Shown: positions 1 through 64,000 of the stretch, in pieces
Layout of the letters: every line of letters begins with the position of its first letter
Position numbering within the stretch: the first letter of the stretch is position 1
Origin: a virus
DNA: 64,000 nucleotides
Reading direction: 5' to 3' (one strand)
Virus record (IMG/VR): IMGVR_UViG_3300045988_107889
Location: 32,001-96,000 of that record
Position numbers and translations under genes: made by a program
Notes under the pieces: model-generated
Told to the model about the DNA's origin: nothing
The model's database searches: none
The model's input: the letters and a program-made list of their open reading frames with translations, nothing else

Positions 1-315
1 GATCAATGTTGAACTCTCGCTTTTGTTCGCCGTAGAGACCTTATCCCAAACGTCTTTTTCCCAATAGATATCAAACTTCGAGCATACCTTTTTAGCTGCG
101 TCCGCCTCAGATAGACCGCTATCCCTATACTTGATATATAGGGCGTCAACACACCTGTTACACCAGCACAGGTAGTTATTATTTCCTTTATACAGCGTGC
201 TCTGAACAGTCTTGAAATTGCGAGCTTGTGTAGGATAGACAGTGCCGCAACCAACACATTTGAACTGACCTTTGACTCTTGTGGGTTCCGTCGCCCCTAA
301 TTTCTGCCTAGCCAT
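1..315 (-). CDS. hypothetical zinc-ribbon protein, N-terminal part (continues past the left edge)
   Basis: Absent from the ORF track because it is open at the window edge. ATG at 315-313 overlaps the TAA of the upstream HU gene (TAATG). The frame stays open to base 1: MARQKLGATEPTRVKGQFKCVGCG...LCWCNRC, with two CxxC pairs. Confidence 0.5.
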   Translation of the reverse strand, partial: MARQKLGATEPTRVKGQFKCVGCGTVYPTQARNFKTVQSTLYKGNNNYLCWCNRCVDALYIKYRDSGLSEADAAKKVCSKFDIYWEKDVWDKVSTANKSESSTLI

Positions 316-638
316 TACAGGTCAATAGTCTGGAAACGACCGTGCGCAACTTCATCACGGAGCCGCTTGCCTGGGCTAAACTTTACACCCTTGCGGGGAG
401 GAATATTATAAGTCTGCTCGTTGATTGTTGCTTGTCGTTCAGGATATTCATGTACCTTAAAGGCACCAAAACCGTGCAGAGAGATGTCTTCGCCTTCGGC
501 CAGTGCCTTTTCGATAGCGAACTTTACAGCATCTACCATCAGTTCGCCATCCTTTACTCTATACTTAACGCCAGACAGATGCTCCGCCATTTCCAATACT
601 CGTCTTACAAATTGCTTATTGTTAATCATTTCATTCAA
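315..638 (-). CDS. HU/IHF-family DNA-binding protein
   Basis: 107 aa. 'LHGFGAFKVHEYPERQATIN...IPPRKGVKFSPGKRLRDEV' matches the HU/IHF beta-arm signature (GFG.F......R.grNP.T......i......v.F..g..lk). SD AAAGG lies upstream. Confidence 0.85.
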   Translation of the reverse strand: MNEMINNKQFVRRVLEMAEHLSGVKYRVKDGELMVDAVKFAIEKALAEGEDISLHGFGAFKVHEYPERQATINEQTYNIPPRKGVKFSPGKRLRDEVAHGRFQTIDL

Positions 639-655
639 CCTTTCATTCGTTCATG

Positions 656-1681
656 TTACAGGTCAGCTAGTCCAGTTGCCTTAACATCTGTTTTAATTCC
701 ATCTTCACCAAAATACTTTTCCAACTGTTCGTCATCAGGAGTGTCGTCATACAGCCGAACCATATCGGCGGAACTCCAGCCGATAACAGTCTGCACAACA
801 CTATCCGGCAGACCAAGCCGTGCTAACTTTGTGGTGAAGAAATGACGTAAGGCGTGCCAATAGAACGGCACGCCCAATATTTTGCTAAACCGAACAGCCC
901 AGCTGTTCAGCGTAGAAATATTCATTTGTTTCGTGGGGTCTGCTTTGTCATAAAACAGCCATTCGCTCTCCACGTTATTTTCTTTTCTCCAATTCATATA
1001 GAGGTCTAAGTAAGGGTCGAACTCTTTTGAGAGGGTGTAACAATAGAGATATTTACCGTTGCCAGCACCTTTTGTTTTTACCTTCTCCGGAGTCTTATAT
1101 AGCGACCCGTAAATAATGTTGTCGTTTGTGAACCAGTCTACCTTAAAACGCAACAGTTCCGACTTTCTTCTTCCGCTACACATAGCAAGTGACAGTGCGC
1201 ACGCTTGAGTAAACCTCTCTTCTTTAACCAGAATATCTAGCAGCGACTGCAACTGCTCATCAGAGAACACTGTTTTCTCTCTAACCGGCTGATTGATTGG
1301 GGACTCGATCTTCCTCACGATGGGACGATATCCTTCATACTCGTCGTCCAAAATATTCTCCACGTAATTGGATAGGGAAGAAAGGGCGGCCTTTAGACGT
1401 CTGACTCTTGCTGGGGAGTTTTCGTTCTCGTAGATAAGCCAGTTCTGATATGAGATCAGGTCACGCTTTGATAGGTCAACAAAGAATTTATTATTGTTGT
1501 TCTGCAGATTCCATACAAAGAAGATGTCGAGGTCGTGGGAGTACCCATCAATTGTTCCACTACTTCTTTGTACTGATTTTAGATAAGTAAGGAAATCGTT
1601 CTTCAATCTTTTATTTTCTGGATTAACCTGCTCTAAAAGCGTAGGGCTAGTGATGTTGTTATACTTTGTCTTACGTGGCAT
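656..1681 (-). CDS. tyrosine recombinase / phage integrase
   Basis: 341 aa. Catalytic-type boxes 'SGRRKSELLRFKV', 'HALRHFFTT' and 'GWSSADMVRLYDD' give the R...HxxR...Y pattern. SD GAGGTGG lies upstream. Confidence 0.85.
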   Translation of the reverse strand: MPRKTKYNNITSPTLLEQVNPENKRLKNDFLTYLKSVQRSSGTIDGYSHDLDIFFVWNLQNNNNKFFVDLSKRDLISYQNWLIYENENSPARVRRLKAALSSLSNYVENILDDEYEGYRPIVRKIESPINQPVREKTVFSDEQLQSLLDILVKEERFTQACALSLAMCSGRRKSELLRFKVDWFTNDNIIYGSLYKTPEKVKTKGAGNGKYLYCYTLSKEFDPYLDLYMNWRKENNVESEWLFYDKADPTKQMNISTLNSWAVRFSKILGVPFYWHALRHFFTTKLARLGLPDSVVQTVIGWSSADMVRLYDDTPDDEQLEKYFGEDGIKTDVKATGLADL

Positions 1682-1715
1682 ATACGCCCACCTCGCTTTC
1701 TAGCAGCATTCAATT

Positions 1716-2915
1716 TTAGTCTAGTCTTATATTGTATGACGCGTCTCGTCCGCACTCAGGATTGAAGAACAGCAGCGTCTGACCAGGAATGCTATACAGC
1801 CTTTTTGTATTAGCAAAGCTATCTGTGCCGCACAGCGCTCGAACAGAAATTGTTTCAATTGCAAGCTCTTCAAACTCTTCTAAGTGATGACGATGCGCTA
1901 AGATAATATAGTCAATCTTTTGGTCAAATCGTTGCGAGAAAAGTGCGTAAAGACTCTTCCCCGCTGTGTTGACTTTCTTCTCTAGGTCGCCGTGTGTCGC
2001 ACAAATGTAATAACCACAGACGTTCATTGTAGCGAACTCCGGATACTCAGAGTTAATAATATGAACGTGATTAAATCCAGCCAGCCTTAGCTCAAGCCAC
2101 CAGGGAATTAGCCGCTCTATATTATCTGTGTGGATACTATCTTTCTTATTCTGTACTGTACGTGAGTGATTACCGTAGGTGCAATACAAATTCAGTTCCG
2201 GCACATACTGTGATAATTCAGCAACCGTTTCAGCAATAAGCTCTGACACCTGCATAATCTGATCGCACACCAGTTGTTCCGACTCAATCCTAGAGGTTGT
2301 ATGAATGGCACCGCTAATCATGTCACCTAGCACAAGTATGTGCAGCTTGCTAGGCTTGTGTAACTTCATCCGCTCGACCGCGCCGTCAATCAGTTTTCTG
2401 ACGCGGTTAACACAGATATCGGTGCTATACTCGTTCCAAACATTATAGGTCTTCATCCCGTAATGCCAGTCCGCCAACACCAATACAGCCTCATTATTCC
2501 CACGAATCGTATGTAACTCTTCTTGGTAAAGATTATGCAGCTTAGGGGTTAAAGTGAGCGCAGCCTCGAACAACCTGTCACCTAACGCCTCCAGCCTGCC
2601 TGCATGAGACAGCTTCGCATCCAGGACTCTCTGCTGATCAAGTAGCGCTTTGCGCTCGTGTTCGATCCTTTTTGTCTGATTGTATAGCGGGTCTTTTGCA
2701 TTGACCTTATGGATGAGCAGCCCCTCATTGTCGATTACTTCAAATAACCGTTTCATGCCGTACATTCGTCGGCGAACCTCGGACGAACTGTAGGCGTTGC
2801 CCTCACCAAAAATCTCTTCGCTGATATCTTCAAAGCTGTCGGGGAGAGTACGGGTGACAAGTTTGCTATCGACAAGATATCGCAAGCGGTCGTAAGAGAT
2901 CACTGACGACGACAC
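1716..2915 (-). CDS. calcineurin-like metallophosphoesterase (SbcD/Mre11-like fold)
   Basis: 399 aa. Ordered motifs 'LADWHYG' (DxH), 'VLGDMISG' (GD), 'YGNHSR' (GNH), 'ATHGD' and 'ILAHRHH'. Confidence 0.8.
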   Translation of the reverse strand: MSSSVISYDRLRYLVDSKLVTRTLPDSFEDISEEIFGEGNAYSSSEVRRRMYGMKRLFEVIDNEGLLIHKVNAKDPLYNQTKRIEHERKALLDQQRVLDAKLSHAGRLEALGDRLFEAALTLTPKLHNLYQEELHTIRGNNEAVLVLADWHYGMKTYNVWNEYSTDICVNRVRKLIDGAVERMKLHKPSKLHILVLGDMISGAIHTTSRIESEQLVCDQIMQVSELIAETVAELSQYVPELNLYCTYGNHSRTVQNKKDSIHTDNIERLIPWWLELRLAGFNHVHIINSEYPEFATMNVCGYYICATHGDLEKKVNTAGKSLYALFSQRFDQKIDYIILAHRHHLEEFEELAIETISVRALCGTDSFANTKRLYSIPGQTLLFFNPECGRDASYNIRLD

Positions 2916-3136
2916 CCCGTTTCACCATAGGTAGCGACCACACCTTCTGTTCGCAGTCGATTTAGGAATCTCATAACTGTACGACTTTCTTCTAGATAGA
3001 ACTTATGTCGCGTCTTTCTGATGTTTGCGCGCCGTACTTTCTTACGGATTGCTGCAGCTTCTGCTCTTGAAATTTGAATCAATTTCTTTGCTCCTTTTAT
3101 TCTATTTGAGATTAAATAAAGAACCATATTGTTCAT
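2900..3136 (-). CDS. hypothetical small basic protein
   Basis: 78 aa and K/R-rich. It overlaps the downstream gene by 16 nt in the same operon orientation. Confidence 0.45.
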   Translation of the reverse strand: MNNMVLYLISNRIKGAKKLIQISRAEAAAIRKKVRRANIRKTRHKFYLEESRTVMRFLNRLRTEGVVATYGETGCRRQ

Positions 3137-3210
3137 TTAAAATGTTCCATGAACCTGTTCATTATTTTAATCTCATATAATAGTAGAATTTTTTGGAAGA
3201 TAAATTTTTG

Positions 3211-3238
3211 CAAAAAAATAGCGGCCTTCTGGCCGCTA
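3211..3238 (-). terminator. rho-independent terminator after the lipoprotein gene (bidirectional shape)
   Basis: GCGGCC-ttct-GGCCGC hairpin (3221-3236), flanked by an A-run on the + strand (a T-run on the - strand) and by TTTTT on the + strand. Confidence 0.7.
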
Positions 3239-3244
3239 AAATTT

Positions 3245-4003
3245 TTATTCCTGCTTCTCCAATACGGAGCCAGTGTTAAGCGTAATTGTGTTACCATCAA
3301 TTTTCCCGCTCAAGACGTTGCTTTCAGATTGAGAAATAATATTAAAATTGTTATCAGAAACTCCCCACCTTATACTGGTCGGGCCAGTGGAACTACCATT
3401 AACAGTAACATCAATATTGCCAACGCCAAAGCTCTTTACATCTAGCTCAATTTCAATATTACTATTATCTTCGACGCTACGATATTTACCAGTATAATCT
3501 GGTGTTTCCTTGCCACTATAGTTGATCACAAAAGAACTGTAGCCGTGATCGACTACTTTTCCATCACTCAACTCTGGCAAAAATCCAGCACCATTTGCAT
3601 AACACTTCATCACCTGATTCCTATCATCAGGGGTAGCGTTTGGTAGGGCGGCTTCGAGAAAGGAAAAAAGCTCCGAATTGAATGCGTTATCCGTACTTTG
3701 ACCAGTCGTTTTAAAATTGCAAATAAACGCGACTTCTTGTACAGAATCATTTTCGCCAACAGAATCTCTTCCTGTGGAGATTTTAATTTTAGACCCATCA
3801 ATCAGCGAAAATGAACCGCTACTATTAGTCTTGTTTAGACGCGTCATCGACCCATAATCGATAGAGAAAGTCTCGCTCCAGGCTTCGAGACTTTTATTAT
3901 ATGTGTCACAGAACTCTCCAACCGTAAAAGAACCTCCTCCGCCGCAACCAGCCAGCGATACGGCCATGCATATCGCAAGTAAAGCACCTAGTATTTTTCT
4001 CAT
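3245..4003 (-). CDS. secreted lipoprotein
   Basis: 'MRKILGALLAICMAVSLAGCGGGGS' is a signal peptide with the lipobox LAGC. Start taken at the ATG at 4003 (the ORF track starts at 4021). A GGGGGA SD lies upstream. Confidence 0.8.
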   Translation of the reverse strand: MRKILGALLAICMAVSLAGCGGGGSFTVGEFCDTYNKSLEAWSETFSIDYGSMTRLNKTNSSGSFSLIDGSKIKISTGRDSVGENDSVQEVAFICNFKTTGQSTDNAFNSELFSFLEAALPNATPDDRNQVMKCYANGAGFLPELSDGKVVDHGYSSFVINYSGKETPDYTGKYRSVEDNSNIEIELDVKSFGVGNIDVTVNGSSTGPTSIRWGVSDNNFNIISQSESNVLSGKIDGNTITLNTGSVLEKQE

Positions 4004-4079
4004 ACACTTTTCCCCCATCAATTTAACGTTAGAACTATTTTACCACATATTACATTGTTCGTCAATATATGCACCACCA

Positions 4080-4358
4080 CTACACCGATCTAGTCGCCGC
4101 CAGGCGTTCAGCTGCCGCAGCCTTTTGCGCATCAGACATTCTGCGCTTTGGGGATACTCTTACCCAGTCACGGGGAACCGTGTATGTCACGGCTCCCGTT
4201 TCTGATTCTCTGATCTTCTGTATTTCGTCTGGCCTGTCTTTGCAGAACTTAGATAGGCGATTGATTAACCGCTTGTTATGTGTATATACTTCGGCGCGGT
4301 CATCTACTTCCGTATAAAGGATGATTGTTTCTCTTTCTTCTTTTGATAAGTTAACCAT
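4080..4358 (-). CDS. hypothetical protein
   Basis: 92 aa. SD AGAGGGAG lies 8 nt upstream, and the gene overlaps its upstream neighbour by 8 nt. Confidence 0.6.
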   Translation of the reverse strand: MVNLSKEERETIILYTEVDDRAEVYTHNKRLINRLSKFCKDRPDEIQKIRESETGAVTYTVPRDWVRVSPKRRMSDAQKAAAAERLAATRSV

Positions 4359-5037
4359 AATTTTCTCCCTCTATATAAAACCGATTTCGCTGTGTCTTTT
4401 CAAATATTTCATTATGTAACTTTTTAAAGTCATTGCGTACAAGCTGAAACTTTCCAGCGTTATAAAGCGGAACCTCTATACGCAATCTAGTCTGAGCATA
4501 TTTACTAGTGGTTGTTTTCTTAGCTCGATGCCACACTGTAGTTGCGCTAGAGTCCAGCTTCGTGATGTACCCAAGCTTAATAAGCTCCGGTAAGTAGCTG
4601 TGGCTAATATGCTGTCTAGTGACACCGCACCACTCAGATAAAGCGGATAGGGAAATGTCAAATTCTCTATTCTTATTTGCGTACACCTTCGCATAGCATA
4701 GCAGAGCTAGAGCAAGTTTGCGTGTATTCTTTCCGTCAAACAAATTGACGATTCTGTTGATGTCTGTTTCGCTTATGTATAAAGTCACATTATCTTTCAA
4801 TCTATCATCACAATTACGCGCCGATTCAATAATGTCATTTACATTGTACTTCAAATAATTATCGGTACGCTTTGCCCACTCAAAAATCCTGTCTCTTGTT
4901 TCTCGGAAGGTACACCCTTCCTGGGTGTACCAACGAGCAATCATATAGGCGGCGCGGTAACGACCGCGTTCTGTTATCTTCTTTCCGTCAAGGTACTCTT
5001 TTACTTCATATACTTCATCTATCAAATGAGGGAACAT
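4351..5037 (-). CDS. hypothetical protein with a C-terminal HTH-like segment
   Basis: 228 aa. 'LSALSEWCGVTRQHISHSYLPELIKLGYI' looks like a winged-helix/HTH. Confidence 0.6.
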   Translation of the reverse strand: MFPHLIDEVYEVKEYLDGKKITERGRYRAAYMIARWYTQEGCTFRETRDRIFEWAKRTDNYLKYNVNDIIESARNCDDRLKDNVTLYISETDINRIVNLFDGKNTRKLALALLCYAKVYANKNREFDISLSALSEWCGVTRQHISHSYLPELIKLGYITKLDSSATTVWHRAKKTTTSKYAQTRLRIEVPLYNAGKFQLVRNDFKKLHNEIFEKTQRNRFYIEGENYG

Positions 5038-5657
5038 CCTCCTTCTTTATCTTAATCATCGTATATCTCTTTCCTAGGTATTCGAGTTCTCCTGTATCAT
5101 CCTGCTTTGGCAGTTTGATGTCTGCCTGCTCGATATTGCTAACAATGCCAGCGCCGCCAACAACCCACTTAAACCGCTGATTCCACGTCCTGTGGTCATG
5201 GCATAACATGACGGCGGCGTTAGCAACCAGCGAGGCGTTGCCGTTACAAATAGAGTAGCAGCGATTCCTATACCGCTCGTACAGTAGGGCGTATGCTTTC
5301 TTGCGTTCCGCTTCCGCGTCCTCTCCATCGAGCTGTTTCAACTTGTGCGACAGCTCTTTTACCTCTGTGCAGAACGAGCGATAGACTTGCTCCATTTCCT
5401 TGTAGAGTTCGTCCGAAACAGGGATTTCATCGTTAATCATGATGTTATAGTCGAACTCTTGGTCAGCTCTTTTGTACCTGACGCCCTTCTTCCAATGCTC
5501 GATCTCCCAACACAGCTTATTCATATTGGACAGTGAACGAGACAGCTTCAGTCTTTCATAATACGGAGAGGCGTACTTCATAAAATAAGGGAGGGGGCGT
5601 CCATATTTTGAAATAGTGCGGGGCATAGGGTACAGGATTCCGGTCTTTGCGTAATCT
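5015..5657 (-). CDS. YonO-like RdRP-fold RNA polymerase, exon 3
   Basis: The frame is open upstream of the annotated Met: '..DYAKTGILYPMPRTISKYGRPLPYFMKY'. This matches the RdRP 'D.pKTG ... P.FM' block. The exon begins just after the intron terminal G at 5658. Confidence 0.7.
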
Positions 5658-6768
5658 CTTTTACACCCTCCGTTTCCGGATATTTGTTAGGGAATAGACT
5701 ATATCATTACCCGTAAGACACGGGCAGTCAGCGCTTCCATTTAAGGGGATCTCACCCACTGAGAGTTTCACTCAGCCGTACTCCTATTGCGGAATCTCAC
5801 CGCCAACGGGATAGTCGTTGCACCTTCCTTATTAAAGGCTTGGCACAGAATTATCATATAGCACATTGTTTTTAACTTATATTATTTGATGTACACCATT
5901 CATCCCATCCGTCAACATGTACGTGCTTCCACGTTCTGTTATTCTTTATACTGAGCACGATGCCGTAACTGATGTTATTCTTTTTTGAAACCGCAGTAAT
6001 ATTTTCTCCATTCATAAGCGATTCCTTTATCCCTTTAGCGACGTCTTCAGATATTTTAGCGGATTTGTTTTTGCTTCCTTGAAGCGCCTTTGAGATCTTT
6101 TCTCTCGTATAATCACTGACGACTCTTCCCGTCATAAGCTCTCGCAATTTATTTTTGTGTTCATCTGAGCACGGTAAATGTTTGCTTGACTCTGACATTT
6201 TTCGCTTCGTCTCTTCAGAAGCTTTTCGCCCAAGCATATGCTCCCGATTTTTCTCTCCGACGATACGCTTTGCGTGGTCGTTCATAGGCACCCCACGTTT
6301 CCCGCCTCCGCCATCCGAAATATTGTAGCAGCTCCCTTTATCTTTTAGTTCTTTTATGTAGTATATTTCAGCGGCATCGACGTCATCACTATCGCTACAA
6401 ATTTGCACAACTGAAAACGTGAAGGAGTCTGATCCGTATTTATTCCAGGCGTTTTGTAAATGCCTGTTATCGTGTGAATGATCATTTAATTTCCAACAAT
6501 GATTCCAAAATCTTCTTTGAAAATTTTGCTTGGTCTGCCCAATATATTGCTTGCCGTTAACTGTATTGGTAATAGAATATATTCCAAAAAGATCTTTATA
6601 TTTTTCTTCTTCTATAAATTTCAATAATACTCCTCTTGGTAACTCATCAGAATTTATTTTATGTGCTACTTAGATTTTCTCTGTTAGCCGGTTCTTGACC
6701 GACACCCTACATGTGTAGGTTCACTGACTTTGCACTACGCTGTTACCAGCGCAGGCCACCGATTGTTG
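5658..6768 (-). mobile_element. group I intron carrying a GIY-YIG homing endonuclease gene
   Basis: Separates in-frame RNAP exons. Core elements on the - strand are GCAACGACTAT (R-like, + coordinates 5811-5821) and GATATAGTC (S-like, 5697-5705). The 5' exon ends in U and the intron ends in G. Boundaries are good to a few nt. Confidence 0.75.
5872..6624 (-). CDS. GIY-YIG homing endonuclease (I-TevI-like, with NUMOD3-type repeats)
   Basis: 'GIYSITNTVNGKQYIGQT...RRFWNH...LQNAWNKYG' plus repeated 'GR..S.ET+.K+S' linkers. TTG start with SD AGAGGAG. Confidence 0.9.
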   Translation of the reverse strand: MKFIEEEKYKDLFGIYSITNTVNGKQYIGQTKQNFQRRFWNHCWKLNDHSHDNRHLQNAWNKYGSDSFTFSVVQICSDSDDVDAAEIYYIKELKDKGSCYNISDGGGGKRGVPMNDHAKRIVGEKNREHMLGRKASEETKRKMSESSKHLPCSDEHKNKLRELMTGRVVSDYTREKISKALQGSKNKSAKISEDVAKGIKESLMNGENITAVSKKNNISYGIVLSIKNNRTWKHVHVDGWDEWCTSNNIS

Positions 6769-7052
6769 ATGGATTTACCTGTTAAGACACTTATAATGTC
6801 AATATACTTCTCATACTTATCTCTTTGTTCTTCTGTTTTACCACATCTGTTTCTGTATGCTGTTGCGTAATTACTGTACTCACCAATCAAATTCTTCATT
6901 GTCCGTAGGATTACTTTCAACCTGTTCTCTGGCGTAAATTCCTCCGGCTCTGTTGTAATCTTATCATCTACGTCTATAACAGGTATGGCGTTTTTTTCTA
7001 CGCCGTTTAGTAACCTGTCATCATCAAATACTAAAACTAAATCTCCGTCAAA
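6769..7052 (-). CDS. YonO-like RdRP-fold RNA polymerase, exon 2
   Basis: Begins 'FDGDLVLVFDDD'. Joined to the exon 1 end '...RLNGAD' it gives ADFDGD, the DxDGD catalytic loop. It extends the ORF-track ORF 6735-6920 upstream with no stop codon. Confidence 0.75.
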
Positions 7053-7332
7053 CTTCTACTCTCGTAGAAAGACTATATCATCTACCGCATAGCGGCAGCG
7101 GTGCGCTTGGAAGCCCGTATCAATAGGACTCCTACTGGGCTACACTCATCACCCATAGTCGTTGCACATTCCTTAAAGGCTTGCACAGGATTACCTTCCC
7201 GGCTTCCCCTGTTAGCTGAACAACTAGCAGTCATTTCCTACTGCTCCTGACGTTTGCTCAACACCCGCTGATAAACGGTTCACACCGAGCTTACACCTAC
7301 GTTACCGCAGGGAAGGACTTTGTTTAGGAGTA
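7053..7332 (-). mobile_element. ORF-less group I intron (about 280 nt)
   Basis: Paralogous to intron 5658-6768, with the same R-like (7155-7165) and S-like (7071-7079) cores. It splits the DxDGD motif. The 5' exon ends in U (7333) and the intron ends in G (7053). Confidence 0.75.
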
Positions 7333-8739
7333 ATCTGCTCCATTCAATCTTTGTGGGATTATTGATTTAGAATTGATGATGCACGTATTAACCAAATGAC
7401 TGAGGTACTTGCTTGTTAATTCATTATTGATAGCGTACAACACGACATTCTCACTATCACAAATGTGAGGGTTACGTGTAATCAACTTGCCGCCGTGCAT
7501 TGGCCCTTCTTTTGTTATACAGTAAAATTCATTGTCGCCGAGACAACCGTTAGGATCTAAACCAGCCGCCGCTTCCATGAATGCAATTAAGTCTGGTATC
7601 AGAAACTTGAAGCAGCTCTTGATCCATATCTTGCCGCAGCACATCTCGTCTATGTATTTAGTCAGCAGACTGATTAAGTAACTCCGCACTTCATATTGTT
7701 TAAGCATAGCGGGATTCTTTATTACGGACTTTGCATAGTCGTTTAAGGGACTGCACTTATCTGCCGTCAGCCCTAAGAAGCACATAGAGTAGAAGGGATC
7801 GCCGTCAATAATCTTTTGTGCCCACTCAATAGAGTCCGTAGCAAGCTCAACAAATTCTTGGTAGGGGAGGTTGAGCGTCTGAAGAACCTGGTAGTTGCAT
7901 CTCGTATAAACTGGCTCGATATCTTTATTGAAGTTCCATTTAGCAACGCCTAAGCAATAACCATACTTTTCGAATTGCTCCCAATAATATTCCCAGTCTG
8001 TTGCATCTTTGTTCGTCTGAAAATATTTGAAGCCCTTATACATACTCTTGCTCAAGATAATCATCGGCTCGGCGTCCGGGGTAACGTCATGCGACACGCC
8101 CCATATATCCTTGATAGATGTTACACCCCGCTCGGCGTAGAAGGTGGGGTAATCAACCTCGCAGGTAAGACCTTTGATATACGGCGCTCGCCAAAGTATC
8201 GTCGTCGGGCTATCAGCAGACGACAGCCGGAACTGAACCTCGTCCGTAATAGCCGGGTGGTGTATGCCACAACCGTCAAATGGAGTTACGTTGATATCTC
8301 TATATCCGTCCGCCACGCTCTTTTGCGTCCAGAGGATCTCTTTGCCATCAGCGTTGGTGAAAGATGTCTTTTCATCGTATATGTATTTGATATGCTGTTG
8401 CGGCAACACGCACTCGTAGTCCGGCACAACAATCACTTTAGGGCGGAAGCCATTCAAGCAATGGCAAGAAGAAAGGCATAGACCCCTATAAGCCATCAGC
8501 TTACTTATGACGGTCGGGCCGGGGCCAGCCCCCATAGTGATTGCCTCGTACACCGGATCTGATATAGCCGCGTCGATAAAGCTCAAGATAGAGTTGCGGG
8601 TCATGCTCGCCGATCGTTCGCACAGTACAAAGTGAGTGCCGTTTAACCAGAACCCATTCATAATTAGCTCCGTCATGACGTCTGTATCAGAGGAGCTACC
8701 CTTACAATCGACAAAACAAATACGCCGCGCACAGGTCAC
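7333..8739 (-). CDS. YonO-like RdRP-fold RNA polymerase, exon 1
   Basis: 'GGKLITRNPHICDSENVVLYA....IIPQRLNGAD' parallels the cellular RdRP block 'V.KNP.LHPGD.RVL.AV.......sGsDLDGD'. The GTG start at 8739 is uncertain, because the frame is open up to 8892. Confidence 0.8.
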
Positions 8740-8922
8740 ATCTTCGCCTGTGATACGCCGTATCTGATAGAATAGTAAATTGTCTGCCTGCTTTATTTCG
8801 TAGGGACGCAGATCTACCCGTAAAGAAAAATTGTTCTCTTTTAATAGCTTGAAAGCTATCTTGTATGTCGTGTATAGCTTAGGTGCGAACAGTTAAAAGC
8901 ACCTCTCTTATCATGAAAGTGA

Positions 8923-9108
8923 TCATCTCCTTATTAAATGAAGTTCATTGTCGTAAACACTCTCGACACCAAATCGCTCTTTCAGGTTGCACAGCTTTCT
9001 TTTATACACCGTGTCAAAGTCTTCGTCGGCGTCTTTTCTAAAGTCATATAGGATGGCTAGTAAATCCCTAACCGCCCTCTTAGCTACGTCCGGGTCCCGC
9101 ATCCGCAC
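8923..9108 (-). CDS. hypothetical protein
   Basis: 61 aa ORF co-oriented with its neighbours. Start is ambiguous (GTG 9108 or ATG 9102). Confidence 0.4.
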   Translation of the reverse strand: MRMRDPDVAKRAVRDLLAILYDFRKDADEDFDTVYKRKLCNLKERFGVESVYDNELHLIRR

Positions 9109-9253
9109 CAGCGGAGTTTGTAATCATAAAAGAATTCTTCGCAATCTTCTACATCGCGACACCTTTTGGAGTATGTCTTCAGGACGTAAGAAGCTACATC
9201 CTGAAAAAAACCACCTCGTCTTCCCTTAAAACATATTTTAGATTCATGAATCA

Positions 9254-9631
9254 CTACTCACTTTCTTTGTGCCATTTGAATGTTACTGCCCCGCCAGTAT
9301 AAAATTTACTGTGGAAGATTAAGTTCGCCACACCATAGTAATTGATAATGGTTAACACTTGTTCCTCACGGCGTGGTTGCAAACTACGAATCACAACTCC
9401 AGTCTGTCTGTTTTCCGGATTGACATATTTAGTAATTGCGTCTTTCGCATCCTCATACCTTAATATCGCGGCCACGTCCTCGCCAATTATCCGGTGGTCG
9501 CCTGCGTCACAACTTGCGACACAACTATAATCGTTATTTGCGATGACTCGCGCATTACCAGTAAGAACTTCGTGAGCAGAAAAGAAAATACTTAACTTAT
9601 TCTCCCATATCTCATCTTTCCATATCGTCAA
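9254..9631 (-). CDS. BRO-N/antirepressor-like domain protein
   Basis: 125 aa, TTG start with SD GGGAGG. 'IIGEDVAAILRYEDAKDAITKYV' and 'TIINYYGVANLIFHSK...FKWH' resemble the Bro-N pattern. Confidence 0.55.
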   Translation of the reverse strand: MTIWKDEIWENKLSIFFSAHEVLTGNARVIANNDYSCVASCDAGDHRIIGEDVAAILRYEDAKDAITKYVNPENRQTGVVIRSLQPRREEQVLTIINYYGVANLIFHSKFYTGGAVTFKWHKESE

Positions 9632-9670
9632 TATCTAACCTCCCGATAAACTATTAACTCTTGTCTTCTT

Positions 9671-9863
9671 TCAAAAAAAGAGTCGCGCCACTACCTTCAG
9701 GTCTGCAACGTCCAAGTCTTCAAACCCCGTAGACTGACAAATGCCATACCCTTCGCGGTCGTCTCTCACTGGACAGTCATCACAATCTCCATGTGCCCCG
9801 CACCAACAATTGACCAACCACTCCAGGCAATCCCGCTCAAGCCTTCTTTCTAACTCAGTCCAT
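9671..9863 (-). pseudogene. Cys-rich small ORF with an apparent 1-nt frameshift at codon 2
   Basis: SD AAGGAGG sits 8 nt before the ATG at 9863, but ATG-GAC-TGA stops at once. The +1 frame reads 63 codons: 'TELERRLERDCLEWLVNCWCGAHGDCDDCPVRDD...'. Confidence 0.35.
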
Positions 9864-9893
9864 TTTAGTATACCTCCTTTTTTATCCTATCGC

Positions 9894-10214
9894 TTACTTC
9901 TTCTTATTCCGTAGCTCCGCCATTTGCGGGGACTCGATCTTAAACCACTCGCCAGGGAAGGTGGCCTCGATCACCGTGTCATCCTCTCGCATGACGTGGA
10001 CACGGGGAGAGGTGGTGGCCAACTCACCAATCATCCGCTGACTCCAATACTCCGTAGCGATGATTCTGTAGCGGTTAGCGCCGGGTTCACAGATCACTAC
10101 GGTCGGGGTGACGCCCGGTTCGATCTTCATGTCGGACGGCCATTCGTCCGGGTAGTGTACGTGCGGTACATACTGTTTTTCGTTGCGCTTCTTCATCTTG
10201 TCAAATAAACCCAT
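9894..10214 (-). CDS. hypothetical protein
   Basis: The ATG at 10214 has SD GGAGGA 7 nt upstream. The ORF-track start at 10229 lies inside that SD. Confidence 0.6.
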   Translation of the reverse strand: MGLFDKMKKRNEKQYVPHVHYPDEWPSDMKIEPGVTPTVVICEPGANRYRIIATEYWSQRMIGELATTSPRVHVMREDDTVIEATFPGEWFKIESPQMAELRNKKK

Positions 10215-10230
10215 TTTACATTCCTCCATT

Positions 10231-10494
10231 TCAAATCTCTGTCATGACATTTATTATCAGAGCCTCAGCTGCTTCGACCCACCGCCCGTCCAGCTCGACT
10301 AACCCAAGGTCTTCCGGATCGACGGTTGGGTCAAAAAATTCGCACTGGCTGTCCAGCTCATAATACAAGTATACACTATTTTTTTCTGGGGTAGTGTCGG
10401 TTCTCTTATTTTCCTGAAACGAGTTACAGTTGTCGTACCACACGCAGCACTTGCATAGATTGACGCAGGTGTTGTGTGCGCTGATGTCTATCAC
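10231..10494 (-). CDS. hypothetical Cys-rich protein
   Basis: 87 aa, 'CVNLCKCCVWYDNC'. The GTG start overlaps the SD AGGAGG, so the start is uncertain. Confidence 0.5.
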   Translation of the reverse strand: MIDISAHNTCVNLCKCCVWYDNCNSFQENKRTDTTPEKNSVYLYYELDSQCEFFDPTVDPEDLGLVELDGRWVEAAEALIINVMTEI

Positions 10495-10587
10495 CTCCTA
10501 TCAAGTGGTCAGTTTAGTGTAAGAACTCCTATGTAGTTGCATGAAAACGAGGGAAATAATCTGTAGGGTATATAGACATATACCCGT

Positions 10588-11622
10588 TCAGTTTATTCTA
10601 TTTACGTAGTCTAGTGTCGGGCCTTTTATATGATGATAGGGATACCGTCGGAACGGAGAGCCGAACGGGTCCGGGTAACCCCAGTACAGCTCCAGGCAGA
10701 TCCGTTTGTACTCTGGCGGGCCGTCGGCGTAGATGACGTTGGGGTTTACCATCATTAGGTAGTCGCTCCCATCTTTGTCAATTCGGCAGAGCTGTTGCTC
10801 TACGCCATCGTGCTTAAAAGTGATCCCTAAAAATTTTTCCTTGAGTTTGTCTATATAGTAGGAAGCCCGGCGCGGCTCGTAACCTAACACCCTGCAGATA
10901 TCTTGGGCGGCTAAGGGGACAATCTCATCGCTACGTGTTTCATCTGGGTTGTAACAGAGGTAGTTGTGTTCACAATTAAGGTTTGGTGTTAGTCTCAGCA
11001 CAGCTCCTATGTATTTTAAATTGCCGGTTCCTTTTTTATAAAGCTGGAGGAAGGTGTCTTTTTTAACTTTTCGAACCTTAACATATTGCCACGACCCGCT
11101 TGTTGGCTTAGTTCCACGTAGAAAGAAATTATCGTTTATATACCAATGACCAAACCAGTCTGGTCGAAGTATATTTAAGGGAACACATTTTAAAAATAAA
11201 TTATCTAAACTACTCTTATCAAGCATAGCAATCTCTCCGATCTCGGTTCTAGTAGCCATCTGAGGAGAGTGCGTGCTACTAGAAAGAATCACATGCCAAT
11301 GATTATCTTCGGTCTCGGTCGTGTCAAAAGCGTCTAGATCAAAGCTGTCGTCGCTGTCGCTGCCGTCTATGTCGCTATCGCCATCAGGACTACTATCGCC
11401 GCTGTCACCCTTACTGAAATCTATTTCTATCACCGGGATAGTGTGGAGTGACAAAGCCACAAGCCTGGGCAGGGTATCCAGCCTAACGCCAGCGCAGAAG
11501 CCCTGGAGGTCATAAGCGGCGCTAGGAGGAAACACCAAGTTGCTGGACAGTACGTCCTCGCCATACTGAATATCAGACGTATCACAGCCGGACAGCATTG
11601 CTACTATTTTAGTTACTGACAT
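10588..11622 (-). CDS. hypothetical protein with an acidic linker; C-terminal domain paralogous to 11613-12323
   Basis: 344 aa with a D/S-rich stretch. The C-terminal 'GAVLRLTPNLNCEHNYLCYNPDE...IVPLAAQDICRVLGY' aligns with 'GTVLRLIPFIHKSEHVLCWNPYE...IAPLTFTDVCRVLGR' in the neighbouring gene. Confidence 0.65.
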   Translation of the reverse strand: MSVTKIVAMLSGCDTSDIQYGEDVLSSNLVFPPSAAYDLQGFCAGVRLDTLPRLVALSLHTIPVIEIDFSKGDSGDSSPDGDSDIDGSDSDDSFDLDAFDTTETEDNHWHVILSSSTHSPQMATRTEIGEIAMLDKSSLDNLFLKCVPLNILRPDWFGHWYINDNFFLRGTKPTSGSWQYVKVRKVKKDTFLQLYKKGTGNLKYIGAVLRLTPNLNCEHNYLCYNPDETRSDEIVPLAAQDICRVLGYEPRRASYYIDKLKEKFLGITFKHDGVEQQLCRIDKDGSDYLMMVNPNVIYADGPPEYKRICLELYWGYPDPFGSPFRRYPYHHIKGPTLDYVNRIN

Positions 11623-12323
11623 AGGGGCATCAACTCTTTGAAGTAGACAAGTCCCGCGTTTATAAAAATGGCATACCGCCCTTCATGATAGTTGTCTACC
11701 GTACACAGAGGGTGTGTCGATTGTCCGTCCCGAACCGCCATGCTAGACATATTTTTTTCAAATCGCTTCCTGTACTTATCAACATTATTGGTGCTTCTGC
11801 CCAGCACTCGGCAGACATCCGTAAATGTGAGCGGCGCAATCAAGTCTAGATTTTCTTCGTACGGATTCCAGCACAACACATGCTCGCTCTTATGTATAAA
11901 TGGGATCAGTCGAAGTACGGTGCCAATCTCTTTTGCGCTCTTCACGTTGTCCGTATACAGTCTTTGATATTTAGGCACGGACAGTCGTGCGGTTGGGGCG
12001 GCGTACCTTTTCTGCCGTGGCAGCCTACCCTTAGCGAACAACCAGTTACTCAAGATCAAGCATCCCTGGGCGCTTTCGTCCACCAGACGCGCCCGTTCCA
12101 TATCGTCTAAAAATTTGTAAAAGGCGTCTTTCCCAATCTGTAAGATATCTTGGGCCTCACTCTTTGACATTGGGTGCTGCGCTCTCGTGCGGCCAGCCAT
12201 CACCACACTCCCATCTTGCATCGGGTTCTCTGAATACTGCATGTGCGTCGCCAGCATAGCGACCCTAGCTAAGTTTGCCAAAGTGATGTCCGGGCAGAAA
12301 CATTCCCCGATTTGTTTGGGCAA
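11613..12323 (-). CDS. hypothetical HTH-type protein (paralogue of 10588-11622); probably extends to about 12515-12521
   Basis: The ORF-track start is TTG 12323 with no good SD. The frame is open up to 12521 and is preceded by a strong SD AGGAGG (12525-12530). Confidence 0.65.
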   Translation of the reverse strand: MPKQIGECFCPDITLANLARVAMLATHMQYSENPMQDGSVVMAGRTRAQHPMSKSEAQDILQIGKDAFYKFLDDMERARLVDESAQGCLILSNWLFAKGRLPRQKRYAAPTARLSVPKYQRLYTDNVKSAKEIGTVLRLIPFIHKSEHVLCWNPYEENLDLIAPLTFTDVCRVLGRSTNNVDKYRKRFEKNMSSMAVRDGQSTHPLCTVDNYHEGRYAIFINAGLVYFKELMPLCQ

Positions 12324-12569
12324 CCTTAGGAATATGAACTGTTCGTCAGATCGGACACGAGCGTTCGCTCTAAAGACATCAATGCCTCGCTCCTTCTGCC
12401 TCTGAACTATTTTGATTTCTTCATCTTGGTGTAGAGGGCGGAAGCCATGCCCGCGTCTAAAAATACCGAAGGTGTTGTCTGGACCTCGCTCAATTGATTC
12501 GTAGCGTTTATCTATAGTGTGCTACCTCCTTATAAAAATTTTGTTGTCGCGGCCTTGCCGCCTGATTAT

Positions 12570-12598
12570 AATATACAAGTTTTTCTTTCAAACGTCAA
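12570..12598 (-). promoter_or_regulatory. sigma70/sigmaA-type promoter for the left-arm operon
   Basis: On the - strand: TTGACG (12598-12593), a 17-nt spacer 'tttgaaagaaaaacttg', then TATATT (12575-12570). It belongs to the same 'TTGAC[GA]TTTGAAA' family as three other promoters in the window. Confidence 0.6.
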
Positions 12599-12965
12599 GG
12601 GGATAGAGTGGAACTCGTGCGAAATCCAACTCGAAATATTCTGATAAAAAATATACTGGGCGACTATGAACAATTGTGAATAAATTATGAACATACATGA
12701 ACGAATTGTTAACAAATAGATTTTCGGACACACTCTGCTATCTTGTCCGCGATACGCTACGCCCCTTCCATATCCTTGAAATTCTGCGCTTCTTTAGATG
12801 CCTGTGGCCTGAAGCTCAATATTTAATTGTGAACAAACTATTAACAAAATACGTTCACTTTAACAGGTAGGCGTACTTTGGCAGAAAAATAGGCGTACTT
12901 AGACAGAAAGAGCGGATTGTGATTTTGTGTTGATATACCAACATTTTTTAGCTGTTGAGACACTT

Positions 12966-13006
12966 GTATTATATCTTATATCTATATATACATATATATA
13001 GTAATT
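12966..13006. repeat. AT-rich (TA)n-like tract
   Basis: 'gtattatatcttatatctatatatacatatatatagtaa' lies next to the iteron-like array. It is a possible DNA-unwinding element. Confidence 0.6.
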
Positions 13007-13030
13007 CTCTCCGTCACACCTCTATCTCTT

Positions 13031-13978
13031 GTAAGGTAGTCCGTGGCGTGTCAGTAGATCAGCCGTCCTATCTCTTCGCCCCGGCCTGGAGAAGTAGGTA
13101 AGTCCGTAGAAGGGAAAAGGAAAGGTACGCCTGCGGCGTAGTCCGTAGAGAGAAAAGTGAGATGAGCTGTCTTGCTTGTGTGGGTAGTAGTTCTGTAACG
13201 CTGGTGGTGGGTAGGGCTGCGCCGGGATGAACGCGAGATGGTAGGGGGCGAAAGAATGTAGGTTAGCAGGTAGAAGGAAAAGTGATCCGTAGAGGGAAGA
13301 GTGGGTAAGGGCGTGGTGCATGGTGGATGTGGGGAGCGCTATGTTGTTCGCCAGAGGTGAGCTAGGTTTCGGAAGGTAGCAGACCGTCATATCTCCATCC
13401 TGTGTATGGCCGCTGCAGCGGCGGCTTGTTAGGTCGCTGCGCTCCCGAAGATTTTTTATTTTTAGCCCGTACAAGAAAAATGGAGTAGAAGAACTTTTCC
13501 TGTTGGTGGGGACGGCGTAACGGAATGATGGTCAGGCTTCCAGGCCATGACCTTCTCGCAGGAGAGGTTGGAGCTTTCTACAAAAGAAAGCGTGAGAGCG
13601 GCAGGAGTGGGAGATCAGCGAAGAGGGTTGGCAAGACGGAGCCGACGTGGATGGTTGAGGGGAAGAGCTGTTCTGCGATAGGAGGCGGGACTTGCAACGC
13701 TTCGCGTGAGGATTCATTTTTTTAGCCCGTAGAAAGAAATGGGATGAGAAGAGTGCTGGTTACGGAAGTAACTAGGGGTGGGAAGCCGCATAGCCACGGA
13801 CTACCTTACGGTATTTCAATTTTTTAAAAGAAACAGCGCAGGATAGTTATTGGGTGAGAGGTAGAGCGTTTAGGGCCAAGTAGTGCTGGTGGATGGAACA
13901 CCACCTTTTCTCTCTACGGAAAAAGAGCGGGAGCGATTCCGGGAGCGGAGCGACCTACAAGATGCCGCTGCAGCGGCC
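13031..13978. repeat. purine-skewed ORF-free repeat region with iteron-like [TC]CCGTAGA boxes and two interleaved inverted-repeat pairs
   Basis: TCCGTAGA-type boxes sit at 13103, 13142, 13286, 13476 and 13726 (direct) and at 13913-13920 (inverted). IR1 is 17/17 nt, GTAAGGTAGTCCGTGGC, at 13031-13047 versus 13793-13809. IR2 is about 39 nt, at 13418-13457 versus 13940-13978, each containing the palindrome GCCGCTGCAGCGGC. Confidence 0.8.
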
Positions 13979-14140
13979 TTCCGTAAGAGGGAAACTAGAC
14001 GGTTGAACTTACCTATCATGTTTTCTTCCACACTACGCAGAGAAAATAGAACGGAACGGTCAGGGGTATATACCTACATACCCAACATATTATCTCTCTA
14101 ATTTTTCGTGGGACTACAGGAAGAAAATAGACCTCAGAAG

Positions 14141-15031
14141 TCAAATGGCGGCGGGGGTTGAATCAGCAGGTGCTTCGTACAGAGCAGCGAGCTGGTAGTC
14201 GTATCCGTTGCCACCCAGGTTCAGGTTGGTGTAGGCTTCGGTCATCTCTTCCTTGGTGAGGCCGATGTAGCAGAGGGTCTCGTTCATGGAGGAGTGGCCG
14301 AACATCTTCTGGAGGAGTACCAGCTTGCGAGGGTCGTTGCCGGACATCATCATCTGATGATAGCCGAACGTCTTGCGGAGGGAGTGAGAGGAGAACCGGA
14401 AGTCGAAGTTGCAGTGGTCGGCGATATCTTCTAGGATACGATTGACAGATCTTCTGTTGAGAGGACCAGGCTCGTAAGCACCACGGTTGTTGCTCTCAGA
14501 CCGGAACACTAGGTCAGACAGACTGACAGAGTAGGGTGCGTGCTCCAGGTAGAGTTCCACAGCGTCCATGACCGCGTCGTTGATGACAACGTAGCGGTTC
14601 TTTTTTCTTTTACGGGTGGAGGCAGTTTTCTTTTCCAGGATCTCAAAGGATTCTTTAAAGGAGAAGTCCTCGTTTAGGATGTGGGTGAACCGGAGACGCT
14701 GCAGGTCACTAATTCGGAGGCCGAAGTTGATGCCCATGACAAGTAGCATATGATCTCTGTAGCGGTGGTTGTCCAGAAGGTAGGAGCACGCTCTACGGAT
14801 GTCTTCAACACTCTTGATAGGGTCAGCCGCTCGGTCAGGTGCGGTGATGGCCTCTACCGGCTGGTCGCTCTGAGCGGTGATCCGGCTGGCAGCAGATTGC
14901 TTGAGTACCCGTGAACGGCTACTGTCGGCAGTCCGTGAGCGGCGGACAGAGTTGACGTCGATGGACGCGGGGTTGACAGTTTTGCTGGCGGGGTTGACAG
15001 CACTGTTGGGGAAAGAAATTAGGTTGCTCAT
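14141..15031 (-). CDS. tyrosine recombinase / integrase
   Basis: 'GLRISDLQRLRF', 'HSLRKTFGYH' and 'FGHSSMNETLCYIG' give R...HxxR...H..Y. The ATG at 15031 has SD AAGGAGG 8 nt upstream (the ORF-track start is TTG 15037). Confidence 0.9.
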   Translation of the reverse strand: MSNLISFPNSAVNPASKTVNPASIDVNSVRRSRTADSSRSRVLKQSAASRITAQSDQPVEAITAPDRAADPIKSVEDIRRACSYLLDNHRYRDHMLLVMGINFGLRISDLQRLRFTHILNEDFSFKESFEILEKKTASTRKRKKNRYVVINDAVMDAVELYLEHAPYSVSLSDLVFRSESNNRGAYEPGPLNRRSVNRILEDIADHCNFDFRFSSHSLRKTFGYHQMMMSGNDPRKLVLLQKMFGHSSMNETLCYIGLTKEEMTEAYTNLNLGGNGYDYQLAALYEAPADSTPAAI

Positions 15032-15081
15032 TGGCAAAACCTCCTTTTAAATTTGAAATGTTTTCTATTGATTATGTTACT

Positions 15082-15110
15082 ATTATAGCGAAAATGTTTT
15101 CAAATGTCAA
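15082..15110 (-). promoter_or_regulatory. consensus sigma70/sigmaA promoter of the recombinase gene
   Basis: On the - strand: TTGACA (15110-15105), a 17-nt spacer 'tttgaaaacattttcgc', then TATAAT (15087-15082). Confidence 0.75.
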
Positions 15111-15526
15111 GATTTTTGGACGGCGAATTCCAAGAAATTTTCCAAAATTTATGAGCTACTGATTACGTCCCAAAATCAGAGACTGGAGAAACGAAGAGGA
15201 AACTTTAACCAAATAAAGTGAAATGAAAAGTTCTGATAATCAATATGTTGCGGATGGAAGTGGCGAGTTTTGGTGAGAAAAAGTTGTGAAATGGTGGAAC
15301 AACTAATTCCATATTACATTAAAAAACCGGCTTTAAAATATGGAAATTGCCCCCTCTACACCCCATAGGCGGGAAATGGGACGTTACTAATAAACGGTGT
15401 TAGGTACTATAATAGACTATAGTCTAGAACGGCTAATGGTCATTAGCTTGCCTGGCACAAATCAATAATAGGAATAAGTCTCAATAACACATTCTGACCG
15501 AAAAAATAAAAAATGCAAAAAAGGGG

Positions 15527-15556
15527 TTGACAAACCATGTCTATGTCTGGTATACT
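15527..15556 (+). promoter_or_regulatory. rightward sigma70/sigmaA-type promoter
   Basis: TTGACA (15527-15532), 18-nt spacer, TATACT (15551-15556). Confidence 0.6.
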
Positions 15557-15559
15557 CAA

Positions 15560-16545
15560 AGCACAGTCAAGGGACGGACGCCAAACCGGATGGACGGCGA
15601 AAAGTGACAGTCGCCGGTTATGTCCTAACCTGATTGTATGACGTAAACCAGGCCAGCCCGGCGGCCTTGCTCCATAGGAGCGGAAGCCAGGCAAAAAAAT
15701 CCCTGAAGAATCACAAAAACCGCTTGACAAAAACAAGCCGATGTGATAAGATAGGGACAGCTCGAACGGGGCAACCTGTTTTGAGTGGGGCAAAATGAGA
15801 CATTACAAAATCCAGGCAACCGGATAGCAATTTGACTTTTGCCAAAAAATCTACCACTTGACTAACCATTGAGTGGTACGTGCGGATAGCACGCTATACC
15901 GCACGGCGTACCTTGAAAACTCAATGCCAGACATTTCCTTTTCCGGCGTGGGGCGTTTTACCGTATTTATACGGTAAAACCAATGTAAGTTGGTAGCCCT
16001 CCTATGTGTAGTGTACTCCGTATTTATACGGATAATACTATCCATGGCACGATTAACCAGATTGGGAGATGGTAAAACGTGGCAAGTGCTAAAGGCGCAA
16101 GGGTGCAATAAGGCTGGAAACGGCTGGATATTATAGAGGTATCCTATCCTTTTACAGGATTTACCACTCTGTCGGACGTCCCCAGGGGATAACTATACCC
16201 TGGGGAAGAAAGAGGATAAACCGCTAAAACAATAGCGTGCTGGTTGGCACGCCGTGACCTGTTATGCGGGGGCGTTGTGGGATGTACCAGGGTGGCCAGA
16301 AGGGGAAAAAGACTAATAATCTGGAAACGTCAGAGAAAGATTATTAGCAAGTACCTGGAATAAAGTTAGCACAACACCGGATGGCGTGGCTTGTTATGAG
16401 TGCAGTGACGGTAACAAGCATAGGTCTATAGTTAAGACCTATCAGACGGTGATAAAACTCTTACTGGAAAAATCTAGGCCGGGTATGTTTTGTAGTTAGT
16501 AGCGAACGTGAACCCTAAAATTCATGCCCGGCCTATTTTTGAAAG
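15560..16545 (+). ncRNA. candidate large structured non-coding RNA or long structured leader
   Basis: About 1 kb with no credible ORF, downstream of two good promoters. It holds many local and nested helices (15880-15904, 15961-15974, 16018-16031, 16141-16160, 16180-16205, 16313-16347, 16390-16418, 16420-16442). A closing helix 16476-16483/16527-16534 is followed by a T-run. Confidence 0.45.
15724..15752 (+). promoter_or_regulatory. rightward promoter with an extended -10
   Basis: TTGACA (15724-15729), 17-nt spacer, TGaTAAGAT (-10 at 15747-15752). Confidence 0.55.
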
Positions 16546-16660
16546 AGGATTTGTTTTTTTTTATTATCAAATAAGAAGTCGTCAAAAGTGAATCAGACCG
16601 GCGGAACATCCACCTGTGTAATTTACCTTTGAAAATTACTACATAAAAAGGAGAATAACC

Positions 16661-17449
16661 ATGAATAACAATGAATTGTTGAAAAAGTACGAATCCACTA
16701 CCACCACCGACCTGAACAATCAGGTGAAGTCCGCTGTCGAGAAGGCAAACGCCTATGCTAAACAGCCCGAACTGAACCAGGTCGAGCTGTTGAAGCTCCG
16801 TGCCGATGCCGTTGCTCTGGCAGATGACTATAACCGTCTGGTAAAGCTCCGCCGTCTGGGCGAGCTGGCCGCCATGTCCTACGGGGACGCCATCAACGCC
16901 ATGACGGTAGAGGGCGGGGAAACTTGCCCCAAGATGGAAGTGATTCTCGATGGGGAGATCATGAACATCACCACGTCCAACGCCACCCGTATCCGCTGGA
17001 ACGAGTTGTTGAAGGCTGGCCAGTGTCCCGACGGTTACGAAAACCTGGAATCCCTGGTAAAGGTTTTCACCCACAACTGCCTCACCAACAAATTTGAAAA
17101 GGGTCAGTTGGTCGAGCTGCCCCCGCTGGACCCCGCTATCAAAGCGGTCGCTAATGGTCGTGACAACTGGGACTCTGGCTCTATGAATAAGTTGCAGTGC
17201 CAGATCCGGGATCTCATCGGCTGGATGTTCCCGGTGGACGAAGTAGGGGAATACTCTGCTCCTAGAAAGTCTGATGTACGGTGGTTTTCTGACATCGTTT
17301 GCCCTGCGAGTGACCGCGCTGGTGAACCTGCCCACTATGTCCAGCGCAAGGTATCTACTTTGTTGGACTCCCTGTTCAGAGTGTTCTATACCCTGAAAGA
17401 GGAGAAGGAAGTGGTCGTACGGCCTGCAAAAGCTAGCAAGAACCAGTAA
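16661..17449 (+). CDS. hypothetical protein
   Basis: 262 aa. SD AAAGGAG lies 8 nt upstream. First gene of the rightward arm. The overlapping - strand ORF looks like an antisense artefact. Confidence 0.75.
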   Translation: MNNNELLKKYESTTTTDLNNQVKSAVEKANAYAKQPELNQVELLKLRADAVALADDYNRLVKLRRLGELAAMSYGDAINAMTVEGGETCPKMEVILDGEIMNITTSNATRIRWNELLKAGQCPDGYENLESLVKVFTHNCLTNKFEKGQLVELPPLDPAIKAVANGRDNWDSGSMNKLQCQIRDLIGWMFPVDEVGEYSAPRKSDVRWFSDIVCPASDRAGEPAHYVQRKVSTLLDSLFRVFYTLKEEKEVVVRPAKASKNQ

Positions 17450-17559
17450 GTCGTTCCGGCGACTATAAACAGGCGTTAGGCCGGGAGCGTTCGCAGGTTA
17501 GGGCAAGCCCAACCTGCGAGGTCGCAGGAATAACATAGGTGGATTCTGTCTATGCCTGC

Positions 17560-17598
17560 AAAAAAAAAGCTACCCTAGCAGTAGCTTGCTAGGGTAGC
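17560..17598 (-). terminator. terminator-shaped hairpin (a T-run only on the - strand)
   Basis: A9 then GCTACCCTAGCA-gtagct-TGCTAGGGTAGC. Read on the - strand this is a 12-bp stem followed by T9. Confidence 0.4.
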
Positions 17599-17616
17599 GG
17601 AAGGGTAGGACGCTGT

Positions 17617-18609
17617 ATGAGTAACCATACATATGTAGTCGGTGAATATACCGACTATGGTTATAAAGGTGGTGATGGTTTGTATAACGAAGATATTAAG
17701 CGGAATTTTTTGGATACGGAATGCAGTAGCTTGAAAAAGCAAAGAGATATTGCGAAAGTTTTTTCTTCTATCGCGTCGTTTGAGCAAGAGAATGGTCTAG
17801 ACATCGCTGAAATGGGCAAGAATTTGAGCGCGCAGGCTCTTGAACGTACTGGAATAAATGAGTATAGTGGAATTAGGAGTTATATTACTAGGTTAAGAGA
17901 GTATGCAAGATGGTGCGAAAAAAACAATATCTTCCCATCAATCCCCGGCGGGATTTTTGAAGTTTCTCCGGACGATGTGGATATTACAGATTCTCTAAAA
18001 GGGGTTTTGTTTAAAGACGAATTTGACTTGCTGGAGTCTATTAGATTAGTCCGTGACTTTGATTCTGGCTATCCAGAGGTTGCAGCCTTTTGTCTTTACT
18101 GGGTCGGTCTTACAAAAGACGAAGCAGTTTTGCTAAAAGACACTGACGTTGACTTGGAAAACAAGATCGTTTATGTTCATGACGGTATTGTTGCAGAAGA
18201 CTTTTCGGATGCCATTTGTGATGTATTAAACCGTTACCGTAATTGCAAATGGTCAACCCGGGCGAACGGAACTACACTCATGAGCGTTCGCAAGGATTTG
18301 TCTGTTGACACATTTCTTAAAAGGATGTTAACAGATGGTTCTAAAAAATTCGGTATGCCTGTAACAAAAACACAAATCACAGCACTATGTCAAGATGTGG
18401 TGACGGATTGTTCAGCACTTGGTCTCCCTAGTCGTCATACTTTTCAAAACGTCTGGCGGTGCGGTGGGTTCAATCGTATGTACAAGCTGGAACAATCCGG
18501 CGTGGATGTAATGAACCGCCCCACCATAGAAACGGTTTTTCGTGGAAAAAAGAATTACTACGATACACTAAGAATGTATCAATATTATAAAAAGGTCTTT
18601 GGTTTATAA
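17617..18609 (+). CDS. tyrosine-recombinase-like protein, possibly catalytically degenerate
   Basis: 330 aa. 'FCLYWVGLTKDEAVLLKDTDVDLENKIVYV' resembles box I but has T-K where Arg is expected. 'SRHTFQNVW' is HxxR-like, with a C-terminal 'YYDTLRMYQYY'. Confidence 0.6.
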   Translation: MSNHTYVVGEYTDYGYKGGDGLYNEDIKRNFLDTECSSLKKQRDIAKVFSSIASFEQENGLDIAEMGKNLSAQALERTGINEYSGIRSYITRLREYARWCEKNNIFPSIPGGIFEVSPDDVDITDSLKGVLFKDEFDLLESIRLVRDFDSGYPEVAAFCLYWVGLTKDEAVLLKDTDVDLENKIVYVHDGIVAEDFSDAICDVLNRYRNCKWSTRANGTTLMSVRKDLSVDTFLKRMLTDGSKKFGMPVTKTQITALCQDVVTDCSALGLPSRHTFQNVWRCGGFNRMYKLEQSGVDVMNRPTIETVFRGKKNYYDTLRMYQYYKKVFGL

Positions 18610-18638
18610 GCCGTCGCATAGCGACGGCTTAATTTATT
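18608..18638 (+). terminator. rho-independent terminator
   Basis: AAGCCGTCGC-ata-GCGACGGCTT followed by aatttatt. Confidence 0.7.
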
Positions 18639-18652
18639 AGGGAGGGTTACTT

Positions 18653-19087
18653 ATGAAAATGTATGGCGAAAAGGATGTAGTGGAACCCAGAGAATATGTC
18701 AAGATGCACCGCGTAAGAACTCTGTGTGAACTTCAGAACAACACCATGGAACCGCTCGGATGGTTCAGCCTTCCCGGATGGTTCAAAGATCTGGTCCGGT
18801 CGGAACTATCTGGTATGGCGAAGGCTGGTAACACCGGTGCCATCTCTGGTCTGGACTACATCGCAAAGATGGAATCCAGAAAGGCGGATCGTACCGGCTG
18901 GAAGTGTGGTACTGTATCATTCTCTAGTCGCAGCCGGAAAGCCCCTATCTTCACAGACTACCTGCGGGAACGTAGAATCTCGTTCAGCGTTCATAGGTGT
19001 AGTGGTAAGGTAGTGTTCCGGCTGACTTTCCATCCATGTGAGCTGGCCGGAATCAAGTCTCAGCTGGATCGTATCGCAATGACGTAA
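18653..19087 (+). CDS. hypothetical protein
   Basis: 144 aa. SD GGGAGGG upstream. Confidence 0.7.
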   Translation: MKMYGEKDVVEPREYVKMHRVRTLCELQNNTMEPLGWFSLPGWFKDLVRSELSGMAKAGNTGAISGLDYIAKMESRKADRTGWKCGTVSFSSRSRKAPIFTDYLRERRISFSVHRCSGKVVFRLTFHPCELAGIKSQLDRIAMT

Positions 19088-19173
19088 CAGGAAACTTTTA
19101 CCTCTGGAAATTTTCCCTCTGATGGTATATTATACTTGTATTAGGTGTTTTATACAAATCAAAGAGGTATGAG

Positions 19174-19470
19174 GTGAGAGAATTGTATATTACGAACAAA
19201 AAGGGAACTATTCAGGTGGTTGTCAAACCCGTTGATATCTCGCGCGGAGATGTCAAGGTGGAAGTTGTCTCTGGCTTGGAGCACATCTACTCGGAGCTCC
19301 CGTTGTTTTTCGAGGTTAGATCCTATGTAGTAGTCCAGCACGACACTCCGCCTAATAGGTTCTCGCTTGTTATCGAGAGGGTAGAGGACGATTATAGCGA
19401 TACATGGTTTTGGGATTGTGTCTGTTTTGACGTAACCCTGGAACCGCACGAACTGGAATGGTTCAACTAA
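19174..19470 (+). CDS. hypothetical protein
   Basis: 98 aa. GTG start 7 nt after AAGAGG. Followed by a terminator. Confidence 0.55.
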   Translation: MRELYITNKKGTIQVVVKPVDISRGDVKVEVVSGLEHIYSELPLFFEVRSYVVVQHDTPPNRFSLVIERVEDDYSDTWFWDCVCFDVTLEPHELEWFN

Positions 19471-19487
19471 TACATACCTGTCTTACC

Positions 19488-19514
19488 GCCGTACCAAGTA
19501 CGGCTTTCTTTTTT
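19488..19514 (+). terminator. rho-independent terminator
   Basis: GCCGTAC-caa-GTACGGC followed by TTTCTTTTTT. Confidence 0.8.
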
Positions 19515-19541
19515 ACCATGACGGTGGTTTAATAAGTCTTC

Positions 19542-19572
19542 AACGCCCGCTATTACTTAGCGGGCGTTTTTG
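19542..19572 (+). terminator. second tandem terminator
   Basis: AACGCCCGCT-attactt-AGCGGGCGTT followed by TTTG. Confidence 0.7.
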
Positions 19573-19608
19573 TTAAGGGGCACTTCTAATAAAAAAGGAG
19601 GAACAAAC

Positions 19609-20067
19609 ATGGAAGTGAATATATGCAAAAATTGCGAGAGCTATCGCGTGGATGGTTGCTGCTACCGCACTTGTGAAAGCTGGCATAAGGCTATTGAAAG
19701 TGTGAGCGACTATTGCTTCTGTCGAGAGCGGTGCGACGGTTGCCCGCTGCATAAGTTGGGTTGCTCAGCAGGTTGGTGCGGCTATCGCAACCAGGCACTT
19801 GTCCAAGTGGCAACGGCATTGCAAAGCCAGGAAGGTCAGGAATGGTTGTCCGGTATGAAGTCCATAAGCGATCTCTATCGTGCCATGGGTATGATGACTG
19901 ATACCGAAGCGCACAACAAACACGTCGCTGAAGCAGAAGAAAAGGACGCACGGATTACGGAGGTAGCAAAGCTCCTCCAGGAATTAGGCGGTGACGCGTG
20001 TCGAGAGGCTGCCCAGTATCTTATGGAATACAAAGAGCAAAGAGAGCGGGATAGAGAGTGCTTCTAA
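19609..20067 (+). CDS. hypothetical Cys-rich protein
   Basis: The ATG at 19609 has SD AAGGAGG. 'CKNCESYRVDGCCYRTCESW...CFCRERCDGCPLHKLGC'. Confidence 0.7.
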   Translation: MEVNICKNCESYRVDGCCYRTCESWHKAIESVSDYCFCRERCDGCPLHKLGCSAGWCGYRNQALVQVATALQSQEGQEWLSGMKSISDLYRAMGMMTDTEAHNKHVAEAEEKDARITEVAKLLQELGGDACREAAQYLMEYKEQRERDRECF

Positions 20068-20130
20068 CGTTTGACCTCTGGTGGTATAGGTGCTATAATA
20101 TGGTAGCACTTACACGACAGGAGGCCAGAC

Positions 20131-20547
20131 ATGAAACTATACACGATCCGCACGAAGACCAACGAAGGCACAACCTACGATAAAGGTTATACCTCTCGTG
20201 AGTACGCTATGGAAGTCGCTGAGCTACAGGGCGAGAGTTGGGATATAATAGAAAAGGAAATCCCATACGTCTATGTCCTTGCTTACACTAAGATAGGCGA
20301 CAAAGTGGAGTGCGGAACCGTGGAAGTATATGACGGCCTTGATGGGTGTCACTCGCATATGCTGGATAGCTATAGATGTGCTGCGGAAGAAAGTAGCACA
20401 TCAGTTTTGGAAGCATGGGCGGAAGACACACAGGCATATTACAGAACAAATACCTATAGTATCAGGTGGAACATCGTTGTAAGCGATATGATCCCAGACG
20501 GGTGCAGGAAGGTAAAGCACTTGTATGGAACAGAGGCGCGGGTTTGA
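20131..20547 (+). CDS. hypothetical protein
   Basis: 138 aa. SD CAGGAGG. Confidence 0.7.
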   Translation: MKLYTIRTKTNEGTTYDKGYTSREYAMEVAELQGESWDIIEKEIPYVYVLAYTKIGDKVECGTVEVYDGLDGCHSHMLDSYRCAAEESSTSVLEAWAEDTQAYYRTNTYSIRWNIVVSDMIPDGCRKVKHLYGTEARV

Positions 20548-20580
20548 CACCCATGACTCTTAAGTTAATAAAGCCATTGC

Positions 20581-20613
20581 AAGACCGTGCTAATCAGCAC
20601 GGTCTTTTCTTAT
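20581..20613 (+). terminator. rho-independent terminator
   Basis: AAGACCGTGC-taatca-GCACGGTCTT followed by TTCTTAT. Confidence 0.7.
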
Positions 20614-20633
20614 GGGTGGAAAGGAGAATAGCC

Positions 20634-21011
20634 ATGGCAAGCATGATGGATTTGGTCGGTCGAAACGTCAAAATCGGCAAGTCTACCATCACGATTAAAG
20701 ACGGTGACAATAAGACTCGCGGAATTGTGAGAGGGGTCACCAAGCTAGGGGATGTCCAACTTAGCCAGAGTCTTGAGTTCTGGCACACGCTGAAAAAGAT
20801 TGGTGTGTATAACACACTCGGAGCAAAATGCTTCTTCGTTAAGGATGGTTTCCTGTATGCCATCCGTAGCACGAACTCGGATAAATACAGGGAGGCCATT
20901 ATGGAACGCGATGGTTTTGAAGACGACAAGAAGGTATGGGCAGAACAAGCCGAAGCATATAAGAAGCTCGAAGAGAATGGTATTCCTGTTATTGAATGCA
21001 GGGTTTTGTAA
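20634..21011 (+). CDS. hypothetical protein
   Basis: The ATG at 20634 has SD AAAGGAG. The upstream part of the ORF-track ORF spans the terminator and is unlikely to be translated. Confidence 0.7.
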   Translation: MASMMDLVGRNVKIGKSTITIKDGDNKTRGIVRGVTKLGDVQLSQSLEFWHTLKKIGVYNTLGAKCFFVKDGFLYAIRSTNSDKYREAIMERDGFEDDKKVWAEQAEAYKKLEENGIPVIECRVL

Positions 21012-21023
21012 GGAGGTATACCT

Positions 21024-21311
21024 ATGGAAGTAACAATTTACGCCAACTATGGAATGTTGGCACACGAAAAGGAAACGGTATACAGCATGAATCCAGCTGC
21101 TGTAATCTACGAAGAACTGACCGTAATTCTTCCGGATGAAATCTATGCCGGTGAGAATCACGCCGGAGAAATCCTGGTGGATTTTGATGGAAGTGGTTGT
21201 CTGTACCCGCTTAGTAGGCTGTTGTGTGACCACAACCATAATGGCCCGGCACTGGTCGTGCCTAGCACCGGAAAGCGTACTAAGTACGTTGATTTGGAAG
21301 TCGTAGTCTAA
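21024..21311 (+). CDS. hypothetical protein
   Basis: 95 aa. SD TAAGGAGG. Confidence 0.7.
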   Translation: MEVTIYANYGMLAHEKETVYSMNPAAVIYEELTVILPDEIYAGENHAGEILVDFDGSGCLYPLSRLLCDHNHNGPALVVPSTGKRTKYVDLEVVV

Positions 21312-21338
21312 GAAAGAAACAGGTAGGAGGAATTTAAA

Positions 21339-21749
21339 ATGAACGTCAAGAAAAAGTGTGTCGCTATCCTGGCAATCGTTATCGCAGCTATGGCAGTGTG
21401 GGGAATCGTCTTAACGGTGAAGTGTGCTGGTGATGATGCTACTATGGTAATTGAGCAGGAGCAGCCCGGATTTAATGATAACAAGGTTAAGCTGATTACC
21501 CACCAGCAGTACGTCAATGACGCTCTGGACCCCAACGCAATCTATATCGTAAAAGAGGATTGGATTTCCGGTGGAAATGGAGAAGGGTATGTGGAAGATT
21601 GTGACTGCGGTCATGATTACATTGCATATCGTGGGAACATTCCTGCTGGAATGGTTGTCACGTCCTACTTCGTGCTTGACAACAAGCACGAATATGAAGT
21701 CCTAGCCCGGTTTGATTACATTGGTGGTCGGTTGGTTGAAGTGCGGTAA
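21339..21749 (+). CDS. membrane-anchored hypothetical protein
   Basis: The N-terminal 'KKKCVAILAIVIAAMAVWGIVLTV' looks like a TM or signal anchor. SD TAGGAGG. Confidence 0.75.
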   Translation: MNVKKKCVAILAIVIAAMAVWGIVLTVKCAGDDATMVIEQEQPGFNDNKVKLITHQQYVNDALDPNAIYIVKEDWISGGNGEGYVEDCDCGHDYIAYRGNIPAGMVVTSYFVLDNKHEYEVLARFDYIGGRLVEVR

Positions 21750-21761
21750 GGAGGTCTCGCC

Positions 21762-22427
21762 ATGGCTAAGTATGAGTACGACAAAAGTTATCCCTTCGCT
21801 GTTTATATCACGAACCTCGGGAAGTACAACGAGGGCGAGCTTGTGGGCGAGTGGGTTCACCTCCCCACAACAGCCAAAGAAATGAAGGAGGTGTTCGAGC
21901 GTATTGGGATCGGCCAGAAGGATGACTTCGGATGCCCTTATGAGGAGTGGTTTATCACGGACTATGACTGTTATGTAACTGACCTTTGTCGGGGGTTCGG
22001 CGAATACGAAAATCTGGACGAGCTGAATTACCTGGCAGCAAGATTGGACGAGATGAGTGATCATGACTTTGAATTGTTCGAAGCGGTTATTGAGACAGGG
22101 GACTGCGGCGATTCTGTTAAAGATCTTATCAATCTCGTGGATAACCTGGATAGCTATATGGTCTTCTCTAATGTGACCAGCGACTACGACCTTGGATATT
22201 ACTACATCGAGGAAAGTGGTTGCTATGATACGGACAAGCTTGGCACGCTGGCCAGGTATATCGACTATGAAAGTTTTGGTCGAGACGTCCGGTTTGAAGA
22301 AGGAGGGTGTTTCACTTCCGCTGGATATGTTTTGCATGATGGTTCGAGCTTTACGGAATACTACGAGGGTGTCGAGGATATCCCCGATGAATATCGGGTA
22401 ATGACTTTCAAAGAGGAGGATGAATGA
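21762..22427 (+). CDS. ardA: antirestriction protein ArdA (DNA mimic)
   Basis: 'VYITNLGKYNEGELVGEWVHLP', 'EEWFITDYD' and 'YIDYESFGRD' match the ArdA (Tn916 Orf18-type) sequence pattern as recalled. The protein is strongly acidic. Confidence 0.9.
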   Translation: MAKYEYDKSYPFAVYITNLGKYNEGELVGEWVHLPTTAKEMKEVFERIGIGQKDDFGCPYEEWFITDYDCYVTDLCRGFGEYENLDELNYLAARLDEMSDHDFELFEAVIETGDCGDSVKDLINLVDNLDSYMVFSNVTSDYDLGYYYIEESGCYDTDKLGTLARYIDYESFGRDVRFEEGGCFTSAGYVLHDGSSFTEYYEGVEDIPDEYRVMTFKEEDE

Positions 22428-22687
22428 TGGAACTGCAGATTGCACTGTTGGACTTGCTGAAGCAAGAAAAAGAGCTGGTCGACGAGATCAACAAAACGGG
22501 GTACGACGCGACCTATTACGAAAAGCGGGCTAAAGAGCATAAAGCTGGCGAAACTATCTGTGATATGCAGGCCGCACTTGATGACTTCAGGAAGGCTAGA
22601 CAGCTCTTGGAGGAAGAGGTTCGTCTTCTCGGTCGGCTGAAAGATATTCGTGTCAGGATCAACAACTACTTCGAGGAAGAACTCTAA
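22424..22687 (+). CDS. hypothetical coiled-coil protein
   Basis: 87 aa. SD GAGGAGGA. Start 22424 or 22427. Confidence 0.65.
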   Translation: MMELQIALLDLLKQEKELVDEINKTGYDATYYEKRAKEHKAGETICDMQAALDDFRKARQLLEEEVRLLGRLKDIRVRINNYFEEEL

Positions 22688-22688
22688 G

Positions 22689-22853
22689 ATGAAACGTGAA
22701 TTTGTAGCGCTGATTGGAGTCGCCTTTCTGATTTCCGCAATTCCCTTCCAGCTGATGGGCTGGTCTGTTACGGCTTGGATCCTCGGCGCGATTGGTGTAG
22801 CTGCCGAATGGAAGAGCGGTTACAGAATCCACGTACATACTGAAGAAGACTAA
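22689..22853 (+). CDS. small membrane protein
   Basis: 54 aa, 'MKREFVALIGVAFLISAIPFQLMGWSVTAWILGAIGVAA', consistent with two TM segments. Confidence 0.55.
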   Translation: MKREFVALIGVAFLISAIPFQLMGWSVTAWILGAIGVAAEWKSGYRIHVHTEED

Positions 22854-22855
22854 CA

Positions 22856-22892
22856 CCGCAGCCTTGCCTTTTTCCGCTGCGGTTGTTTCTTT
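22856..22892 (+). terminator. rho-independent terminator
   Basis: CCGCAG...CTGCGG hairpin followed by TTGTTTCTTT. A second hairpin CCCTGGG..CCCAGGG sits at 22894-22920. Confidence 0.6.
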
Positions 22893-22933
22893 GCCCTGGG
22901 TAGTCGCAAGCTGCCCAGGGTAGAATTTAAACC

Positions 22934-22960
22934 CGCGAAACTCGTCTGACGAGTTTCGCG
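22934..22960. promoter_or_regulatory. 27-nt perfect palindrome (operator-like), copy 1
   Basis: CGCGAAACTCGTC-T-GACGAGTTTCGCG, immediately upstream of a promoter. A near-identical copy lies at 50512-50538. Confidence 0.6.
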
Positions 22961-22968
22961 GAAAAGGG

Positions 22969-22997
22969 TTGACGTTTGAAAAATAATCTTATATAAT
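22969..22997 (+). promoter_or_regulatory. promoter of the tRNA cluster
   Basis: TTGACG (22969-22974), 17-nt spacer 'tttgaaaaataatctta', TATAAT (22992-22997). Confidence 0.7.
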
Positions 22998-23040
22998 ATA
23001 ACCACGGTGAGCGGTTAAAAAACACAAGATTAAATTGCAT

Positions 23041-23132
23041 GGGGAGTTACCTGCGACGGCTCGCAGCGCTGTCTTGAAAACAGCTGGTACGGCTAGTAAC
23101 CGTATGGGGATCGACACCTCAGCTCCTCGCCA
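23041..23132 (+). tRNA. tRNA-Ser(UGA), class II, CCA encoded
   Basis: Hand fold. Acceptor GGGGAGT/GCTCCTC. Anticodon arm GCTGT-CTTGAAA-ACAGC. Long variable arm with TACGG/CCGTA. T arm TGGGG-ATCGACA-CCTCA. Ends GCCA. The 5-bp D stem is unusual. Confidence 0.7.
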
Positions 23133-23277
23133 CAAGACCATCAAACAGCACTTTGATAGGTCAAACTAGGCATGGTTTTGTTCACTTCCTTTCTTAAAAA
23201 ATTGTACTGTCTGTACTGTCATTGATCAAAAAATTTTTACTCCCCAAAAGCACCGGGTGCTGACGGCGCTTTTACTT

Positions 23278-23459
23278 GCCTCCGTAGCTCAGCAGGTAGA
23301 GCAGGGGCGGGCATCGAGTTTAGTTGACAACAGCGTGGGTTAAGTAGTTATGAATCAAAGGTGCGGTAAAGGCGCGGTTCAGGCTACTATATGGGCTTTA
23401 TCACTACGCTAACTCGTAATCCCGTCTCCGTGTCACCGGTTCGATTCCGGTCGGAGGCA
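23278..23459 (+). ncRNA. tRNA-like gene with a roughly 100-nt insertion in the anticodon arm (interrupted tRNA-Thr(CGU)?)
   Basis: Canonical acceptor GCCTCCG/CGGAGGC, D arm GCTC-AGCAGGTA-GAGC and T arm ACCGG-TTCGATT-CCGGT. Between them lies an 8-bp helix GGGGCGGG/CCCGTCTC enclosing about 110 nt, which ends in CTCGTAA (23413-23419). Confidence 0.55.
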
Positions 23460-23571
23460 TAGCCGCAAGCTATGATTAAGAACGTAAGTTCTGTAAGGGC
23501 GGCGTTGCTGACGTTGCTCTAGTCTTACACTCCTACTTGTGACTTGACAGCCCGGAAAGACGGGCAAACAC

Positions 23572-23648
23572 ACCAGCATAGTTTTAAATGGGAAAACAAC
23601 GGTCTCCAAAACCGTAGTTCTAGGTTCGAGTCTTAGTGCTGGTGCCAC
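23572..23648 (+). tRNA. tRNA-Trp(CCA)
   Basis: Acceptor ACCAGCA/TGCTGGT. Anticodon arm ACGGT-CTCCAAA-ACCGT. T arm CTAGG-TTCGAGT-CTTAG. Ends GCCA. Confidence 0.8.
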
Positions 23649-24053
23649 GTGCAAGTTTAATTGCACGGTGTGTAGTGTGAAAAAAGTCATATATTGCTCT
23701 ATGTATATAACCTCACGGCGTAAAAGAGGTTGACTGTCTGACCGCAGTTATTCCAGTGCAATTCTGGTTGCCGTACACGCTGCTCAAAGCGGGTGAAGAG
23801 GTGTGGCACACTCCTTCCGTGCCTCACTTATGACTTCAAGGCGGTGCAATTCCGCCTAGCAGCTCTCAATCGCTCTAGTTAACTGGTTCTGGGGCGAGGG
23901 TCAAAACCAGCAACCTAAACATTGATTGCAGACACCTGGTTAAGTACAGGCTAGGCAAGAAAGCTCTCAGGCACGGTTGGGCAACACAATCCAGCCCTAT
24001 CCTTTGGTTAGGCCGACTGATTGATAGGGCGGTTGTGGTTGCTGAACAAATAT

Positions 24054-24144
24054 CTCCCTGTAGCTAAATTGGTTATAGCTTCCAACTTATAATTGGAAGG
24101 CCCTCATAAGGTATATGGTGATTCGAATTCACCCAGGGAGACCA
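24054..24144 (+). tRNA. tRNA with anticodon UAU (nominally Ile) and a class II-like long variable arm
   Basis: Acceptor CTCCCTG/CAGGGAG. D arm GCTA-AATTGGTTA-TAGC. Anticodon arm TCCAA-CTTATAA-TTGGA. 19-nt variable region AGGCCCTCATAAGGTATAT. T arm GGTGA-TTCGAAT-TCACC. Ends ACCA. Confidence 0.65.
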
Positions 24145-24195
24145 CGATACCACGATAAAAATCTAATTCCATAAATAAGAAAGTGAGGAACTAAT

Positions 24196-24849
24196 ATGAA
24201 CAAAGAAACTATGACCGTCCATAAAGCTCTTGCGGAGCTGAAAATTTTGGACGCTAGAATTTTCAACGCCACTTCTGGCAAAACATTTGTCGCCGCGAAG
24301 AAGGTGAGCGACAAAAAGATCGGCGGTGTGTTGGTCGAAACCCTCAAGAAGGATATGAAGTCTGATTATCAGTCTGTTACGGACTTGATTGCTCGTCGGA
24401 CTGCCATTAAGAGAGCAGTTGTGCTCTCTAATGCCAAAGCTAAGGTAGTAATTGGTGGTGAGACCTATACTGTGGCAGAAGCTATTGAAATGAAGAACCA
24501 TGGCCTCATGGCAAAGAGAGACTTGCTGGATGTAATGGTTCGGCAGTATGAAAAGGCTCGTGCCGAGGTCGCCAAACACGAAGGCGAGTGGATTGAAGCG
24601 AAAGCCGAGCAATACATTATGAATTTCCTTCAGTCGCAGCCCAAAGAGGCCAAGACAACCAAGGATTCTGAGGTCGTTAAGCGGTTGAGAGAAGAGTATA
24701 TTGCCAACAATACGTATGAACTCATTGATCCGCTTGACATTGGTAATGAAATCAAGGTTTTGAGCGATTGGATTGACGCGTTTACTGCGGATGTAGATTC
24801 TCAGCTGTCTGTGTCCAATGCGACCACTACAATCACCGTAGAATACTAA
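24196..24849 (+). CDS. hypothetical coiled-coil protein embedded in the tRNA cluster
   Basis: 217 aa. SD GTGAGGA. No motif recognised with confidence. Confidence 0.7.
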   Translation: MNKETMTVHKALAELKILDARIFNATSGKTFVAAKKVSDKKIGGVLVETLKKDMKSDYQSVTDLIARRTAIKRAVVLSNAKAKVVIGGETYTVAEAIEMKNHGLMAKRDLLDVMVRQYEKARAEVAKHEGEWIEAKAEQYIMNFLQSQPKEAKTTKDSEVVKRLREEYIANNTYELIDPLDIGNEIKVLSDWIDAFTADVDSQLSVSNATTTITVEY

Positions 24850-25028
24850 AATAATCAACTTGCTGCAACCCGAAAACCTAAAACGGTAACCCATCGTGCT
24901 GACGGCACTTGGTTCGATGTAAAAATGAACAAATATGTGCCAACTACAAGGCAAACTTGAAATTTTGTGCTTGTAAAAAGATTGGGCGGTTAATCCAAAT
25001 CTCTTATAAAAAGAAGATATTTGCTGTA

Positions 25029-25190
25029 AAGCTCAAATTTCAAAGCTCGAATTTCAAAATTCAAGGCTCAAAGATCTTCAGAAGATTAAAGTTCAAGGGT
25101 CAACGTTCAATGGTTAAAGTTTTACAAAATCCTGGGTTAATGGTTTGGGTCAGTTATCAACGCCCACGGGTCAACCACCAGGCTGGGTTG
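25029..25190. repeat. degenerate short-period repeats
   Basis: GCTCAAATTTCAAA / GCTCGAATTTCAAA / ATTCAAGGCTCAAAG / GTTCAAGGGTCAACGTTCAA, followed by GGGTTAA..GGGTCA..GGGTCA..GGGTTG. Confidence 0.6.
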
Positions 25191-25205
25191 TAGCAAGTTC
25201 AATAT

Positions 25206-25290
25206 GCGGGATTGGCGGAATTGGTAGACGCATCGTGTTTAAGTCTCGATGTCGAAAGACGTAGGAGTTCGAGTCTCCTATCCCGTACCA
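25206..25290 (+). tRNA. tRNA-Leu(UAA)
   Basis: Acceptor GCGGGAT/ATCCCGT. Anticodon loop TTTAAGT. Variable arm TGTCGAAAGACGT. T arm AGGAG-TTCGAGT-CTCCT. Ends ACCA. Confidence 0.85.
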
Positions 25291-25439
25291 AAGAAAAGCC
25301 CATAGTTTGCGGACTATGACACCTGAAAAGTGGCGGTTTGCTTCTGGTAGACCGTAGTAGTGTGTTGACATCCTGGAAGAGACAGGAGTTCCCCTTTTTG
25401 ATCCCCCTTACATAGCTACCCCGCTTTGCGGGGTAGCGT

Positions 25440-25515
25440 GGCCGATTAGTTTAAATGGTAAAACGGCGGATTTGTACCCCGCAGATGTCGAGTTCGAGCC
25501 TCGCATTGGCCTCCA
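25440..25515 (+). tRNA. tRNA-Thr(UGU)
   Basis: Acceptor GGCCGAT/ATTGGCC. Anticodon loop TTTGTAC. T loop TTCGAGC. Ends TCCA. Confidence 0.8.
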
Positions 25516-25516
25516 T

Positions 25517-25590
25517 GCTACTATAGTTTAATGGTTGAACGGTTGTTTCGTAAGCAACAGGTTCCAGTTCGATTCTGGGTAGTAGCTCCA
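25517..25590 (+). tRNA. tRNA-Thr(CGU)
   Basis: Acceptor GCTACTA/TAGTAGC. Anticodon arm GTTGT-TTCGTAA-GCAAC. T arm TCCAG-TTCGATT-CTGGG. Ends TCCA. Confidence 0.85.
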
Positions 25591-25593
25591 TAT

Positions 25594-25668
25594 CTGGGTG
25601 TAGCGCAATGGAAGCGCTCCTGATTTGGGATCAGGAGGTTGTCAGTTCGAGCCTGACCACTCAGACCA
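25594..25668 (+). tRNA. tRNA-Pro(UGG)
   Basis: Acceptor CTGGGTG/CACTCAG. Anticodon arm CCTGA-TTTGGGA-TCAGG. T arm GTCAG-TTCGAGC-CTGAC. Ends ACCA. Confidence 0.85.
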
Positions 25669-25670
25669 AT

Positions 25671-25745
25671 GCAGGCGTAGTTCAACGGCTAGAACACCGG
25701 TCTTCCAAACCGGAAACGCGAGATCGGCACTCGTCGCCTGCTCCA
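25671..25745 (+). tRNA. tRNA-Gly(UCC)
   Basis: Acceptor GCAGGCG/CGCCTGC. Anticodon arm CCGGT-CTTCCAA-ACCGG. T arm GCGAG-ATCGGCA-CTCGT. Ends TCCA. Confidence 0.8.
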
Positions 25746-25851
25746 TATCAAGCAACAGAAAACGATTCTCCTACCTGTTATTGTTGATAAATCACCTCCT
25801 TTCTTTACATAGCCTGGAATGGCGTTAAACTCTGCTCTGCTTGATTTATAT

Positions 25852-25925
25852 AGCGCCGTAGCATAACGGTAATGCAACGGACTTTGACTCCGTAAACGGT
25901 AGTTCGACACTATCCGGCGCTGCCA
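25852..25925 (+). tRNA. tRNA-Gln(UUG)
   Basis: Acceptor AGCGCCG/CGGCGCT. Anticodon arm ACGGA-CTTTGAC-TCCGT. T arm GGTAG-TTCGACA-CTATC. Ends GCCA. Confidence 0.85.
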
Positions 25926-25983
25926 CGTTCGTTTTATACGGACACTTGCTTTCATTAACCGGCGGTACCACCGCCGGTAACAT

Positions 25984-26068
25984 GTGGGCGTGATGTAATT
26001 GGCAAACATGCGAGATTTAGGTTCTCGTGTCGAAAGATGTGCGGGTTCGAACCCCGTCGCCCACTCCA
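25984..26068 (+). tRNA. tRNA-Leu(UAG)
   Basis: Acceptor GTGGGCG/CGCCCAC. Anticodon arm CGAGA-TTTAGGT-TCTCG. Variable arm TGTCGAAAGATGT. T arm GCGGG-TTCGAAC-CCCGT. Ends TCCA. Confidence 0.85.
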
Positions 26069-26072
26069 TGAT

Positions 26073-26100
26073 AAAGCCGCTGCTTGAGCAGCGGCTTTAA
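26073..26100 (+). terminator. rho-independent terminator closing the tRNA cluster
   Basis: AAAGCCGCTGC-ttga-GCAGCGGCTTT followed by aaatat. Confidence 0.75.
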
Positions 26101-26132
26101 ATATATCAGCAAGTTTTAGGAGGTACATACAA

Positions 26133-27005
26133 ATGACAGTGACAGCTTATGAAGAATTGTTGAGCAAGTTGTTGTTCGAAGAACGGAACGGTGGACAGTT
26201 GGCGTATGCTTACGTGTCTCCGGAAATGGCGACGGGTTTGTTGGCTATGTCCGGCGGCAATCGTCCGATCAGTAAGAGCACTGTGAATAAGTACAAGTCC
26301 CATATGATGAATGGCACATGGGATGAAGATACTCCGACTGGCTTTATTATGTTTGATAAGGCTGGTGTTCTTATCGACGGGCATCACCGGCTCGAAGCAG
26401 TGAAGCGCTGCGGTAAGACAGTAAAGATGTTCTTCCTGTTCAATATGGAACGCAGTCCGTACATTGACCGGGGTAGGGCGAGAAGTGAAGCCGACGCTTT
26501 GTGTATGGCCGAGGGCGGAAACAGAGGAAAGATTTCTTCTTACAAGCGCTCGGTTGCAATCTGCATGGTGCTGAATGAGTTTAGTGCGAGGCACTTGGAG
26601 AATGAAGCTAAGAGAGCGGACATGATTTCGAAGCACATCGCTGAATTCTCCTGGGTTAATAGTTTCTTGAAGGTGAGACAGAGAAAACTTGGCACGGCTC
26701 CGGTCACAGCTGCCATGTATCTGGCGAAAGAAGCCGGAGCGAGCGATGTTAAGCTCGAATACTTCTGGAATGTTCTCCAGACTGGTTATGCTGAGTCTAG
26801 TTTGGATAGGCAGATTGTCCGCTTGAGAGATTGGATTAAGGATTCTACTATTGATGGCCGGTGCAAGCATTATCGTCACCGTGTGTTCTTGACGACCTCT
26901 TATGTGTTGTCCAGATGGTTGGACGGCAAGGAAACCAAAGGCGTTCCCGATCCTGAGTGCTTGGTTGTTTGGAACAACGGTCAGCAAAGAATTGATAACG
27001 CATAA
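26133..27005 (+). CDS. ParB/sulfiredoxin-like nuclease-domain protein
   Basis: 290 aa. 'NRPISKSTVNKYKSHMMNGTW......VLIDGHHRLEAV' is a ParB N-terminal-domain DGxHR box. SD TAGGAGG. Confidence 0.8.
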   Translation: MTVTAYEELLSKLLFEERNGGQLAYAYVSPEMATGLLAMSGGNRPISKSTVNKYKSHMMNGTWDEDTPTGFIMFDKAGVLIDGHHRLEAVKRCGKTVKMFFLFNMERSPYIDRGRARSEADALCMAEGGNRGKISSYKRSVAICMVLNEFSARHLENEAKRADMISKHIAEFSWVNSFLKVRQRKLGTAPVTAAMYLAKEAGASDVKLEYFWNVLQTGYAESSLDRQIVRLRDWIKDSTIDGRCKHYRHRVFLTTSYVLSRWLDGKETKGVPDPECLVVWNNGQQRIDNA

Positions 27006-27039
27006 ATAGAATCGCAATTTGAACAAACGTCAGTAACTA

Positions 27040-27430
27040 CAGTTAATAACCAACAAAAACATTCGCATTTTTTCTCAAAAAAAATGAGAAGCTATTTCCG
27101 GAACGGGATAGTAATATATTGCCAGAGGAGAGCATCTCGCTGCCAAGCCTGATGGCAGTACCGCCGAGCGACTCGTGCATCCGCCAACCCAGCCGCAGGT
27201 CATCACAAGAGCAGACGCGAAAAAAAAAATGCCCACCACGCAGTCGCCCCGCATCAGAAAGGCACAAGGCTCGAAGCGACATGGAAGGTCGCAACGGTAC
27301 AACTATAGGCAAACGCACCCTGCAAGCAACGCAAGTACATTATGGCGCAAGCCACCTAACGACATCGCTCGATTTCCTGATTTCCTGAGGCCCATATCTA
27401 GGAGTGTAATGTTGGTTTACGACTGAGTTA
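27040..27430 (+). ncRNA. ORF-free, T-poor A/C-rich segment A (candidate structured RNA; paralogue of 32880-33320)
   Basis: No SD-preceded ORF. It contains an A-loop hairpin TTCTCA-A7-TGAGAA (27072-27090), CCGGAACGG (27098-27106) and the box CATCCGCCAACCCAGC (27178-27193). All three recur in the same order upstream of the RT gene. Confidence 0.4.
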
Positions 27431-27458
27431 ATAATACATGAAAAAAGGAGTACATAAC

Positions 27459-27848
27459 ATGGAAATTATCGTATGTGGTAACGCAGTAACGCTCAAGAGT
27501 GCTTTCACTCTTGAAGAAATCAATCGCGCAGCTCTGTATCGGCCTAAGTCTGTACAGCTGCTGGACGAAGATGGCAACGCACTGTTTTACACTCTCGCTG
27601 GCGAGAGAGGAGTAGTAGCACCGACCGGTATTATCTATGAGGCTGAGTCTTGTGATGGCTCTGGTCGTGCGGTCGTAACAGTGAGTCTTATTACCGAAGC
27701 TGACCGTTCCGTACGTGAGGTTGTTGCCGAGAGATATGCTTCTGTTATCGAGAAGGTAGAAAAGATTGAAGCCCAGGTGCGCGAAGCGCTGGAAGAGATC
27801 GACGTTATGATGGCACGGGTCAGTTCCAAGATCGTAGTAGCTGGCTAA
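27459..27848 (+). CDS. hypothetical protein ending ...KIVVAG
   Basis: The ATG at 27459 has SD AAAGGAG (the ORF track starts at 27438). 129 aa with a C-terminal Gly. Confidence 0.7.
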   Translation: MEIIVCGNAVTLKSAFTLEEINRAALYRPKSVQLLDEDGNALFYTLAGERGVVAPTGIIYEAESCDGSGRAVVTVSLITEADRSVREVVAERYASVIEKVEKIEAQVREALEEIDVMMARVSSKIVVAG

Positions 27849-27889
27849 AACAAATAAGCATAGATGTAATAACAGAAAGGAAGTATAAC

Positions 27890-28129
27890 ATGATTATTGT
27901 TAATGTTCGTAGCACCACCCGGCGTTTTGATGGTCAGGCTGTAGATGAGAGCGTGGAAACCCCTCGTTCTCTGTTCGAGAAGATCGGAATTGAGTGCAGC
28001 CGTAGCGTAAATTCTCTTTCCGGCACGATTCTGACGCCTGATGATATGAGTTGCACTTTTGCCGAACTTGGTGCCGCTGGTGTTTGTACTCTGAGTGCTA
28101 TTGTTAAGGCGCAAGGTAACGCGATCTGA
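27890..28129 (+). CDS. small beta-grasp-sized protein (ubiquitin-like candidate)
   Basis: 79 aa. 'MIIVNVRS...' then 'LSGTILTPDDMSCTFAELGAAGVCTLSAIVKAQGNAI' resembles a ThiS/MoaD/Ub-like layout, with a Gly three residues from the end. SD GAAAGGAAG. Confidence 0.7.
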   Translation: MIIVNVRSTTRRFDGQAVDESVETPRSLFEKIGIECSRSVNSLSGTILTPDDMSCTFAELGAAGVCTLSAIVKAQGNAI

Positions 28130-28255
28130 TTCGAGTTAGCACAATCTACGAGGCCGGACAATGTCCGGCCTCGTACATAACACAGTGAGTTGCTGGGAGG
28201 GCATTCGGTTACGTCGGATGACCTGCCAAGAGTTCATAAAGAAAGGAGAAGATAT

Positions 28256-29671
28256 ATGTTTTCAAATTGTTTGAAGCGCAGTGAAGTTTTAGTGCTGGCC
28301 CCAGAGCTGGAGTCTGAGTTTTCTAATATTGCTGGCGACGGGACGTTCAAAGGCGATGACTTTGCGTTGGCAATGGCTCGGTTGTTTTTGAAGCCAAGAG
28401 TTCCGGCGGACGTGTGCATCACGGTTAGAGTGGTGGATTCTAATTGTGCTGATTGGATTACGTGGATAAAAGACAAAGAGCGTTTTTCGGAGGTGACTTC
28501 TCAAGACAACACAATTACATTTTGCGTGTGTGATAAGGTTAAGGCCGTAGAAACTTTAGTCAGTAATATGAAATGTGCGAGCAGTTGGAAAGAGAAGACG
28601 GCAAGAGAGCTGAATCTAATGAAAGAACGACTCGGTATCATACTGAGAATTTTCAGTAATGAAGAGAGGAAGAGTACGGTTGTCCTTACCGACGTGGATA
28701 ACTATGGCTCGTGGCATTACCTAGTGTGTCTTTTCAATGTATTCTGCCCATGGTACATTAAAGACAGGACTGAAGCGGAGTCAAAGTTTATTAAGATTCT
28801 GTCCAAAGAAGACTCCGGCATGAGTGTAATCTGTAAAGCGATGAACGATATGGTTGCCGCTGCTGTGGACGTGGCCTCAGCTAAAAAGAGATATTACCTT
28901 TATGGCTATGAGGGAAAGCTAAGGAACGTACAGAGGGAAAGATACACAAAGAAGATGGAGAGTGCAAGAAGTCAGATCAATAAATTGACGTCCGATTTGA
29001 GAGATTGGTATAGAGAATACGAAGGTTGGTCTTTGTTGGTGGCAGCAATTGACAACAGTAATGTTGAGAGCAAGAACGAGTTAATGGATTATTTTCTGTC
29101 GAACAAAAATGTGTCTGTTGAGAGCGGTGACAAAGATGGGAATATCGTATATGTTGTAACTGGTTATATGACACTGTTTGATCCAGAGATTGCGAGAGAG
29201 TACATCAACAATTGGTCGTCGATTTTTTATACGCAGTCTTCGTATGCGGGCCTGACAGAAAGTGATACTAAAAAGTTAATGACAGGGATTTTCATTGACT
29301 CTGATATCAAAGTAAGAATGTGTTCCGCATGGAGACTTTCTTTCGGAGGAGGGGTACTACCCATCGTGGCATATGGGTATGGCTGTGAATACAACAGCTA
29401 TCTCCCCAACACACACCTTGATAAATATGGTTGCATGGGGAGCTGGCAACAGGCGTTAGAGAAATCTTGCGACAAATGTGACTACGTTTATACGGTAGAC
29501 ACGACGTGTGCCGAAAGCGGGAATCTGAATCTTAGTGATACTGTCGTATTGAGATCATTCCTTGAAGAGTTGTTGAGAGAAGGCGCTGTAGTATTGGAGT
29601 TGCCGGATGGGCGAGTAGTTAATTACATCGACGCAATTAAATGGATAAAGGAGAATAAGAGCAATGAATAA
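28256..29671 (+). CDS. large hypothetical protein; C-terminal region has an E2/UBC-like 'PN-x7-C' motif
   Basis: The ATG at 28256 has SD AAAGGAGAAG. 471 aa. 'YLPNTHLDKYGCMGSW' has the same Asn-to-Cys spacing as HPN-x7-C of UBC folds. This is motif-level evidence only. Confidence 0.7.
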   Translation: MFSNCLKRSEVLVLAPELESEFSNIAGDGTFKGDDFALAMARLFLKPRVPADVCITVRVVDSNCADWITWIKDKERFSEVTSQDNTITFCVCDKVKAVETLVSNMKCASSWKEKTARELNLMKERLGIILRIFSNEERKSTVVLTDVDNYGSWHYLVCLFNVFCPWYIKDRTEAESKFIKILSKEDSGMSVICKAMNDMVAAAVDVASAKKRYYLYGYEGKLRNVQRERYTKKMESARSQINKLTSDLRDWYREYEGWSLLVAAIDNSNVESKNELMDYFLSNKNVSVESGDKDGNIVYVVTGYMTLFDPEIAREYINNWSSIFYTQSSYAGLTESDTKKLMTGIFIDSDIKVRMCSAWRLSFGGGVLPIVAYGYGCEYNSYLPNTHLDKYGCMGSWQQALEKSCDKCDYVYTVDTTCAESGNLNLSDTVVLRSFLEELLREGAVVLELPDGRVVNYIDAIKWIKENKSNE

Positions 29672-30350
29672 GGCAACTAATGCAACGGATTTGTTGGCTG
29701 CGACAAATCCGTGCAAAATCGTATACAGTAAGAAGGCATGGATGAAGACGTGTTTGCTTGTTATGAATAGGAATCTTGAGGTTGGATGGCACGGAGTTGC
29801 AAGAAGGTTGGAAAATCCAGCTGAGTTTATCGTGGAGGACGTCTTGGTATTCCCCCAGAAGGTCACGTCGGCAAGCACCGAACCTGAAGATGCGGACTAT
29901 GTGAACTGGCAGGATTCTCTTAACACGGAAATATTCAATAAGGTTCGGTTGTACGGGCATTCTCATGTGAACATGGGTGTCAGTCCATCTTCTACGGATA
30001 TAAAGTATAGAGCAGATTTGCTGACAGACGTTGATGATTTCTACGTCTTTCAGATTTTCAATAAGAAAGGCTACATATCCTCACAGGTTTATGATGTTAG
30101 AGAAGGCATCCTGTACGAAAGCGACAATGTGGAACTCGCAGTGGAACGATGGAACCCCGCTGTATATGATTTGTGCAGAGGGTTTTTCGATAACATTGAC
30201 CGGTTTGAGAAGGTGGACGTGCGTGATGTACAGGATGGAATCGAGTGGATCATGAACGCAGCATCCGAGTTTGAAAAATTCATGGAGGACGCAGATAAAA
30301 TTATTGATGAGCGGCCCGATTGGCGTGACGGTAAGATGTTAATTAAGTAA
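29664..30350 (+). CDS. JAB/MPN (JAMM) metalloprotease
   Basis: 'GHSHVNMGVSPSSTD' fits H-x-H-x7-S-x2-D exactly, with an upstream Glu in 'EFIVEDVLVFPQ'. The gene overlaps its upstream neighbour by 8 nt. Confidence 0.85.
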   Translation: MNKATNATDLLAATNPCKIVYSKKAWMKTCLLVMNRNLEVGWHGVARRLENPAEFIVEDVLVFPQKVTSASTEPEDADYVNWQDSLNTEIFNKVRLYGHSHVNMGVSPSSTDIKYRADLLTDVDDFYVFQIFNKKGYISSQVYDVREGILYESDNVELAVERWNPAVYDLCRGFFDNIDRFEKVDVRDVQDGIEWIMNAASEFEKFMEDADKIIDERPDWRDGKMLIK

Positions 30351-30523
30351 AAAACATATGTGCCTGTACAGATATGTTAAATTACATATCACTCTTGTCG
30401 GAACGAGGGAGTAACAAATGGCTGTGTCGCTTCAAAAGTTTTCCGCTCTGGGAGTAGGAAAACTTTTTGAACTTAAACAGCTGGTTAGCTGTTCAGAGGT
30501 ACATAAGAAAGGAGAAGACCGGT

Positions 30524-30865
30524 ATGGAGGTATATTGTGTGATAACAGAAACAGACCAGGGTATTGATTTATCCGGTGTTTATTGGAATTTGGAGAGTGC
30601 GGTAGAACACGTGAAACGTAGGTTTTATTCAGTGTTTCAAGAATACGTCGATGATGGATGCGAAATGATTGAAGGTGACAATTTTAATGCTCCAGATAAA
30701 TACGGCGCGACAATTTATCTGGAACCGGACGACTATTGGATTTGGCGTGTTTACTTTGGCGAAGTAAGAGATGAGTGCCTGGTGAGTGGGCCGAACGAAG
30801 TGGTGCCGCCGCTAGAAGGGAAGCGTGTTGACGAAGAGACGCTTATGAATTGTTTGCTGCTATAG
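30524..30865 (+). CDS. CLLL-tail family protein 1
   Basis: 113 aa from the ATG with SD AAAGGAG. Ends '...VDEETLMNCLLL'. Confidence 0.7.
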   Translation: MEVYCVITETDQGIDLSGVYWNLESAVEHVKRRFYSVFQEYVDDGCEMIEGDNFNAPDKYGATIYLEPDDYWIWRVYFGEVRDECLVSGPNEVVPPLEGKRVDEETLMNCLLL

Positions 30866-30875
30866 AGGTGATATG

Positions 30876-31214
30876 ATGTTTGAACTTGGGCAGAAAGTTA
30901 CGCTTGCCCCAAAGTCATGGGATGAATTTCGGGGTGCTTTAATGGAGTTGTTTGCGAGAGAGATGATAGTAGATGAATTCTCAACTACTCATAAAGAAAT
31001 GATATTGGTTACAGGGGTGCTTTATGGGGAAGGCGATTCTTGGTTTAACGACCTTCTAATAAATGGAGGTGAGATTATCAAGTGCTATGCTACTGGTTGG
31101 TATATGGTGAATATAAATGGAGTAAAACTGAAATTTCACGAAAGCGTGTTGTGTCTGAAAGAAGACATGAGGTCAGTTGATGAAAAATTGTTCATAAGTT
31201 GCTTATTATTGTGA
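30876..31214 (+). CDS. CLLL-tail family protein 2
   Basis: 'MFELGQKVTLAPKSWDEF...' ends 'VDEKLFISCLLL'. SD GAGGTG lies 5 nt upstream. Paralogue of protein 3. Confidence 0.75.
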   Translation: MFELGQKVTLAPKSWDEFRGALMELFAREMIVDEFSTTHKEMILVTGVLYGEGDSWFNDLLINGGEIIKCYATGWYMVNINGVKLKFHESVLCLKEDMRSVDEKLFISCLLL

Positions 31215-31223
31215 GGTGATATA

Positions 31224-31556
31224 ATGTTTAGACCTGGGCAGCGGGTTGAGCTTATTCCCAAAACGTGGGATGAATTTAATGATAACTTACGGGCGGTATT
31301 TCCGAATGGAGCTGTGTCGCAGAGCGTAGACATCATCACAAACGAAAGATTTATATACGCCGACGATGTGATGTACGCGGAGGGCGATCCTTACCTCAGA
31401 GAGTTTATAAGAGACGGCGGCGAGATCGTTGAGTATGAACTTGGCGGTTGGTACAGGATAAGGGTTAGCAAAAAAGAGATGTCTTTCTATAAAAGTGTGT
31501 TGCGGTTAAAGCAATCTATTGATGAGCAGGTTTTTATGAACTGTTTGTTGTTGTGA
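31224..31556 (+). CDS. CLLL-tail family protein 3
   Basis: 'MFRPGQRVELIPKTWDEF...' ends 'IDEQVFMNCLLL'. SD GAGGTG lies 5 nt upstream. Confidence 0.75.
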   Translation: MFRPGQRVELIPKTWDEFNDNLRAVFPNGAVSQSVDIITNERFIYADDVMYAEGDPYLREFIRDGGEIVEYELGGWYRIRVSKKEMSFYKSVLRLKQSIDEQVFMNCLLL

Positions 31557-31570
31557 TAAGAGGTGGCGCT

Positions 31571-31840
31571 TTGAATATCGTAGCTGGTCAGAAATTTAGA
31601 GTTAAAAAGTGGTCAGAAAGCAATTCTGACCGCTTTTTTACCAGTAGCCATGAAAAGTATTGCGGGAAAACATTAACGGTGAGAGAAAAAGGTATACATA
31701 GAGGTGTGAGCGGTTACGTTCGCCCGATAATTTGGGCGTACGAATGTAGAGAGGTCGTGTGGTTTTCATGGATGATAGAACCTATTGAGGACCGCCGTCG
31801 TGTTAATGAAAATCTGTTTCTAAGCTGCTTGTTGTTGTAG
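31571..31840 (+). CDS. CLLL-tail family protein 4
   Basis: TTG at 31571 lies 5 nt after GAGGTG (the ORF track starts at 31553). '..GQKFRVKKW...WMIEPIEDRRRVNENLFLSCLLL'. Confidence 0.7.
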   Translation: MNIVAGQKFRVKKWSESNSDRFFTSSHEKYCGKTLTVREKGIHRGVSGYVRPIIWAYECREVVWFSWMIEPIEDRRRVNENLFLSCLLL

Positions 31841-31847
31841 GTGATGT

Positions 31848-32189
31848 ATGAAATTTGAAGATATGTATGTTGGGCAAAAGATTAGGGTACGGACTTTAGA
31901 CGACATGGTATCTGACCCTGATTTAACGTATAGACTTGATAAGTCTTTTAAAGTAGCGACGATCAGGTCTAAGGATAATACAACTCATTTGAGCTTAATT
32001 CGTAAGACAATGCGTTATTGTGGTACAGCTGTGACGGTGTTCTCATTAACAGAAAATCTTGCACCAACAGAGTGGAGGCATGTTTATATAGAAGAAGATA
32101 ATCAATATTACCCATGGGAGTCTTGGATGTTTGAACCGATTGAAAGTAAGGTTGATAGTGATGTATTCTTGAGTTGTTTAATGTTATGA
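31848..32189 (+). CDS. CLLL-tail family protein 5
   Basis: '..VGQKIRVRTLDDM...WMFEPIESKVDSDVFLSCLML'. Paralogue of protein 4. Confidence 0.75.
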   Translation: MKFEDMYVGQKIRVRTLDDMVSDPDLTYRLDKSFKVATIRSKDNTTHLSLIRKTMRYCGTAVTVFSLTENLAPTEWRHVYIEEDNQYYPWESWMFEPIESKVDSDVFLSCLML

Positions 32190-32202
32190 GGAGGCATGAA
32201 AA

Positions 32203-32871
32203 ATGAATTTGTCGAAGAGTATTGAGTTCTTTAACCCCACAAAGGTCAAAGAAAGAGTACATATCATCGGCTGTGGCGCGTCCGGTTCCACTGTAGCCGA
32301 ATTGTTGGCAAGAGCTGGGCTTGAGAAGGTTACTCTGTACGATTTTGACAAGGTTGAGTCGCACAATATCGCGAATCAGATGTTCAATGATAGCGACATC
32401 GGTAGAAATAAAGCTGAAGCCGTGAAAGATATGATGTTAAGTATCAATCCTGATGCAAATGGTATTGAAGTAGTTCAGGAGGGGTATACCAACCAGCGTC
32501 TGTCCGGCTATGTCTTCCTTATGGTGGACAACATTGATCTCCGCAGAAAAATTTGCGAAGAAAATGCTAGAAACCCGTATATCAAAGCTGTGTTTGATAC
32601 CAGACTTCGGCTGACGGACGCGCAACACTTTGCGGCTGACTGGAGTTCTAGTGCGATGGTTGAAAATCTGATTAACTCCATGCAGTTTACTCAAGAGGAA
32701 GCTCTGGCTGAAACTCCTCGATCTGCATGTAACCTGGAGCTTAGTATCGCTCCTTCCGTGCGGATGATTTGCTCTTGTGCAGTAGCAAACTTCATGAATT
32801 TTGTGAATGGGCGTTCGATCAAGAAGATAGTTTTGATCGACGCCTTTGATTTTACTATGGAAGCATATTAA
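32203..32871 (+). CDS. ThiF/MoeB/HesA-family E1-like adenylyltransferase
   Basis: 'RVHIIGCGASGSTVAELLARAGLEKVTLYDFDKVESHNIANQMF...DIGRNKAEA' is a Rossmann GxGxxG plus the D.D.V..sN..RQ box. 222 aa. SD GAGGAGG. Confidence 0.85.
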   Translation: MNLSKSIEFFNPTKVKERVHIIGCGASGSTVAELLARAGLEKVTLYDFDKVESHNIANQMFNDSDIGRNKAEAVKDMMLSINPDANGIEVVQEGYTNQRLSGYVFLMVDNIDLRRKICEENARNPYIKAVFDTRLRLTDAQHFAADWSSSAMVENLINSMQFTQEEALAETPRSACNLELSIAPSVRMICSCAVANFMNFVNGRSIKKIVLIDAFDFTMEAY

Positions 32872-32879
32872 ATATTAGT

Positions 32880-33320
32880 TGTTTGAGGTGGAAATTTCGT
32901 GTCGCCACGCGCCTTAATGGCTAAAGAGATGCAGGGGAATGGCACGCCTGCTAACAACCAATTCAATCTAAATATCTGAAAGCACTTTCTATTTAAAAAA
33001 AATAGAAACTCTTACCGGAACGGAAGAGTGGCACATCGTCCGAAAGAGGAACCCCGCTGCGTGCGATAGCAAACCAATACTTGGTGCCCTCCAAGAAGGC
33101 TTAACACCCCGGTGGCATCTTCTCTGATGAGAAGCATCGCCCGAACAACAGGAAAAACCAGAAGGATATTCGTTCGACAGGTTCAACATCCGCCACCAGC
33201 AGGGGTATCCGGCAAACAATAAACGCCAAGTCAGGGATTTCACCGTCTCAGACGACGACAAGCTCCGCGATGAGCATCTCGTACTGACATCCAAATCCAT
33301 ATATAGTTTCAGATAAAAGC
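32880..33320 (+). ncRNA. ORF-free, T-poor A/C-rich segment B directly upstream of the RT (candidate RT-associated ncRNA)
   Basis: It contains an A-loop hairpin TTTCTATT-..A8..-AATAGAAA (32986-33008), CCGGAACGG (33015-23) and the box CATCCGCCACCAGC (33187-33200). It is on the same strand as the RT and ends at the RT's SD. The only ORF here is an SD-less antisense one. Confidence 0.45.
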
Positions 33321-33332
33321 AAGGAGAATAAT

Positions 33333-34499
33333 ATGATTTATGTAACAGCAAGAATTACAGAGCCGTATAAGCAGATTTCTTTAGAGGATATTATGTCTGC
33401 GCTGCTTCAAGATAAACATGTGAGGGAATCGAGATCTCTATATACTAGAACAGTTACATATGAGAGACTGCCCGAGAGAATCCTGGCAGGGTTTGACACG
33501 GGGAAAAAGATTGAGCTGCTGAGAGCATTTAACAAAAAGCATCAGGAACTGCTTGAAAGCGATCTTCATACGCATTACCACAAGTTTTTTATCCCGAAAA
33601 AGAGCGGCGGCATGAGAGAGATTAACGCGCCGGACGACGAGCTGATGAATTGTCTGCGAGAGCTAAAACTGCTGTTAGAATCTGAGTTTTATGCGAGCAG
33701 CCACGCCGCTGCGTACGCTTATGTCAAAAACAGAAGCAGTGTAGATGCAGCAAAAGTCCATCAGTGGAACAAGAGTAAGTGGTATTTAAAGACTGACATC
33801 AGCGGTTTCTTTCCCAACACTACTCCAAAGTTTGTATGGAACGCGCTGTCTACAATTTATCCGTTCTGTCTCATTATGGAGCACAAGAACGGGAGAGAGG
33901 AGCTTAAAAAAGCTCTGTCGCTCTGTTTCTTAGACGGCGGCCTGCCTATGGGGACACCGATCAGCCCGATGCTGACCAACCTGATTATGATTCCATTTGA
34001 TTTTGAGTTCAGTAAGTTTCTGCGCAGCCTACAGGACCCAGCGAACAGCCCTGATAGAAAGGGTAGAAGGTTCGCGTATACCAGATATGCTGACGACATG
34101 AATATTAGCTGTGGTATTGAATTTGATAAGGGGTTTATTATTAGAAAGATTGAAGAGCTATTTAGGCTGTTTGGAGCTAGTTATATCATTAAAGACGAGA
34201 AGACTCATTACGGCCCGTCGTATCATAAGAATTGGGTACTCGGTGTGATGATCAACAAGGACAACCAGATCACGATTGGGTATAAGAAGAAGCGCAACTT
34301 CGAGGCGATGCTTTTCAATTACGCGAAGGACAGAAAGAGCGGAACTTATTGGCCTCTTGAGCAACTGCAATATGTGCTCGGTCTTATGAGCTACTATCGA
34401 ATGGTTAACAGAGGAAGTATTGATGGAGTTATCACTCGCTATAGTCAGAAGTTTGGCTTTGATATTGAAGCCACGATGAAGAAGGATCTCAAAAACTAA
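33333..34499 (+). CDS. retron-type (or Abi/DRT-like) reverse transcriptase
   Basis: 'FFIPKKSGGMREINAPDDEL', 'KTDISGFFPNT', 'GLPMGTPISPMLTNL', 'YTRYADDMNIS' and 'NWVLGVMINKDNQITIG' correspond to RT motifs 1-7, including YADD and a VTG-like box. SD AAGGAGAA. Confidence 0.85.
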   Translation: MIYVTARITEPYKQISLEDIMSALLQDKHVRESRSLYTRTVTYERLPERILAGFDTGKKIELLRAFNKKHQELLESDLHTHYHKFFIPKKSGGMREINAPDDELMNCLRELKLLLESEFYASSHAAAYAYVKNRSSVDAAKVHQWNKSKWYLKTDISGFFPNTTPKFVWNALSTIYPFCLIMEHKNGREELKKALSLCFLDGGLPMGTPISPMLTNLIMIPFDFEFSKFLRSLQDPANSPDRKGRRFAYTRYADDMNISCGIEFDKGFIIRKIEELFRLFGASYIIKDEKTHYGPSYHKNWVLGVMINKDNQITIGYKKKRNFEAMLFNYAKDRKSGTYWPLEQLQYVLGLMSYYRMVNRGSIDGVITRYSQKFGFDIEATMKKDLKN

Positions 34500-34516
34500 A
34501 GGACGAGGTGTCATAT

Positions 34517-34747
34517 ATGAAAACTAAAACAGTATTGTGTAATGAGTGTAGATTCTCTAAGTACAGAGCTGGTATCTCTAGCTCTCTCGCTGCCATGTAC
34601 GGACTCCCTGGGACTCATCCATACCCGACACACACCTGTGAGAAGTATAACGTGGTAAGAGAAAGAAAGGACTACCATGTTCGGCGGCTTCCGATTTGTG
34701 TGAAGGAAAATGGCGGTGAGCAGAAAGACAAGAAGGGTAATGAGTAA
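34517..34747 (+). CDS. small Zn-ribbon-like protein
   Basis: The ATG lies 6 nt after GAGGTG. 'CNECRFSKY...HTCEKYN'. Confidence 0.55.
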   Translation: MKTKTVLCNECRFSKYRAGISSSLAAMYGLPGTHPYPTHTCEKYNVVRERKDYHVRRLPICVKENGGEQKDKKGNE

Positions 34748-34776
34748 TCTTAAAGCAGCTATGCTGGAGGTACTAT

Positions 34777-35187
34777 ATGGTAGATTGGAAGAAAAGTTTT
34801 CAATATGAAGGTATTCACTGGTGGCGGAACGTGTTTGGGATACCTTATTACTTTAAAGAGCGGAGGTACCTTCTGAAACACGGATTCACCAGAGAAGCAG
34901 AATATGATATGCCACTTTGGTTCATCAAAACGATGACGAGAGTAATGACCAGATACTCAGATACACGATGGGGAATCCCAGGCGGATATACTGATGAGGA
35001 ATGGCAGGCGGTTGTTGATAAGATGATTGAATGCCTGAAGAATATGCGGGCGTCAGAATGGTTTGAGAAGGCTCCCGAAGAGATGAGCCTGCTAGAGAGA
35101 GATATGTGGGCACAAAATATGGCCGACAAATACAAGAACGACTTCTTTGATCTGTTCAAAGAAGTCTTTTATCTTCTATGGGATTAG
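34777..35187 (+). CDS. hypothetical protein
   Basis: 136 aa. SD TGGAGGT. Confidence 0.7.
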   Translation: MVDWKKSFQYEGIHWWRNVFGIPYYFKERRYLLKHGFTREAEYDMPLWFIKTMTRVMTRYSDTRWGIPGGYTDEEWQAVVDKMIECLKNMRASEWFEKAPEEMSLLERDMWAQNMADKYKNDFFDLFKEVFYLLWD

Positions 35188-35276
35188 TGGATGAGTGAGT
35201 TGTAGAGTTATGGTTACAAGAAGGATTATCAGGAAGATTTGTTCGTGTGACTTATGAGCTTATGAAGGAGGTTGCT

Positions 35277-35480
35277 ATGGTTAAAGATGCTAAGTTTGTA
35301 ACGGTGTGGAGCGGAGATGTAACTATTACTACTGATTGCAAAGTGGATACGGAAACAAACGAAGTCTTCGATATTGAGTGTGTTGATGTAGATGTTGATA
35401 TTTTGCTTAACGAGTATATCGTTCTTGACGGTAAAGAGCGACTTGTATTTGATAGAGATGGCGAGTATTACATACTCTAA
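35277..35480 (+). CDS. hypothetical protein
   Basis: The ATG at 35277 has SD GAAGGAGG. 67 aa. Confidence 0.6.
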   Translation: MVKDAKFVTVWSGDVTITTDCKVDTETNEVFDIECVDVDVDILLNEYIVLDGKERLVFDRDGEYYIL

Positions 35481-35503
35481 CGAGATGGATTAGGAGGAGC
35501 TTT

Positions 35504-35742
35504 ATGACTTTTATTGTTAATAGAGCAAGTTTGTGGGGTACTGGTTGCCCCTGCGAAGAATCAAAACAAATGACTCTCTTCGATGGTATTAGTAAAAAAG
35601 AAAAAAGTTCTGGACTGTTGAGATAAACTCTCTGGAGGAGCTTATGGATTTCAAGAATAAATACGGAGATATTATTTTACAGGACTCAATCAATGTTAAA
35701 GGATGGTCGGAAGTCCTGATTTATGATGGGTATATTGAGTGA
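35504..35742 (+). pseudogene. small gene split into two ORFs at an A-rich tract (frameshift or slippage)
   Basis: ORF A (35504-35626, SD TAGGAGGAG) stops after 'ISKKEKSSGLLR'. A shift within AGTAAAAAAGAAAAAAG joins it to ORF B (35644-35742), giving '..KKFWTVEINSLEELMDFKNKYGDIIL..'. Confidence 0.4.
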
Positions 35743-35780
35743 CTCTATAAAAATGTAATTTTTAAGTGAAGGATTTAACT

Positions 35781-35993
35781 ATGTTCAAGGCAGGAGATAG
35801 AGTTTGTATTTCTGGTGATACATCGGAACTTTGGATTCATGATTATAATTGTAGAGTTGTTACGGAAGGTACAGTAGGGGTAACACCAAAAAAGTATGAT
35901 AAGAAAATTTATGTTACGCTTGATTCGATTGACGGAGAAGGCGATGTCGGAATCTATGTAAGAAAAAGTAAGGTTAGATTGGTAAGCAATTAA
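35781..35993 (+). CDS. hypothetical SH3-like small protein
   Basis: 'MFKAGDRVCISGD...'. 70 aa. Confidence 0.6.
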   Translation: MFKAGDRVCISGDTSELWIHDYNCRVVTEGTVGVTPKKYDKKIYVTLDSIDGEGDVGIYVRKSKVRLVSN

Positions 35994-36018
35994 AAAAGAT
36001 AATTTGAAAGGAGTAAAT

Positions 36019-36681
36019 ATGAAAAATACAGTTGTACTTGAAATGTTGAAAGAAGGGCGGATTGACGAGCTTAAAAGCTTGTTGACTGATGAAATCTATC
36101 AGGACAGTTTGAAGAAAAATGTTGGTGCGAAAGAACGTTATGCGGCTATGAAACGATACTTTAAGTATGTGGATAAGCCAAATCCGTGTTGTCACTATCC
36201 GTGTGACAACGTTAAAGTGAACGGGGAAATTTACAACGGCTTTGTGGACGGTTATTCCTTTGTAATTACTAAGGAACCGCTTGGTGAGATGGATACATAT
36301 AACGAGGAAGAACATGGCTCGTATTTTAAGCTGGACGGGTTTGTGAACTACACCAATTACACAGAGGTAGACCGAGTTGATCTTAACAAAGTGCTCGCAG
36401 AAGCGAAATCCAAAGGGTACAAATTCAAGAAGGCAGAGACGACACATGACTTCCGGTATATGCTCCGATACAAGGATGGAGGGTATAAGATGTCTCTGCT
36501 GGATAGAGCGTTTAGCATTGTTAATGATGGCAGTGTGGCAAAAGTATACTACAAAGATAGGCTTGGTATGCTGATGATTGAGACTAGTATTGGCATCGCA
36601 GGTATTCTGCCGGTAAATCTGGAGAAGATTGATGCTAGTCAGCGTGAAAAAATCTTTGCGGACGAAATGATTATTCAGTAA
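36019..36681 (+). CDS. hypothetical protein
   Basis: The ATG has SD AAAGGAG. 220 aa. Confidence 0.7.
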   Translation: MKNTVVLEMLKEGRIDELKSLLTDEIYQDSLKKNVGAKERYAAMKRYFKYVDKPNPCCHYPCDNVKVNGEIYNGFVDGYSFVITKEPLGEMDTYNEEEHGSYFKLDGFVNYTNYTEVDRVDLNKVLAEAKSKGYKFKKAETTHDFRYMLRYKDGGYKMSLLDRAFSIVNDGSVAKVYYKDRLGMLMIETSIGIAGILPVNLEKIDASQREKIFADEMIIQ

Positions 36682-36697
36682 GAAAGCAGGTGTAATA

Positions 36698-36955
36698 ATG
36701 AACTTCTATTTGTTAGATGTAAAAAGCGTAGTTAATGTAGACGGCGTTGACGTGCCGTTTGATTATATTAATACATATTTGGATCCTAACGAAGCATATA
36801 TGAGGGGGTTACAACAGAGTTTCAATGAAGACGTGCTGGAAGTGTCCGTACACAGATGGGTTTTGGAACAAGACGGCAATCAGAGACATGATGGTGGCGA
36901 TGACAGCATCCTGTATCGTTTTCTGAACGACAACCATAGAAAGCTGAGGGAATGA
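36698..36955 (+). CDS. hypothetical protein
   Basis: 85 aa. SD AGCAGGTG. Confidence 0.65.
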   Translation: MNFYLLDVKSVVNVDGVDVPFDYINTYLDPNEAYMRGLQQSFNEDVLEVSVHRWVLEQDGNQRHDGGDDSILYRFLNDNHRKLRE

Positions 36956-36957
36956 AA

Positions 36958-37383
36958 ATGGGGATGTATACAGAACTAAACATTGGAGTGAACCTTGCAC
37001 CCTCGACGCCTGACAGCGTCATTGAGGTTCTCAATTACATGCTTGGTAATAAAGAAGACGTGGTTGAAGTACCGGATCATCCGCTGTTTCAGACTGAAAG
37101 ATGGCGGTATATGTTAAAAAGTGGCAGCTATTATTTCGATGGCAGAACTGACAGTTCTATGGTCCGTAATAATATCACGAAGGAATACGAACTAAATGTG
37201 CGTTGTAATCTGAAAAATTATGACGGAGAAATTTCTAAGTTCTTGGACTTTATTTTCCCGTATGTAAGAACGTATGGATTTATTGGTTACACGCGATATG
37301 AGGAGTTCGAGCTTCCGTATCTTATTTGGCGTGGCGAGGATAGAATGCGGCTGCTGGATGTGTACACGAAAGATGGGTGGTAA
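36958..37383 (+). CDS. hypothetical protein
   Basis: The ATG lies 6 nt after GAGGGA (the ORF track starts at 36952). Confidence 0.7.
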   Translation: MGMYTELNIGVNLAPSTPDSVIEVLNYMLGNKEDVVEVPDHPLFQTERWRYMLKSGSYYFDGRTDSSMVRNNITKEYELNVRCNLKNYDGEISKFLDFIFPYVRTYGFIGYTRYEEFELPYLIWRGEDRMRLLDVYTKDGW

Positions 37384-37385
37384 AG

Positions 37386-37565
37386 ATGGTGTATCCGTGT
37401 AAAGACTGCGAAGACAGAGAGGTAGGATGTCATAGTTTTTGCGAGAAATATAAAGAGGCAAAGAAAATGGACAACCGGATTAAGTGGCGAGGACGTATCA
37501 GAAGTGAATACGCGCGGTACTCATTTTTCAGATATAAAGATCGGATTGCTAGAGGTGGCAAATGA
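37386..37565 (+). CDS. small Cys-rich protein
   Basis: 'YPCKDCEDREVGCHSFCEKY'. Start at ATG 37386 or GTG 37377. Confidence 0.55.
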   Translation: MVYPCKDCEDREVGCHSFCEKYKEAKKMDNRIKWRGRIRSEYARYSFFRYKDRIARGGK

Positions 37566-37720
37566 AGTTGTTGTCAAAGTTGTTTTGCAAACACGACTTT
37601 CATTACGTGGCAGGTATAAAGAAGTTTTGTGATAACACAACTATGCCAGACGGGATTGAACTCATTTATCTATGCAAGAAGTGTGGTCGTGTAAAGTACG
37701 TTGTGGTTGGGAGAAAGTGA
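37562..37720 (+). CDS. small Zn-ribbon protein (below the ORF-track cutoff)
   Basis: 52 aa, 'MKLLSKLFCKHDFHYV...LIYLCKKCGRVKYVVVGRK'. ATGA overlap with the upstream stop codon. Confidence 0.5.
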   Translation: MKLLSKLFCKHDFHYVAGIKKFCDNTTMPDGIELIYLCKKCGRVKYVVVGRK

Positions 37721-37727
37721 GGTTTGT

Positions 37728-37952
37728 ATGAAGTACGTTGTAGCTATTACGGAAGAACTCCAGAGAGAACTGGAGGTTGAAGCAGAGAGCAAGGAACAGG
37801 CTTACGAGATTGTGAAGCGCAAGTATAATAATGAGGAGATCGTACTGGACGACAGCGACTATTCTGGTACTGAAATTGATGTATGGGCTGAAGAGGGGTT
37901 AGTCACAAGTAAAGTATTTAACAGATGTAAGATTGGAGGAACTATGGGATGA
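37728..37952 (+). CDS. hypothetical acidic protein
   Basis: The ATG has SD GTGAGG. 74 aa. Confidence 0.65.
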   Translation: MKYVVAITEELQRELEVEAESKEQAYEIVKRKYNNEEIVLDDSDYSGTEIDVWAEEGLVTSKVFNRCKIGGTMG

Positions 37953-38118
37953 TCTAACAGATGTTTCAGTCACTGAAGATGCAGATATGAGAACGGTTCT
38001 TGATGAAGATTGGTATGGTTTTGCAAAAGGGACTGACGTGGAAGATATTTGGAAGCTGTTTGACGAATGCCACAGCAATGGCGTTTATTGGCTGATGTAT
38101 GAACGAAGCACGAAGTGA
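37933..38118 (+). CDS. hypothetical protein
   Basis: 61 aa, TTG start. The 'EELWDDL' N-terminus resembles 'LEELWNNL' in the next gene. Confidence 0.5.
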   Translation: MEELWDDLTDVSVTEDADMRTVLDEDWYGFAKGTDVEDIWKLFDECHSNGVYWLMYERSTK

Positions 38119-38127
38119 GGGTTGCAT

Positions 38128-38403
38128 ATGAATAACATGGCGGATAAAAGGTTAGAAGAACTATGGAATAACCTATATAAAGAAACTGGTTGTGGGGGGC
38201 TGAATTTAATGAATTTTAAGTGCATGAAAGATGTTGGTACTCTGAAAGAGTTCTTGAACAATATCCCCGATGATACGATGTGTGCCCATACTTACTATGG
38301 TTATGATAATCAGTGTAATTACGGTGTTCACGAAGCGGCATTTGTGTATGTTGGGTACGATGAAGAAGAAAATATAATTATGTTTCCCACTGATAGTAGA
38401 TGA
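38128..38403 (+). CDS. hypothetical protein
   Basis: The ATG has SD GTGAGGG. Confidence 0.65.
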   Translation: MNNMADKRLEELWNNLYKETGCGGLNLMNFKCMKDVGTLKEFLNNIPDDTMCAHTYYGYDNQCNYGVHEAAFVYVGYDEEENIIMFPTDSR

Positions 38404-38420
38404 TTGTGGAGGTATGATGA

Positions 38421-38798
38421 ATGCAGACTAAGTTATTTGTGTTATTGGTGATGCTGTTTGCTCACATCGTGGATGATTATTACCTGCAGGGTGTGCTTGC
38501 CAGTATGAAGCAGAAGGATTGGTGGAGAAAGAACTCTCCTGGAGAGAAGTACAGGCACGACTATCTTGCAGCACTGTTTATGCACGCTTCTAGCTGGACG
38601 TTCATGACGATGCTGCCGGTGGCGGTTTATCTGAAGCTCAACCTACCGGTCCTGTTTTTTGTTATGCTGGTAGTGAACTGCGTTATTCACTTTTGTGTTG
38701 ACGACTTGAAGGCGAACTTTAAGAAAATCAACCTGGTTCAGGATCAGCTGATTCATATTTGTCAGATTGTTTTAACATGGATTGTAATGGTGATGTAA
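38421..38798 (+). CDS. integral membrane protein (DUF3307-like)
   Basis: Multi-TM. 'AHIVDDYYLQG' and 'HFCVDDLKA' resemble the H..DD motifs of that family. SD GGAGGT. Confidence 0.7.
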   Translation: MQTKLFVLLVMLFAHIVDDYYLQGVLASMKQKDWWRKNSPGEKYRHDYLAALFMHASSWTFMTMLPVAVYLKLNLPVLFFVMLVVNCVIHFCVDDLKANFKKINLVQDQLIHICQIVLTWIVMVM

Positions 38799-38992
38799 TG
38801 AGATACAAAAAACGAGAAAAAGATATTGACTGGTGGTGCAATTTGACTGGAGTGAAACTGCGTCCGCTTCAGAAATATGCGCTTTCGCTGGCTGCTGGAG
38901 ATGCAATCAGAAGAGCTAGAAGAAAGTATGAGTTAGTGGAAGAGGAGGTAAAAAGAAAGAATGAAGCTAATCAAAAACTCAATTCAGTGTAA
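38798..38992 (+). CDS. hypothetical basic protein
   Basis: TAATG overlap. 64 aa. Confidence 0.55.
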   Translation: MRYKKREKDIDWWCNLTGVKLRPLQKYALSLAAGDAIRRARRKYELVEEEVKRKNEANQKLNSV

Positions 38993-39164
38993 ATGGTGTG
39001 GGGATATTCTTGTCTCTGAGTATACTCACGATTTTAAGATGTGTAGCTGCGGAGCTGTTGGTTGTGATGGCGGCCTGTCTTATCTAAGGAGAAGTTTTAA
39101 AAATTCGCCTGACGATTTTGTTGAGTTGAGCGAGTATAGCCGGGGCGAGGAGAATGGCGAATGA
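38961..39164 (+). CDS. Zn-ribbon protein
   Basis: 'CKWCGDILVSEYTHDFKMCSCGAVGCDGG'. Confidence 0.65.
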   Translation: MKLIKNSIQCKWCGDILVSEYTHDFKMCSCGAVGCDGGLSYLRRSFKNSPDDFVELSEYSRGEENGE

Positions 39165-39406
39165 CAAAAGATGATATCAACAAGATGGGTCTGCGCGAGC
39201 TGAGAGGAGCATTCGTTGAGTTCTGTGGCAATCAAAACTGGGCGACCAGTTCGTGCTGGCGTTCTTGCCCGGTTTACGAAAATGACTGTGGGCAAGTTCA
39301 GTGGCTAGCGTCTATTAGCGAACGAGAAATCAAAGAATTTCTGTCCGGCGTGATAACAAAAGAGGAGGCCGATAATGTTATACATAAAGAAACCGGTAGT
39401 AATTGA
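39161..39406 (+). CDS. hypothetical protein
   Basis: 81 aa. SD GAGGAGAA. Confidence 0.65.
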   Translation: MTKDDINKMGLRELRGAFVEFCGNQNWATSSCWRSCPVYENDCGQVQWLASISEREIKEFLSGVITKEEADNVIHKETGSN

Positions 39407-39644
39407 GGCGTTTCAATTCGGTGAAGAGAAGCCGCTTGACTGGTTTGACGAGGCATGTGAATCTGGTGTGGCGCGAGTATACATCAACGAAGACGGCGAT
39501 ATGTGTGCTGAGTTTGAGACGTTAGAGGGCACTCACCGGGCGAACATGGGAGATTACATTATCCGTGGTGTGAAGGATGAGCTGTATCCGTGCAAGACTG
39601 ATATTTTTGAAATGACTTATGAAAGGGTAGGAAACAACACATGA
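39375..39644 (+). CDS. conserved phage small protein
   Basis: 'GDYIIRGVKDELYPCKTDIFEMTYERV' is a pattern common in small phage proteins. SD GAGGAGG. Confidence 0.75.
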   Translation: MLYIKKPVVIEAFQFGEEKPLDWFDEACESGVARVYINEDGDMCAEFETLEGTHRANMGDYIIRGVKDELYPCKTDIFEMTYERVGNNT

Positions 39645-39955
39645 ATGTTATTGAAAAATTGTACGCCGGAAAGAAGTTGGACGAGTACGAACTGAAATGC
39701 CTTGCGTATGGTGATGGTGACTTGGGAGAGTACGAATGGATTGATGAGGTCGGGTGCGACTCTGGCAGATGGGCGCAGTCTATGGAAACTATCTTCCAGG
39801 TCGGTAATGATCTTTGGGCGATTCCGTGGCAGCGGGGGCTTACAGAGTATCAGGAAAATGAGTTTTATGACCAGCCGTACAGAGTGGTTAAGAAAACGAG
39901 AGTTATCACCGAGACGTATTACGAAACACTGGGAGGAACGGAAGTCACGATGTGA
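39641..39955 (+). CDS. hypothetical protein
   Basis: 104 aa. 4-nt overlap with the upstream gene. Confidence 0.7.
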   Translation: MNVIEKLYAGKKLDEYELKCLAYGDGDLGEYEWIDEVGCDSGRWAQSMETIFQVGNDLWAIPWQRGLTEYQENEFYDQPYRVVKKTRVITETYYETLGGTEVTM

Positions 39956-39967
39956 GAGGGTGTAGCC

Positions 39968-40219
39968 ATGGTACATATTATTTCAAATAAAGACGTTCGG
40001 TATCAGGACTTCTTTGCGGAATCCTTAGACGAGATCAGTAGCGTGATTAGCGACGTAACGAGCATTGCTATTGTTGCTATTGGTAAAGATACGGAGGAGA
40101 TTTATTCTAATTACTACGAGTGTACTCCGACAACTGCCCACATGCTGGCTGGCGTTATCCAGCAAGATGCAACCGAGGCTATTATTGATGAAAGGTTGGG
40201 GTTTGATGGAGCTTATTAA
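39968..40219 (+). CDS. hypothetical protein
   Basis: 83 aa. SD GAGAGGGTG. Confidence 0.65.
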   Translation: MVHIISNKDVRYQDFFAESLDEISSVISDVTSIAIVAIGKDTEEIYSNYYECTPTTAHMLAGVIQQDATEAIIDERLGFDGAY

Positions 40220-40529
40220 AGACTGGTCTATTGAATATATTTTCTTTGAGCACCGATATCCGGTGCTATTTTTAAGCTCATCTAAAGGTGAGCTTTTCTT
40301 ATGCTGCCGAAGTGAAGATGAGAGTTGCGTGTCTACGAAGGTGTCCGTTAACCACTGTAGAAAAATGCTAACAAACAAGCTAACAATTCGAGAGGCTTTT
40401 ACTAAGTCAGAAAGTCCGATATTCCTAGAAGAGCAGCGACGTGGTGGACTTGTCTATACTATGATTAGCCCGCAACATCCGGCTCTTCCGACACAGGGAT
40501 GTATTTTGATGCAGACCAAAAGGAGGTAG
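40206..40529 (+). CDS. hypothetical protein
   Basis: Internal ATG of the ORF-track ORF 40065-40529. Its upstream part overlaps the previous gene in another frame. Confidence 0.6.
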   Translation: MELIKDWSIEYIFFEHRYPVLFLSSSKGELFLCCRSEDESCVSTKVSVNHCRKMLTNKLTIREAFTKSESPIFLEEQRRGGLVYTMISPQHPALPTQGCILMQTKRR

Positions 40530-40535
40530 AAGAAT

Positions 40536-40769
40536 TTGAGCGATTTCGAGAGAGGCGGTTTGAAAGCTACGTGTAGGACGTTAAATGTAATAAGATTTGA
40601 CGACCCTCCCGATATATTTTGCCCCCTAAGTAGGAAGGAATATGGTGTATGTGATAGCCATTGTGCTTGGCTTCAAATGGTTTTAACTCCTTCTGGGCCG
40701 AGAAAAATGTGTGCAATTTCAGTAATAGCAAAATCTTTGAGCGACCTGAATTCCAAAATAATGAGGTAA
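40536..40769 (+). CDS. hypothetical protein
   Basis: TTG start 9 nt after AAGGAGG. Confidence 0.5.
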   Translation: MSDFERGGLKATCRTLNVIRFDDPPDIFCPLSRKEYGVCDSHCAWLQMVLTPSGPRKMCAISVIAKSLSDLNSKIMR

Positions 40770-40776
40770 GAAAGAA

Positions 40777-40962
40777 ATGGGGAAGGCTAAAAGAAAACCG
40801 CGCCCTTCTATGCCGCGTTGGGTATGGTTGGGCAGAGATGGGTGCTGGTTTTGCAGGGACACGAACAACTGCAACCAGTGCAAAGCGAACAGAATGACAG
40901 CCAAAAAGAGTAAGCAAAAGAAGTATAAAGGAAAGCATATGAAAATGGAAAAGGAGTGGTGA
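40777..40962 (+). CDS. small basic Cys-containing protein
   Basis: 'GCWFCRDTNNCNQCK' with a K-rich tail. Confidence 0.55.
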   Translation: MGKAKRKPRPSMPRWVWLGRDGCWFCRDTNNCNQCKANRMTAKKSKQKKYKGKHMKMEKEW

Positions 40963-40974
40963 GTCCGCTATTAC

Positions 40975-41430
40975 ATGAAAGTTCTGTTCTTAGATGTAGA
41001 TGGTGTTTTAAATAAAGCGAACACAAAAGAAAAGACTGCGACCGGGTATGACTTCGTTGAAGACGTGTTCGTCCGCCGACTAAAGGACATTGTAGATCAA
41101 ACTGGGTGCAAAATTGTTCTATCAAGCGACTGGAGGTATGATGCTCATACTGAGTTAAATCCAGAACTTGATGAGTTGGAAGACAAACTGGCTGAATACG
41201 GTCTGGTTCTATACAGTTTTACACCGATTATAAACAATCATAGAGGGCGGGAGATTCAGTCGTGGTTAGATGCTCATATGGGTGTAAGTAGCTTTGTTAT
41301 ATTAGATGACAGGGGTGATACGGAGCCGAACGAAGAGCGTCTGGTGCGGACTCTATTTAGTCACGGGTTGACTGAAGAAAATAAGCGGGAAGCGATAAAA
41401 GTATTGAATGGAGTGAATGCAAATGAGTGA
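40975..41430 (+). CDS. HAD-superfamily phosphatase-like protein
   Basis: 'VLFLDVDGVLN' (DxDG nucleophile motif), '..VLSSDWR' and '..VILDDR'. Confidence 0.75.
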   Translation: MKVLFLDVDGVLNKANTKEKTATGYDFVEDVFVRRLKDIVDQTGCKIVLSSDWRYDAHTELNPELDELEDKLAEYGLVLYSFTPIINNHRGREIQSWLDAHMGVSSFVILDDRGDTEPNEERLVRTLFSHGLTEENKREAIKVLNGVNANE

Positions 41431-41641
41431 CAGCTACGAGAAGCGTCTTCCCACTGCGGAGGAATACAGAGAAGCAGAAGGTATGACGCTACTAGGGTGG
41501 TCAAACTGGTCTAATCCTATGTATCTTTGTCCGTGCGGCGGAAATATGCGTAAGAATTTGACGATCAGATTGTGTACAGAACCAGAAGCCTATATGTATG
41601 TATGCGACAAATGCGGCCATATAGAGTATCAGTTTGTGTAA
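41417..41641 (+). CDS. Zn-ribbon protein
   Basis: 'CPCGG...VCDKCGH'. Confidence 0.6.
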   Translation: MQMSDSYEKRLPTAEEYREAEGMTLLGWSNWSNPMYLCPCGGNMRKNLTIRLCTEPEAYMYVCDKCGHIEYQFV

Positions 41642-41656
41642 CAAGGAGGGATTCTA

Positions 41657-41953
41657 GTGGAACATATCGTACAGTTTGGCATTACGATTGACGACGAATA
41701 CATCAAGAAAAGCATTGAACAAGGGGCTGAGAACGCTATCACTAAGGAAATGGCGGAGCAAGTGCGCAATGTCCTGATTATGAAGTGGTGCGGAAATGAT
41801 GAGCCAACGATATACTTTGACAAAAAACTCACAGAGGTAATCAATGAACATAAGGATGAGATTATCGAGCTTGCTGCTGATAGACTGGCTGAAAGACTCA
41901 GAAGAACCAGAGCGGTAAAGAATGCCGTAAAAAATTTGGAGGAGGATGCTTAA
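41657..41953 (+). CDS. hypothetical protein
   Basis: GTG start after AAGGAGGG. Confidence 0.6.
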   Translation: MEHIVQFGITIDDEYIKKSIEQGAENAITKEMAEQVRNVLIMKWCGNDEPTIYFDKKLTEVINEHKDEIIELAADRLAERLRRTRAVKNAVKNLEEDA

Positions 41954-41954
41954 T

Positions 41955-42101
41955 ATGAACTACTTTGTTACGTTCAATAATAGCTGTGAGGTCGTCGAAC
42001 TGAGTTCAGAACATGACTTTATCGCTTTCCTCAAAGAAGAGATGCGCAAATGCGAGAAGGCAAAGGAAAGCGGCTTTGAGATTATGATTATGGGTGGCTA
42101 A
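41955..42101 (+). CDS. small hypothetical protein (48 aa, ends ..IMIMGG)
   Basis: Below the ORF-track cutoff. The ATG lies 2 nt after the upstream stop codon. Confidence 0.4.
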   Translation: MNYFVTFNNSCEVVELSSEHDFIAFLKEEMRKCEKAKESGFEIMIMGG

Positions 42102-42102
42102 T

Positions 42103-42429
42103 ATGACAAAAGAAATTTTTGTTAGCATTATGAAAAGGCTAATGGATTTGGATAGCAGGATGAACGCAGTGGACTCTGCCATGAAAAAACTTAATCCTGA
42201 TTTCTGCGGCCTCTACATTACGGATATTTTCGACATAGCAATACAACTGATCGAAGACGCGATGCACGATGACGAACATTGGGTTAGTTATTGCATTTAT
42301 GAGAAAGACTGGCTAAAGGATTTTAAGATCGGAGATGTATTTGTCTCACACGGGGAGGAGAAAAAAGAGTACATCGACCTATCATCGTGGGATAAAGTTT
42401 ATGATTTCTTGATTGAGATTTCTATTTGA
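42103..42429 (+). CDS. hypothetical protein
   Basis: ATG 42103 (the ORF-track start is GTG 42094). Confidence 0.65.
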   Translation: MTKEIFVSIMKRLMDLDSRMNAVDSAMKKLNPDFCGLYITDIFDIAIQLIEDAMHDDEHWVSYCIYEKDWLKDFKIGDVFVSHGEEKKEYIDLSSWDKVYDFLIEISI

Positions 42430-42457
42430 AAATTAAAATAAGGTTTGAGGATAGTAC

Positions 42458-43042
42458 ATGGAAAATGTAAAGTATCAAGTATCATCGCATTGTAAAACTC
42501 GTTACGCGGAACGCGTTATGGGCAAAAGGGAGAAGCCAGACGCTGCTCGTTTTGTTTCTCTGAATGAAGATAAGATTAAGACAGATATTAACAAGATGAT
42601 AGAATACGGCAGTTGTATTTATTCAGGCAGACAATCTCAGAAGGATGGCAAGGGCAAAGTAATTGACGTTTATGTGCAAGATACTTGGGTGCTCCTTGTA
42701 GACGAACGAGAAAAGGTTGTCGTGACTCTTTACAAGATCGACCTTGGTTTAGGTGATGAATTTAACAATACATATGTAACTAAAATGCTGGATAAATTGA
42801 ACTCTACTAAGGCAACTCTGGAGGATATTCAGAAGCAAGTGCAGGAAGAGTCTGACATGTATAGGAAAATGATTGAGGAGGCAGACGCCCAGATCAAAGA
42901 TAGAAGATCTGAGATCAAAAGCTTAGAAGAGTTGAGGGAAGCGTACAAGATTATCATCAATAACAACTGTGTTAAGGTAGCGCAGGCGAATAAAGACGTC
43001 ACTGACGTACTGAATAAACTGATTGAGAAGAGAGTTTTTTAA
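42458..43042 (+). CDS. hypothetical protein with a C-terminal coiled coil
   Basis: 194 aa. Confidence 0.7.
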   Translation: MENVKYQVSSHCKTRYAERVMGKREKPDAARFVSLNEDKIKTDINKMIEYGSCIYSGRQSQKDGKGKVIDVYVQDTWVLLVDEREKVVVTLYKIDLGLGDEFNNTYVTKMLDKLNSTKATLEDIQKQVQEESDMYRKMIEEADAQIKDRRSEIKSLEELREAYKIIINNNCVKVAQANKDVTDVLNKLIEKRVF

Positions 43043-43187
43043 TAGGTGTTTTATGTACAATTTTTATGATGATTATAAAAACCCTATTTCGGAGATTGAA
43101 CAGGAACAAATACATACCCAAGCACAGAGTTTGAGCTGGTAATGCGTAGAAAGACTAGTGAAGATAGGTAAAGACGAGGTGAATATT

Positions 43188-44057
43188 ATGTCGGTAAAAG
43201 ATGCGCTCGGCGACAGAATGAAAGCGTACTACGAAAGCATTCCGAAGACAAAGCTAATGCGAAGAACGCCGGTTGCGATCAGACTGGATGGTAAAGCGTT
43301 TCACACTTTCACAAAAGGTTTTCAAAAGCCTTTTGATGATGTGCTGATCAAATCAATGCAAGATACAATGAAGTACCTCTGTGAGAACATCCAGGGTGTG
43401 GTGTTTGGCTACACTCAATCCGATGAAATCACGTTAATTCTTGTAGACTATAAGAATCTTAATTCTGCTGCTTGGTTTGATTATGAGGTGCAGAAAATGT
43501 GCAGCGTGGCAGCGAGCATGGCTACCCTTGCGTTTAACAAAGCGTTTGCAAAGCGGTACGACGAGTGGGGTAGAGAACAGTTCCCGTGCTGGGATGAAGG
43601 TGGCACAAATGATCCTATTGATAAAGATCTGCTGAAGCTGAGTTGGACTTATGGTTATGCCGAAGGTAGAGGGGCTATGTTCGATGCAAGAGTGTTCAAC
43701 GTCCCAAAAGAAGAAGTGGCGAACCTCATCTATTGGAGGCAGCTGGATGCTATCAGAAATAGCATTCAAATGGTTGGTAGAGCAAACTTTAGCCATCGAG
43801 AACTAGATCGTAAGTCTTGCAGCGATATCCAGGATATGCTGATGACAGAGAAGGAAATTAACTGGAATGACTTTCCTGCGTGTCAAAAGAGAGGTAGTTG
43901 CTGCGTTAAAATGTATCAAGTTGGTGAACAGGAATGGAAGAGTCACGCCGAAGATGAGTTGATGCCTAGTGGAAGAACTAAGTGGGAAGTGATTGATGAG
44001 GTTCCTATCTTCAAAGGGAGCGAAAGATGTTACATAGAGAAATTGATTTACTTGTAA
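43188..44057 (+). CDS. Thg1-like 3'-5' nucleotidyltransferase (tRNA-His guanylyltransferase family)
   Basis: 'LGDRMKAYYE....RTPVAIRLDGKAFHTFTKGF.KPFD...' and 'FGYTQSDEITLIL' match the Thg1/TLP N-terminal signature. The ATG lies 6 nt after GAGGTG. Confidence 0.8.
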   Translation: MSVKDALGDRMKAYYESIPKTKLMRRTPVAIRLDGKAFHTFTKGFQKPFDDVLIKSMQDTMKYLCENIQGVVFGYTQSDEITLILVDYKNLNSAAWFDYEVQKMCSVAASMATLAFNKAFAKRYDEWGREQFPCWDEGGTNDPIDKDLLKLSWTYGYAEGRGAMFDARVFNVPKEEVANLIYWRQLDAIRNSIQMVGRANFSHRELDRKSCSDIQDMLMTEKEINWNDFPACQKRGSCCVKMYQVGEQEWKSHAEDELMPSGRTKWEVIDEVPIFKGSERCYIEKLIYL

Positions 44058-44593
44058 GTAAACTCATGAGTGAAATACATACAAGGATTTTTCTTGAAGT
44101 GTGGATGAGGCTAATCGTAAATAAATGTCTGGCGGAAGAAAGTGGGGGAAGATCCTACTTCACAAGACTTGATGCTGAAGTGAAGAAGCAGCCCGAGCTA
44201 CTTGCGGAGTACATGAAATATGTTACTGATAGGTCAGGCGTTTATGACGTGGTTGTTAGTGGTGAGATAGGTGACAGGTACGCCGAGCTGCAGTGTGCTG
44301 GGGAAATTCCAGATAACATCAATCTATTTTTATTGCCGGGCGGCCTGAGAGAGAACCCCACAAAACTAGCTTCAAAAGGGCGTCGTTGCGAGAACTCACA
44401 GTGGAAAGAATTCATATTCCTTGACGATAGCTACTATAGCGGGAAGACGTTGAATGCCGTGACAGATTATATGTGTTATGTCGGCGGGAGTGTCAAACAT
44501 GCGTACGTGTTTTACGATGGGTCTCCGGCAAGAAATAAAGATGTGAGCAGTCTGTATCGGTACTATGATTTTTACGGAGGGAATCATGTTTGA
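44027..44593 (+). CDS. phosphoribosyltransferase-like protein
   Basis: 'EFIFLDDSYYSGKTLNAV' resembles the PRPP-binding loop (hhhhDD..tTG.T). Confidence 0.55.
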   Translation: MLHREIDLLVSKLMSEIHTRIFLEVWMRLIVNKCLAEESGGRSYFTRLDAEVKKQPELLAEYMKYVTDRSGVYDVVVSGEIGDRYAELQCAGEIPDNINLFLLPGGLRENPTKLASKGRRCENSQWKEFIFLDDSYYSGKTLNAVTDYMCYVGGSVKHAYVFYDGSPARNKDVSSLYRYYDFYGGNHV

Positions 44594-44873
44594 AAAATCC
44601 TGGGGTATTTGCGGCCTCGATTATGAATCAGCCTGCGTTTTGATGGATAGGATCGAACGAACCTGTGGTAAAGAAGTAGCACATAGATTTAGGAACAAGA
44701 GGTCGGTGTATACGGAGTTCGTGGATGGAACCAAACTATTGTGGATGCCGCGTGATGTCTGTTACGCAAAAAGAGTTGGGAGACTTTGGTGTGACAAAAA
44801 GATTAAAAACGAGGTCGAATATATTGTCCGTGGAATTTACATGGGAAGGTACGAAGATATTATTTGGGTTTAA
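44586..44873 (+). CDS. hypothetical protein
   Basis: The ATG has SD GGAGGGA. Confidence 0.65.
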   Translation: MFEKSWGICGLDYESACVLMDRIERTCGKEVAHRFRNKRSVYTEFVDGTKLLWMPRDVCYAKRVGRLWCDKKIKNEVEYIVRGIYMGRYEDIIWV

Positions 44874-44887
44874 AGGAGGCGAAGATA

Positions 44888-45121
44888 GTGTCTAGACAAA
44901 CCGTAAGTCTTTATGAAGACGTGATTACTGCAAGTGGTGCAATACGCGAAATAATTCAGGGCGATTATAGAGTGGTTACAATGGCGGCGACACCGAAGCA
45001 CGGAGTAATTGTTGTGTATGAACAGGTTGAGAAGAAGTCGTCGGGCGGCAGTCGCGATCTAATAGACGACATCAAGAACGGGAAAGGATTACCTCCTCTG
45101 CCGAAAAAAGAATGGGCGTGA
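44888..45121 (+). CDS. hypothetical protein
   Basis: GTG start 8 nt after AAAGGAGG. Confidence 0.55.
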   Translation: MSRQTVSLYEDVITASGAIREIIQGDYRVVTMAATPKHGVIVVYEQVEKKSSGGSRDLIDDIKNGKGLPPLPKKEWA

Positions 45122-45128
45122 GAGGTGA

Positions 45129-45368
45129 GTGAAGCGATATGATTTTATCAATATGTGGAGCGATGATGCGGCACTCCCGGAGCGAAAACTGATATATGTG
45201 GGCAACCCGTCAGACGAAATTTGGACTACTAAAGCCGGGAATAAACTCACAGTTGGAAGTATGACCGATGATTATATTGAGAATTGCTATCGTATGGTAA
45301 GACCGCTAGACGAGTATTGGTCGCTTGTGTTCGAGGCGGAGCTAGCCAAGCGAGGCATTAAAATTTAA
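45129..45368 (+). CDS. hypothetical protein
   Basis: 79 aa, GTG start. Confidence 0.55.
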   Translation: MKRYDFINMWSDDAALPERKLIYVGNPSDEIWTTKAGNKLTVGSMTDDYIENCYRMVRPLDEYWSLVFEAELAKRGIKI

Positions 45369-45392
45369 CTACTGTTTCATGGAGGGATACAT

Positions 45393-45602
45393 ATGGCGAC
45401 AGAACTTAATATTTGGGATAACGAAAGGAAGATTCGTGCTATTAAAGAGTGTGGGCAGTCTTTGATCAACAACGCGGAGAGTATTATTGGTAACTACAAA
45501 TACCTGAAAGGCGTTATCGTTACTTGCTATATTGACGATCCAGGTGCGGAGCCGTACATCAATGTTAGTGCTGACTTCTATCCAGAAGGAATTTCAGGCT
45601 AA
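45393..45602 (+). CDS. hypothetical protein
   Basis: 69 aa. SD TGGAGGGA. Confidence 0.65.
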   Translation: MATELNIWDNERKIRAIKECGQSLINNAESIIGNYKYLKGVIVTCYIDDPGAEPYINVSADFYPEGISG

Positions 45603-45615
45603 AGGAGTGGGTTGT

Positions 45616-45786
45616 ATGATTGCAACAAACATTAAGTGGGACACGGATGGCGACAAGGAGCTTCTAAGTCAACTGCCAGAAAGTGTTGAAGTCCCGAAGA
45701 GTATGACGGATATAGATGAGATTTCAGACTTTCTGTCTGATACTTATGGGTTTTGCCATACCGGATTTGATTTAGCTTGTGTGTAA
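45616..45786 (+). CDS. hypothetical acidic protein
   Basis: The ATG has SD AAAGGAG. 56 aa. Confidence 0.6.
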   Translation: MIATNIKWDTDGDKELLSQLPESVEVPKSMTDIDEISDFLSDTYGFCHTGFDLACV

Positions 45787-45819
45787 ATGCAGTGACACAG
45801 ATTTGTAAAGGAGTACATA

Positions 45820-46134
45820 ATGACTGTTGAAGAACTGAGAATTGAAGCTGACAAGTTGGGTTATAACCTCACGAAGAAACCAGAAAGTATTAAACTGCTG
45901 CCGTGCCCTGTGTGCGGCAGCAAAACTACTAGCGAGTGGTTTGGTGGTGGTAAATACATTAGACGCTGTAGAAATTGGCAGGCCGAGTCTGACGATCAGT
46001 TTTGCGTGAGAGGTACTCGAAAGACTTGCGCGTTTGAGGGAGCACCCGCAGAGACTGCAAAGCAGGCAAAGCGGAATTGGAACGATGCGGTCGTCGCATA
46101 CATGAATAGACATGGAGAAGACAATGCGGTTTAA
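45820..46134 (+). CDS. Lar-like restriction-alleviation Zn-ribbon protein (tentative)
   Basis: 'LLPCPVCGSKTTSEW......ETAKQAKRNWNDAV' resembles the Lar-family layout (CPFCG ... A...WN.R). Confidence 0.5.
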   Translation: MTVEELRIEADKLGYNLTKKPESIKLLPCPVCGSKTTSEWFGGGKYIRRCRNWQAESDDQFCVRGTRKTCAFEGAPAETAKQAKRNWNDAVVAYMNRHGEDNAV

Positions 46135-46393
46135 AGAATTTGAAATCAGACCAATCGTTCATTCTGCCAGCCAAGAGACCAGAGATTACGAGCTAGTGAA
46201 GTGGTTCGGCGACGACCACTGCTACGCGATCGCCAGGATCTATTGGGATTTAAAAGAGAATTTCTGGGGTTTCGAGTCGTATGGGATGAGGTTTTTTGAT
46301 GACTATGTAAACGGTTTGGCGATGTATGTAAAGAAATATATTGAACTACTGGAGGTTATAAGAGTAGCTGATGGAGGTGGGAAATTAGAGTGA
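46112..46393 (+). CDS. hypothetical protein
   Basis: 93 aa. Confidence 0.65.
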   Translation: MEKTMRFKEFEIRPIVHSASQETRDYELVKWFGDDHCYAIARIYWDLKENFWGFESYGMRFFDDYVNGLAMYVKKYIELLEVIRVADGGGKLE

Positions 46394-46554
46394 GCACTTT
46401 ACATTTTATTATAGACATATTGGACCTTATTACTATTGCTGCGTTTGCAAGCGGCTATAGCGAGGAGCTTGCTAGTCGCAGTAAGAGGTTCTTTGTAGGA
46501 AGCTTTCTCTTCATTGCCTCCACCGTGCTCTCGGCGATTGATCTGTTTGTTTAG
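46390..46554 (+). CDS. small two-TM membrane protein (below the ORF-track cutoff)
   Basis: GTGA overlap with the upstream stop. 'STLHFIIDILDLITIAAFASG....FFVGSFLFIASTVLSAIDLFV'. Preferred over the antisense ORF 46399-46659. Confidence 0.45.
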   Translation: MSTLHFIIDILDLITIAAFASGYSEELASRSKRFFVGSFLFIASTVLSAIDLFV

Positions 46555-46591
46555 ATTGTGCTTGAATTTAAAGATGTGGAAGGAGTTAACA

Positions 46592-46858
46592 ATGGACTTT
46601 GAAACAATGACGAGAATTACAGTTGAACATAATGTGTCACCAGACGAAAATAACTGCACTTACGGTGGAGACTTTTATGGGAAGTATGTGTGTAAATATC
46701 ATAGACGAAGAAATCGCACGCACGGTAAGAAAGCTCCGACAGAATATCATGTGCCAAAATGCACACTTTTTAATGTGTGGCTAAAAGAGGACTGTGTAAA
46801 GTGTGAAGAGTGTCGCGATGCTTGCTCCGATGGGCGGCAGGTGTCTGTAGCTCGCTAA
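46592..46858 (+). CDS. Cys-rich hypothetical protein
   Basis: The ATG has SD GGAAGGAG. 88 aa. Confidence 0.65.
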   Translation: MDFETMTRITVEHNVSPDENNCTYGGDFYGKYVCKYHRRRNRTHGKKAPTEYHVPKCTLFNVWLKEDCVKCEECRDACSDGRQVSVAR

Positions 46859-46870
46859 GGAACTGGGTAA

Positions 46871-47224
46871 GTGAATAAAGTACGTGCCGTAACGATAGAT
46901 CTGCTACAATCGTTAGGCTGCAGATTTTCGCAGTGTGGTGCTGGCTACCTGCAGGACGCAATATGCACGGTAGCAGAAGAGAAAGATTTCTATGGGTTTG
47001 AATTGAAAGAACTTATCAAGAGTCTTGAGCACAAGTATGGGGCGTCGTTCAAATCCGTAGAAAAAGCTATGCAAAGGAACGTAGTAAGTATGCTGGATGT
47101 AAAGCAACCAATCCAGTATTTGTATGACCTGTTTCCGGACGATGATTTCTATAGAACCGGAGATATAACACTAAAAAAGTTTATCCGTACAACGGCAATC
47201 GAGGTTAGTAAGATTGCTTGCTAA
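46871..47224 (+). CDS. Spo0A C-terminal-domain-like DNA-binding protein
   Basis: 'LLQSLGCRFSQCGAGYLQDAICTV....ELKELIKSLEHKYGASFKSVEKAMQRNVVSML....LYDLF' aligns position by position with the Spo0A-C pattern 'IGVPAHIKGYLYLREAI...[25 protein letters not shown]...LF'. Confidence 0.65.
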   Translation: MNKVRAVTIDLLQSLGCRFSQCGAGYLQDAICTVAEEKDFYGFELKELIKSLEHKYGASFKSVEKAMQRNVVSMLDVKQPIQYLYDLFPDDDFYRTGDITLKKFIRTTAIEVSKIAC

Positions 47225-47233
47225 GGAGGGTAT

Positions 47234-47434
47234 ATGAAAGAAAAAATTGTTGGAGTTTGGACGGCGATCACGTTGGCGTTGATCATTGCCGTCCTCTTTC
47301 TTTTGGGACGATATGTCTCGGAGTTGTTCGCGGCTGCTACTGTGGTGATTCTTATGCCAGCCGGAGCATTCTTCCTGTGGTATATCATTTCCAGAAAGCT
47401 GAAGGAGTTGTTGAAAGGCGGGACGAAGAAATGA
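47234..47434 (+). CDS. small two-TM membrane protein
   Basis: SD TAAGGAGGG. 66 aa and hydrophobic. Confidence 0.7.
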   Translation: MKEKIVGVWTAITLALIIAVLFLLGRYVSELFAAATVVILMPAGAFFLWYIISRKLKELLKGGTKK

Positions 47435-47521
47435 GAAGACTGTGTAAGGTTTTGGATATCGTGACAGAATCGCTCTGGGGACTGGTTTACTTGCTTATGT
47501 TTGCAATTGGGGTTTGTGCTT

Positions 47522-49543
47522 ATGTCAATGTATAAGCCGATATCACTTGATAAAGAGCAGCAGCGTCTTGACGACATCGAACTCATGCAAGAGCTAGTAT
47601 ATTTTATAAATTGTTTCAACGATAGCTATTTTAATGGTGGCGAAAATGTAGTAAGCGACAGGGAGTTTGACGAGTTTATAGCCGCGTTAGCTTGGCTTGA
47701 AAAAGAAACAGGCGTCGTGTACTCCAACTCTCCAACAAGAACTGTTGGCAGCAAAGTGGTCAGCAATCTGCAAAAGGTAGCACATACACACAAGTTGCTG
47801 TCCCTCGCTAAGACAACTGAGCTAAATGAGTTTGTTGAGTATTTTAATCAATATGAGTTCGTGTTGATGCCGAAACTAGATGGCATTACTTGCGCTCTTA
47901 CATACGAACACGGTGTTCTTAAACGCGCCGAGACACGGGGAGATGGCACCGTAGGCGAGGACATTACTCATAACGCAAGAGAGTTTGCCAATATCCCGTT
48001 GACCATCCCATATCAAGGTGAGCTGTATGTGGATGGAGAGGCAGTAATCACTTATGAAGAATTTGAAAAAATCAAAAAGGCCGAGAACACCGATTATAAG
48101 AACCCACGCAACCTTGTGAGCGGAACTGTTAGGCAACTAGATAATGCTGTTCTTCGTAAACGAAAAGTCACTTTCATAGCATGGCGAAATTCTACACCTG
48201 AATTTCAAGACGAAGACTTTCGAGACGCCATGCAAATGCTAGATAACCTGGGATTTACAACCGCTCAGATTGTGTCCGCCCCTTCTTTCGGTAAGGGTGG
48301 TGTTGACGTTAAGGAATTTGTGAGCCGCACCATGAAAGCTATGAAGTGTACACCATATCCAATCGACGGGGTGGTCGGAACGTTCTGTGATCAGAAATAT
48401 GGCCGGTCATTAGGTGAGACTTCTCACCATCCCAACCATAGTTTCGCCTTTAAGTTCTATCAGGAAAGAAACCTGACAACGCTTAGAGATATTGAGTGGA
48501 ATACTACGAGAACCGGCACAATCAATCCGGTTGCTATGTTTGATCCAGTAGAAATTGACGGCACGACTGTGAGTAGAGCGAGCCTTTCTAATGTAAGCCA
48601 GATTAAAAAGCTGAAGCTTGGAATTGGCGATGAGATTGAAGTCATCAAAGCCAACCAAATCATCCCGATGGTAGTCCGCAATCTCACCCAAAGTGACACG
48701 TACCTGATTCCAAAGCGTTGTCCGGTTTGTGGGGAAGCTGCAGAGATTGTGTCAAGTAGTGAAGCCCAGCGTCTTGAGTGTACTAACGATAACTGTCCAG
48801 CGGTTTTAGTGGATCGGATTTCAAACTTCGTGTCTAGGCAAGGGATGAATATTGATGGTTTATCTACGGAGCGCATCAAGCTTTTTGTCAATAACGGATG
48901 GTTGAAGAATCTTGCCGATATCTACCGGCTTGATAGATATAGTAATGATATGAAGCAGCTCGATGGGTTTGGTGACACCAGCGTGGACAAGCTGATGAGT
49001 GCGATAGAGAAGAGCGAGACCTGCGCAGCGGAAAACTTTATCGTTGCGATAGGAATTCCGGGTGTCGGCAAAGCCGCTGCACCGGTTGTGGCCGGGGCGA
49101 TCTTTGAAGCAATGGGCGAACGCTCGTTCATTGAGACACTATGTAGTCTGGCGAACGCCGAGATGGACTGGAGCGGTCTTAGTGGAATTGGTACGAAGAC
49201 CAGCGAAGGGATCAACGCCTACATCAAGAAGCATTCTGCAGAGGTTGCGGCACTGAACCGCTATTTAGTTATCACCGTTAGAGAAAATAAGGAAAGCACA
49301 GGGATGACAGTCTGTGTGACAGGTAAACTGGAGACGTTCAAATCAAGAAAAGAGTTTGAGAAAGCTGTAAAGGATGTTGGCTGGAATGTGTCGTCAAGCG
49401 TGACAAAAGACGCAACCTGTTTGGTCTGCAATGACCCACAGAGTGGGAGTTTAAAGGTTAAGAAAGCTGTTAGCATGAAGATCCCGATTCTTTCGGAAGA
49501 AGGATTTTTAAATAATTACATGACGAAAGAAGGAGGAGAGTAA
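47522..49543 (+). CDS. ligA: NAD-dependent DNA ligase (LigA family)
   Basis: Adenylation motif 'MPKLDGITCALTYEHG' (KxDG), a Zn finger 'CPVCGEAAEI....CTNDNCPA', HhH repeats 'IPGVGKAAA' and a BRCT-like C-terminus. The exact start is uncertain (47501 or 47522). Confidence 0.9.
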   Translation: MSMYKPISLDKEQQRLDDIELMQELVYFINCFNDSYFNGGENVVSDREFDEFIAALAWLEKETGVVYSNSPTRTVGSKVVSNLQKVAHTHKLLSLAKTTELNEFVEYFNQYEFVLMPKLDGITCALTYEHGVLKRAETRGDGTVGEDITHNAREFANIPLTIPYQGELYVDGEAVITYEEFEKIKKAENTDYKNPRNLVSGTVRQLDNAVLRKRKVTFIAWRNSTPEFQDEDFRDAMQMLDNLGFTTAQIVSAPSFGKGGVDVKEFVSRTMKAMKCTPYPIDGVVGTFCDQKYGRSLGETSHHPNHSFAFKFYQERNLTTLRDIEWNTTRTGTINPVAMFDPVEIDGTTVSRASLSNVSQIKKLKLGIGDEIEVIKANQIIPMVVRNLTQSDTYLIPKRCPVCGEAAEIVSSSEAQRLECTNDNCPAVLVDRISNFVSRQGMNIDGLSTERIKLFVNNGWLKNLADIYRLDRYSNDMKQLDGFGDTSVDKLMSAIEKSETCAAENFIVAIGIPGVGKAAAPVVAGAIFEAMGERSFIETLCSLANAEMDWSGLSGIGTKTSEGINAYIKKHSAEVAALNRYLVITVRENKESTGMTVCVTGKLETFKSRKEFEKAVKDVGWNVSSSVTKDATCLVCNDPQSGSLKVKKAVSMKIPILSEEGFLNNYMTKEGGE

Positions 49544-49563
49544 TTATTACGAACGGTAATCCA

Positions 49564-49836
49564 ATGACAATTGATGAAGTGGTGGCTGCGGCTAAGGAAG
49601 CTGGATTGAGTTACGGTCAGTGGGTAGCGCAGAATCGCCCGAACGAGCAGGTACATAGAAAGCGAAAGAACAAAGTGAGAGATGGCCGTATTAAGATTGA
49701 TATTGACGAAGTGGCGTCTTTGTATCTAGACGGGATGAGCGCCAGTGATATCGCAAGAAAGATCAAGGTGACGCCGTCTGCAGTATACGTTGTTATTAAA
49801 ACTCTTGGATTAAAAAGGCTGGAGGTAGTGGAATAA
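49564..49836 (+). CDS. HTH DNA-binding protein
   Basis: 'LYLDGMSASDIARKIKVTPSAVYVVIKTLG' looks like a sigma-r4/resolvase-type HTH. Confidence 0.65.
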   Translation: MTIDEVVAAAKEAGLSYGQWVAQNRPNEQVHRKRKNKVRDGRIKIDIDEVASLYLDGMSASDIARKIKVTPSAVYVVIKTLGLKRLEVVE

Positions 49837-50006
49837 TGCCGGAGAATATTTTGGATACTAGTCCTTGTAGATTGTGTGATAGGGACTGGAAGTGTACTCG
49901 CCAGTGTCCTGACTGGCAAGCATGGGTCGCCTGCACATGGCGACAAGTGACAGATAGATTTAAGGAAAAGCCCGAAGTTCCACCGAAGGATACAGGGGAA
50001 AAGTGA
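49836..50006 (+). CDS. small Cys-rich protein (below the ORF-track cutoff)
   Basis: 56 aa, 'CRLCDRDWKCTRQCPDW'. ATG overlaps the upstream stop (TAATG). Confidence 0.5.
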   Translation: MPENILDTSPCRLCDRDWKCTRQCPDWQAWVACTWRQVTDRFKEKPEVPPKDTGEK

Positions 50007-50078
50007 GTGAGGGCTAGATACAACCTCTTTCCACCCTGTAAGTTGTCGGTGCCTAACCGTCGGGTAGAAGGAGGTTTC

Positions 50079-50492
50079 ATGGAATACGATAAGCCGCGAC
50101 TAGGCGACATATATCTAATGAGTTTTAGTGGGGTTGGCAGTGAACAGAAAGGCGTCAGGCCGGGAATCATTTTCCAAAACGATATTGGAAATGACAGAAG
50201 CCCGAACGTCATAGCGCTGCCACTCACGACCAGAATTAAGAATCTGACTCAACCCACACATGTACTTCTGCCAGCGGAGAAATACAACCTGCTGGCGGAT
50301 AGCATTGTCTTATGTGAGAATCCGCAGAGGATGTCAAAGTCAAGACTGCTGAAATATCTAGGTGCTCTAGAAGAGGAGGATATTAAGAGCATAGCTATTG
50401 GAAACATCCTATCCTCCTCGGCCATCGCCCTTCTTTCAGAGGAGGAACTCCTGAACGTATGGAAGGAGTCAAAAAGGATTCAAGGATTGTGA
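50079..50492 (+). CDS. MazF/PemK-family toxin-like endoribonuclease
   Basis: 'GDIYLMSFSGVGSEQKGVRPGIIFQND....NVIALPLTTR...PTHVLL...DSIVLCENPQRMSKSRL' is the PemK signature. The ATG has SD GAAGGAGG. Confidence 0.85.
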   Translation: MEYDKPRLGDIYLMSFSGVGSEQKGVRPGIIFQNDIGNDRSPNVIALPLTTRIKNLTQPTHVLLPAEKYNLLADSIVLCENPQRMSKSRLLKYLGALEEEDIKSIAIGNILSSSAIALLSEEELLNVWKESKRIQGL

Positions 50493-50511
50493 TTTTAAGT
50501 GGCTGCTCTTT

Positions 50512-50538
50512 CGCGAAACTCGTCAGACGAGTTTCGCG
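50512..50538. promoter_or_regulatory. 27-nt palindrome (operator-like), copy 2
   Basis: CGCGAAACTCGTC-A-GACGAGTTTCGCG. Confidence 0.6.
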
Positions 50539-50546
50539 AAAAGGGG

Positions 50547-50575
50547 TAGACATTTGAAAAATAAAGCTATATAAT
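50547..50575 (+). promoter_or_regulatory. promoter of the recombination/replication operon
   Basis: TAGACA (50547-52), 17-nt spacer 'tttgaaaaataaagcta', TATAAT (50570-75). The flanks are near-identical to the promoter at 22969-22997. Confidence 0.65.
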
Positions 50576-50652
50576 ATAATCACGCTGAGCGGTTAAAAAA
50601 TATAAGGTTATTTTGCAACACAGCCAGCGCAAAAAATGAGATGAGGTGAAAT

Positions 50653-51363
50653 ATGGAAAAAGAAAATCACGCAACGTTGAACATCTATCAGAAGCTCGCG
50701 GCAGTGCAGAAAGCTGTAGATGTCGTCAAGAAAGACAAGAAGGGGTATGGTTACAGCTACACCTCTGATGTGGAATTGTTGCCGAAGATTAACAGCGCTG
50801 TCGCGGAGTACGGCTTGACACTGGTTCCTGGGATTGTTCAAGGGACAGCAGATGTACGGCCTTTTAGCTACGAGAAAACGAAAGGTGGTAAGACGGAAAC
50901 AGTAAATGAGTTCTTGGTCTCTGCTGATATGGTTTACACCTGGGTCAATAACGACAATCCCGAAGAGAAGATCGTTGTGCCTTGGACGATGACTGGCAAT
51001 CAAGCAGATAGCAGCCAGGCGTTTGGTTCGGCTCTTACCTACAGTAACAGATATTTCCTGCTGAAATACTTTCAGTGTGCTACTACTACCGACGATCCGG
51101 ACTTCATTCGCTCGAAGCAAAAAGAAGAGAAGTCTAAGAACGAACTCGCATCTATCATTGAGGAAATTGACGCAATCGCTAACGACATCGCGGCAAAAGA
51201 TCCTAGCAAGAGAGAAAAGATTAGAGAGTTGGTTACAAAGCACGTAGATAAGCGTGACGAAAATGGGAAGCTGATTCCCACTGGAGACTACAAACAAATT
51301 AAAAAGAAGGCAAGAGCGACTGCTCTGCTGAGAGATTTGAATAAACTACATACGGAGGAATAA
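50653..51363 (+). CDS. ERF-family single-strand annealing recombinase
   Basis: 'IYQKLAAVQKAV..V.KD....GYSYTS.....KI......GL' and 'DSSQAFGSALTYSNRYFLLKYF' match the Erf pattern. Confidence 0.8.
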   Translation: MEKENHATLNIYQKLAAVQKAVDVVKKDKKGYGYSYTSDVELLPKINSAVAEYGLTLVPGIVQGTADVRPFSYEKTKGGKTETVNEFLVSADMVYTWVNNDNPEEKIVVPWTMTGNQADSSQAFGSALTYSNRYFLLKYFQCATTTDDPDFIRSKQKEEKSKNELASIIEEIDAIANDIAAKDPSKREKIRELVTKHVDKRDENGKLIPTGDYKQIKKKARATALLRDLNKLHTEE

Positions 51364-51366
51364 TAC

Positions 51367-51726
51367 ATGGGTTTTCATACTGGCGCGTATGCAACAATTT
51401 GGTCTGTCGAAGACAAAGGTAATTATACAAAGGTAAATCTGTCTGTCAGCCAGAAGAATAAGAACACTGGCGAGTACGAGACTAAATTTAGTGACTTCGT
51501 AAATTTTGTTGGTGCGGCGCACGCTAACGCAAAGGAGCTGAAGCCGAGAGATAGAATTCGTATCGGCGATATGGATGCAACCAATAGCTATAGCAAGGAG
51601 ACGAATAAGCGGTACTACAATTTTGCTGTGTTCTCTTTCGAGTCCGCAGATAACTCCAGAGGCAACTCTGATAATGGCGCAATTTCGGCAAATCAGCCTA
51701 CCGTAACAGATGACGACCCCTTTTGA
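51367..51726 (+). CDS. ssb: single-stranded DNA-binding protein
   Basis: OB-fold-sized N-terminal domain, a disordered tail and the acidic C-terminal tip 'TDDDPF'. Confidence 0.8.
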   Translation: MGFHTGAYATIWSVEDKGNYTKVNLSVSQKNKNTGEYETKFSDFVNFVGAAHANAKELKPRDRIRIGDMDATNSYSKETNKRYYNFAVFSFESADNSRGNSDNGAISANQPTVTDDDPF

Positions 51727-52633
51727 GGTCGTCTCTGACCCTGAATATGAAAGAGCAATTTCAGCTATGCTGTGGAGTTATTCTAGACTGTCTTCGTTTG
51801 ATGACTGCAAGTATGGCTGGTTTGTTCGGTACATAGCGTACAACAAAAAATTAGACCAGGTTTACAGGAAGGTTATGGAGTGGATGAAGGAAAGACTCGA
51901 CGACGAGACTTACCAAAAGGTTCTTGAGCACACGGCGGTAAGAATCAAACCGGAGCCACACTTCTTTTCCACGTATGGCAGATTTATGCACCATGTGCTG
52001 GAGCAGTATTTGTCACAGGCATTGAAGAAAGAAGAGCTTGTACCATATTTCCTGGATCACTATGACGAGAAGGTTGTTGGTAAACCACCGAGCAAAAAGG
52101 TCGAGGATAATTTCTTCAATAATTCACTTTCGTATTTGGAAAACATTGACTTCCCATACGATATCAAAGATATTGTCGCTGTTGAAAAAGAAGTCCACTT
52201 CATGATTGGCCCGTACAACTTTGTTGGTTTTATAGATGTATTGGCCGAAGAGAACGGATTACATATAGCCGACCACAAATCACACGGATTGAGATTCAGA
52301 AGCAACAGAAAGTTCCAGACAGAATATGACAAGGAACTAGACAGGTACTACAGACAGCCTTATATTTACTCAATCCCCATCAAAGAAGAATATGGGAAAT
52401 GGCCTGCGACTTTGGATTTTAATTGTTACCGACATGGGCGGTTTATCGCAGAAGCATTCGACGAAGAACGGCTTGAGCAGGTGAAACAGTGGGTACTGGA
52501 TCGAATCGAAGAGATTAAAAATGAGAGAGAGTTTGAACCAGACCCTGAGTTTTTCAGATGTACATATATTTGTGACACTGCTGAGAGCTGTCCGTTTAGA
52601 GCTAAGAATAATAGGAGATATAAGAGTGCCTGA
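51710..52633 (+). CDS. PD-(D/E)XK nuclease (Cas4/RecB-like) with a Cys cluster
   Basis: 'GFIDVLAEENGLHIADHKSH' (D...D/E.K) and a C-terminal 'CTYICDTAESCPF'. Confidence 0.7.
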   Translation: MTTPFEVVSDPEYERAISAMLWSYSRLSSFDDCKYGWFVRYIAYNKKLDQVYRKVMEWMKERLDDETYQKVLEHTAVRIKPEPHFFSTYGRFMHHVLEQYLSQALKKEELVPYFLDHYDEKVVGKPPSKKVEDNFFNNSLSYLENIDFPYDIKDIVAVEKEVHFMIGPYNFVGFIDVLAEENGLHIADHKSHGLRFRSNRKFQTEYDKELDRYYRQPYIYSIPIKEEYGKWPATLDFNCYRHGRFIAEAFDEERLEQVKQWVLDRIEEIKNEREFEPDPEFFRCTYICDTAESCPFRAKNNRRYKSA

Positions 52634-53117
52634 ATATATCGAGAGAGAATCTCTTTTAGCATACATAAAGGATCTGCCGACATGGTGGGAAGATGGCGGC
52701 GGTGTGTACGGGCCACCAATGAAATACCCGGAAGGAAACTTTGATCCTGAAGATGTGATTAGTGCTATAGAAAATGCCCCAGCGGCGAATGTTTCCTCTG
52801 CGCACTTTCAAGAGTGGCGACTAAGACCAGCCGCCTTTTATATGGATACAATGTCTGAGGAAAGAGAGCTTTCTGTGTCCATCACGGCGGTGTGTTCTGG
52901 GTGTGGGGAAAGGCATCCAAATAATGCAGTAGTATGGTCGCGCAGATTATATGCGCCGGATGGAGAAGAGTATACGTATGAATGGGATTTAGAAGCAGAA
53001 AAGCAAAAAGCTTTAGAGAAGTTTTTAGAAAACCTCAAGCCGTATACATTCGCAAGATATTGCCCAAATTGCGGAGCGAGGATGAATGTAGAGAGTACGG
53101 ATGCAACAATGGAGTAA
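52626..53117 (+). CDS. hypothetical protein with a C-terminal Zn-ribbon
   Basis: GTG start 7 nt after AGGAGA. 'CSGCGERH...YCPNCGARM'. Confidence 0.6.
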   Translation: MPEYIERESLLAYIKDLPTWWEDGGGVYGPPMKYPEGNFDPEDVISAIENAPAANVSSAHFQEWRLRPAAFYMDTMSEERELSVSITAVCSGCGERHPNNAVVWSRRLYAPDGEEYTYEWDLEAEKQKALEKFLENLKPYTFARYCPNCGARMNVESTDATME

Positions 53118-53123
53118 AGGAGC

Positions 53124-55970
53124 GTGGTAGATGGTGAGAACGAAATGCTAATTGAAAAGGAAAAATTACAAAAGGCAAAAGAGAAGATCGGAGATAGAAC
53201 TCCATTCTTGATTGCTGAAACACTTGACCTTAAATTGTTTGATCCGTCTAACTTGAAATCATTATGCCCGGTGCATCAAGAAGACACTCCGAGCTTTATT
53301 TATAATCCGAAAGCCTATAGTTTTCATTGCTTTGGATGCGGCTGCAATATTGATATTATTGATGCTTATGTGATGTCTGGCAATACATATCTTGAAGCGG
53401 CAGAGAAAACTTTTGAAGAAGCTGGGATGGCATATAGCTTTGGAGAGAAAGGCATCAAGACTCATAGGGGGTATCGCTATCCTCAGCAGACTCCGTTAAG
53501 AGATCGGTCAATCGTAAACCAGTACATGGCTACGAGAAAGATTAGTGAAAAGACGTTAGACCATTGTGATGTGCGAGAAGATGAGCATGGTAATGCTGTG
53601 TTCAACTACTACGACACAAACGACGTGCTGACGATGGTGAAATACCGACCGGCCAGAAAAATCGACAAGTCAAAAGGTGAGGCTAAGAACTGGTGTCAGA
53701 AAGGAGCGGACACTCGTCCGCTCCTTTTCAATATGAACAGGGTAAACATAAGTCAACCGTTATTGATAACTGAAGGCGAATGCTTCCCTGGTGACGCAGA
53801 AATTCTAACGCCTGATGGATGGGTTCGGTTTGATGAATATCACGGGCAGGACGTGTATTCGGTGTGTGCGGATGACCTATTTGCTGGTACTTGGTCGAAA
53901 CTGCGTGGCGGATTTGTAAGACCGGTTGCAATTATCAACGAGCACTACGAAGGGTTCCTCTCCTTCATTGCTACGGATAACTATGTGTCGTGTGTAACTG
54001 GAGGCCACAATATTGTAACTTATAATGCTCTTGGTTTTCTAGAGAAGACGAAGGCGAGGAAATTGCCAGATGGTCGGTATAAATCGGCTCCAATTACAAC
54101 GAGTTATTCAGGCGATGGTTTTTTTCTCACTACGGATGAAGTCGAACTATCAATTGCTATATCGGAGAACTGTAGTTATGACAAGAGCAATGGTGAGTAC
54201 AGACTCTTGACGACAGAAAAGAGAAAACGGCGTAGGTTGCGGCGGCTCCTCAAGAAGCTATCCGTTAGTTACGTTGAGACGCCAGTTTCTGATTATGGTT
54301 TTAAATTGCTGTTCAAGATCCCGTCACACGTTCACATAGAACCCGTCTCTTATTCGTGGGTCAGCACCACATCTGAAATACAAAAGCTCGTGATTCTTCG
54401 GCGATTTCAGAAATGGACTGCAGGCTATGCCTGCAAACTGGATAACGCTAATGTGATGCAGACGATTGCTCACACAAGCGGACAGCAATGCTCTGTTAAA
54501 TACCAGTTGTCTACATTGGACGGGAGCTATCGTGTGTCAATCACAGGTAAGAAAAAAGCGGATTTAAACAATATTACATATGACGCGCAGTATTACAGCG
54601 GTCCAGTTTATTGCGTGACGGTTCCAAGTGGAATGATCTTGGTGAGGCAATACGGGACAATCTTTGTTACAGGCAACTGCGACGCAATGGCTGCTATCGA
54701 GTCCGGATATACAAACGCGGTGAGTGTTCCTTTAGGTTCTCAAAATCACCACTGGATTGAGGAGAATATGGATTGGCTAGACCAGTTTTCCGAAATTATT
54801 ATCTGCTCTGACAATGATAAAGCTGGTTATCAAATGGCAAAAGATGTGTGCCCTAGACTTGGTTCCTGGAGGACAAAGGTGGTAGACATCCCGCCAATAG
54901 ATGAAGCAACTGGTAGGCACATTAAGGATTTGAATGAGTTGCTTTATTACAGGGGAAAAGAAGCGGTGATGAACGCAATCCTTAGCGCGAAGGAATCTCC
55001 GATTGACAGTGTGATGGATCTTAGTGACGTCGAGGACGTTAATATTAGCGACTTGGACGGGATTTATTTTGGCATTGAAAGTCTTGACAGGGAACTGTTT
55101 AAACTGTTCTTCGGGACGTTAACGCTCGTGACCGGCACGCCAGGTTCCGGCAAGACCAGCTTCTTGTATCAGCTTATCTGTAATGCGCTTGAGCAAAACA
55201 GAGGTGCATGGATCTTTTCAAGAGAGCTGCCGGACTTCATGAGTAAGGCGTGGATGAATTACTTGCTTGCAGGGCCGAGGAATGTTGAAGAACACACCGG
55301 TAAGAACGGCGCGGTCTACTGGGTTGCTTCGAGAGAAGCGAAAGAAAAAATCAACGATTGTTATAGAGGTCAGTGGTTTGTGTATAAGAATGAATGGCCG
55401 AATGATATTGAGTCAATCCAGGAATCTATGGAAGCCTCAGCTAGAAAGTATGGCAGTAAGTTGTTCTTGTTGGACAACCTAATGACCATAGACCTGCACT
55501 CTTCTGACGAGAATAAGTACGACAAGCAGACCGAGCTGGTCAACTGGCTAATTCAGTTTGCATCAAAGTTCAACGTGTGTGTAATTTTGGTCGCACATCC
55601 GAGAAAAATTCCAAGCGGGACAACGCCGGGGGCGGTCGCGCTGTATGACATCGGCGGCACGTCGAACCTTCCCAATCTTGCACACCGAACATTGTCTCTG
55701 CGAAGAGTGCGGCAGGATGAAAGAGAGCAGGGAACGTCAAAGTTCTCGCAGTATTCCTGTGTCGTGTCCGTAACAAAGGATCGTATGCGAGGAAGAGCTG
55801 GCTTTGAACTTGGGCTGTACTATGACGAAGCGTGCCGGAGGTTCTTTACGAACTACGAAGAGTACGACCGTAGATATAAATGGGATGACAAGATTTACAC
55901 TACCCGCGTTCCATGTGCTCCATTGGATATGGAGTCGGAAGTGTATGGAGTGATACAGGGAGGAGGCTGA
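53124..55970 (+). CDS. bifunctional primase-helicase (CHC2 Zn finger + Toprim + DnaB/gp4-like ATPase), intein-containing
   Basis: 'CPVHQEDTPSFIYNPKAYSFHCFGCGCNIDIID' (CHC2). Toprim 'LLITEGE|...|CDAMAAIESGY....DNDKAG'. Walker A 'GTPGSGKTS'. Start at 53124 (GTG) or 53145 (ATG). Confidence 0.9.
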   Translation: MVDGENEMLIEKEKLQKAKEKIGDRTPFLIAETLDLKLFDPSNLKSLCPVHQEDTPSFIYNPKAYSFHCFGCGCNIDIIDAYVMSGNTYLEAAEKTFEEAGMAYSFGEKGIKTHRGYRYPQQTPLRDRSIVNQYMATRKISEKTLDHCDVREDEHGNAVFNYYDTNDVLTMVKYRPARKIDKSKGEAKNWCQKGADTRPLLFNMNRVNISQPLLITEGECFPGDAEILTPDGWVRFDEYHGQDVYSVCADDLFAGTWSKLRGGFVRPVAIINEHYEGFLSFIATDNYVSCVTGGHNIVTYNALGFLEKTKARKLPDGRYKSAPITTSYSGDGFFLTTDEVELSIAISENCSYDKSNGEYRLLTTEKRKRRRLRRLLKKLSVSYVETPVSDYGFKLLFKIPSHVHIEPVSYSWVSTTSEIQKLVILRRFQKWTAGYACKLDNANVMQTIAHTSGQQCSVKYQLSTLDGSYRVSITGKKKADLNNITYDAQYYSGPVYCVTVPSGMILVRQYGTIFVTGNCDAMAAIESGYTNAVSVPLGSQNHHWIEENMDWLDQFSEIIICSDNDKAGYQMAKDVCPRLGSWRTKVVDIPPIDEATGRHIKDLNELLYYRGKEAVMNAILSAKESPIDSVMDLSDVEDVNISDLDGIYFGIESLDRELFKLFFGTLTLVTGTPGSGKTSFLYQLICNALEQNRGAWIFSRELPDFMSKAWMNYLLAGPRNVEEHTGKNGAVYWVASREAKEKINDCYRGQWFVYKNEWPNDIESIQESMEASARKYGSKLFLLDNLMTIDLHSSDENKYDKQTELVNWLIQFASKFNVCVILVAHPRKIPSGTTPGAVALYDIGGTSNLPNLAHRTLSLRRVRQDEREQGTSKFSQYSCVVSVTKDRMRGRAGFELGLYYDEACRRFFTNYEEYDRRYKWDDKIYTTRVPCAPLDMESEVYGVIQGGG
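53781..54677 (+). mobile_element. intein (299 aa) inside the Toprim domain
   Basis: Starts 'CFPGDAEILTPDGW' and ends '...GTIFVTGN' followed by Cys (+1). Removing it restores 'ITEGE-CDAMA'. The length is an exact multiple of 3. The central part may be a degenerate endonuclease or DNA-binding insert. Confidence 0.8.
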
Positions 55971-55973
55971 TGG

Positions 55974-57920
55974 TTGGATAATTATGTTGCATATCATGTT
56001 CACAGCGACTATTCGCTGCTGGACTCGACGACAGATTTTAACCTTTACATAGAGAAGGCAAAGCAGCTTGGGCAGAAGGCTATTTGCTTCACCGAGCATG
56101 GCAACATCCGTGGATGGGTTGCCAAGAAGATGGCTTGTGATGCAGCAGGTATCAAGTATCTGCATGGCGTGGAGATTTATTTAACGGAGTCTCTGCAGGA
56201 GAAAGTGAGAGACAACTACCACACAATTCTGATAGCGAAGAACCGGCAAGGTTTTTTGGAACTCAATAAGTTGCTCAGTATGTCAACAGATGAGGACCAT
56301 AAATACTATGTTGGACGGCTTTCATTTGATGAGTTTTTGAATATCTCTCCGAATATTATCAAGACGTCCGCTTGTTTGGCTTCACCGCTGAACAAGCTGG
56401 ACGTAAGTCACCCGTACTACGAGAAGCTCGTAAAGAAGTATGACTACCTTGAGATCCAACCGTACGATTGTGAAGATCAGATTGTCTATAACAGACACTT
56501 AGCAGCGCTGTCTCAAAGGTATAACATCCCTTTGATTGCGGCAACAGACACGCACAGTATCGACCAATACTACGCTGAGTGCCGGTCATTACTTGCTTAT
56601 GCAAAGAGTAGGCATTATGACACGGAAGATGATTTTGATCTAACGTATAAGTCGCGCGAGGAATTGGAAGAAGCATTTAGAAAGCAGGACGCTATCCCAG
56701 AAGAAGCATGGCAGGCCGCGATAGACAATACAGTCTTGATGGCAAATCAGGTTGAGGAGTTTGAATTAGATACTTCTTTGAAATACCCAATCCTTTATGG
56801 GTCTGCAGAAGAAGATAGAGAAAAATTTATCCAGAATATTAACGAAAAGCTAGAAGCAAAGTTAGAGGCCGGAATCATCCCAAGAGAGCAAGAGCAAGCG
56901 TTCCGAGACGCAATTAAAGAAGAGCTTAGAGTATTCACAAAACTTGGGATGTGCGGGTTCATGCAATCTATGAGCGAGATCCTTACATGGTGTCATGAGA
57001 ATGGAATTGTAACAGGTCCTGGGCGTGGCAGTGTAGCTGGGTCAAGAGTTGCTTATGTGACAGATATTACAGATGTTAACCCGGAAACATGGCATACGGT
57101 ATTTAGCCGCTTTTGCAATGAGGACCGAATTGAAGCAGGCGATATCGACACAGACGTTATTGAAGATGACCGCCCTAAGATCTTTAATTACATTATTGAA
57201 CGATTCGGGCAACAGAAGACTGCGTTCGTTCCATCATGCGGCACATTAAAAGGCTTGGCGACTATCGAAGAGATTGTGCGTGGGTTCAGACATAAATGGG
57301 CAGAGCAACATCCGGAAGCGGACAAAAACGAAAATCCATATCCAGTAAGTCTAGCGGCAAAGATTAAAGCAGATTACGGAAAGGACGCAGAAACGTGCAG
57401 AGAGAGATACAAAGAAACGTTCTATTATTTTGATGGGTTCCTGAATACAAGAGTATCACAATCTGTACATCCGGCTGGCATTGTGATCAGCCCTGTTACA
57501 TTAGATGATAACTATGGCGTTTTTCACCACAAGGATAGCGGTATCGTACTTCAGATTGACATGGAAGAAATCCATGAGGTGTCTCTCGTTAAGTACGACA
57601 TGCTTGTTCTAAGTACGTTACAAATTATTCGTGACGCTTGCAAACTAGCAAACATCCCATACCCGAAGTCACATGAAATAGATTGGGGTGACCAAAAGGT
57701 TTGGGAAGACATGATGGTTTCCAATATCGGCATCTTTCAGATGGAATCTCCCTTTGCAGGAAAGATGCTAAAGGACTTCAACACGAAGTCAATCTTTGAT
57801 ATGTCGTTGGTGACTGCGTGTATTCGCCCGTCTGGCGCGTCGTATAGAAATGATTTGATAAGTAGAGTTCCACATCATAACCCGTCGCCAATGATTGACG
57901 AGTTGCTTTCGGACAACAAT
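55974..57920 (+). CDS. dnaE: DNA polymerase III alpha (DnaE-type), exon 1
   Basis: PHP 'YHVHSDYSLLDS....FTEHGN'. Catalytic 'GPGRGSVAGSRVAYVTDITDVNP...FSRFCNEDRIEAGDIDTD'. 'HPAGIVIS'. TTG start 8 nt after GGAGGAGG. The exon end is good to a few nt. Confidence 0.85.
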
Positions 57921-58905
57921 GGATTAGAGATAGTCCCGGTGCATAGTAATATGCGCTTGCAAACCCATTGAATTGCTGGAAACCCCTTAGAGCTATATTC
58001 GCCACAACGTAATTTTGAAACAAAGATAAGCGTGATGGTTTGAAAAGAATGTAGATTGGGCAATCAGCAGCCAAGTCTCGAACAGAGAAAGGTTCAACGA
58101 CTATTGCGTATGCAAGTAGGACCGCAAGCGATCGGCGGTTCGAAGCGGTGGGCATCCGGATAAAAACGGATGAAGATATAGTCTACGCTCTATCGAAATG
58201 GTAGAGAATAGTTTAGCGAACTAAGTGCTATGTAAATAAATTATGAAGGAGGTGAATGTATGTATCAATTAAAAGGGAAACAGTTTGGAAGACTGTTGGT
58301 AGTCGATAGAGCTGGTAGCGATAAGGCAAAAAACGCAACGTGGCGTTGCCGATGCGACTGTGGCAAAGAAAAAGTAGTGTCAAGCCGTAACCTAATTGCC
58401 GGAGACACTCGTTCATGCGGGTGTCTTCAAAGAGAGCTAGTTAAAGAAAGAATGACGACACATAAAGCGTCGAAAACAAGACTGTATCGTGTGTGGGCTG
58501 GTATTAAAAACCGTTGTTACAATAAGAATTCTGAAAACTATAAGTATTATGGCGGGAAAGGCATTGCGGTATGCGAAGAATGGCGAAATGATTTTACGGC
58601 GTTTTCAGAGTGGGCAATCGAGAATGGATATAACGAGTACGCGGCCACACAAGAATGTACAATTAACAGGATAGATAACTCAAAAGATTACTGCCCGTCG
58701 AATTGTAGGTGGTCTAACCATACATCACAATGCAATAACCAATCAAGCAATAAACTGTTTACTTACAATGGCGAAACATTAACCATGGCAGAATGGGACA
58801 GAAGAACGGGAATAAAATACACGACGTTAAGAGCTAGAATCCGTCGAGGCGTCCCGTTCGAAGAGGCGATTAAGATGAAAGAGATACATAGCACATAATA
58901 AAACG
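57921..58905 (+). mobile_element. group I intron carrying an HNH endonuclease gene
   Basis: The Pol III frame is broken after '..SDNN(G)' and resumes at '(D)LIYQEDTIKF..'. R-like GTTCAACGACTAT (58093-58104) and S-like GAAGATATAGTC (58172-58183) cores are present. The 5' exon ends in U and the intron ends in G. Confidence 0.8.
58260..58898 (+). CDS. HNH-type homing endonuclease
   Basis: 'W.C.CDCG....CGC', 'YRVWAGIKNRCYN....Y..YGGKGI.VCEEW' and 'INRIDNSKDYCPSNCRW...Q.NN' match a common phage HNH/AP2-like homing-endonuclease pattern. SD GAAGGAGG. Confidence 0.85.
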   Translation: MYQLKGKQFGRLLVVDRAGSDKAKNATWRCRCDCGKEKVVSSRNLIAGDTRSCGCLQRELVKERMTTHKASKTRLYRVWAGIKNRCYNKNSENYKYYGGKGIAVCEEWRNDFTAFSEWAIENGYNEYAATQECTINRIDNSKDYCPSNCRWSNHTSQCNNQSSNKLFTYNGETLTMAEWDRRTGIKYTTLRARIRRGVPFEEAIKMKEIHST

Positions 58906-60090
58906 GATCTAATTTATCAGGAAGATACGATTAAATTCCTGCAACAAATCTGCGGGTTGTCTGGCTCTGAAAGTGACAATATCCGCCGAGCCATTGGTAG
59001 AAAGGACAAAGATAGATTAGACGCTGCGCTTCCAAAAATTCTTGACGGGTATTGTAGTAAGTCAGATAAGCCACGAGAAGTGGCCGAAGAAGAAGCAAAA
59101 GAGTTCCTTCAGATACTGGAGGACAGTGCATCATATCAGTTTGGTTACAATCACTCTATTAGCTATTGTCTGGTTGGGTTTTTGTGCGCGTGGTTGCGTT
59201 GCTATCACCCGTATGAGTTTGTGACGAGTTATCTAAATAATCCAGCAAAGGATGAGGACATCAGAAACGGCACTAAGCTTGCACAGATATACGGGCTGAA
59301 GATTACGCCCCCGATGTTTGGTGCGTCGTCTGACCAGTACATGTTTGACCCGGACAGAAAGATCGTATCCAAAGGTATCAGCTCTGTAAAGTATCTTAAC
59401 AAAGTTGTGCCGCAGCAGCTCTATGCCATGTATCACCAGAAGAAACCGGAGTCATTTATGGAAACACTTCTTAGAATTCGGTCAGAGACGTCGTGCAATG
59501 AGCGGCAGCTACTAAATCTAATTCGGATAGGCTTCTTTTCTGAGTACGGCAACATCCGTGAGTTGCAAAGAATATACGACATCTTCAAATTCTTTAATGA
59601 TGGCACAGCTAAATCTATTAAAAAGACAAAGCTTAAAGATGGGCCGATGTGTGAGATAGTAAAACGACACGCAACAGATATTGGTGTCAAAGGAAACGAG
59701 CTGAAATCCTACACAATCACAGATATGCCAGGCTTATTGGAGGAATGTGAGCGCAATGTTCTAAGTCTTGGTATTGAAGAGGCTGATGTGAAAAGCAGAA
59801 TCAAAGATCAGCTTGAGCTGATGGGGTATATAGATATTACGACTAACGATCCTCAGGACAGAAGGAAACTTCTTGTTCTTGAGACGTTTGAACTAAGTGG
59901 AGCTAATGGAGTGTGGGGTATCGCCACTACGGTGCGGTCTATCGGCACTGGTAACGAGGCAAGACTCACGGTTCGTAAGTCTATTTTTGATAAGAAGCCT
60001 TTCGCTCAATACAATATCCTGTTCGGCGCAGGTTTGTATAAGAACAAGAAAGGGTATTGGTATTTGAACGACTACAAAGTATTGGAGTGA
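58906..60090 (+). CDS. dnaE: DNA polymerase III alpha (DnaE-type), exon 2
   Basis: 'LIYQEDTIKFLQQICGLSGSESDNIRRAIGRKD' parallels 'YQEQVMQ....G....AD.LRRAMGKK'. 'YQFGYNHSISYCLVGFLCAWLRCYHPYEF' parallels 'YgFNKSHaaaY....y..ayLK.hyP.eF'. Confidence 0.85.
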   Translation, partial: DLIYQEDTIKFLQQICGLSGSESDNIRRAIGRKDKDRLDAALPKILDGYCSKSDKPREVAEEEAKEFLQILEDSASYQFGYNHSISYCLVGFLCAWLRCYHPYEFVTSYLNNPAKDEDIRNGTKLAQIYGLKITPPMFGASSDQYMFDPDRKIVSKGISSVKYLNKVVPQQLYAMYHQKKPESFMETLLRIRSETSCNERQLLNLIRIGFFSEYGNIRELQRIYDIFKFFNDGTAKSIKKTKLKDGPMCEIVKRHATDIGVKGNELKSYTITDMPGLLEECERNVLSLGIEEADVKSRIKDQLELMGYIDITTNDPQDRRKLLVLETFELSGANGVWGIATTVRSIGTGNEARLTVRKSIFDKKPFAQYNILFGAGLYKNKKGYWYLNDYKVLE

Positions 60091-60170
60091 TGCAACTGCA
60101 GAAAAGTTTTTGAACAACAGAAGCCCGCCTTGTTGGCGAAAGCAATCATTACAACAGGAGTTTTTACAAG

Positions 60171-60380
60171 ATGAATGATGTACATAAGAAATGTAATGTG
60201 TGTGGTCGTGAACTAAAAGAGTTTAGCCTAGAAAACTACTTTGATATCGACCTTGGAGAGGTTGGATATGGAAGTGTCTATGATGGGCTGCGGTTTTCTT
60301 GCACTTTGTGTTACGACTGCTTTGATAGAATTGTAAACCGTATTGATTTTGCGGTTAACCCATTCACGGAGGAAGAATGA
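60171..60380 (+). CDS. small Zn-ribbon protein
   Basis: 'CNVCGRE....CTLCYDC'. Confidence 0.65.
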   Translation: MNDVHKKCNVCGRELKEFSLENYFDIDLGEVGYGSVYDGLRFSCTLCYDCFDRIVNRIDFAVNPFTEEE

Positions 60381-60703
60381 TCAAGAAATACAAGTACGAC
60401 ATTGAAGAATTCAAACTGATTACGTGTATGGCGGATTTTTTCAAAGGTGTGGATGGTTTGTCTTACGACATGAACCGACTTCACGCCTCGCCGCTGGACG
60501 TTTATATGAGTGAAGGTAATTGCTATAAACTCCTGCTGTATATGCAGAACAGAGTTGACCGGTACAGCCCGCAAAAGAAGAGCTGGGACGCCAAATGTCA
60601 ATACGATTGGATTGAAAGATCTCCAATGGTCAATAACAAGGGCGTTCCGGACGACGAAGTGTGGCTGGTTTTGAGTGATTTGACTGAGGAGGGGATGGCA
60701 TGA
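60377..60703 (+). CDS. hypothetical protein
   Basis: 108 aa. 4-nt overlaps on both sides. Confidence 0.65.
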   Translation: MIKKYKYDIEEFKLITCMADFFKGVDGLSYDMNRLHASPLDVYMSEGNCYKLLLYMQNRVDRYSPQKKSWDAKCQYDWIERSPMVNNKGVPDDEVWLVLSDLTEEGMA

Positions 60704-61245
60704 AGAGTCAAAGCCCCTTGGTTGTCCTGATTTCAGGGAAGGCTGGTTCTGGTAAGGATACATTTGCTGGAATGCTGACGGATGAGCTTGAACAGGCGTA
60801 CGGGAAGAAGGTTTGCACAACTCATTACGCTGATTCTTTGAAATATATTCTCCGCAGTTACTTCAGTTGGGATAGCAAGAAGGATTCTTGCGGCAGAGAG
60901 CTTCTTCAAGTGACAGGGGATACATTTAGAGCAAACAATGAGGATTTTTTTGTGAACTTTGTGGTAGATACCCTACATTCCATCGGGTATCTGTGGGATA
61001 TCGTGCTGATTTCCGACGCGCGGTTCAAAAATGAGGTAGAAAAAGTGAAAGCGGCGTTCAAAACCGTGACCGTGCGTGTTGAGAGAATGGATTGCGGTGA
61101 TGAAACGGCGTTTTGGCGTAGGCATAAATCAGAAAATGAGCTTGACGACTATGATTTTGACTATGTGGTTGAAAATTTGACACTTGAAAGCCTGAGATCT
61201 GAAGCGGATTGGGTCGCAAGTGAGATTATGGAAGGTTGTGGTTAA
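60700..61245 (+). CDS. P-loop (deoxy)nucleoside monophosphate kinase-like protein
   Basis: 'VVLISGKAGSGKDTFA' Walker A, '..GRELLQVTGDTFR', and a size of about 180 aa. It sits next to nrdDG. Confidence 0.65.
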   Translation: MKSQSPLVVLISGKAGSGKDTFAGMLTDELEQAYGKKVCTTHYADSLKYILRSYFSWDSKKDSCGRELLQVTGDTFRANNEDFFVNFVVDTLHSIGYLWDIVLISDARFKNEVEKVKAAFKTVTVRVERMDCGDETAFWRRHKSENELDDYDFDYVVENLTLESLRSEADWVASEIMEGCG

Positions 61246-63497
61246 TTATCGAGCTATTTGTAATCAAAAGAGACGGTCGGTTAGAGAAATTTTCCCCTAA
61301 AAAGATAGAAGAGGCGGTGAAGAAGGCGTTCGTGAGCGTCGATGGGGAAGAAAATGGGCAGTGTGCAGTCGTTGCAAGGGAAATTGCGGTTGCCGTGACT
61401 GCTGAAATGAAGAAAAGCAAGTCTGTTGAGGAAATTCAAGATATTGTTGAAGCCAAACTTATGGAATCTGACAGAAAAGATGTGGCAAAAGCGTACATCC
61501 TGTATAGAAATGAGAGAACAAAGGTAAGAGAGCGGAACGGACGGCTTGTTCAGAAGGTTTTGGATCGCGCAACGTCCAGTGTAGACAATAGATCTAACGC
61601 AAATGTGGATGAGAAGAGCTTTTCAGGCAGAGAAAAAGAAGCATCTGCTGATATCGGTAAGATGATTGCCTTAGAGTATGGCGGTCTATCTGACGAAGTA
61701 GCAAAAGCTCATAAGGAAATGTTGATTTATCAGCACGACCTGGAGAAGGCGATTTACGGTATGCACAATTGCCTTAACGTTAATTTCCAAGAGCTGTTTA
61801 CATACGGGTTTCACACTAGAAACGGAGATGTACGACCACCCGCAAGCTTCAGCACGGCGTGTCAGCTTGTCGCCGTCGCTTTTCAGTGCCAAAGCCAGAT
61901 CCAGTACGGTGGCTGCGGCACGGTACACTTTGATCTGGATCTCGCTCCGTTTGTAAAGAAAAGCTTTCGCAAACATTATGAAGACGGAAAGAAATATATC
62001 GACGAACCAACTGTGATGGGAATTGGAGATATAGTTATTTTTGAAACAGATGATTGGCATATTGACAATCCAGTTTTCAAATCATATTACCCGAAAGCAT
62101 ATCAGTACGCTATGGATATGTTAGAGAGAGAGGGACAGCAATCGACTCAGGCGTTGTATCATAACCTGAATACGCTAGAATCACGGCAAGGTTCGCAGGT
62201 GCCATTCACGTCAATCAACCTTGGCAGAGATACATCCGTCGAAGGCCGACTCATAACCAAGTGGGTTTTTGAAGCCAGCCTAGATGGAATCGGTAAACAC
62301 CATCTGACAAGCATCTTCCCAATTAGCATCTTCCAGTACAAGCAAGGTGTTAATGCAAATCCTGAAGATAAAAATTACGATCTCAAACAGCTTGCTTTGA
62401 AGTCAATGAGCAAACGAATTTATCCGAACTGGTGTAACGGTGATTGGTCTCAAGCGCATGAGGACGACGACAACCCGGACACCTGGTTTAGTACCATGGG
62501 TTGTAGAACTATGCTGGGGTATGATCGCCATGGCCTTGGGTATATCCGCCAGGGCAGAGGGAATAATGTACCCAACACAATTATTCTCCCGAAGCTCGGA
62601 ATCGAGTTTGGTATTTGCCTAGGAGAGCGCACAAAGCCAGATCTCGACGGGTTCTGGAACGCTTTTGAGGAAACATTAAAACTGTGTGAGAGAGGGCTGC
62701 TAGAGCGGTTCGAAATCATGGTTCGGCAATCACCGAAAGCTGCTCCGTTTATGTATGAAAACAATACAATCCAAAAAGCACGTGAGTGTGAAGATGACGT
62801 GTTTAATGCTTTAAAAGGCAACACGCTTGCCATAGGCTTCATTGGAGTTGCAGAGATGTGTCAAGCGCTATTCGGGAAAAATCATGTTCACGACAAGGAT
62901 ATCCACGCCTTTGCGCTATCTGTTGTAAAAAGAATCAATGAGTTTGCGGCAGAGGCATCTAAGCGAAATGACCTGAATTTCTCATGTTACGCGACTCCGG
63001 CTGAAACATTAGCGCGTACAGCACTGGTTGCGCTTAGAGAGCAATATGGTGTTATTAAAGATGTTACATCTCATGAGTATCTGACAAACTCCCACCATGT
63101 GCCTGTATGGGAAAAGGTGTCTATCTATGACAAGCTTCGTATTGAAGCTCCGTTCTGTAAGTATCCGACAGGTGGCACTATTACTTACGTAGAATTGTCG
63201 AGCACCTTCGTAAAGAATACCAAAGCTGTGGAAGATATCATTGATTATGCTTTTAAAGAGCTTGATATTCCGTATCTTGCCTTCAATTTCCCAATTGATA
63301 GTTGCTTAGATTGCGGATATCAGGGCGAGTTTAATAATAGCTGTCCTGAATGCGGAAGCAAGAACATCCAGCAACTCCGTCGCGTAACAGGATATCTTTC
63401 TACTGATTACCACAATTTTAACGACGGCAAACAAGCAGAGGTAGAAGAAAGAGTGAAACATAGTACATATCAAGATGCAGGTGAGCTATTTGGTTAA
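61236..63497 (+). CDS. nrdD: anaerobic ribonucleoside-triphosphate reductase (class III)
   Basis: ATP-cone 'VIKRDGRLEKFSPKKIEEAV'. C-terminal Zn site 'CLDCGYQ....CPECGS'. Glycyl-radical motif 'RRVTGYLS'. TTG start is uncertain. Confidence 0.9.
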   Translation: MWLIIELFVIKRDGRLEKFSPKKIEEAVKKAFVSVDGEENGQCAVVAREIAVAVTAEMKKSKSVEEIQDIVEAKLMESDRKDVAKAYILYRNERTKVRERNGRLVQKVLDRATSSVDNRSNANVDEKSFSGREKEASADIGKMIALEYGGLSDEVAKAHKEMLIYQHDLEKAIYGMHNCLNVNFQELFTYGFHTRNGDVRPPASFSTACQLVAVAFQCQSQIQYGGCGTVHFDLDLAPFVKKSFRKHYEDGKKYIDEPTVMGIGDIVIFETDDWHIDNPVFKSYYPKAYQYAMDMLEREGQQSTQALYHNLNTLESRQGSQVPFTSINLGRDTSVEGRLITKWVFEASLDGIGKHHLTSIFPISIFQYKQGVNANPEDKNYDLKQLALKSMSKRIYPNWCNGDWSQAHEDDDNPDTWFSTMGCRTMLGYDRHGLGYIRQGRGNNVPNTIILPKLGIEFGICLGERTKPDLDGFWNAFEETLKLCERGLLERFEIMVRQSPKAAPFMYENNTIQKARECEDDVFNALKGNTLAIGFIGVAEMCQALFGKNHVHDKDIHAFALSVVKRINEFAAEASKRNDLNFSCYATPAETLARTALVALREQYGVIKDVTSHEYLTNSHHVPVWEKVSIYDKLRIEAPFCKYPTGGTITYVELSSTFVKNTKAVEDIIDYAFKELDIPYLAFNFPIDSCLDCGYQGEFNNSCPECGSKNIQQLRRVTGYLSTDYHNFNDGKQAEVEERVKHSTYQDAGELFG

Positions 63498-63978
63498 GCT
63501 CGCAGGCTATGACTGGGAGTCCTTCTGCGACGCAGAGGGCGTAGCGTGTGTGCTGTTTATTTCGGGGTGCCGAAATAACTGCCCTGGTTGCCAGTCACCA
63601 CAGACCCATGATTTTAATTATGGGCTTGAAATTACACAAGATGTAATTGATAGAATCAATTTTGAGATTGATAAAAGACCGTTTTTAAACGCACTGGTTC
63701 TGTCCGGCGGAGACCCTATGTTCTCCGCCGGGGAACTGGTCTCCATTATTGATAAGATCCATATCCCTAATGATAACCTCTGGTGCTACACAGGGCTGCT
63801 AATGGGACAGGTGAAGCAAGACAAAGATATGTCTCAGCTATTAGATAGATGCACGTATCTAGTAGACGGGAGGTTTGAGATTGATAAGCGAGATGTCACC
63901 CTTCAGTTCCGAGGCAGCAGTAACCAGATTGTTTGGAAAAAACAAGATGGCGTATGGGTCAAATGGATTACAGATTAG
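63475..63978 (+). CDS. nrdG: anaerobic RNR activating protein (radical SAM)
   Basis: 'VLFISGCRNNCPGCQSPQTH' is the CxxxCxxC cluster, followed by '..VLSGGDP'. The gene overlaps the nrdD end. Confidence 0.9.
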   Translation: MQVSYLVKLAGYDWESFCDAEGVACVLFISGCRNNCPGCQSPQTHDFNYGLEITQDVIDRINFEIDKRPFLNALVLSGGDPMFSAGELVSIIDKIHIPNDNLWCYTGLLMGQVKQDKDMSQLLDRCTYLVDGRFEIDKRDVTLQFRGSSNQIVWKKQDGVWVKWITD

Positions 63979-64000
63979 AAAGAGAGGTACGAATTGATCG

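Follow-up and report, generated by a model that had tools for sequence, protein, structure and literature searches.

The 64-kb stretch of viral DNA analysed here (the window; all features given below with coordinates lie on its plus strand) probably carries a phage-borne, possibly prophage-borne, variant of a retron, in which a single reverse transcriptase (RT) is accompanied by several template RNAs. The RT is of the retron clade, the RNAs have retron anatomy with covariation and occur in multiple copies, the synteny around them is conserved and their interior is hypervariable. Retrons are known as bacterial anti-phage systems in which an RT is combined with a single template RNA and a single effector. 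The family to which the window belongs is unlike these: it is large, is found in gut phages and prophages, has two to four cognate template RNAs per RT and is almost always located beside a cassette of ubiquitin-like (Ubl), JAB and E1 genes, a combination unknown among retron effectors.

The reverse transcriptase

The sole RT of the window is encoded by an ORF at 33333–34499 (388 residues, ATG start, YADD box) that is preceded by a ribosome-binding site (AAGGAG, 33321–33326). The RT motifs quoted in a preliminary description of this DNA are all present (IPKKSGGMREINAP, DISGFFPNT, GLPMGTPISP, YTRYADDM and VLGVMIN). RVT_1 is the only Pfam domain matched (E = 2.4e-13), and there is neither a maturase/X nor an endonuclease domain, as had been stated. 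The best 25 PADLOC matches are all retron RTs (top match RT_II-A, 6e-41). Among NCBIfam models the retron St85 family scores 163 bits, below that family's cut-off of 235 bits, with group II RT/maturase at 67 bits and Drt2 at 26 bits. A single-sequence search of the PDB returns only retron RTs at E ≤ 1e-3, in the order Ec83 (1e-25), Ec78, Ec67 and Ec86; with a profile of the RT family the best 12 matches are retron RTs (Ec83 at 6.5e-34), followed by group II and Cas6-RT-Cas1 RTs at E ~1e-12 and weaker. By sequence, the closest relatives are the RTs of retron types I-A/II-A [Retron-Eco4 (Ec83), Eco7 (Ec78) and Sen2 (St85)].

The family differs from these types in three features of the RT. Relative to solved retron RTs it carries an N-terminal extension of ~70 residues. 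In region X (RT2–RT3), NAKIH of Ec83 aligns to A-[AV]-K-[VR]-H (AAKVH in the window), such that H143, at the position best conserved in this motif among retrons, is invariant and the N of NAxxH is replaced by A. In region Y (RT7), VTG of Ec83 aligns to [NIV]-L-G, where G304, again at the best conserved position, is invariant and [NIV]-L stands in place of VT. The two signature motifs of retron RTs are therefore retained only in part.

PADLOC, NCBIfam and the PDB agree in placing the RT in the retron clade, in line with the retron/DRT-like module proposed in the preliminary description; it is neither a group II nor a DGR or DRT enzyme. The RT does not group with group II or DGR RTs, and neither an intron nor a TR/VR pair was found. 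It is extremely unlikely that the RT derives from a DGR, a group II intron or a DRT/UG defence system. An Rfam scan of 32000–36000, even at E ≤ 10, gives no intron match, consistent with the earlier failure to see a group II domain V, and no match to any RT-linked family, including the retron msr models; intron RNA and maturase are both lacking. The DRT/UG models score far below their cut-offs [Drt2 25.9 bits (cut-off 390), Drt3a 16.9 bits (cut-off 200)]. The likeness to DGRs is considered below with the variable segment.

Retron-like RNA units in the window

The gap ahead of the RT gene (32872–33332, 461 nt) contains no plus-strand ORF of at least 40 residues. Its characterization as a T-poor, folded leader without an ORF holds: 33029–33306 has 17.6% T and 29% C (26.7% and 19% in the window), and the leader is more stably folded than its shuffles (z = -3.1). 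The leader had been treated as one RNA, but only 343 of its 461 nt (32973–33315) are retron-like and the first ~85 nt belong to an unrelated skipping-rope RNA. The retron-like part, denoted unit B, is matched by covariance model R1 (73 bits, E = 6e-16). It comprises a1 (32973–32981), a candidate priming G (32982), hairpin 1 (32986–33008), hairpin 2 with a CCG-GAA-CGG tip (33008–33029), a T-poor interior (~33046–33290), a G (33306) facing G32982 and a2 (33307–33315), which ends 17 nt ahead of the RT start codon. The preliminary description had suggested that 32872–33332 be scanned for a1/a2 repeats, and the scan finds a 9-bp closing stem, a1 and a2 being inverted repeats at 9/9 positions.

A paralogous unit A (27048–27417; model R1, 67.9 bits, E = 1.3e-14) has no RT directly 3′ of it and sits just 5′ of the gene with which the E1/JAB cassette begins. 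Its a1 (27048–27055 and 27059–27064) pairs with its a2 (27402–27407 and 27410–27417) over 8/8 plus 6 positions; G27065 follows a1 and is faced by G27401, and hairpins 1 and 2 are at 27072–27090 and 27091–27112. A lone hairpin 2 with a GUAACA motif (30391–30419), between the JAB gene and the first of the small CLLL genes described below, is probably the remnant of a further unit, and locus L006 has a copy of it at the same place. The presence of several copies of the template RNA in the window was not part of the preliminary description.

The skipping-rope RNA (RF02924, 32878–32958; 50.3 bits against a gathering score of 36.7, model positions 1–80 of 80) is an insertion that separates the E1 stop codon from unit B; it lies outside the retron unit and is the sole match to a known RNA family in the scanned DNA. 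It is present in the nearest relative of the window (locus L001) and missing from most others; an Rfam scan of loci L003 and L006 found it in neither, and the match of the leader to these two loci begins only past it.

Anatomy and covariation of the unit family

Covariance model R2 has 113 matches in 93 sources, every one on the gene strand, and these fall ~280–390 nt ahead of the RT start, ~20–60 nt past the RT stop and ~280–300 nt further on. The units are ~300–370 nt long; they precede the RT gene, often with one or two more after it, and one is always within ~20 nt of the RT ribosome-binding site. Tandem units without an intervening ORF occur, and locus L054, with three units, serves as a worked example.

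Hairpin 2 is 99.6% paired, with 195 cells in which both sides have changed compared with 46 ± 6.5 in shuffles; in 85 of 110 sequences it is closed by G-U, an indication that the structure is strand-specific. The sequence of hairpin 1 varies and the changes are compensated. The closing stem was scored as the best helix that the 5′ arm can form with sequence 150–480 nt downstream, and a score of at least 8 is reached by 76% of 109 units but by 18% when the arms are shuffled. The sequences of a1 and a2 differ among units, and the end of a1 nearly always abuts a conserved G, found directly after a1 in 71 of 83 units. In 98% of these 71 units the base before a2, which played no part in their selection, is also G. 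This facing pair matches the ‘two opposing G residues’ described for retron transcripts (PMC7736814). With its a1/a2 stem, opposing Gs and msr hairpins the leader RNA has the hallmarks of a retron msr-msd, and the RNA of types I-A/II-A likewise lies beside the RT on the same strand with a1/a2, opposing Gs and two to three msr hairpins. The family departs from these types in having several units per RT, and a weakly structured, hypervariable interior of ~200 nt takes the place of their stable msd hairpin. Across 83 interiors the mean MFE z-score is -0.87 and the longest uninterrupted stem averages 7.6 bp (7.1 bp in shuffles), reaching at least 10 bp in 12; the interiors are thus barely more structured than shuffles and the long msd hairpin is mostly absent. 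A long, stable stem-loop of 10–50 bp is typical of retron msd but does not define retrons.

A coding function of the interiors was rejected. Long stop-free frames are no more pronounced on one strand than on the other (mean z = 0.89 for either), the lengths of the units are not divisible by three and indels break the frame; the open frames are taken as an effect of composition. Nothing supports reading the units as a concatemer gene of the DRT2 kind.

The units could instead be regulatory leaders or small RNAs of an ordinary kind, acting for example in processing or antitermination and not in reverse transcription; the RT would then work without them. Unit A does precede the cassette and the third unit of L054 a phosphoesterase-like gene, the interiors have little conserved structure, and scans for promoters (12 sites, 15.3 ± 4.1 in shuffles) and terminators (7 sites, 5.8 ± 2.1 in shuffles) give counts within the shuffle range. 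We nevertheless regard this as very unlikely, given the fixed position of one unit next to the RT ribosome-binding site, the tandem units with no ORF between them and an a1/a2 stem with opposing Gs that is a specific retron signature; moreover, in the loci analysed, units occur only around the RT and its cassette.

Proposed route to msDNA

If the units are the templates of a multi-template retron, each would be transcribed on the gene strand and its ends would pair to form the a1/a2 stem. The RT would recognize the conserved domain of hairpins 1 and 2, prime from the 2′-OH of the G after a1 (unit A, G27065; unit B, G32982) and copy the interior from a conserved AUGUAG/AUAUAG immediately 5′ of a2 onward, yielding a branched RNA–DNA molecule (msDNA) of ~200 nt or longer. 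Because the hairpin domain is common to all units, a single RT could serve all of them in trans. We infer the synthesis of msDNA, the use of units in trans and the biological role from what is established for retrons. Several observations speak against the retron reading: the signature motifs of the RT are only partly retained, most interiors lack the long msd hairpin, none of the Rfam retron msr models gives a match, and an effector of a known retron type is not recognisable.

Hypervariability of the unit interiors

In 30 independent pairs of closely related phages the unit interior has diverged by 15.4%, compared with 4.1% at third codon positions of the RT, 2.5% in upstream bins and 3.2% in the last 60 nt; the interior exceeds the RT third positions in 26 of the 30 pairs (Wilcoxon p = 3e-5). 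Loci L048 and L061 have identical RTs and, across the 3.8 kb upstream, 0–1 mismatch per 100 nt; within 200 nt of unit interior, however, 21 positions differ. The variable zone is sharp-edged, with both ends of the putatively copied region conserved, and units 3′ of the RT vary in a like manner in several pairs.

A phage RT beside a hypervariable segment superficially recalls a DGR. The RT clade is different, however, and there is no repeat pair, adenine pattern or target gene: neither unit interior has a second copy in the 64-kb window, the fraction of variable sites is alike for all bases (A 0.35, C 0.38, G 0.37, T 0.37), and the variable segment is the non-coding putative template itself. 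A DGR was rejected on the missing second copy and the lack of adenine bias.

The variation might arise from the retron itself. cDNA of a unit could re-anneal to its own locus in replicating phage DNA through an Erf-like protein, so that RT errors would gather nowhere but in the copied segment, whether incidentally or as a means of diversifying the msDNA. The excess of interior over RT divergence, the L048/L061 pair and the similar behaviour of the 3′ units are consistent with this, and conserved ends around a sharp-edged zone would be expected of homology arms. The phage encodes an Erf-like single-strand annealing protein (50653–51363; PHROG 155, E = 1.9e-28) with a neighbouring exonuclease, and an engineered retron combined with an annealing protein edits phage genomes continuously (bioRxiv 10.1101/2023.03.24.534024). 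On the other side, the variants form blocks common to subsets of phages, which points to the shuffling of alleles by recombination; the leaders of the window and L001 are 98.9% identical but their RTs 94%, such that mosaic recombination is common; relaxed constraint together with diversifying selection would also fit; and no direction of mutation is evident. We regard self-diversification as doubtful.

An extended form of the idea strikes us as rather improbable: a natural ‘recombitron’, in which the cDNAs of a multi-template retron would be written back by the phage Erf-like protein. Hypervariable loci would then arise without the adenine rule of DGRs, and the diversified msDNAs might serve as sequence-specific guides or decoys, perhaps in concert with the ubiquitin-like conjugation cassette. 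Recombitrons (Fishman et al., 2023) share with the window a retron-type RT, template RNAs homologous to the phage and an annealing protein, but they are artificial and expressed in the host, and self-editing by a natural element is hypothetical.

The E1/JAB cassette

The first gene of the cassette (27459–27848) encodes ~129 residues. A candidate Ubl of 79 residues follows (27890–28129), suggested by the C-termini of its homologues, which end in a conserved VKAD(N/G)A and then 0–5 variable residues. Next come p493 (28259–29671), a conserved 470-residue protein that keeps its position across loci, and a JAB/JAMM-type metallopeptidase candidate of 228 residues (29664–30350), whose HxHx7Sx2D motif (GHSHVNMGVSPSSTD) was read from the translation and whose position is conserved across the family. 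Between the JAB and E1 genes lie five tandem small paralogues ending in [NS]CL[LM]L (30467–32189), which are confined to close relatives. The cassette ends with an E1-like (ThiF-family) adenylating enzyme reduced to a minimal 222-residue domain (32203–32871; Pfam ThiF 5e-24), for which the best PDB relatives are MccB, UBA5 and MoeB. The JAB candidate, p136 and the Ubl candidate have no sequence matches in PDB, Pfam, PHROGs or NCBIfam, and an AF2 model of p493 (mean pLDDT 86) has no PDB fold match with E < 0.1. When PADLOC was run on six neighbouring proteins, E1 alone was matched, to E1–E2 models, and no effector of a known retron type was recognisable among the six; the ATPase/HNH or nucleoside deoxyribosyltransferase effectors of types I-A/II-A are lacking.

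The cassette resembles bacterial Ubl/E1/JAB systems [Bil and type II CBASS (Cap2/Cap3)] and peptide-adenylating E1-like enzymes (MccB, PaaA): it has an E1-like adenylation domain, a protein with the JAMM motif and a small protein whose C-terminus is conserved. It differs in having no recognisable E2, only the minimal E1 and the additional p493. We know of no link between any of these systems and an RT. Table 1 of Mestre et al. (2020; PMC7736814) lists 13 retron types, none of them with E1/JAB, which agrees with the remark in the preliminary description that RT–E1/JAB is not a known retron architecture. Our literature search found no E1/JAB-linked or multi-ncRNA phage retron, although one may have been published elsewhere.

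The order p493-JAB-E1-RT is found in ~130–147 of 164 loci, down to 37–40% RT identity. In a search based on E1, an RT lies 0.7–3.5 kb downstream in 79 of 80 loci and the exception ends at a contig edge. Of the partnership with E1/JAB suggested previously, the linkage is therefore upheld as conserved gene order, and a functional coupling may underlie it. One form of such coupling would be a new type of tripartite retron with the Ubl–JAB–E1–p493 cassette as effector, restrained or directed by the RT–msDNA complex. This would refine the multi-template retron and does not exclude it, and we hold it only tentatively. In addition to the gene order, units are present at the start of and within the cassette in the subclade of the window; in the wider clade, by contrast, they cluster round the RT and not round the cassette. 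Furthermore, all loci come from one phage clade, such that the synteny may reflect shared ancestry alone. Unrelated genes are often inserted between E1 and RT, four loci have RT and units but neither E1 nor p493 within 6 kb, and in L113 the E1 gene is located after the RT. Units and gene order were assessed in loci of 9–14 kb. When E1 homologues beyond the clade were sought with a profile, the sequences listed were all close members of the family, and the search is uninformative on this point. The other candidate partner, a small Zn-ribbon-like gene 3′ of the RT (34508–34747), is restricted to 6 loci, in each of which the RT is at least 75% identical, and is therefore not a general partner.

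Distribution and phage context

Homologous RTs number more than 2000 in the protein collection, on gut phage or prophage contigs, and IMG/VR holds 260 loci of the family. No near-identical DNA was found in deposited phage genomes. The RT has no match in cultured phages (INPHARED), where the top-scoring entry is an uncultured contig from human faeces (42% identity); experiments will therefore need a reconstruction from metagenomic sequence. An active RT would show that phages themselves make use of retrons and might uncover a new mechanism of targeted hypervariation; it would also provide genome-editing tools with long retron templates of weak structure.

The location of retrons on phages or prophages has precedent in the prophage-borne E. 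coli retrons Ec67 and Ec73, which have a single ncRNA and a known effector, fused or adjacent. Nearly all E. coli retrons studied are prophage-related (Mestre et al., PMC7736814). The carriers of the present family differ in being large gut phages with their own replication genes, ~100–180 kb in size and probably infecting Clostridia. Genes of the window phage include those for a DNA polymerase interrupted by a group I intron, a primase-helicase, a ligase and NrdD, along with integrase-like genes, and its relatives are IMG/VR contigs of 100–108 kb. Around the modules of relatives lie accessory genes for RtcB, RNA ligase, Macro, Fic and PIN proteins and tRNA arrays. As this accessory region is rich in conflict and RNA-repair genes, the module would most likely act in conflict between phage and host or between phages. 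One family member adjoins an integrase and bacterial genes, and some are on contigs of 326–692 kb.

A retron-type reverse transcriptase in a phage

The RT gene (33333-34499, + strand, with an AAGGAG ribosome-binding site at 33321-33326) encodes a 388-aa protein in which all the motifs quoted in the preliminary description are present. RVT_1 is its sole Pfam domain, and the maturase/X or endonuclease domain reported missing there was not found in the protein. In a family-profile search retron RTs rank at the top, with group II intron RTs a long way below. The best 25 PADLOC models are all retron RTs, with RT_II-A (6e-41) and RT_I-A (6e-39) on top, and a PDB sequence search identifies retron RTs only (Ec83 at 1e-25, then Ec78, Ec67, Ec86 and Kva2). 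NCBIfam gives 163 bits for the retron St85 family (below its cut-off of 235), 67 for group II RT/maturase and 26 for Drt2, so that of the 'retron/DRT-like' assignment made earlier the retron half stands and the DRT half falls. Rfam has no match to intron or RT-associated families over 32000-36000, even at E ≤ 10, in keeping with the lack of a group II domain V noted earlier for the short downstream gap. The identity of the RT as retron-type is well supported; the feature is real and is a retron variant. The protein departs from canonical retron RTs in having AAKVH in place of NAxxH (H invariant), [NIV]LG in place of VTG (G invariant) and a conserved N-terminal extension of ~70 aa. No known retron effector was found near the RT in a PADLOC scan.

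A search at E ≤ 1e-5 yields 2106 homologues of the RT. Pattern scans recover 260 relatives in IMG/VR as well as 72 in GTDB genomes; the contigs that carry them derive almost entirely from gut MAGs of Clostridia type. Close relatives are IMG/VR contigs of 100-108 kb. The phage setting is borne out by the window itself, a replication and accessory region with a primase-helicase, NAD-dependent ligase, NrdD and two integrase-like genes. The DNA polymerase gene (55974-57971 and 58957-60090) is interrupted by a group I intron (57895-58206). Also present are a Pistol ribozyme (17449-17526), an array of 10 tRNA genes (23572-26065), and genes for a Thg1-like tRNA-His guanylyltransferase (43158-44057), a MazF-like protein (50007-50492), an Erf-like annealing protein (50653-51363) and, next to the last, an exonuclease (51710-52633). 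The surroundings of the RT in relatives, with RtcB, RNA ligase, Macro, Fic and PIN genes and tRNA arrays, are an accessory/conflict neighbourhood. Two orphan RNA classes, skipping-rope and drum, recur within a few kb of the RT in related phages; skipping-rope RNA also lies inside the tRNA array of one (L109, 8449-8531) and drum RNA near tRNAs in another (L024, 6669-6774).

The leader contains a retron-like RNA

The gap before the RT (32872-33332) is 461 nt long, lacks plus-strand ORFs and is T-poor and C-rich, much as first described; its RNA fold beats that of shuffled sequences (z = -3.1). It consists of two parts. The first is a full-length skipping-rope RNA (RF02924, 32878-32958, 50.3 bits against an Rfam gathering score of 36.7), which is shared by L001, the nearest relative of the window. 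Rfam detects none in the relatives L003 and L006, whose match to the leader begins only downstream of it, and because of this absence it is regarded as an insertion outside the RT module. The second part, unit B (32973-33315), supplies the a1/a2 inverted repeat that was to be looked for in the leader: a 5' arm TATCTGAAA and, 325 nt away, its perfect complement TTTCAGATA. G32982 directly follows the first arm and G33306 directly precedes the second, which stops 17 nt 5' of the RT start codon. Two hairpins (32986-33008 and 33008-33029) follow the first arm, the second tipped by CCG-GAA-CGG.

A profile search with the leader reveals a second copy, unit A (27048-27417), upstream of the E1/JAB cassette. 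Its stem is split (27048-55 and 27059-64 with 27402-07 and 27410-17; G27065, G27401), and the layout is that of unit B, with both hairpins and a T-poor interior. A partial third copy (30391-30419) comprises hairpin 2 only. The more distant relative L007 (RT 52% identical) has four copies, whose hairpin stems are unlike in sequence yet complementary. A covariance model, first made from 10 copies and then remade with 25, matches at 113 places in 93 sources, always on the gene strand and in three positions: ~280-390 nt before the RT start, ~20-60 nt past the RT stop and ~280-300 nt further downstream. In L054, for example, unit 1 (3632-3976) precedes the RT and units 2 (5157-5422) and 3 (5433-5742) follow it in tandem, ORF-free between them.

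Hairpin 2 has standard pairs in 99.6% of cells, in an alignment whose fit to the model favours pairing (slid-partner controls pair in 34-51%), and 195 cells show changes on both sides, where shuffles give 46 ± 6.5. Of 110 sequences, 85 close the hairpin with a G-U pair, which argues for a structure of the plus-sense strand rather than a duplex-DNA signal. The closing helix was sought in 109 units by comparing 17 nt at the 5' edge of the motif with the region 150-480 nt downstream; 76% score at least 8, against 18% with shuffled arms. The arms vary between units (CTGTAAC/GTTACAG, CCTGTAAT/ATTACAGG, TTTGCAAT/ATTGCAAA, GATTCACGAC/GTCGTGAATC), and a1 almost always ends immediately 5' of a conserved G. 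Among the 71 units with this G, the base before a2, which played no part in unit selection, is G in 98%, mostly within AUGUAG or AUAUAG. The median length of non-redundant units is 296 nt (n = 83).

Retron transcripts are described as having an a1/a2 stem, 'two opposing G residues' and one to three msr hairpins beside the RT gene (Mestre et al., 2020; PMC7736814). The units share the stem, the opposing G residues and the hairpins next to the RT, and their retron-like anatomy is well supported. Unlike canonical retrons, they have long interiors (~200 nt) that mostly lack the long msd hairpin: structure is barely above shuffles (mean z = -0.87; longest stem 7.6 bp on average against 7.1 bp). There are also two to four units per RT gene, which a single RT could use in trans; by analogy, the RT would synthesize msDNA.

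Unit interiors are hypervariable

Two related phages, L031 and L107, have RTs 98.9% identical and flanking 300-nt windows 98-100% identical, whereas unit 1 carries 43 substitutions, every one in the interior, and unit 2 carries 22. In 30 independent pairs whose RT genes are 94-100% identical in nucleotide sequence (gaps scored as differences), divergence is 15.4% in the unit interior, 4.1% at RT third codon positions, 2.5% in upstream bins and 3.2% in the 60 nt that directly precede the RT; in 26 of the pairs the interior is more divergent than third positions (p = 3e-5). L048 and L061 do not differ at all in the RT, and only by 0-1 mismatch per 100 nt across 3.8 kb, but their 200-nt interior differs at 21 positions. 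In several pairs, units located after the RT behave likewise. L048 (6400-6900) and L061, otherwise identical, also have a second island, 15-18% divergent, 1.3 kb past the RT and overlapping small ORFs, in which no clear unit was detected.

A diversity-generating retroelement (DGR) is highly unlikely: the four bases vary equally at the variable sites, unlike the DGR pattern, and the 64-kb window holds no second copy of the interiors that could form the TR/VR pair named beforehand as a refuting sign. RT-derived self-editing is a concrete, testable candidate explanation, given the phage's own Erf-like protein and neighbouring exonuclease and the precedent of continuous phage-genome editing by engineered retrons combined with annealing proteins (bioRxiv 10.1101/2023.03.24.534024). 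Against it, variant blocks shared among phages indicate allele exchange, and mosaic recombination is common, as the window and L001 demonstrate (leaders 98.9% identical, RTs 94%). Compared with the window (33049-33332), the L002 interior (1-284) has extra tandem hairpin segments of ~21 nt (CTTCTCTGATGAGAAACAGCC), which could stem from slippage or template switching.

The neighbouring E1/JAB cassette

Most of 164 loci keep the order p493-JAB-E1-RT, even where RT identity has fallen to 37-40%. Conversely, starting from E1, the RT lies 0.7-3.5 kb downstream in 79 of 80 loci, and the lone exception ends at a contig edge. In the literature searched, whose coverage is incomplete, no prior description of a retron with an E1/JAB link or with several ncRNAs was found. 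Several observations argue against an obligatory coupling. Other genes often intervene between E1 and RT, four loci have the RT without E1 or p493 within 6 kb, E1 sits after the RT in L113, and units in the wider clade cluster round the RT, not round the cassette. In L098 (634-12676) the RT (48% identity) has a context that looks bacterial and E1/JAB is absent; its neighbours are an integrase, bacterial housekeeping genes (DD-carboxypeptidase, nucleoside hydrolase), a RelB/DinJ-like antitoxin, an AAA_14/DUF4143 ATPase and a DEAD-like helicase, with weak unit-like matches after the RT. Probably an integrated prophage or island ends here. The small Zn-ribbon gene, the other partner proposed, is confined to relatives with RT identity of at least 75%, which speaks against it.

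E1 (32203-32871) consists of a minimal ThiF domain, with MccB, UBA5 and MoeB as its closest relatives. In the JAB candidate (29664-30350, 228 aa) the JAMM motif identified by eye is exact; profile searches give no match. The 79-aa protein (27890-28129) is a candidate Ubl: its homologues share the C-terminus VKAD(N/G)A, followed by 0-5 further residues, as would be expected if a JAB peptidase trimmed the tail of a ubiquitin-like protein. AF2 models the conserved p493 (28259-29671, 470 aa) with confidence (mean pLDDT 86); the model has no fold neighbour in the PDB, and the protein may represent a new fold or new domain combination. Between the JAB and E1-like genes (30467-32189), in close relatives only, lie five tandem small paralogues (95-132 aa), all with the CaaX-like tail [NS]CL[LM]L. 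They could be substrates of the E1-like adenylating enzyme; among its best PDB relatives are MccB and PaaA, both of which adenylate peptides.
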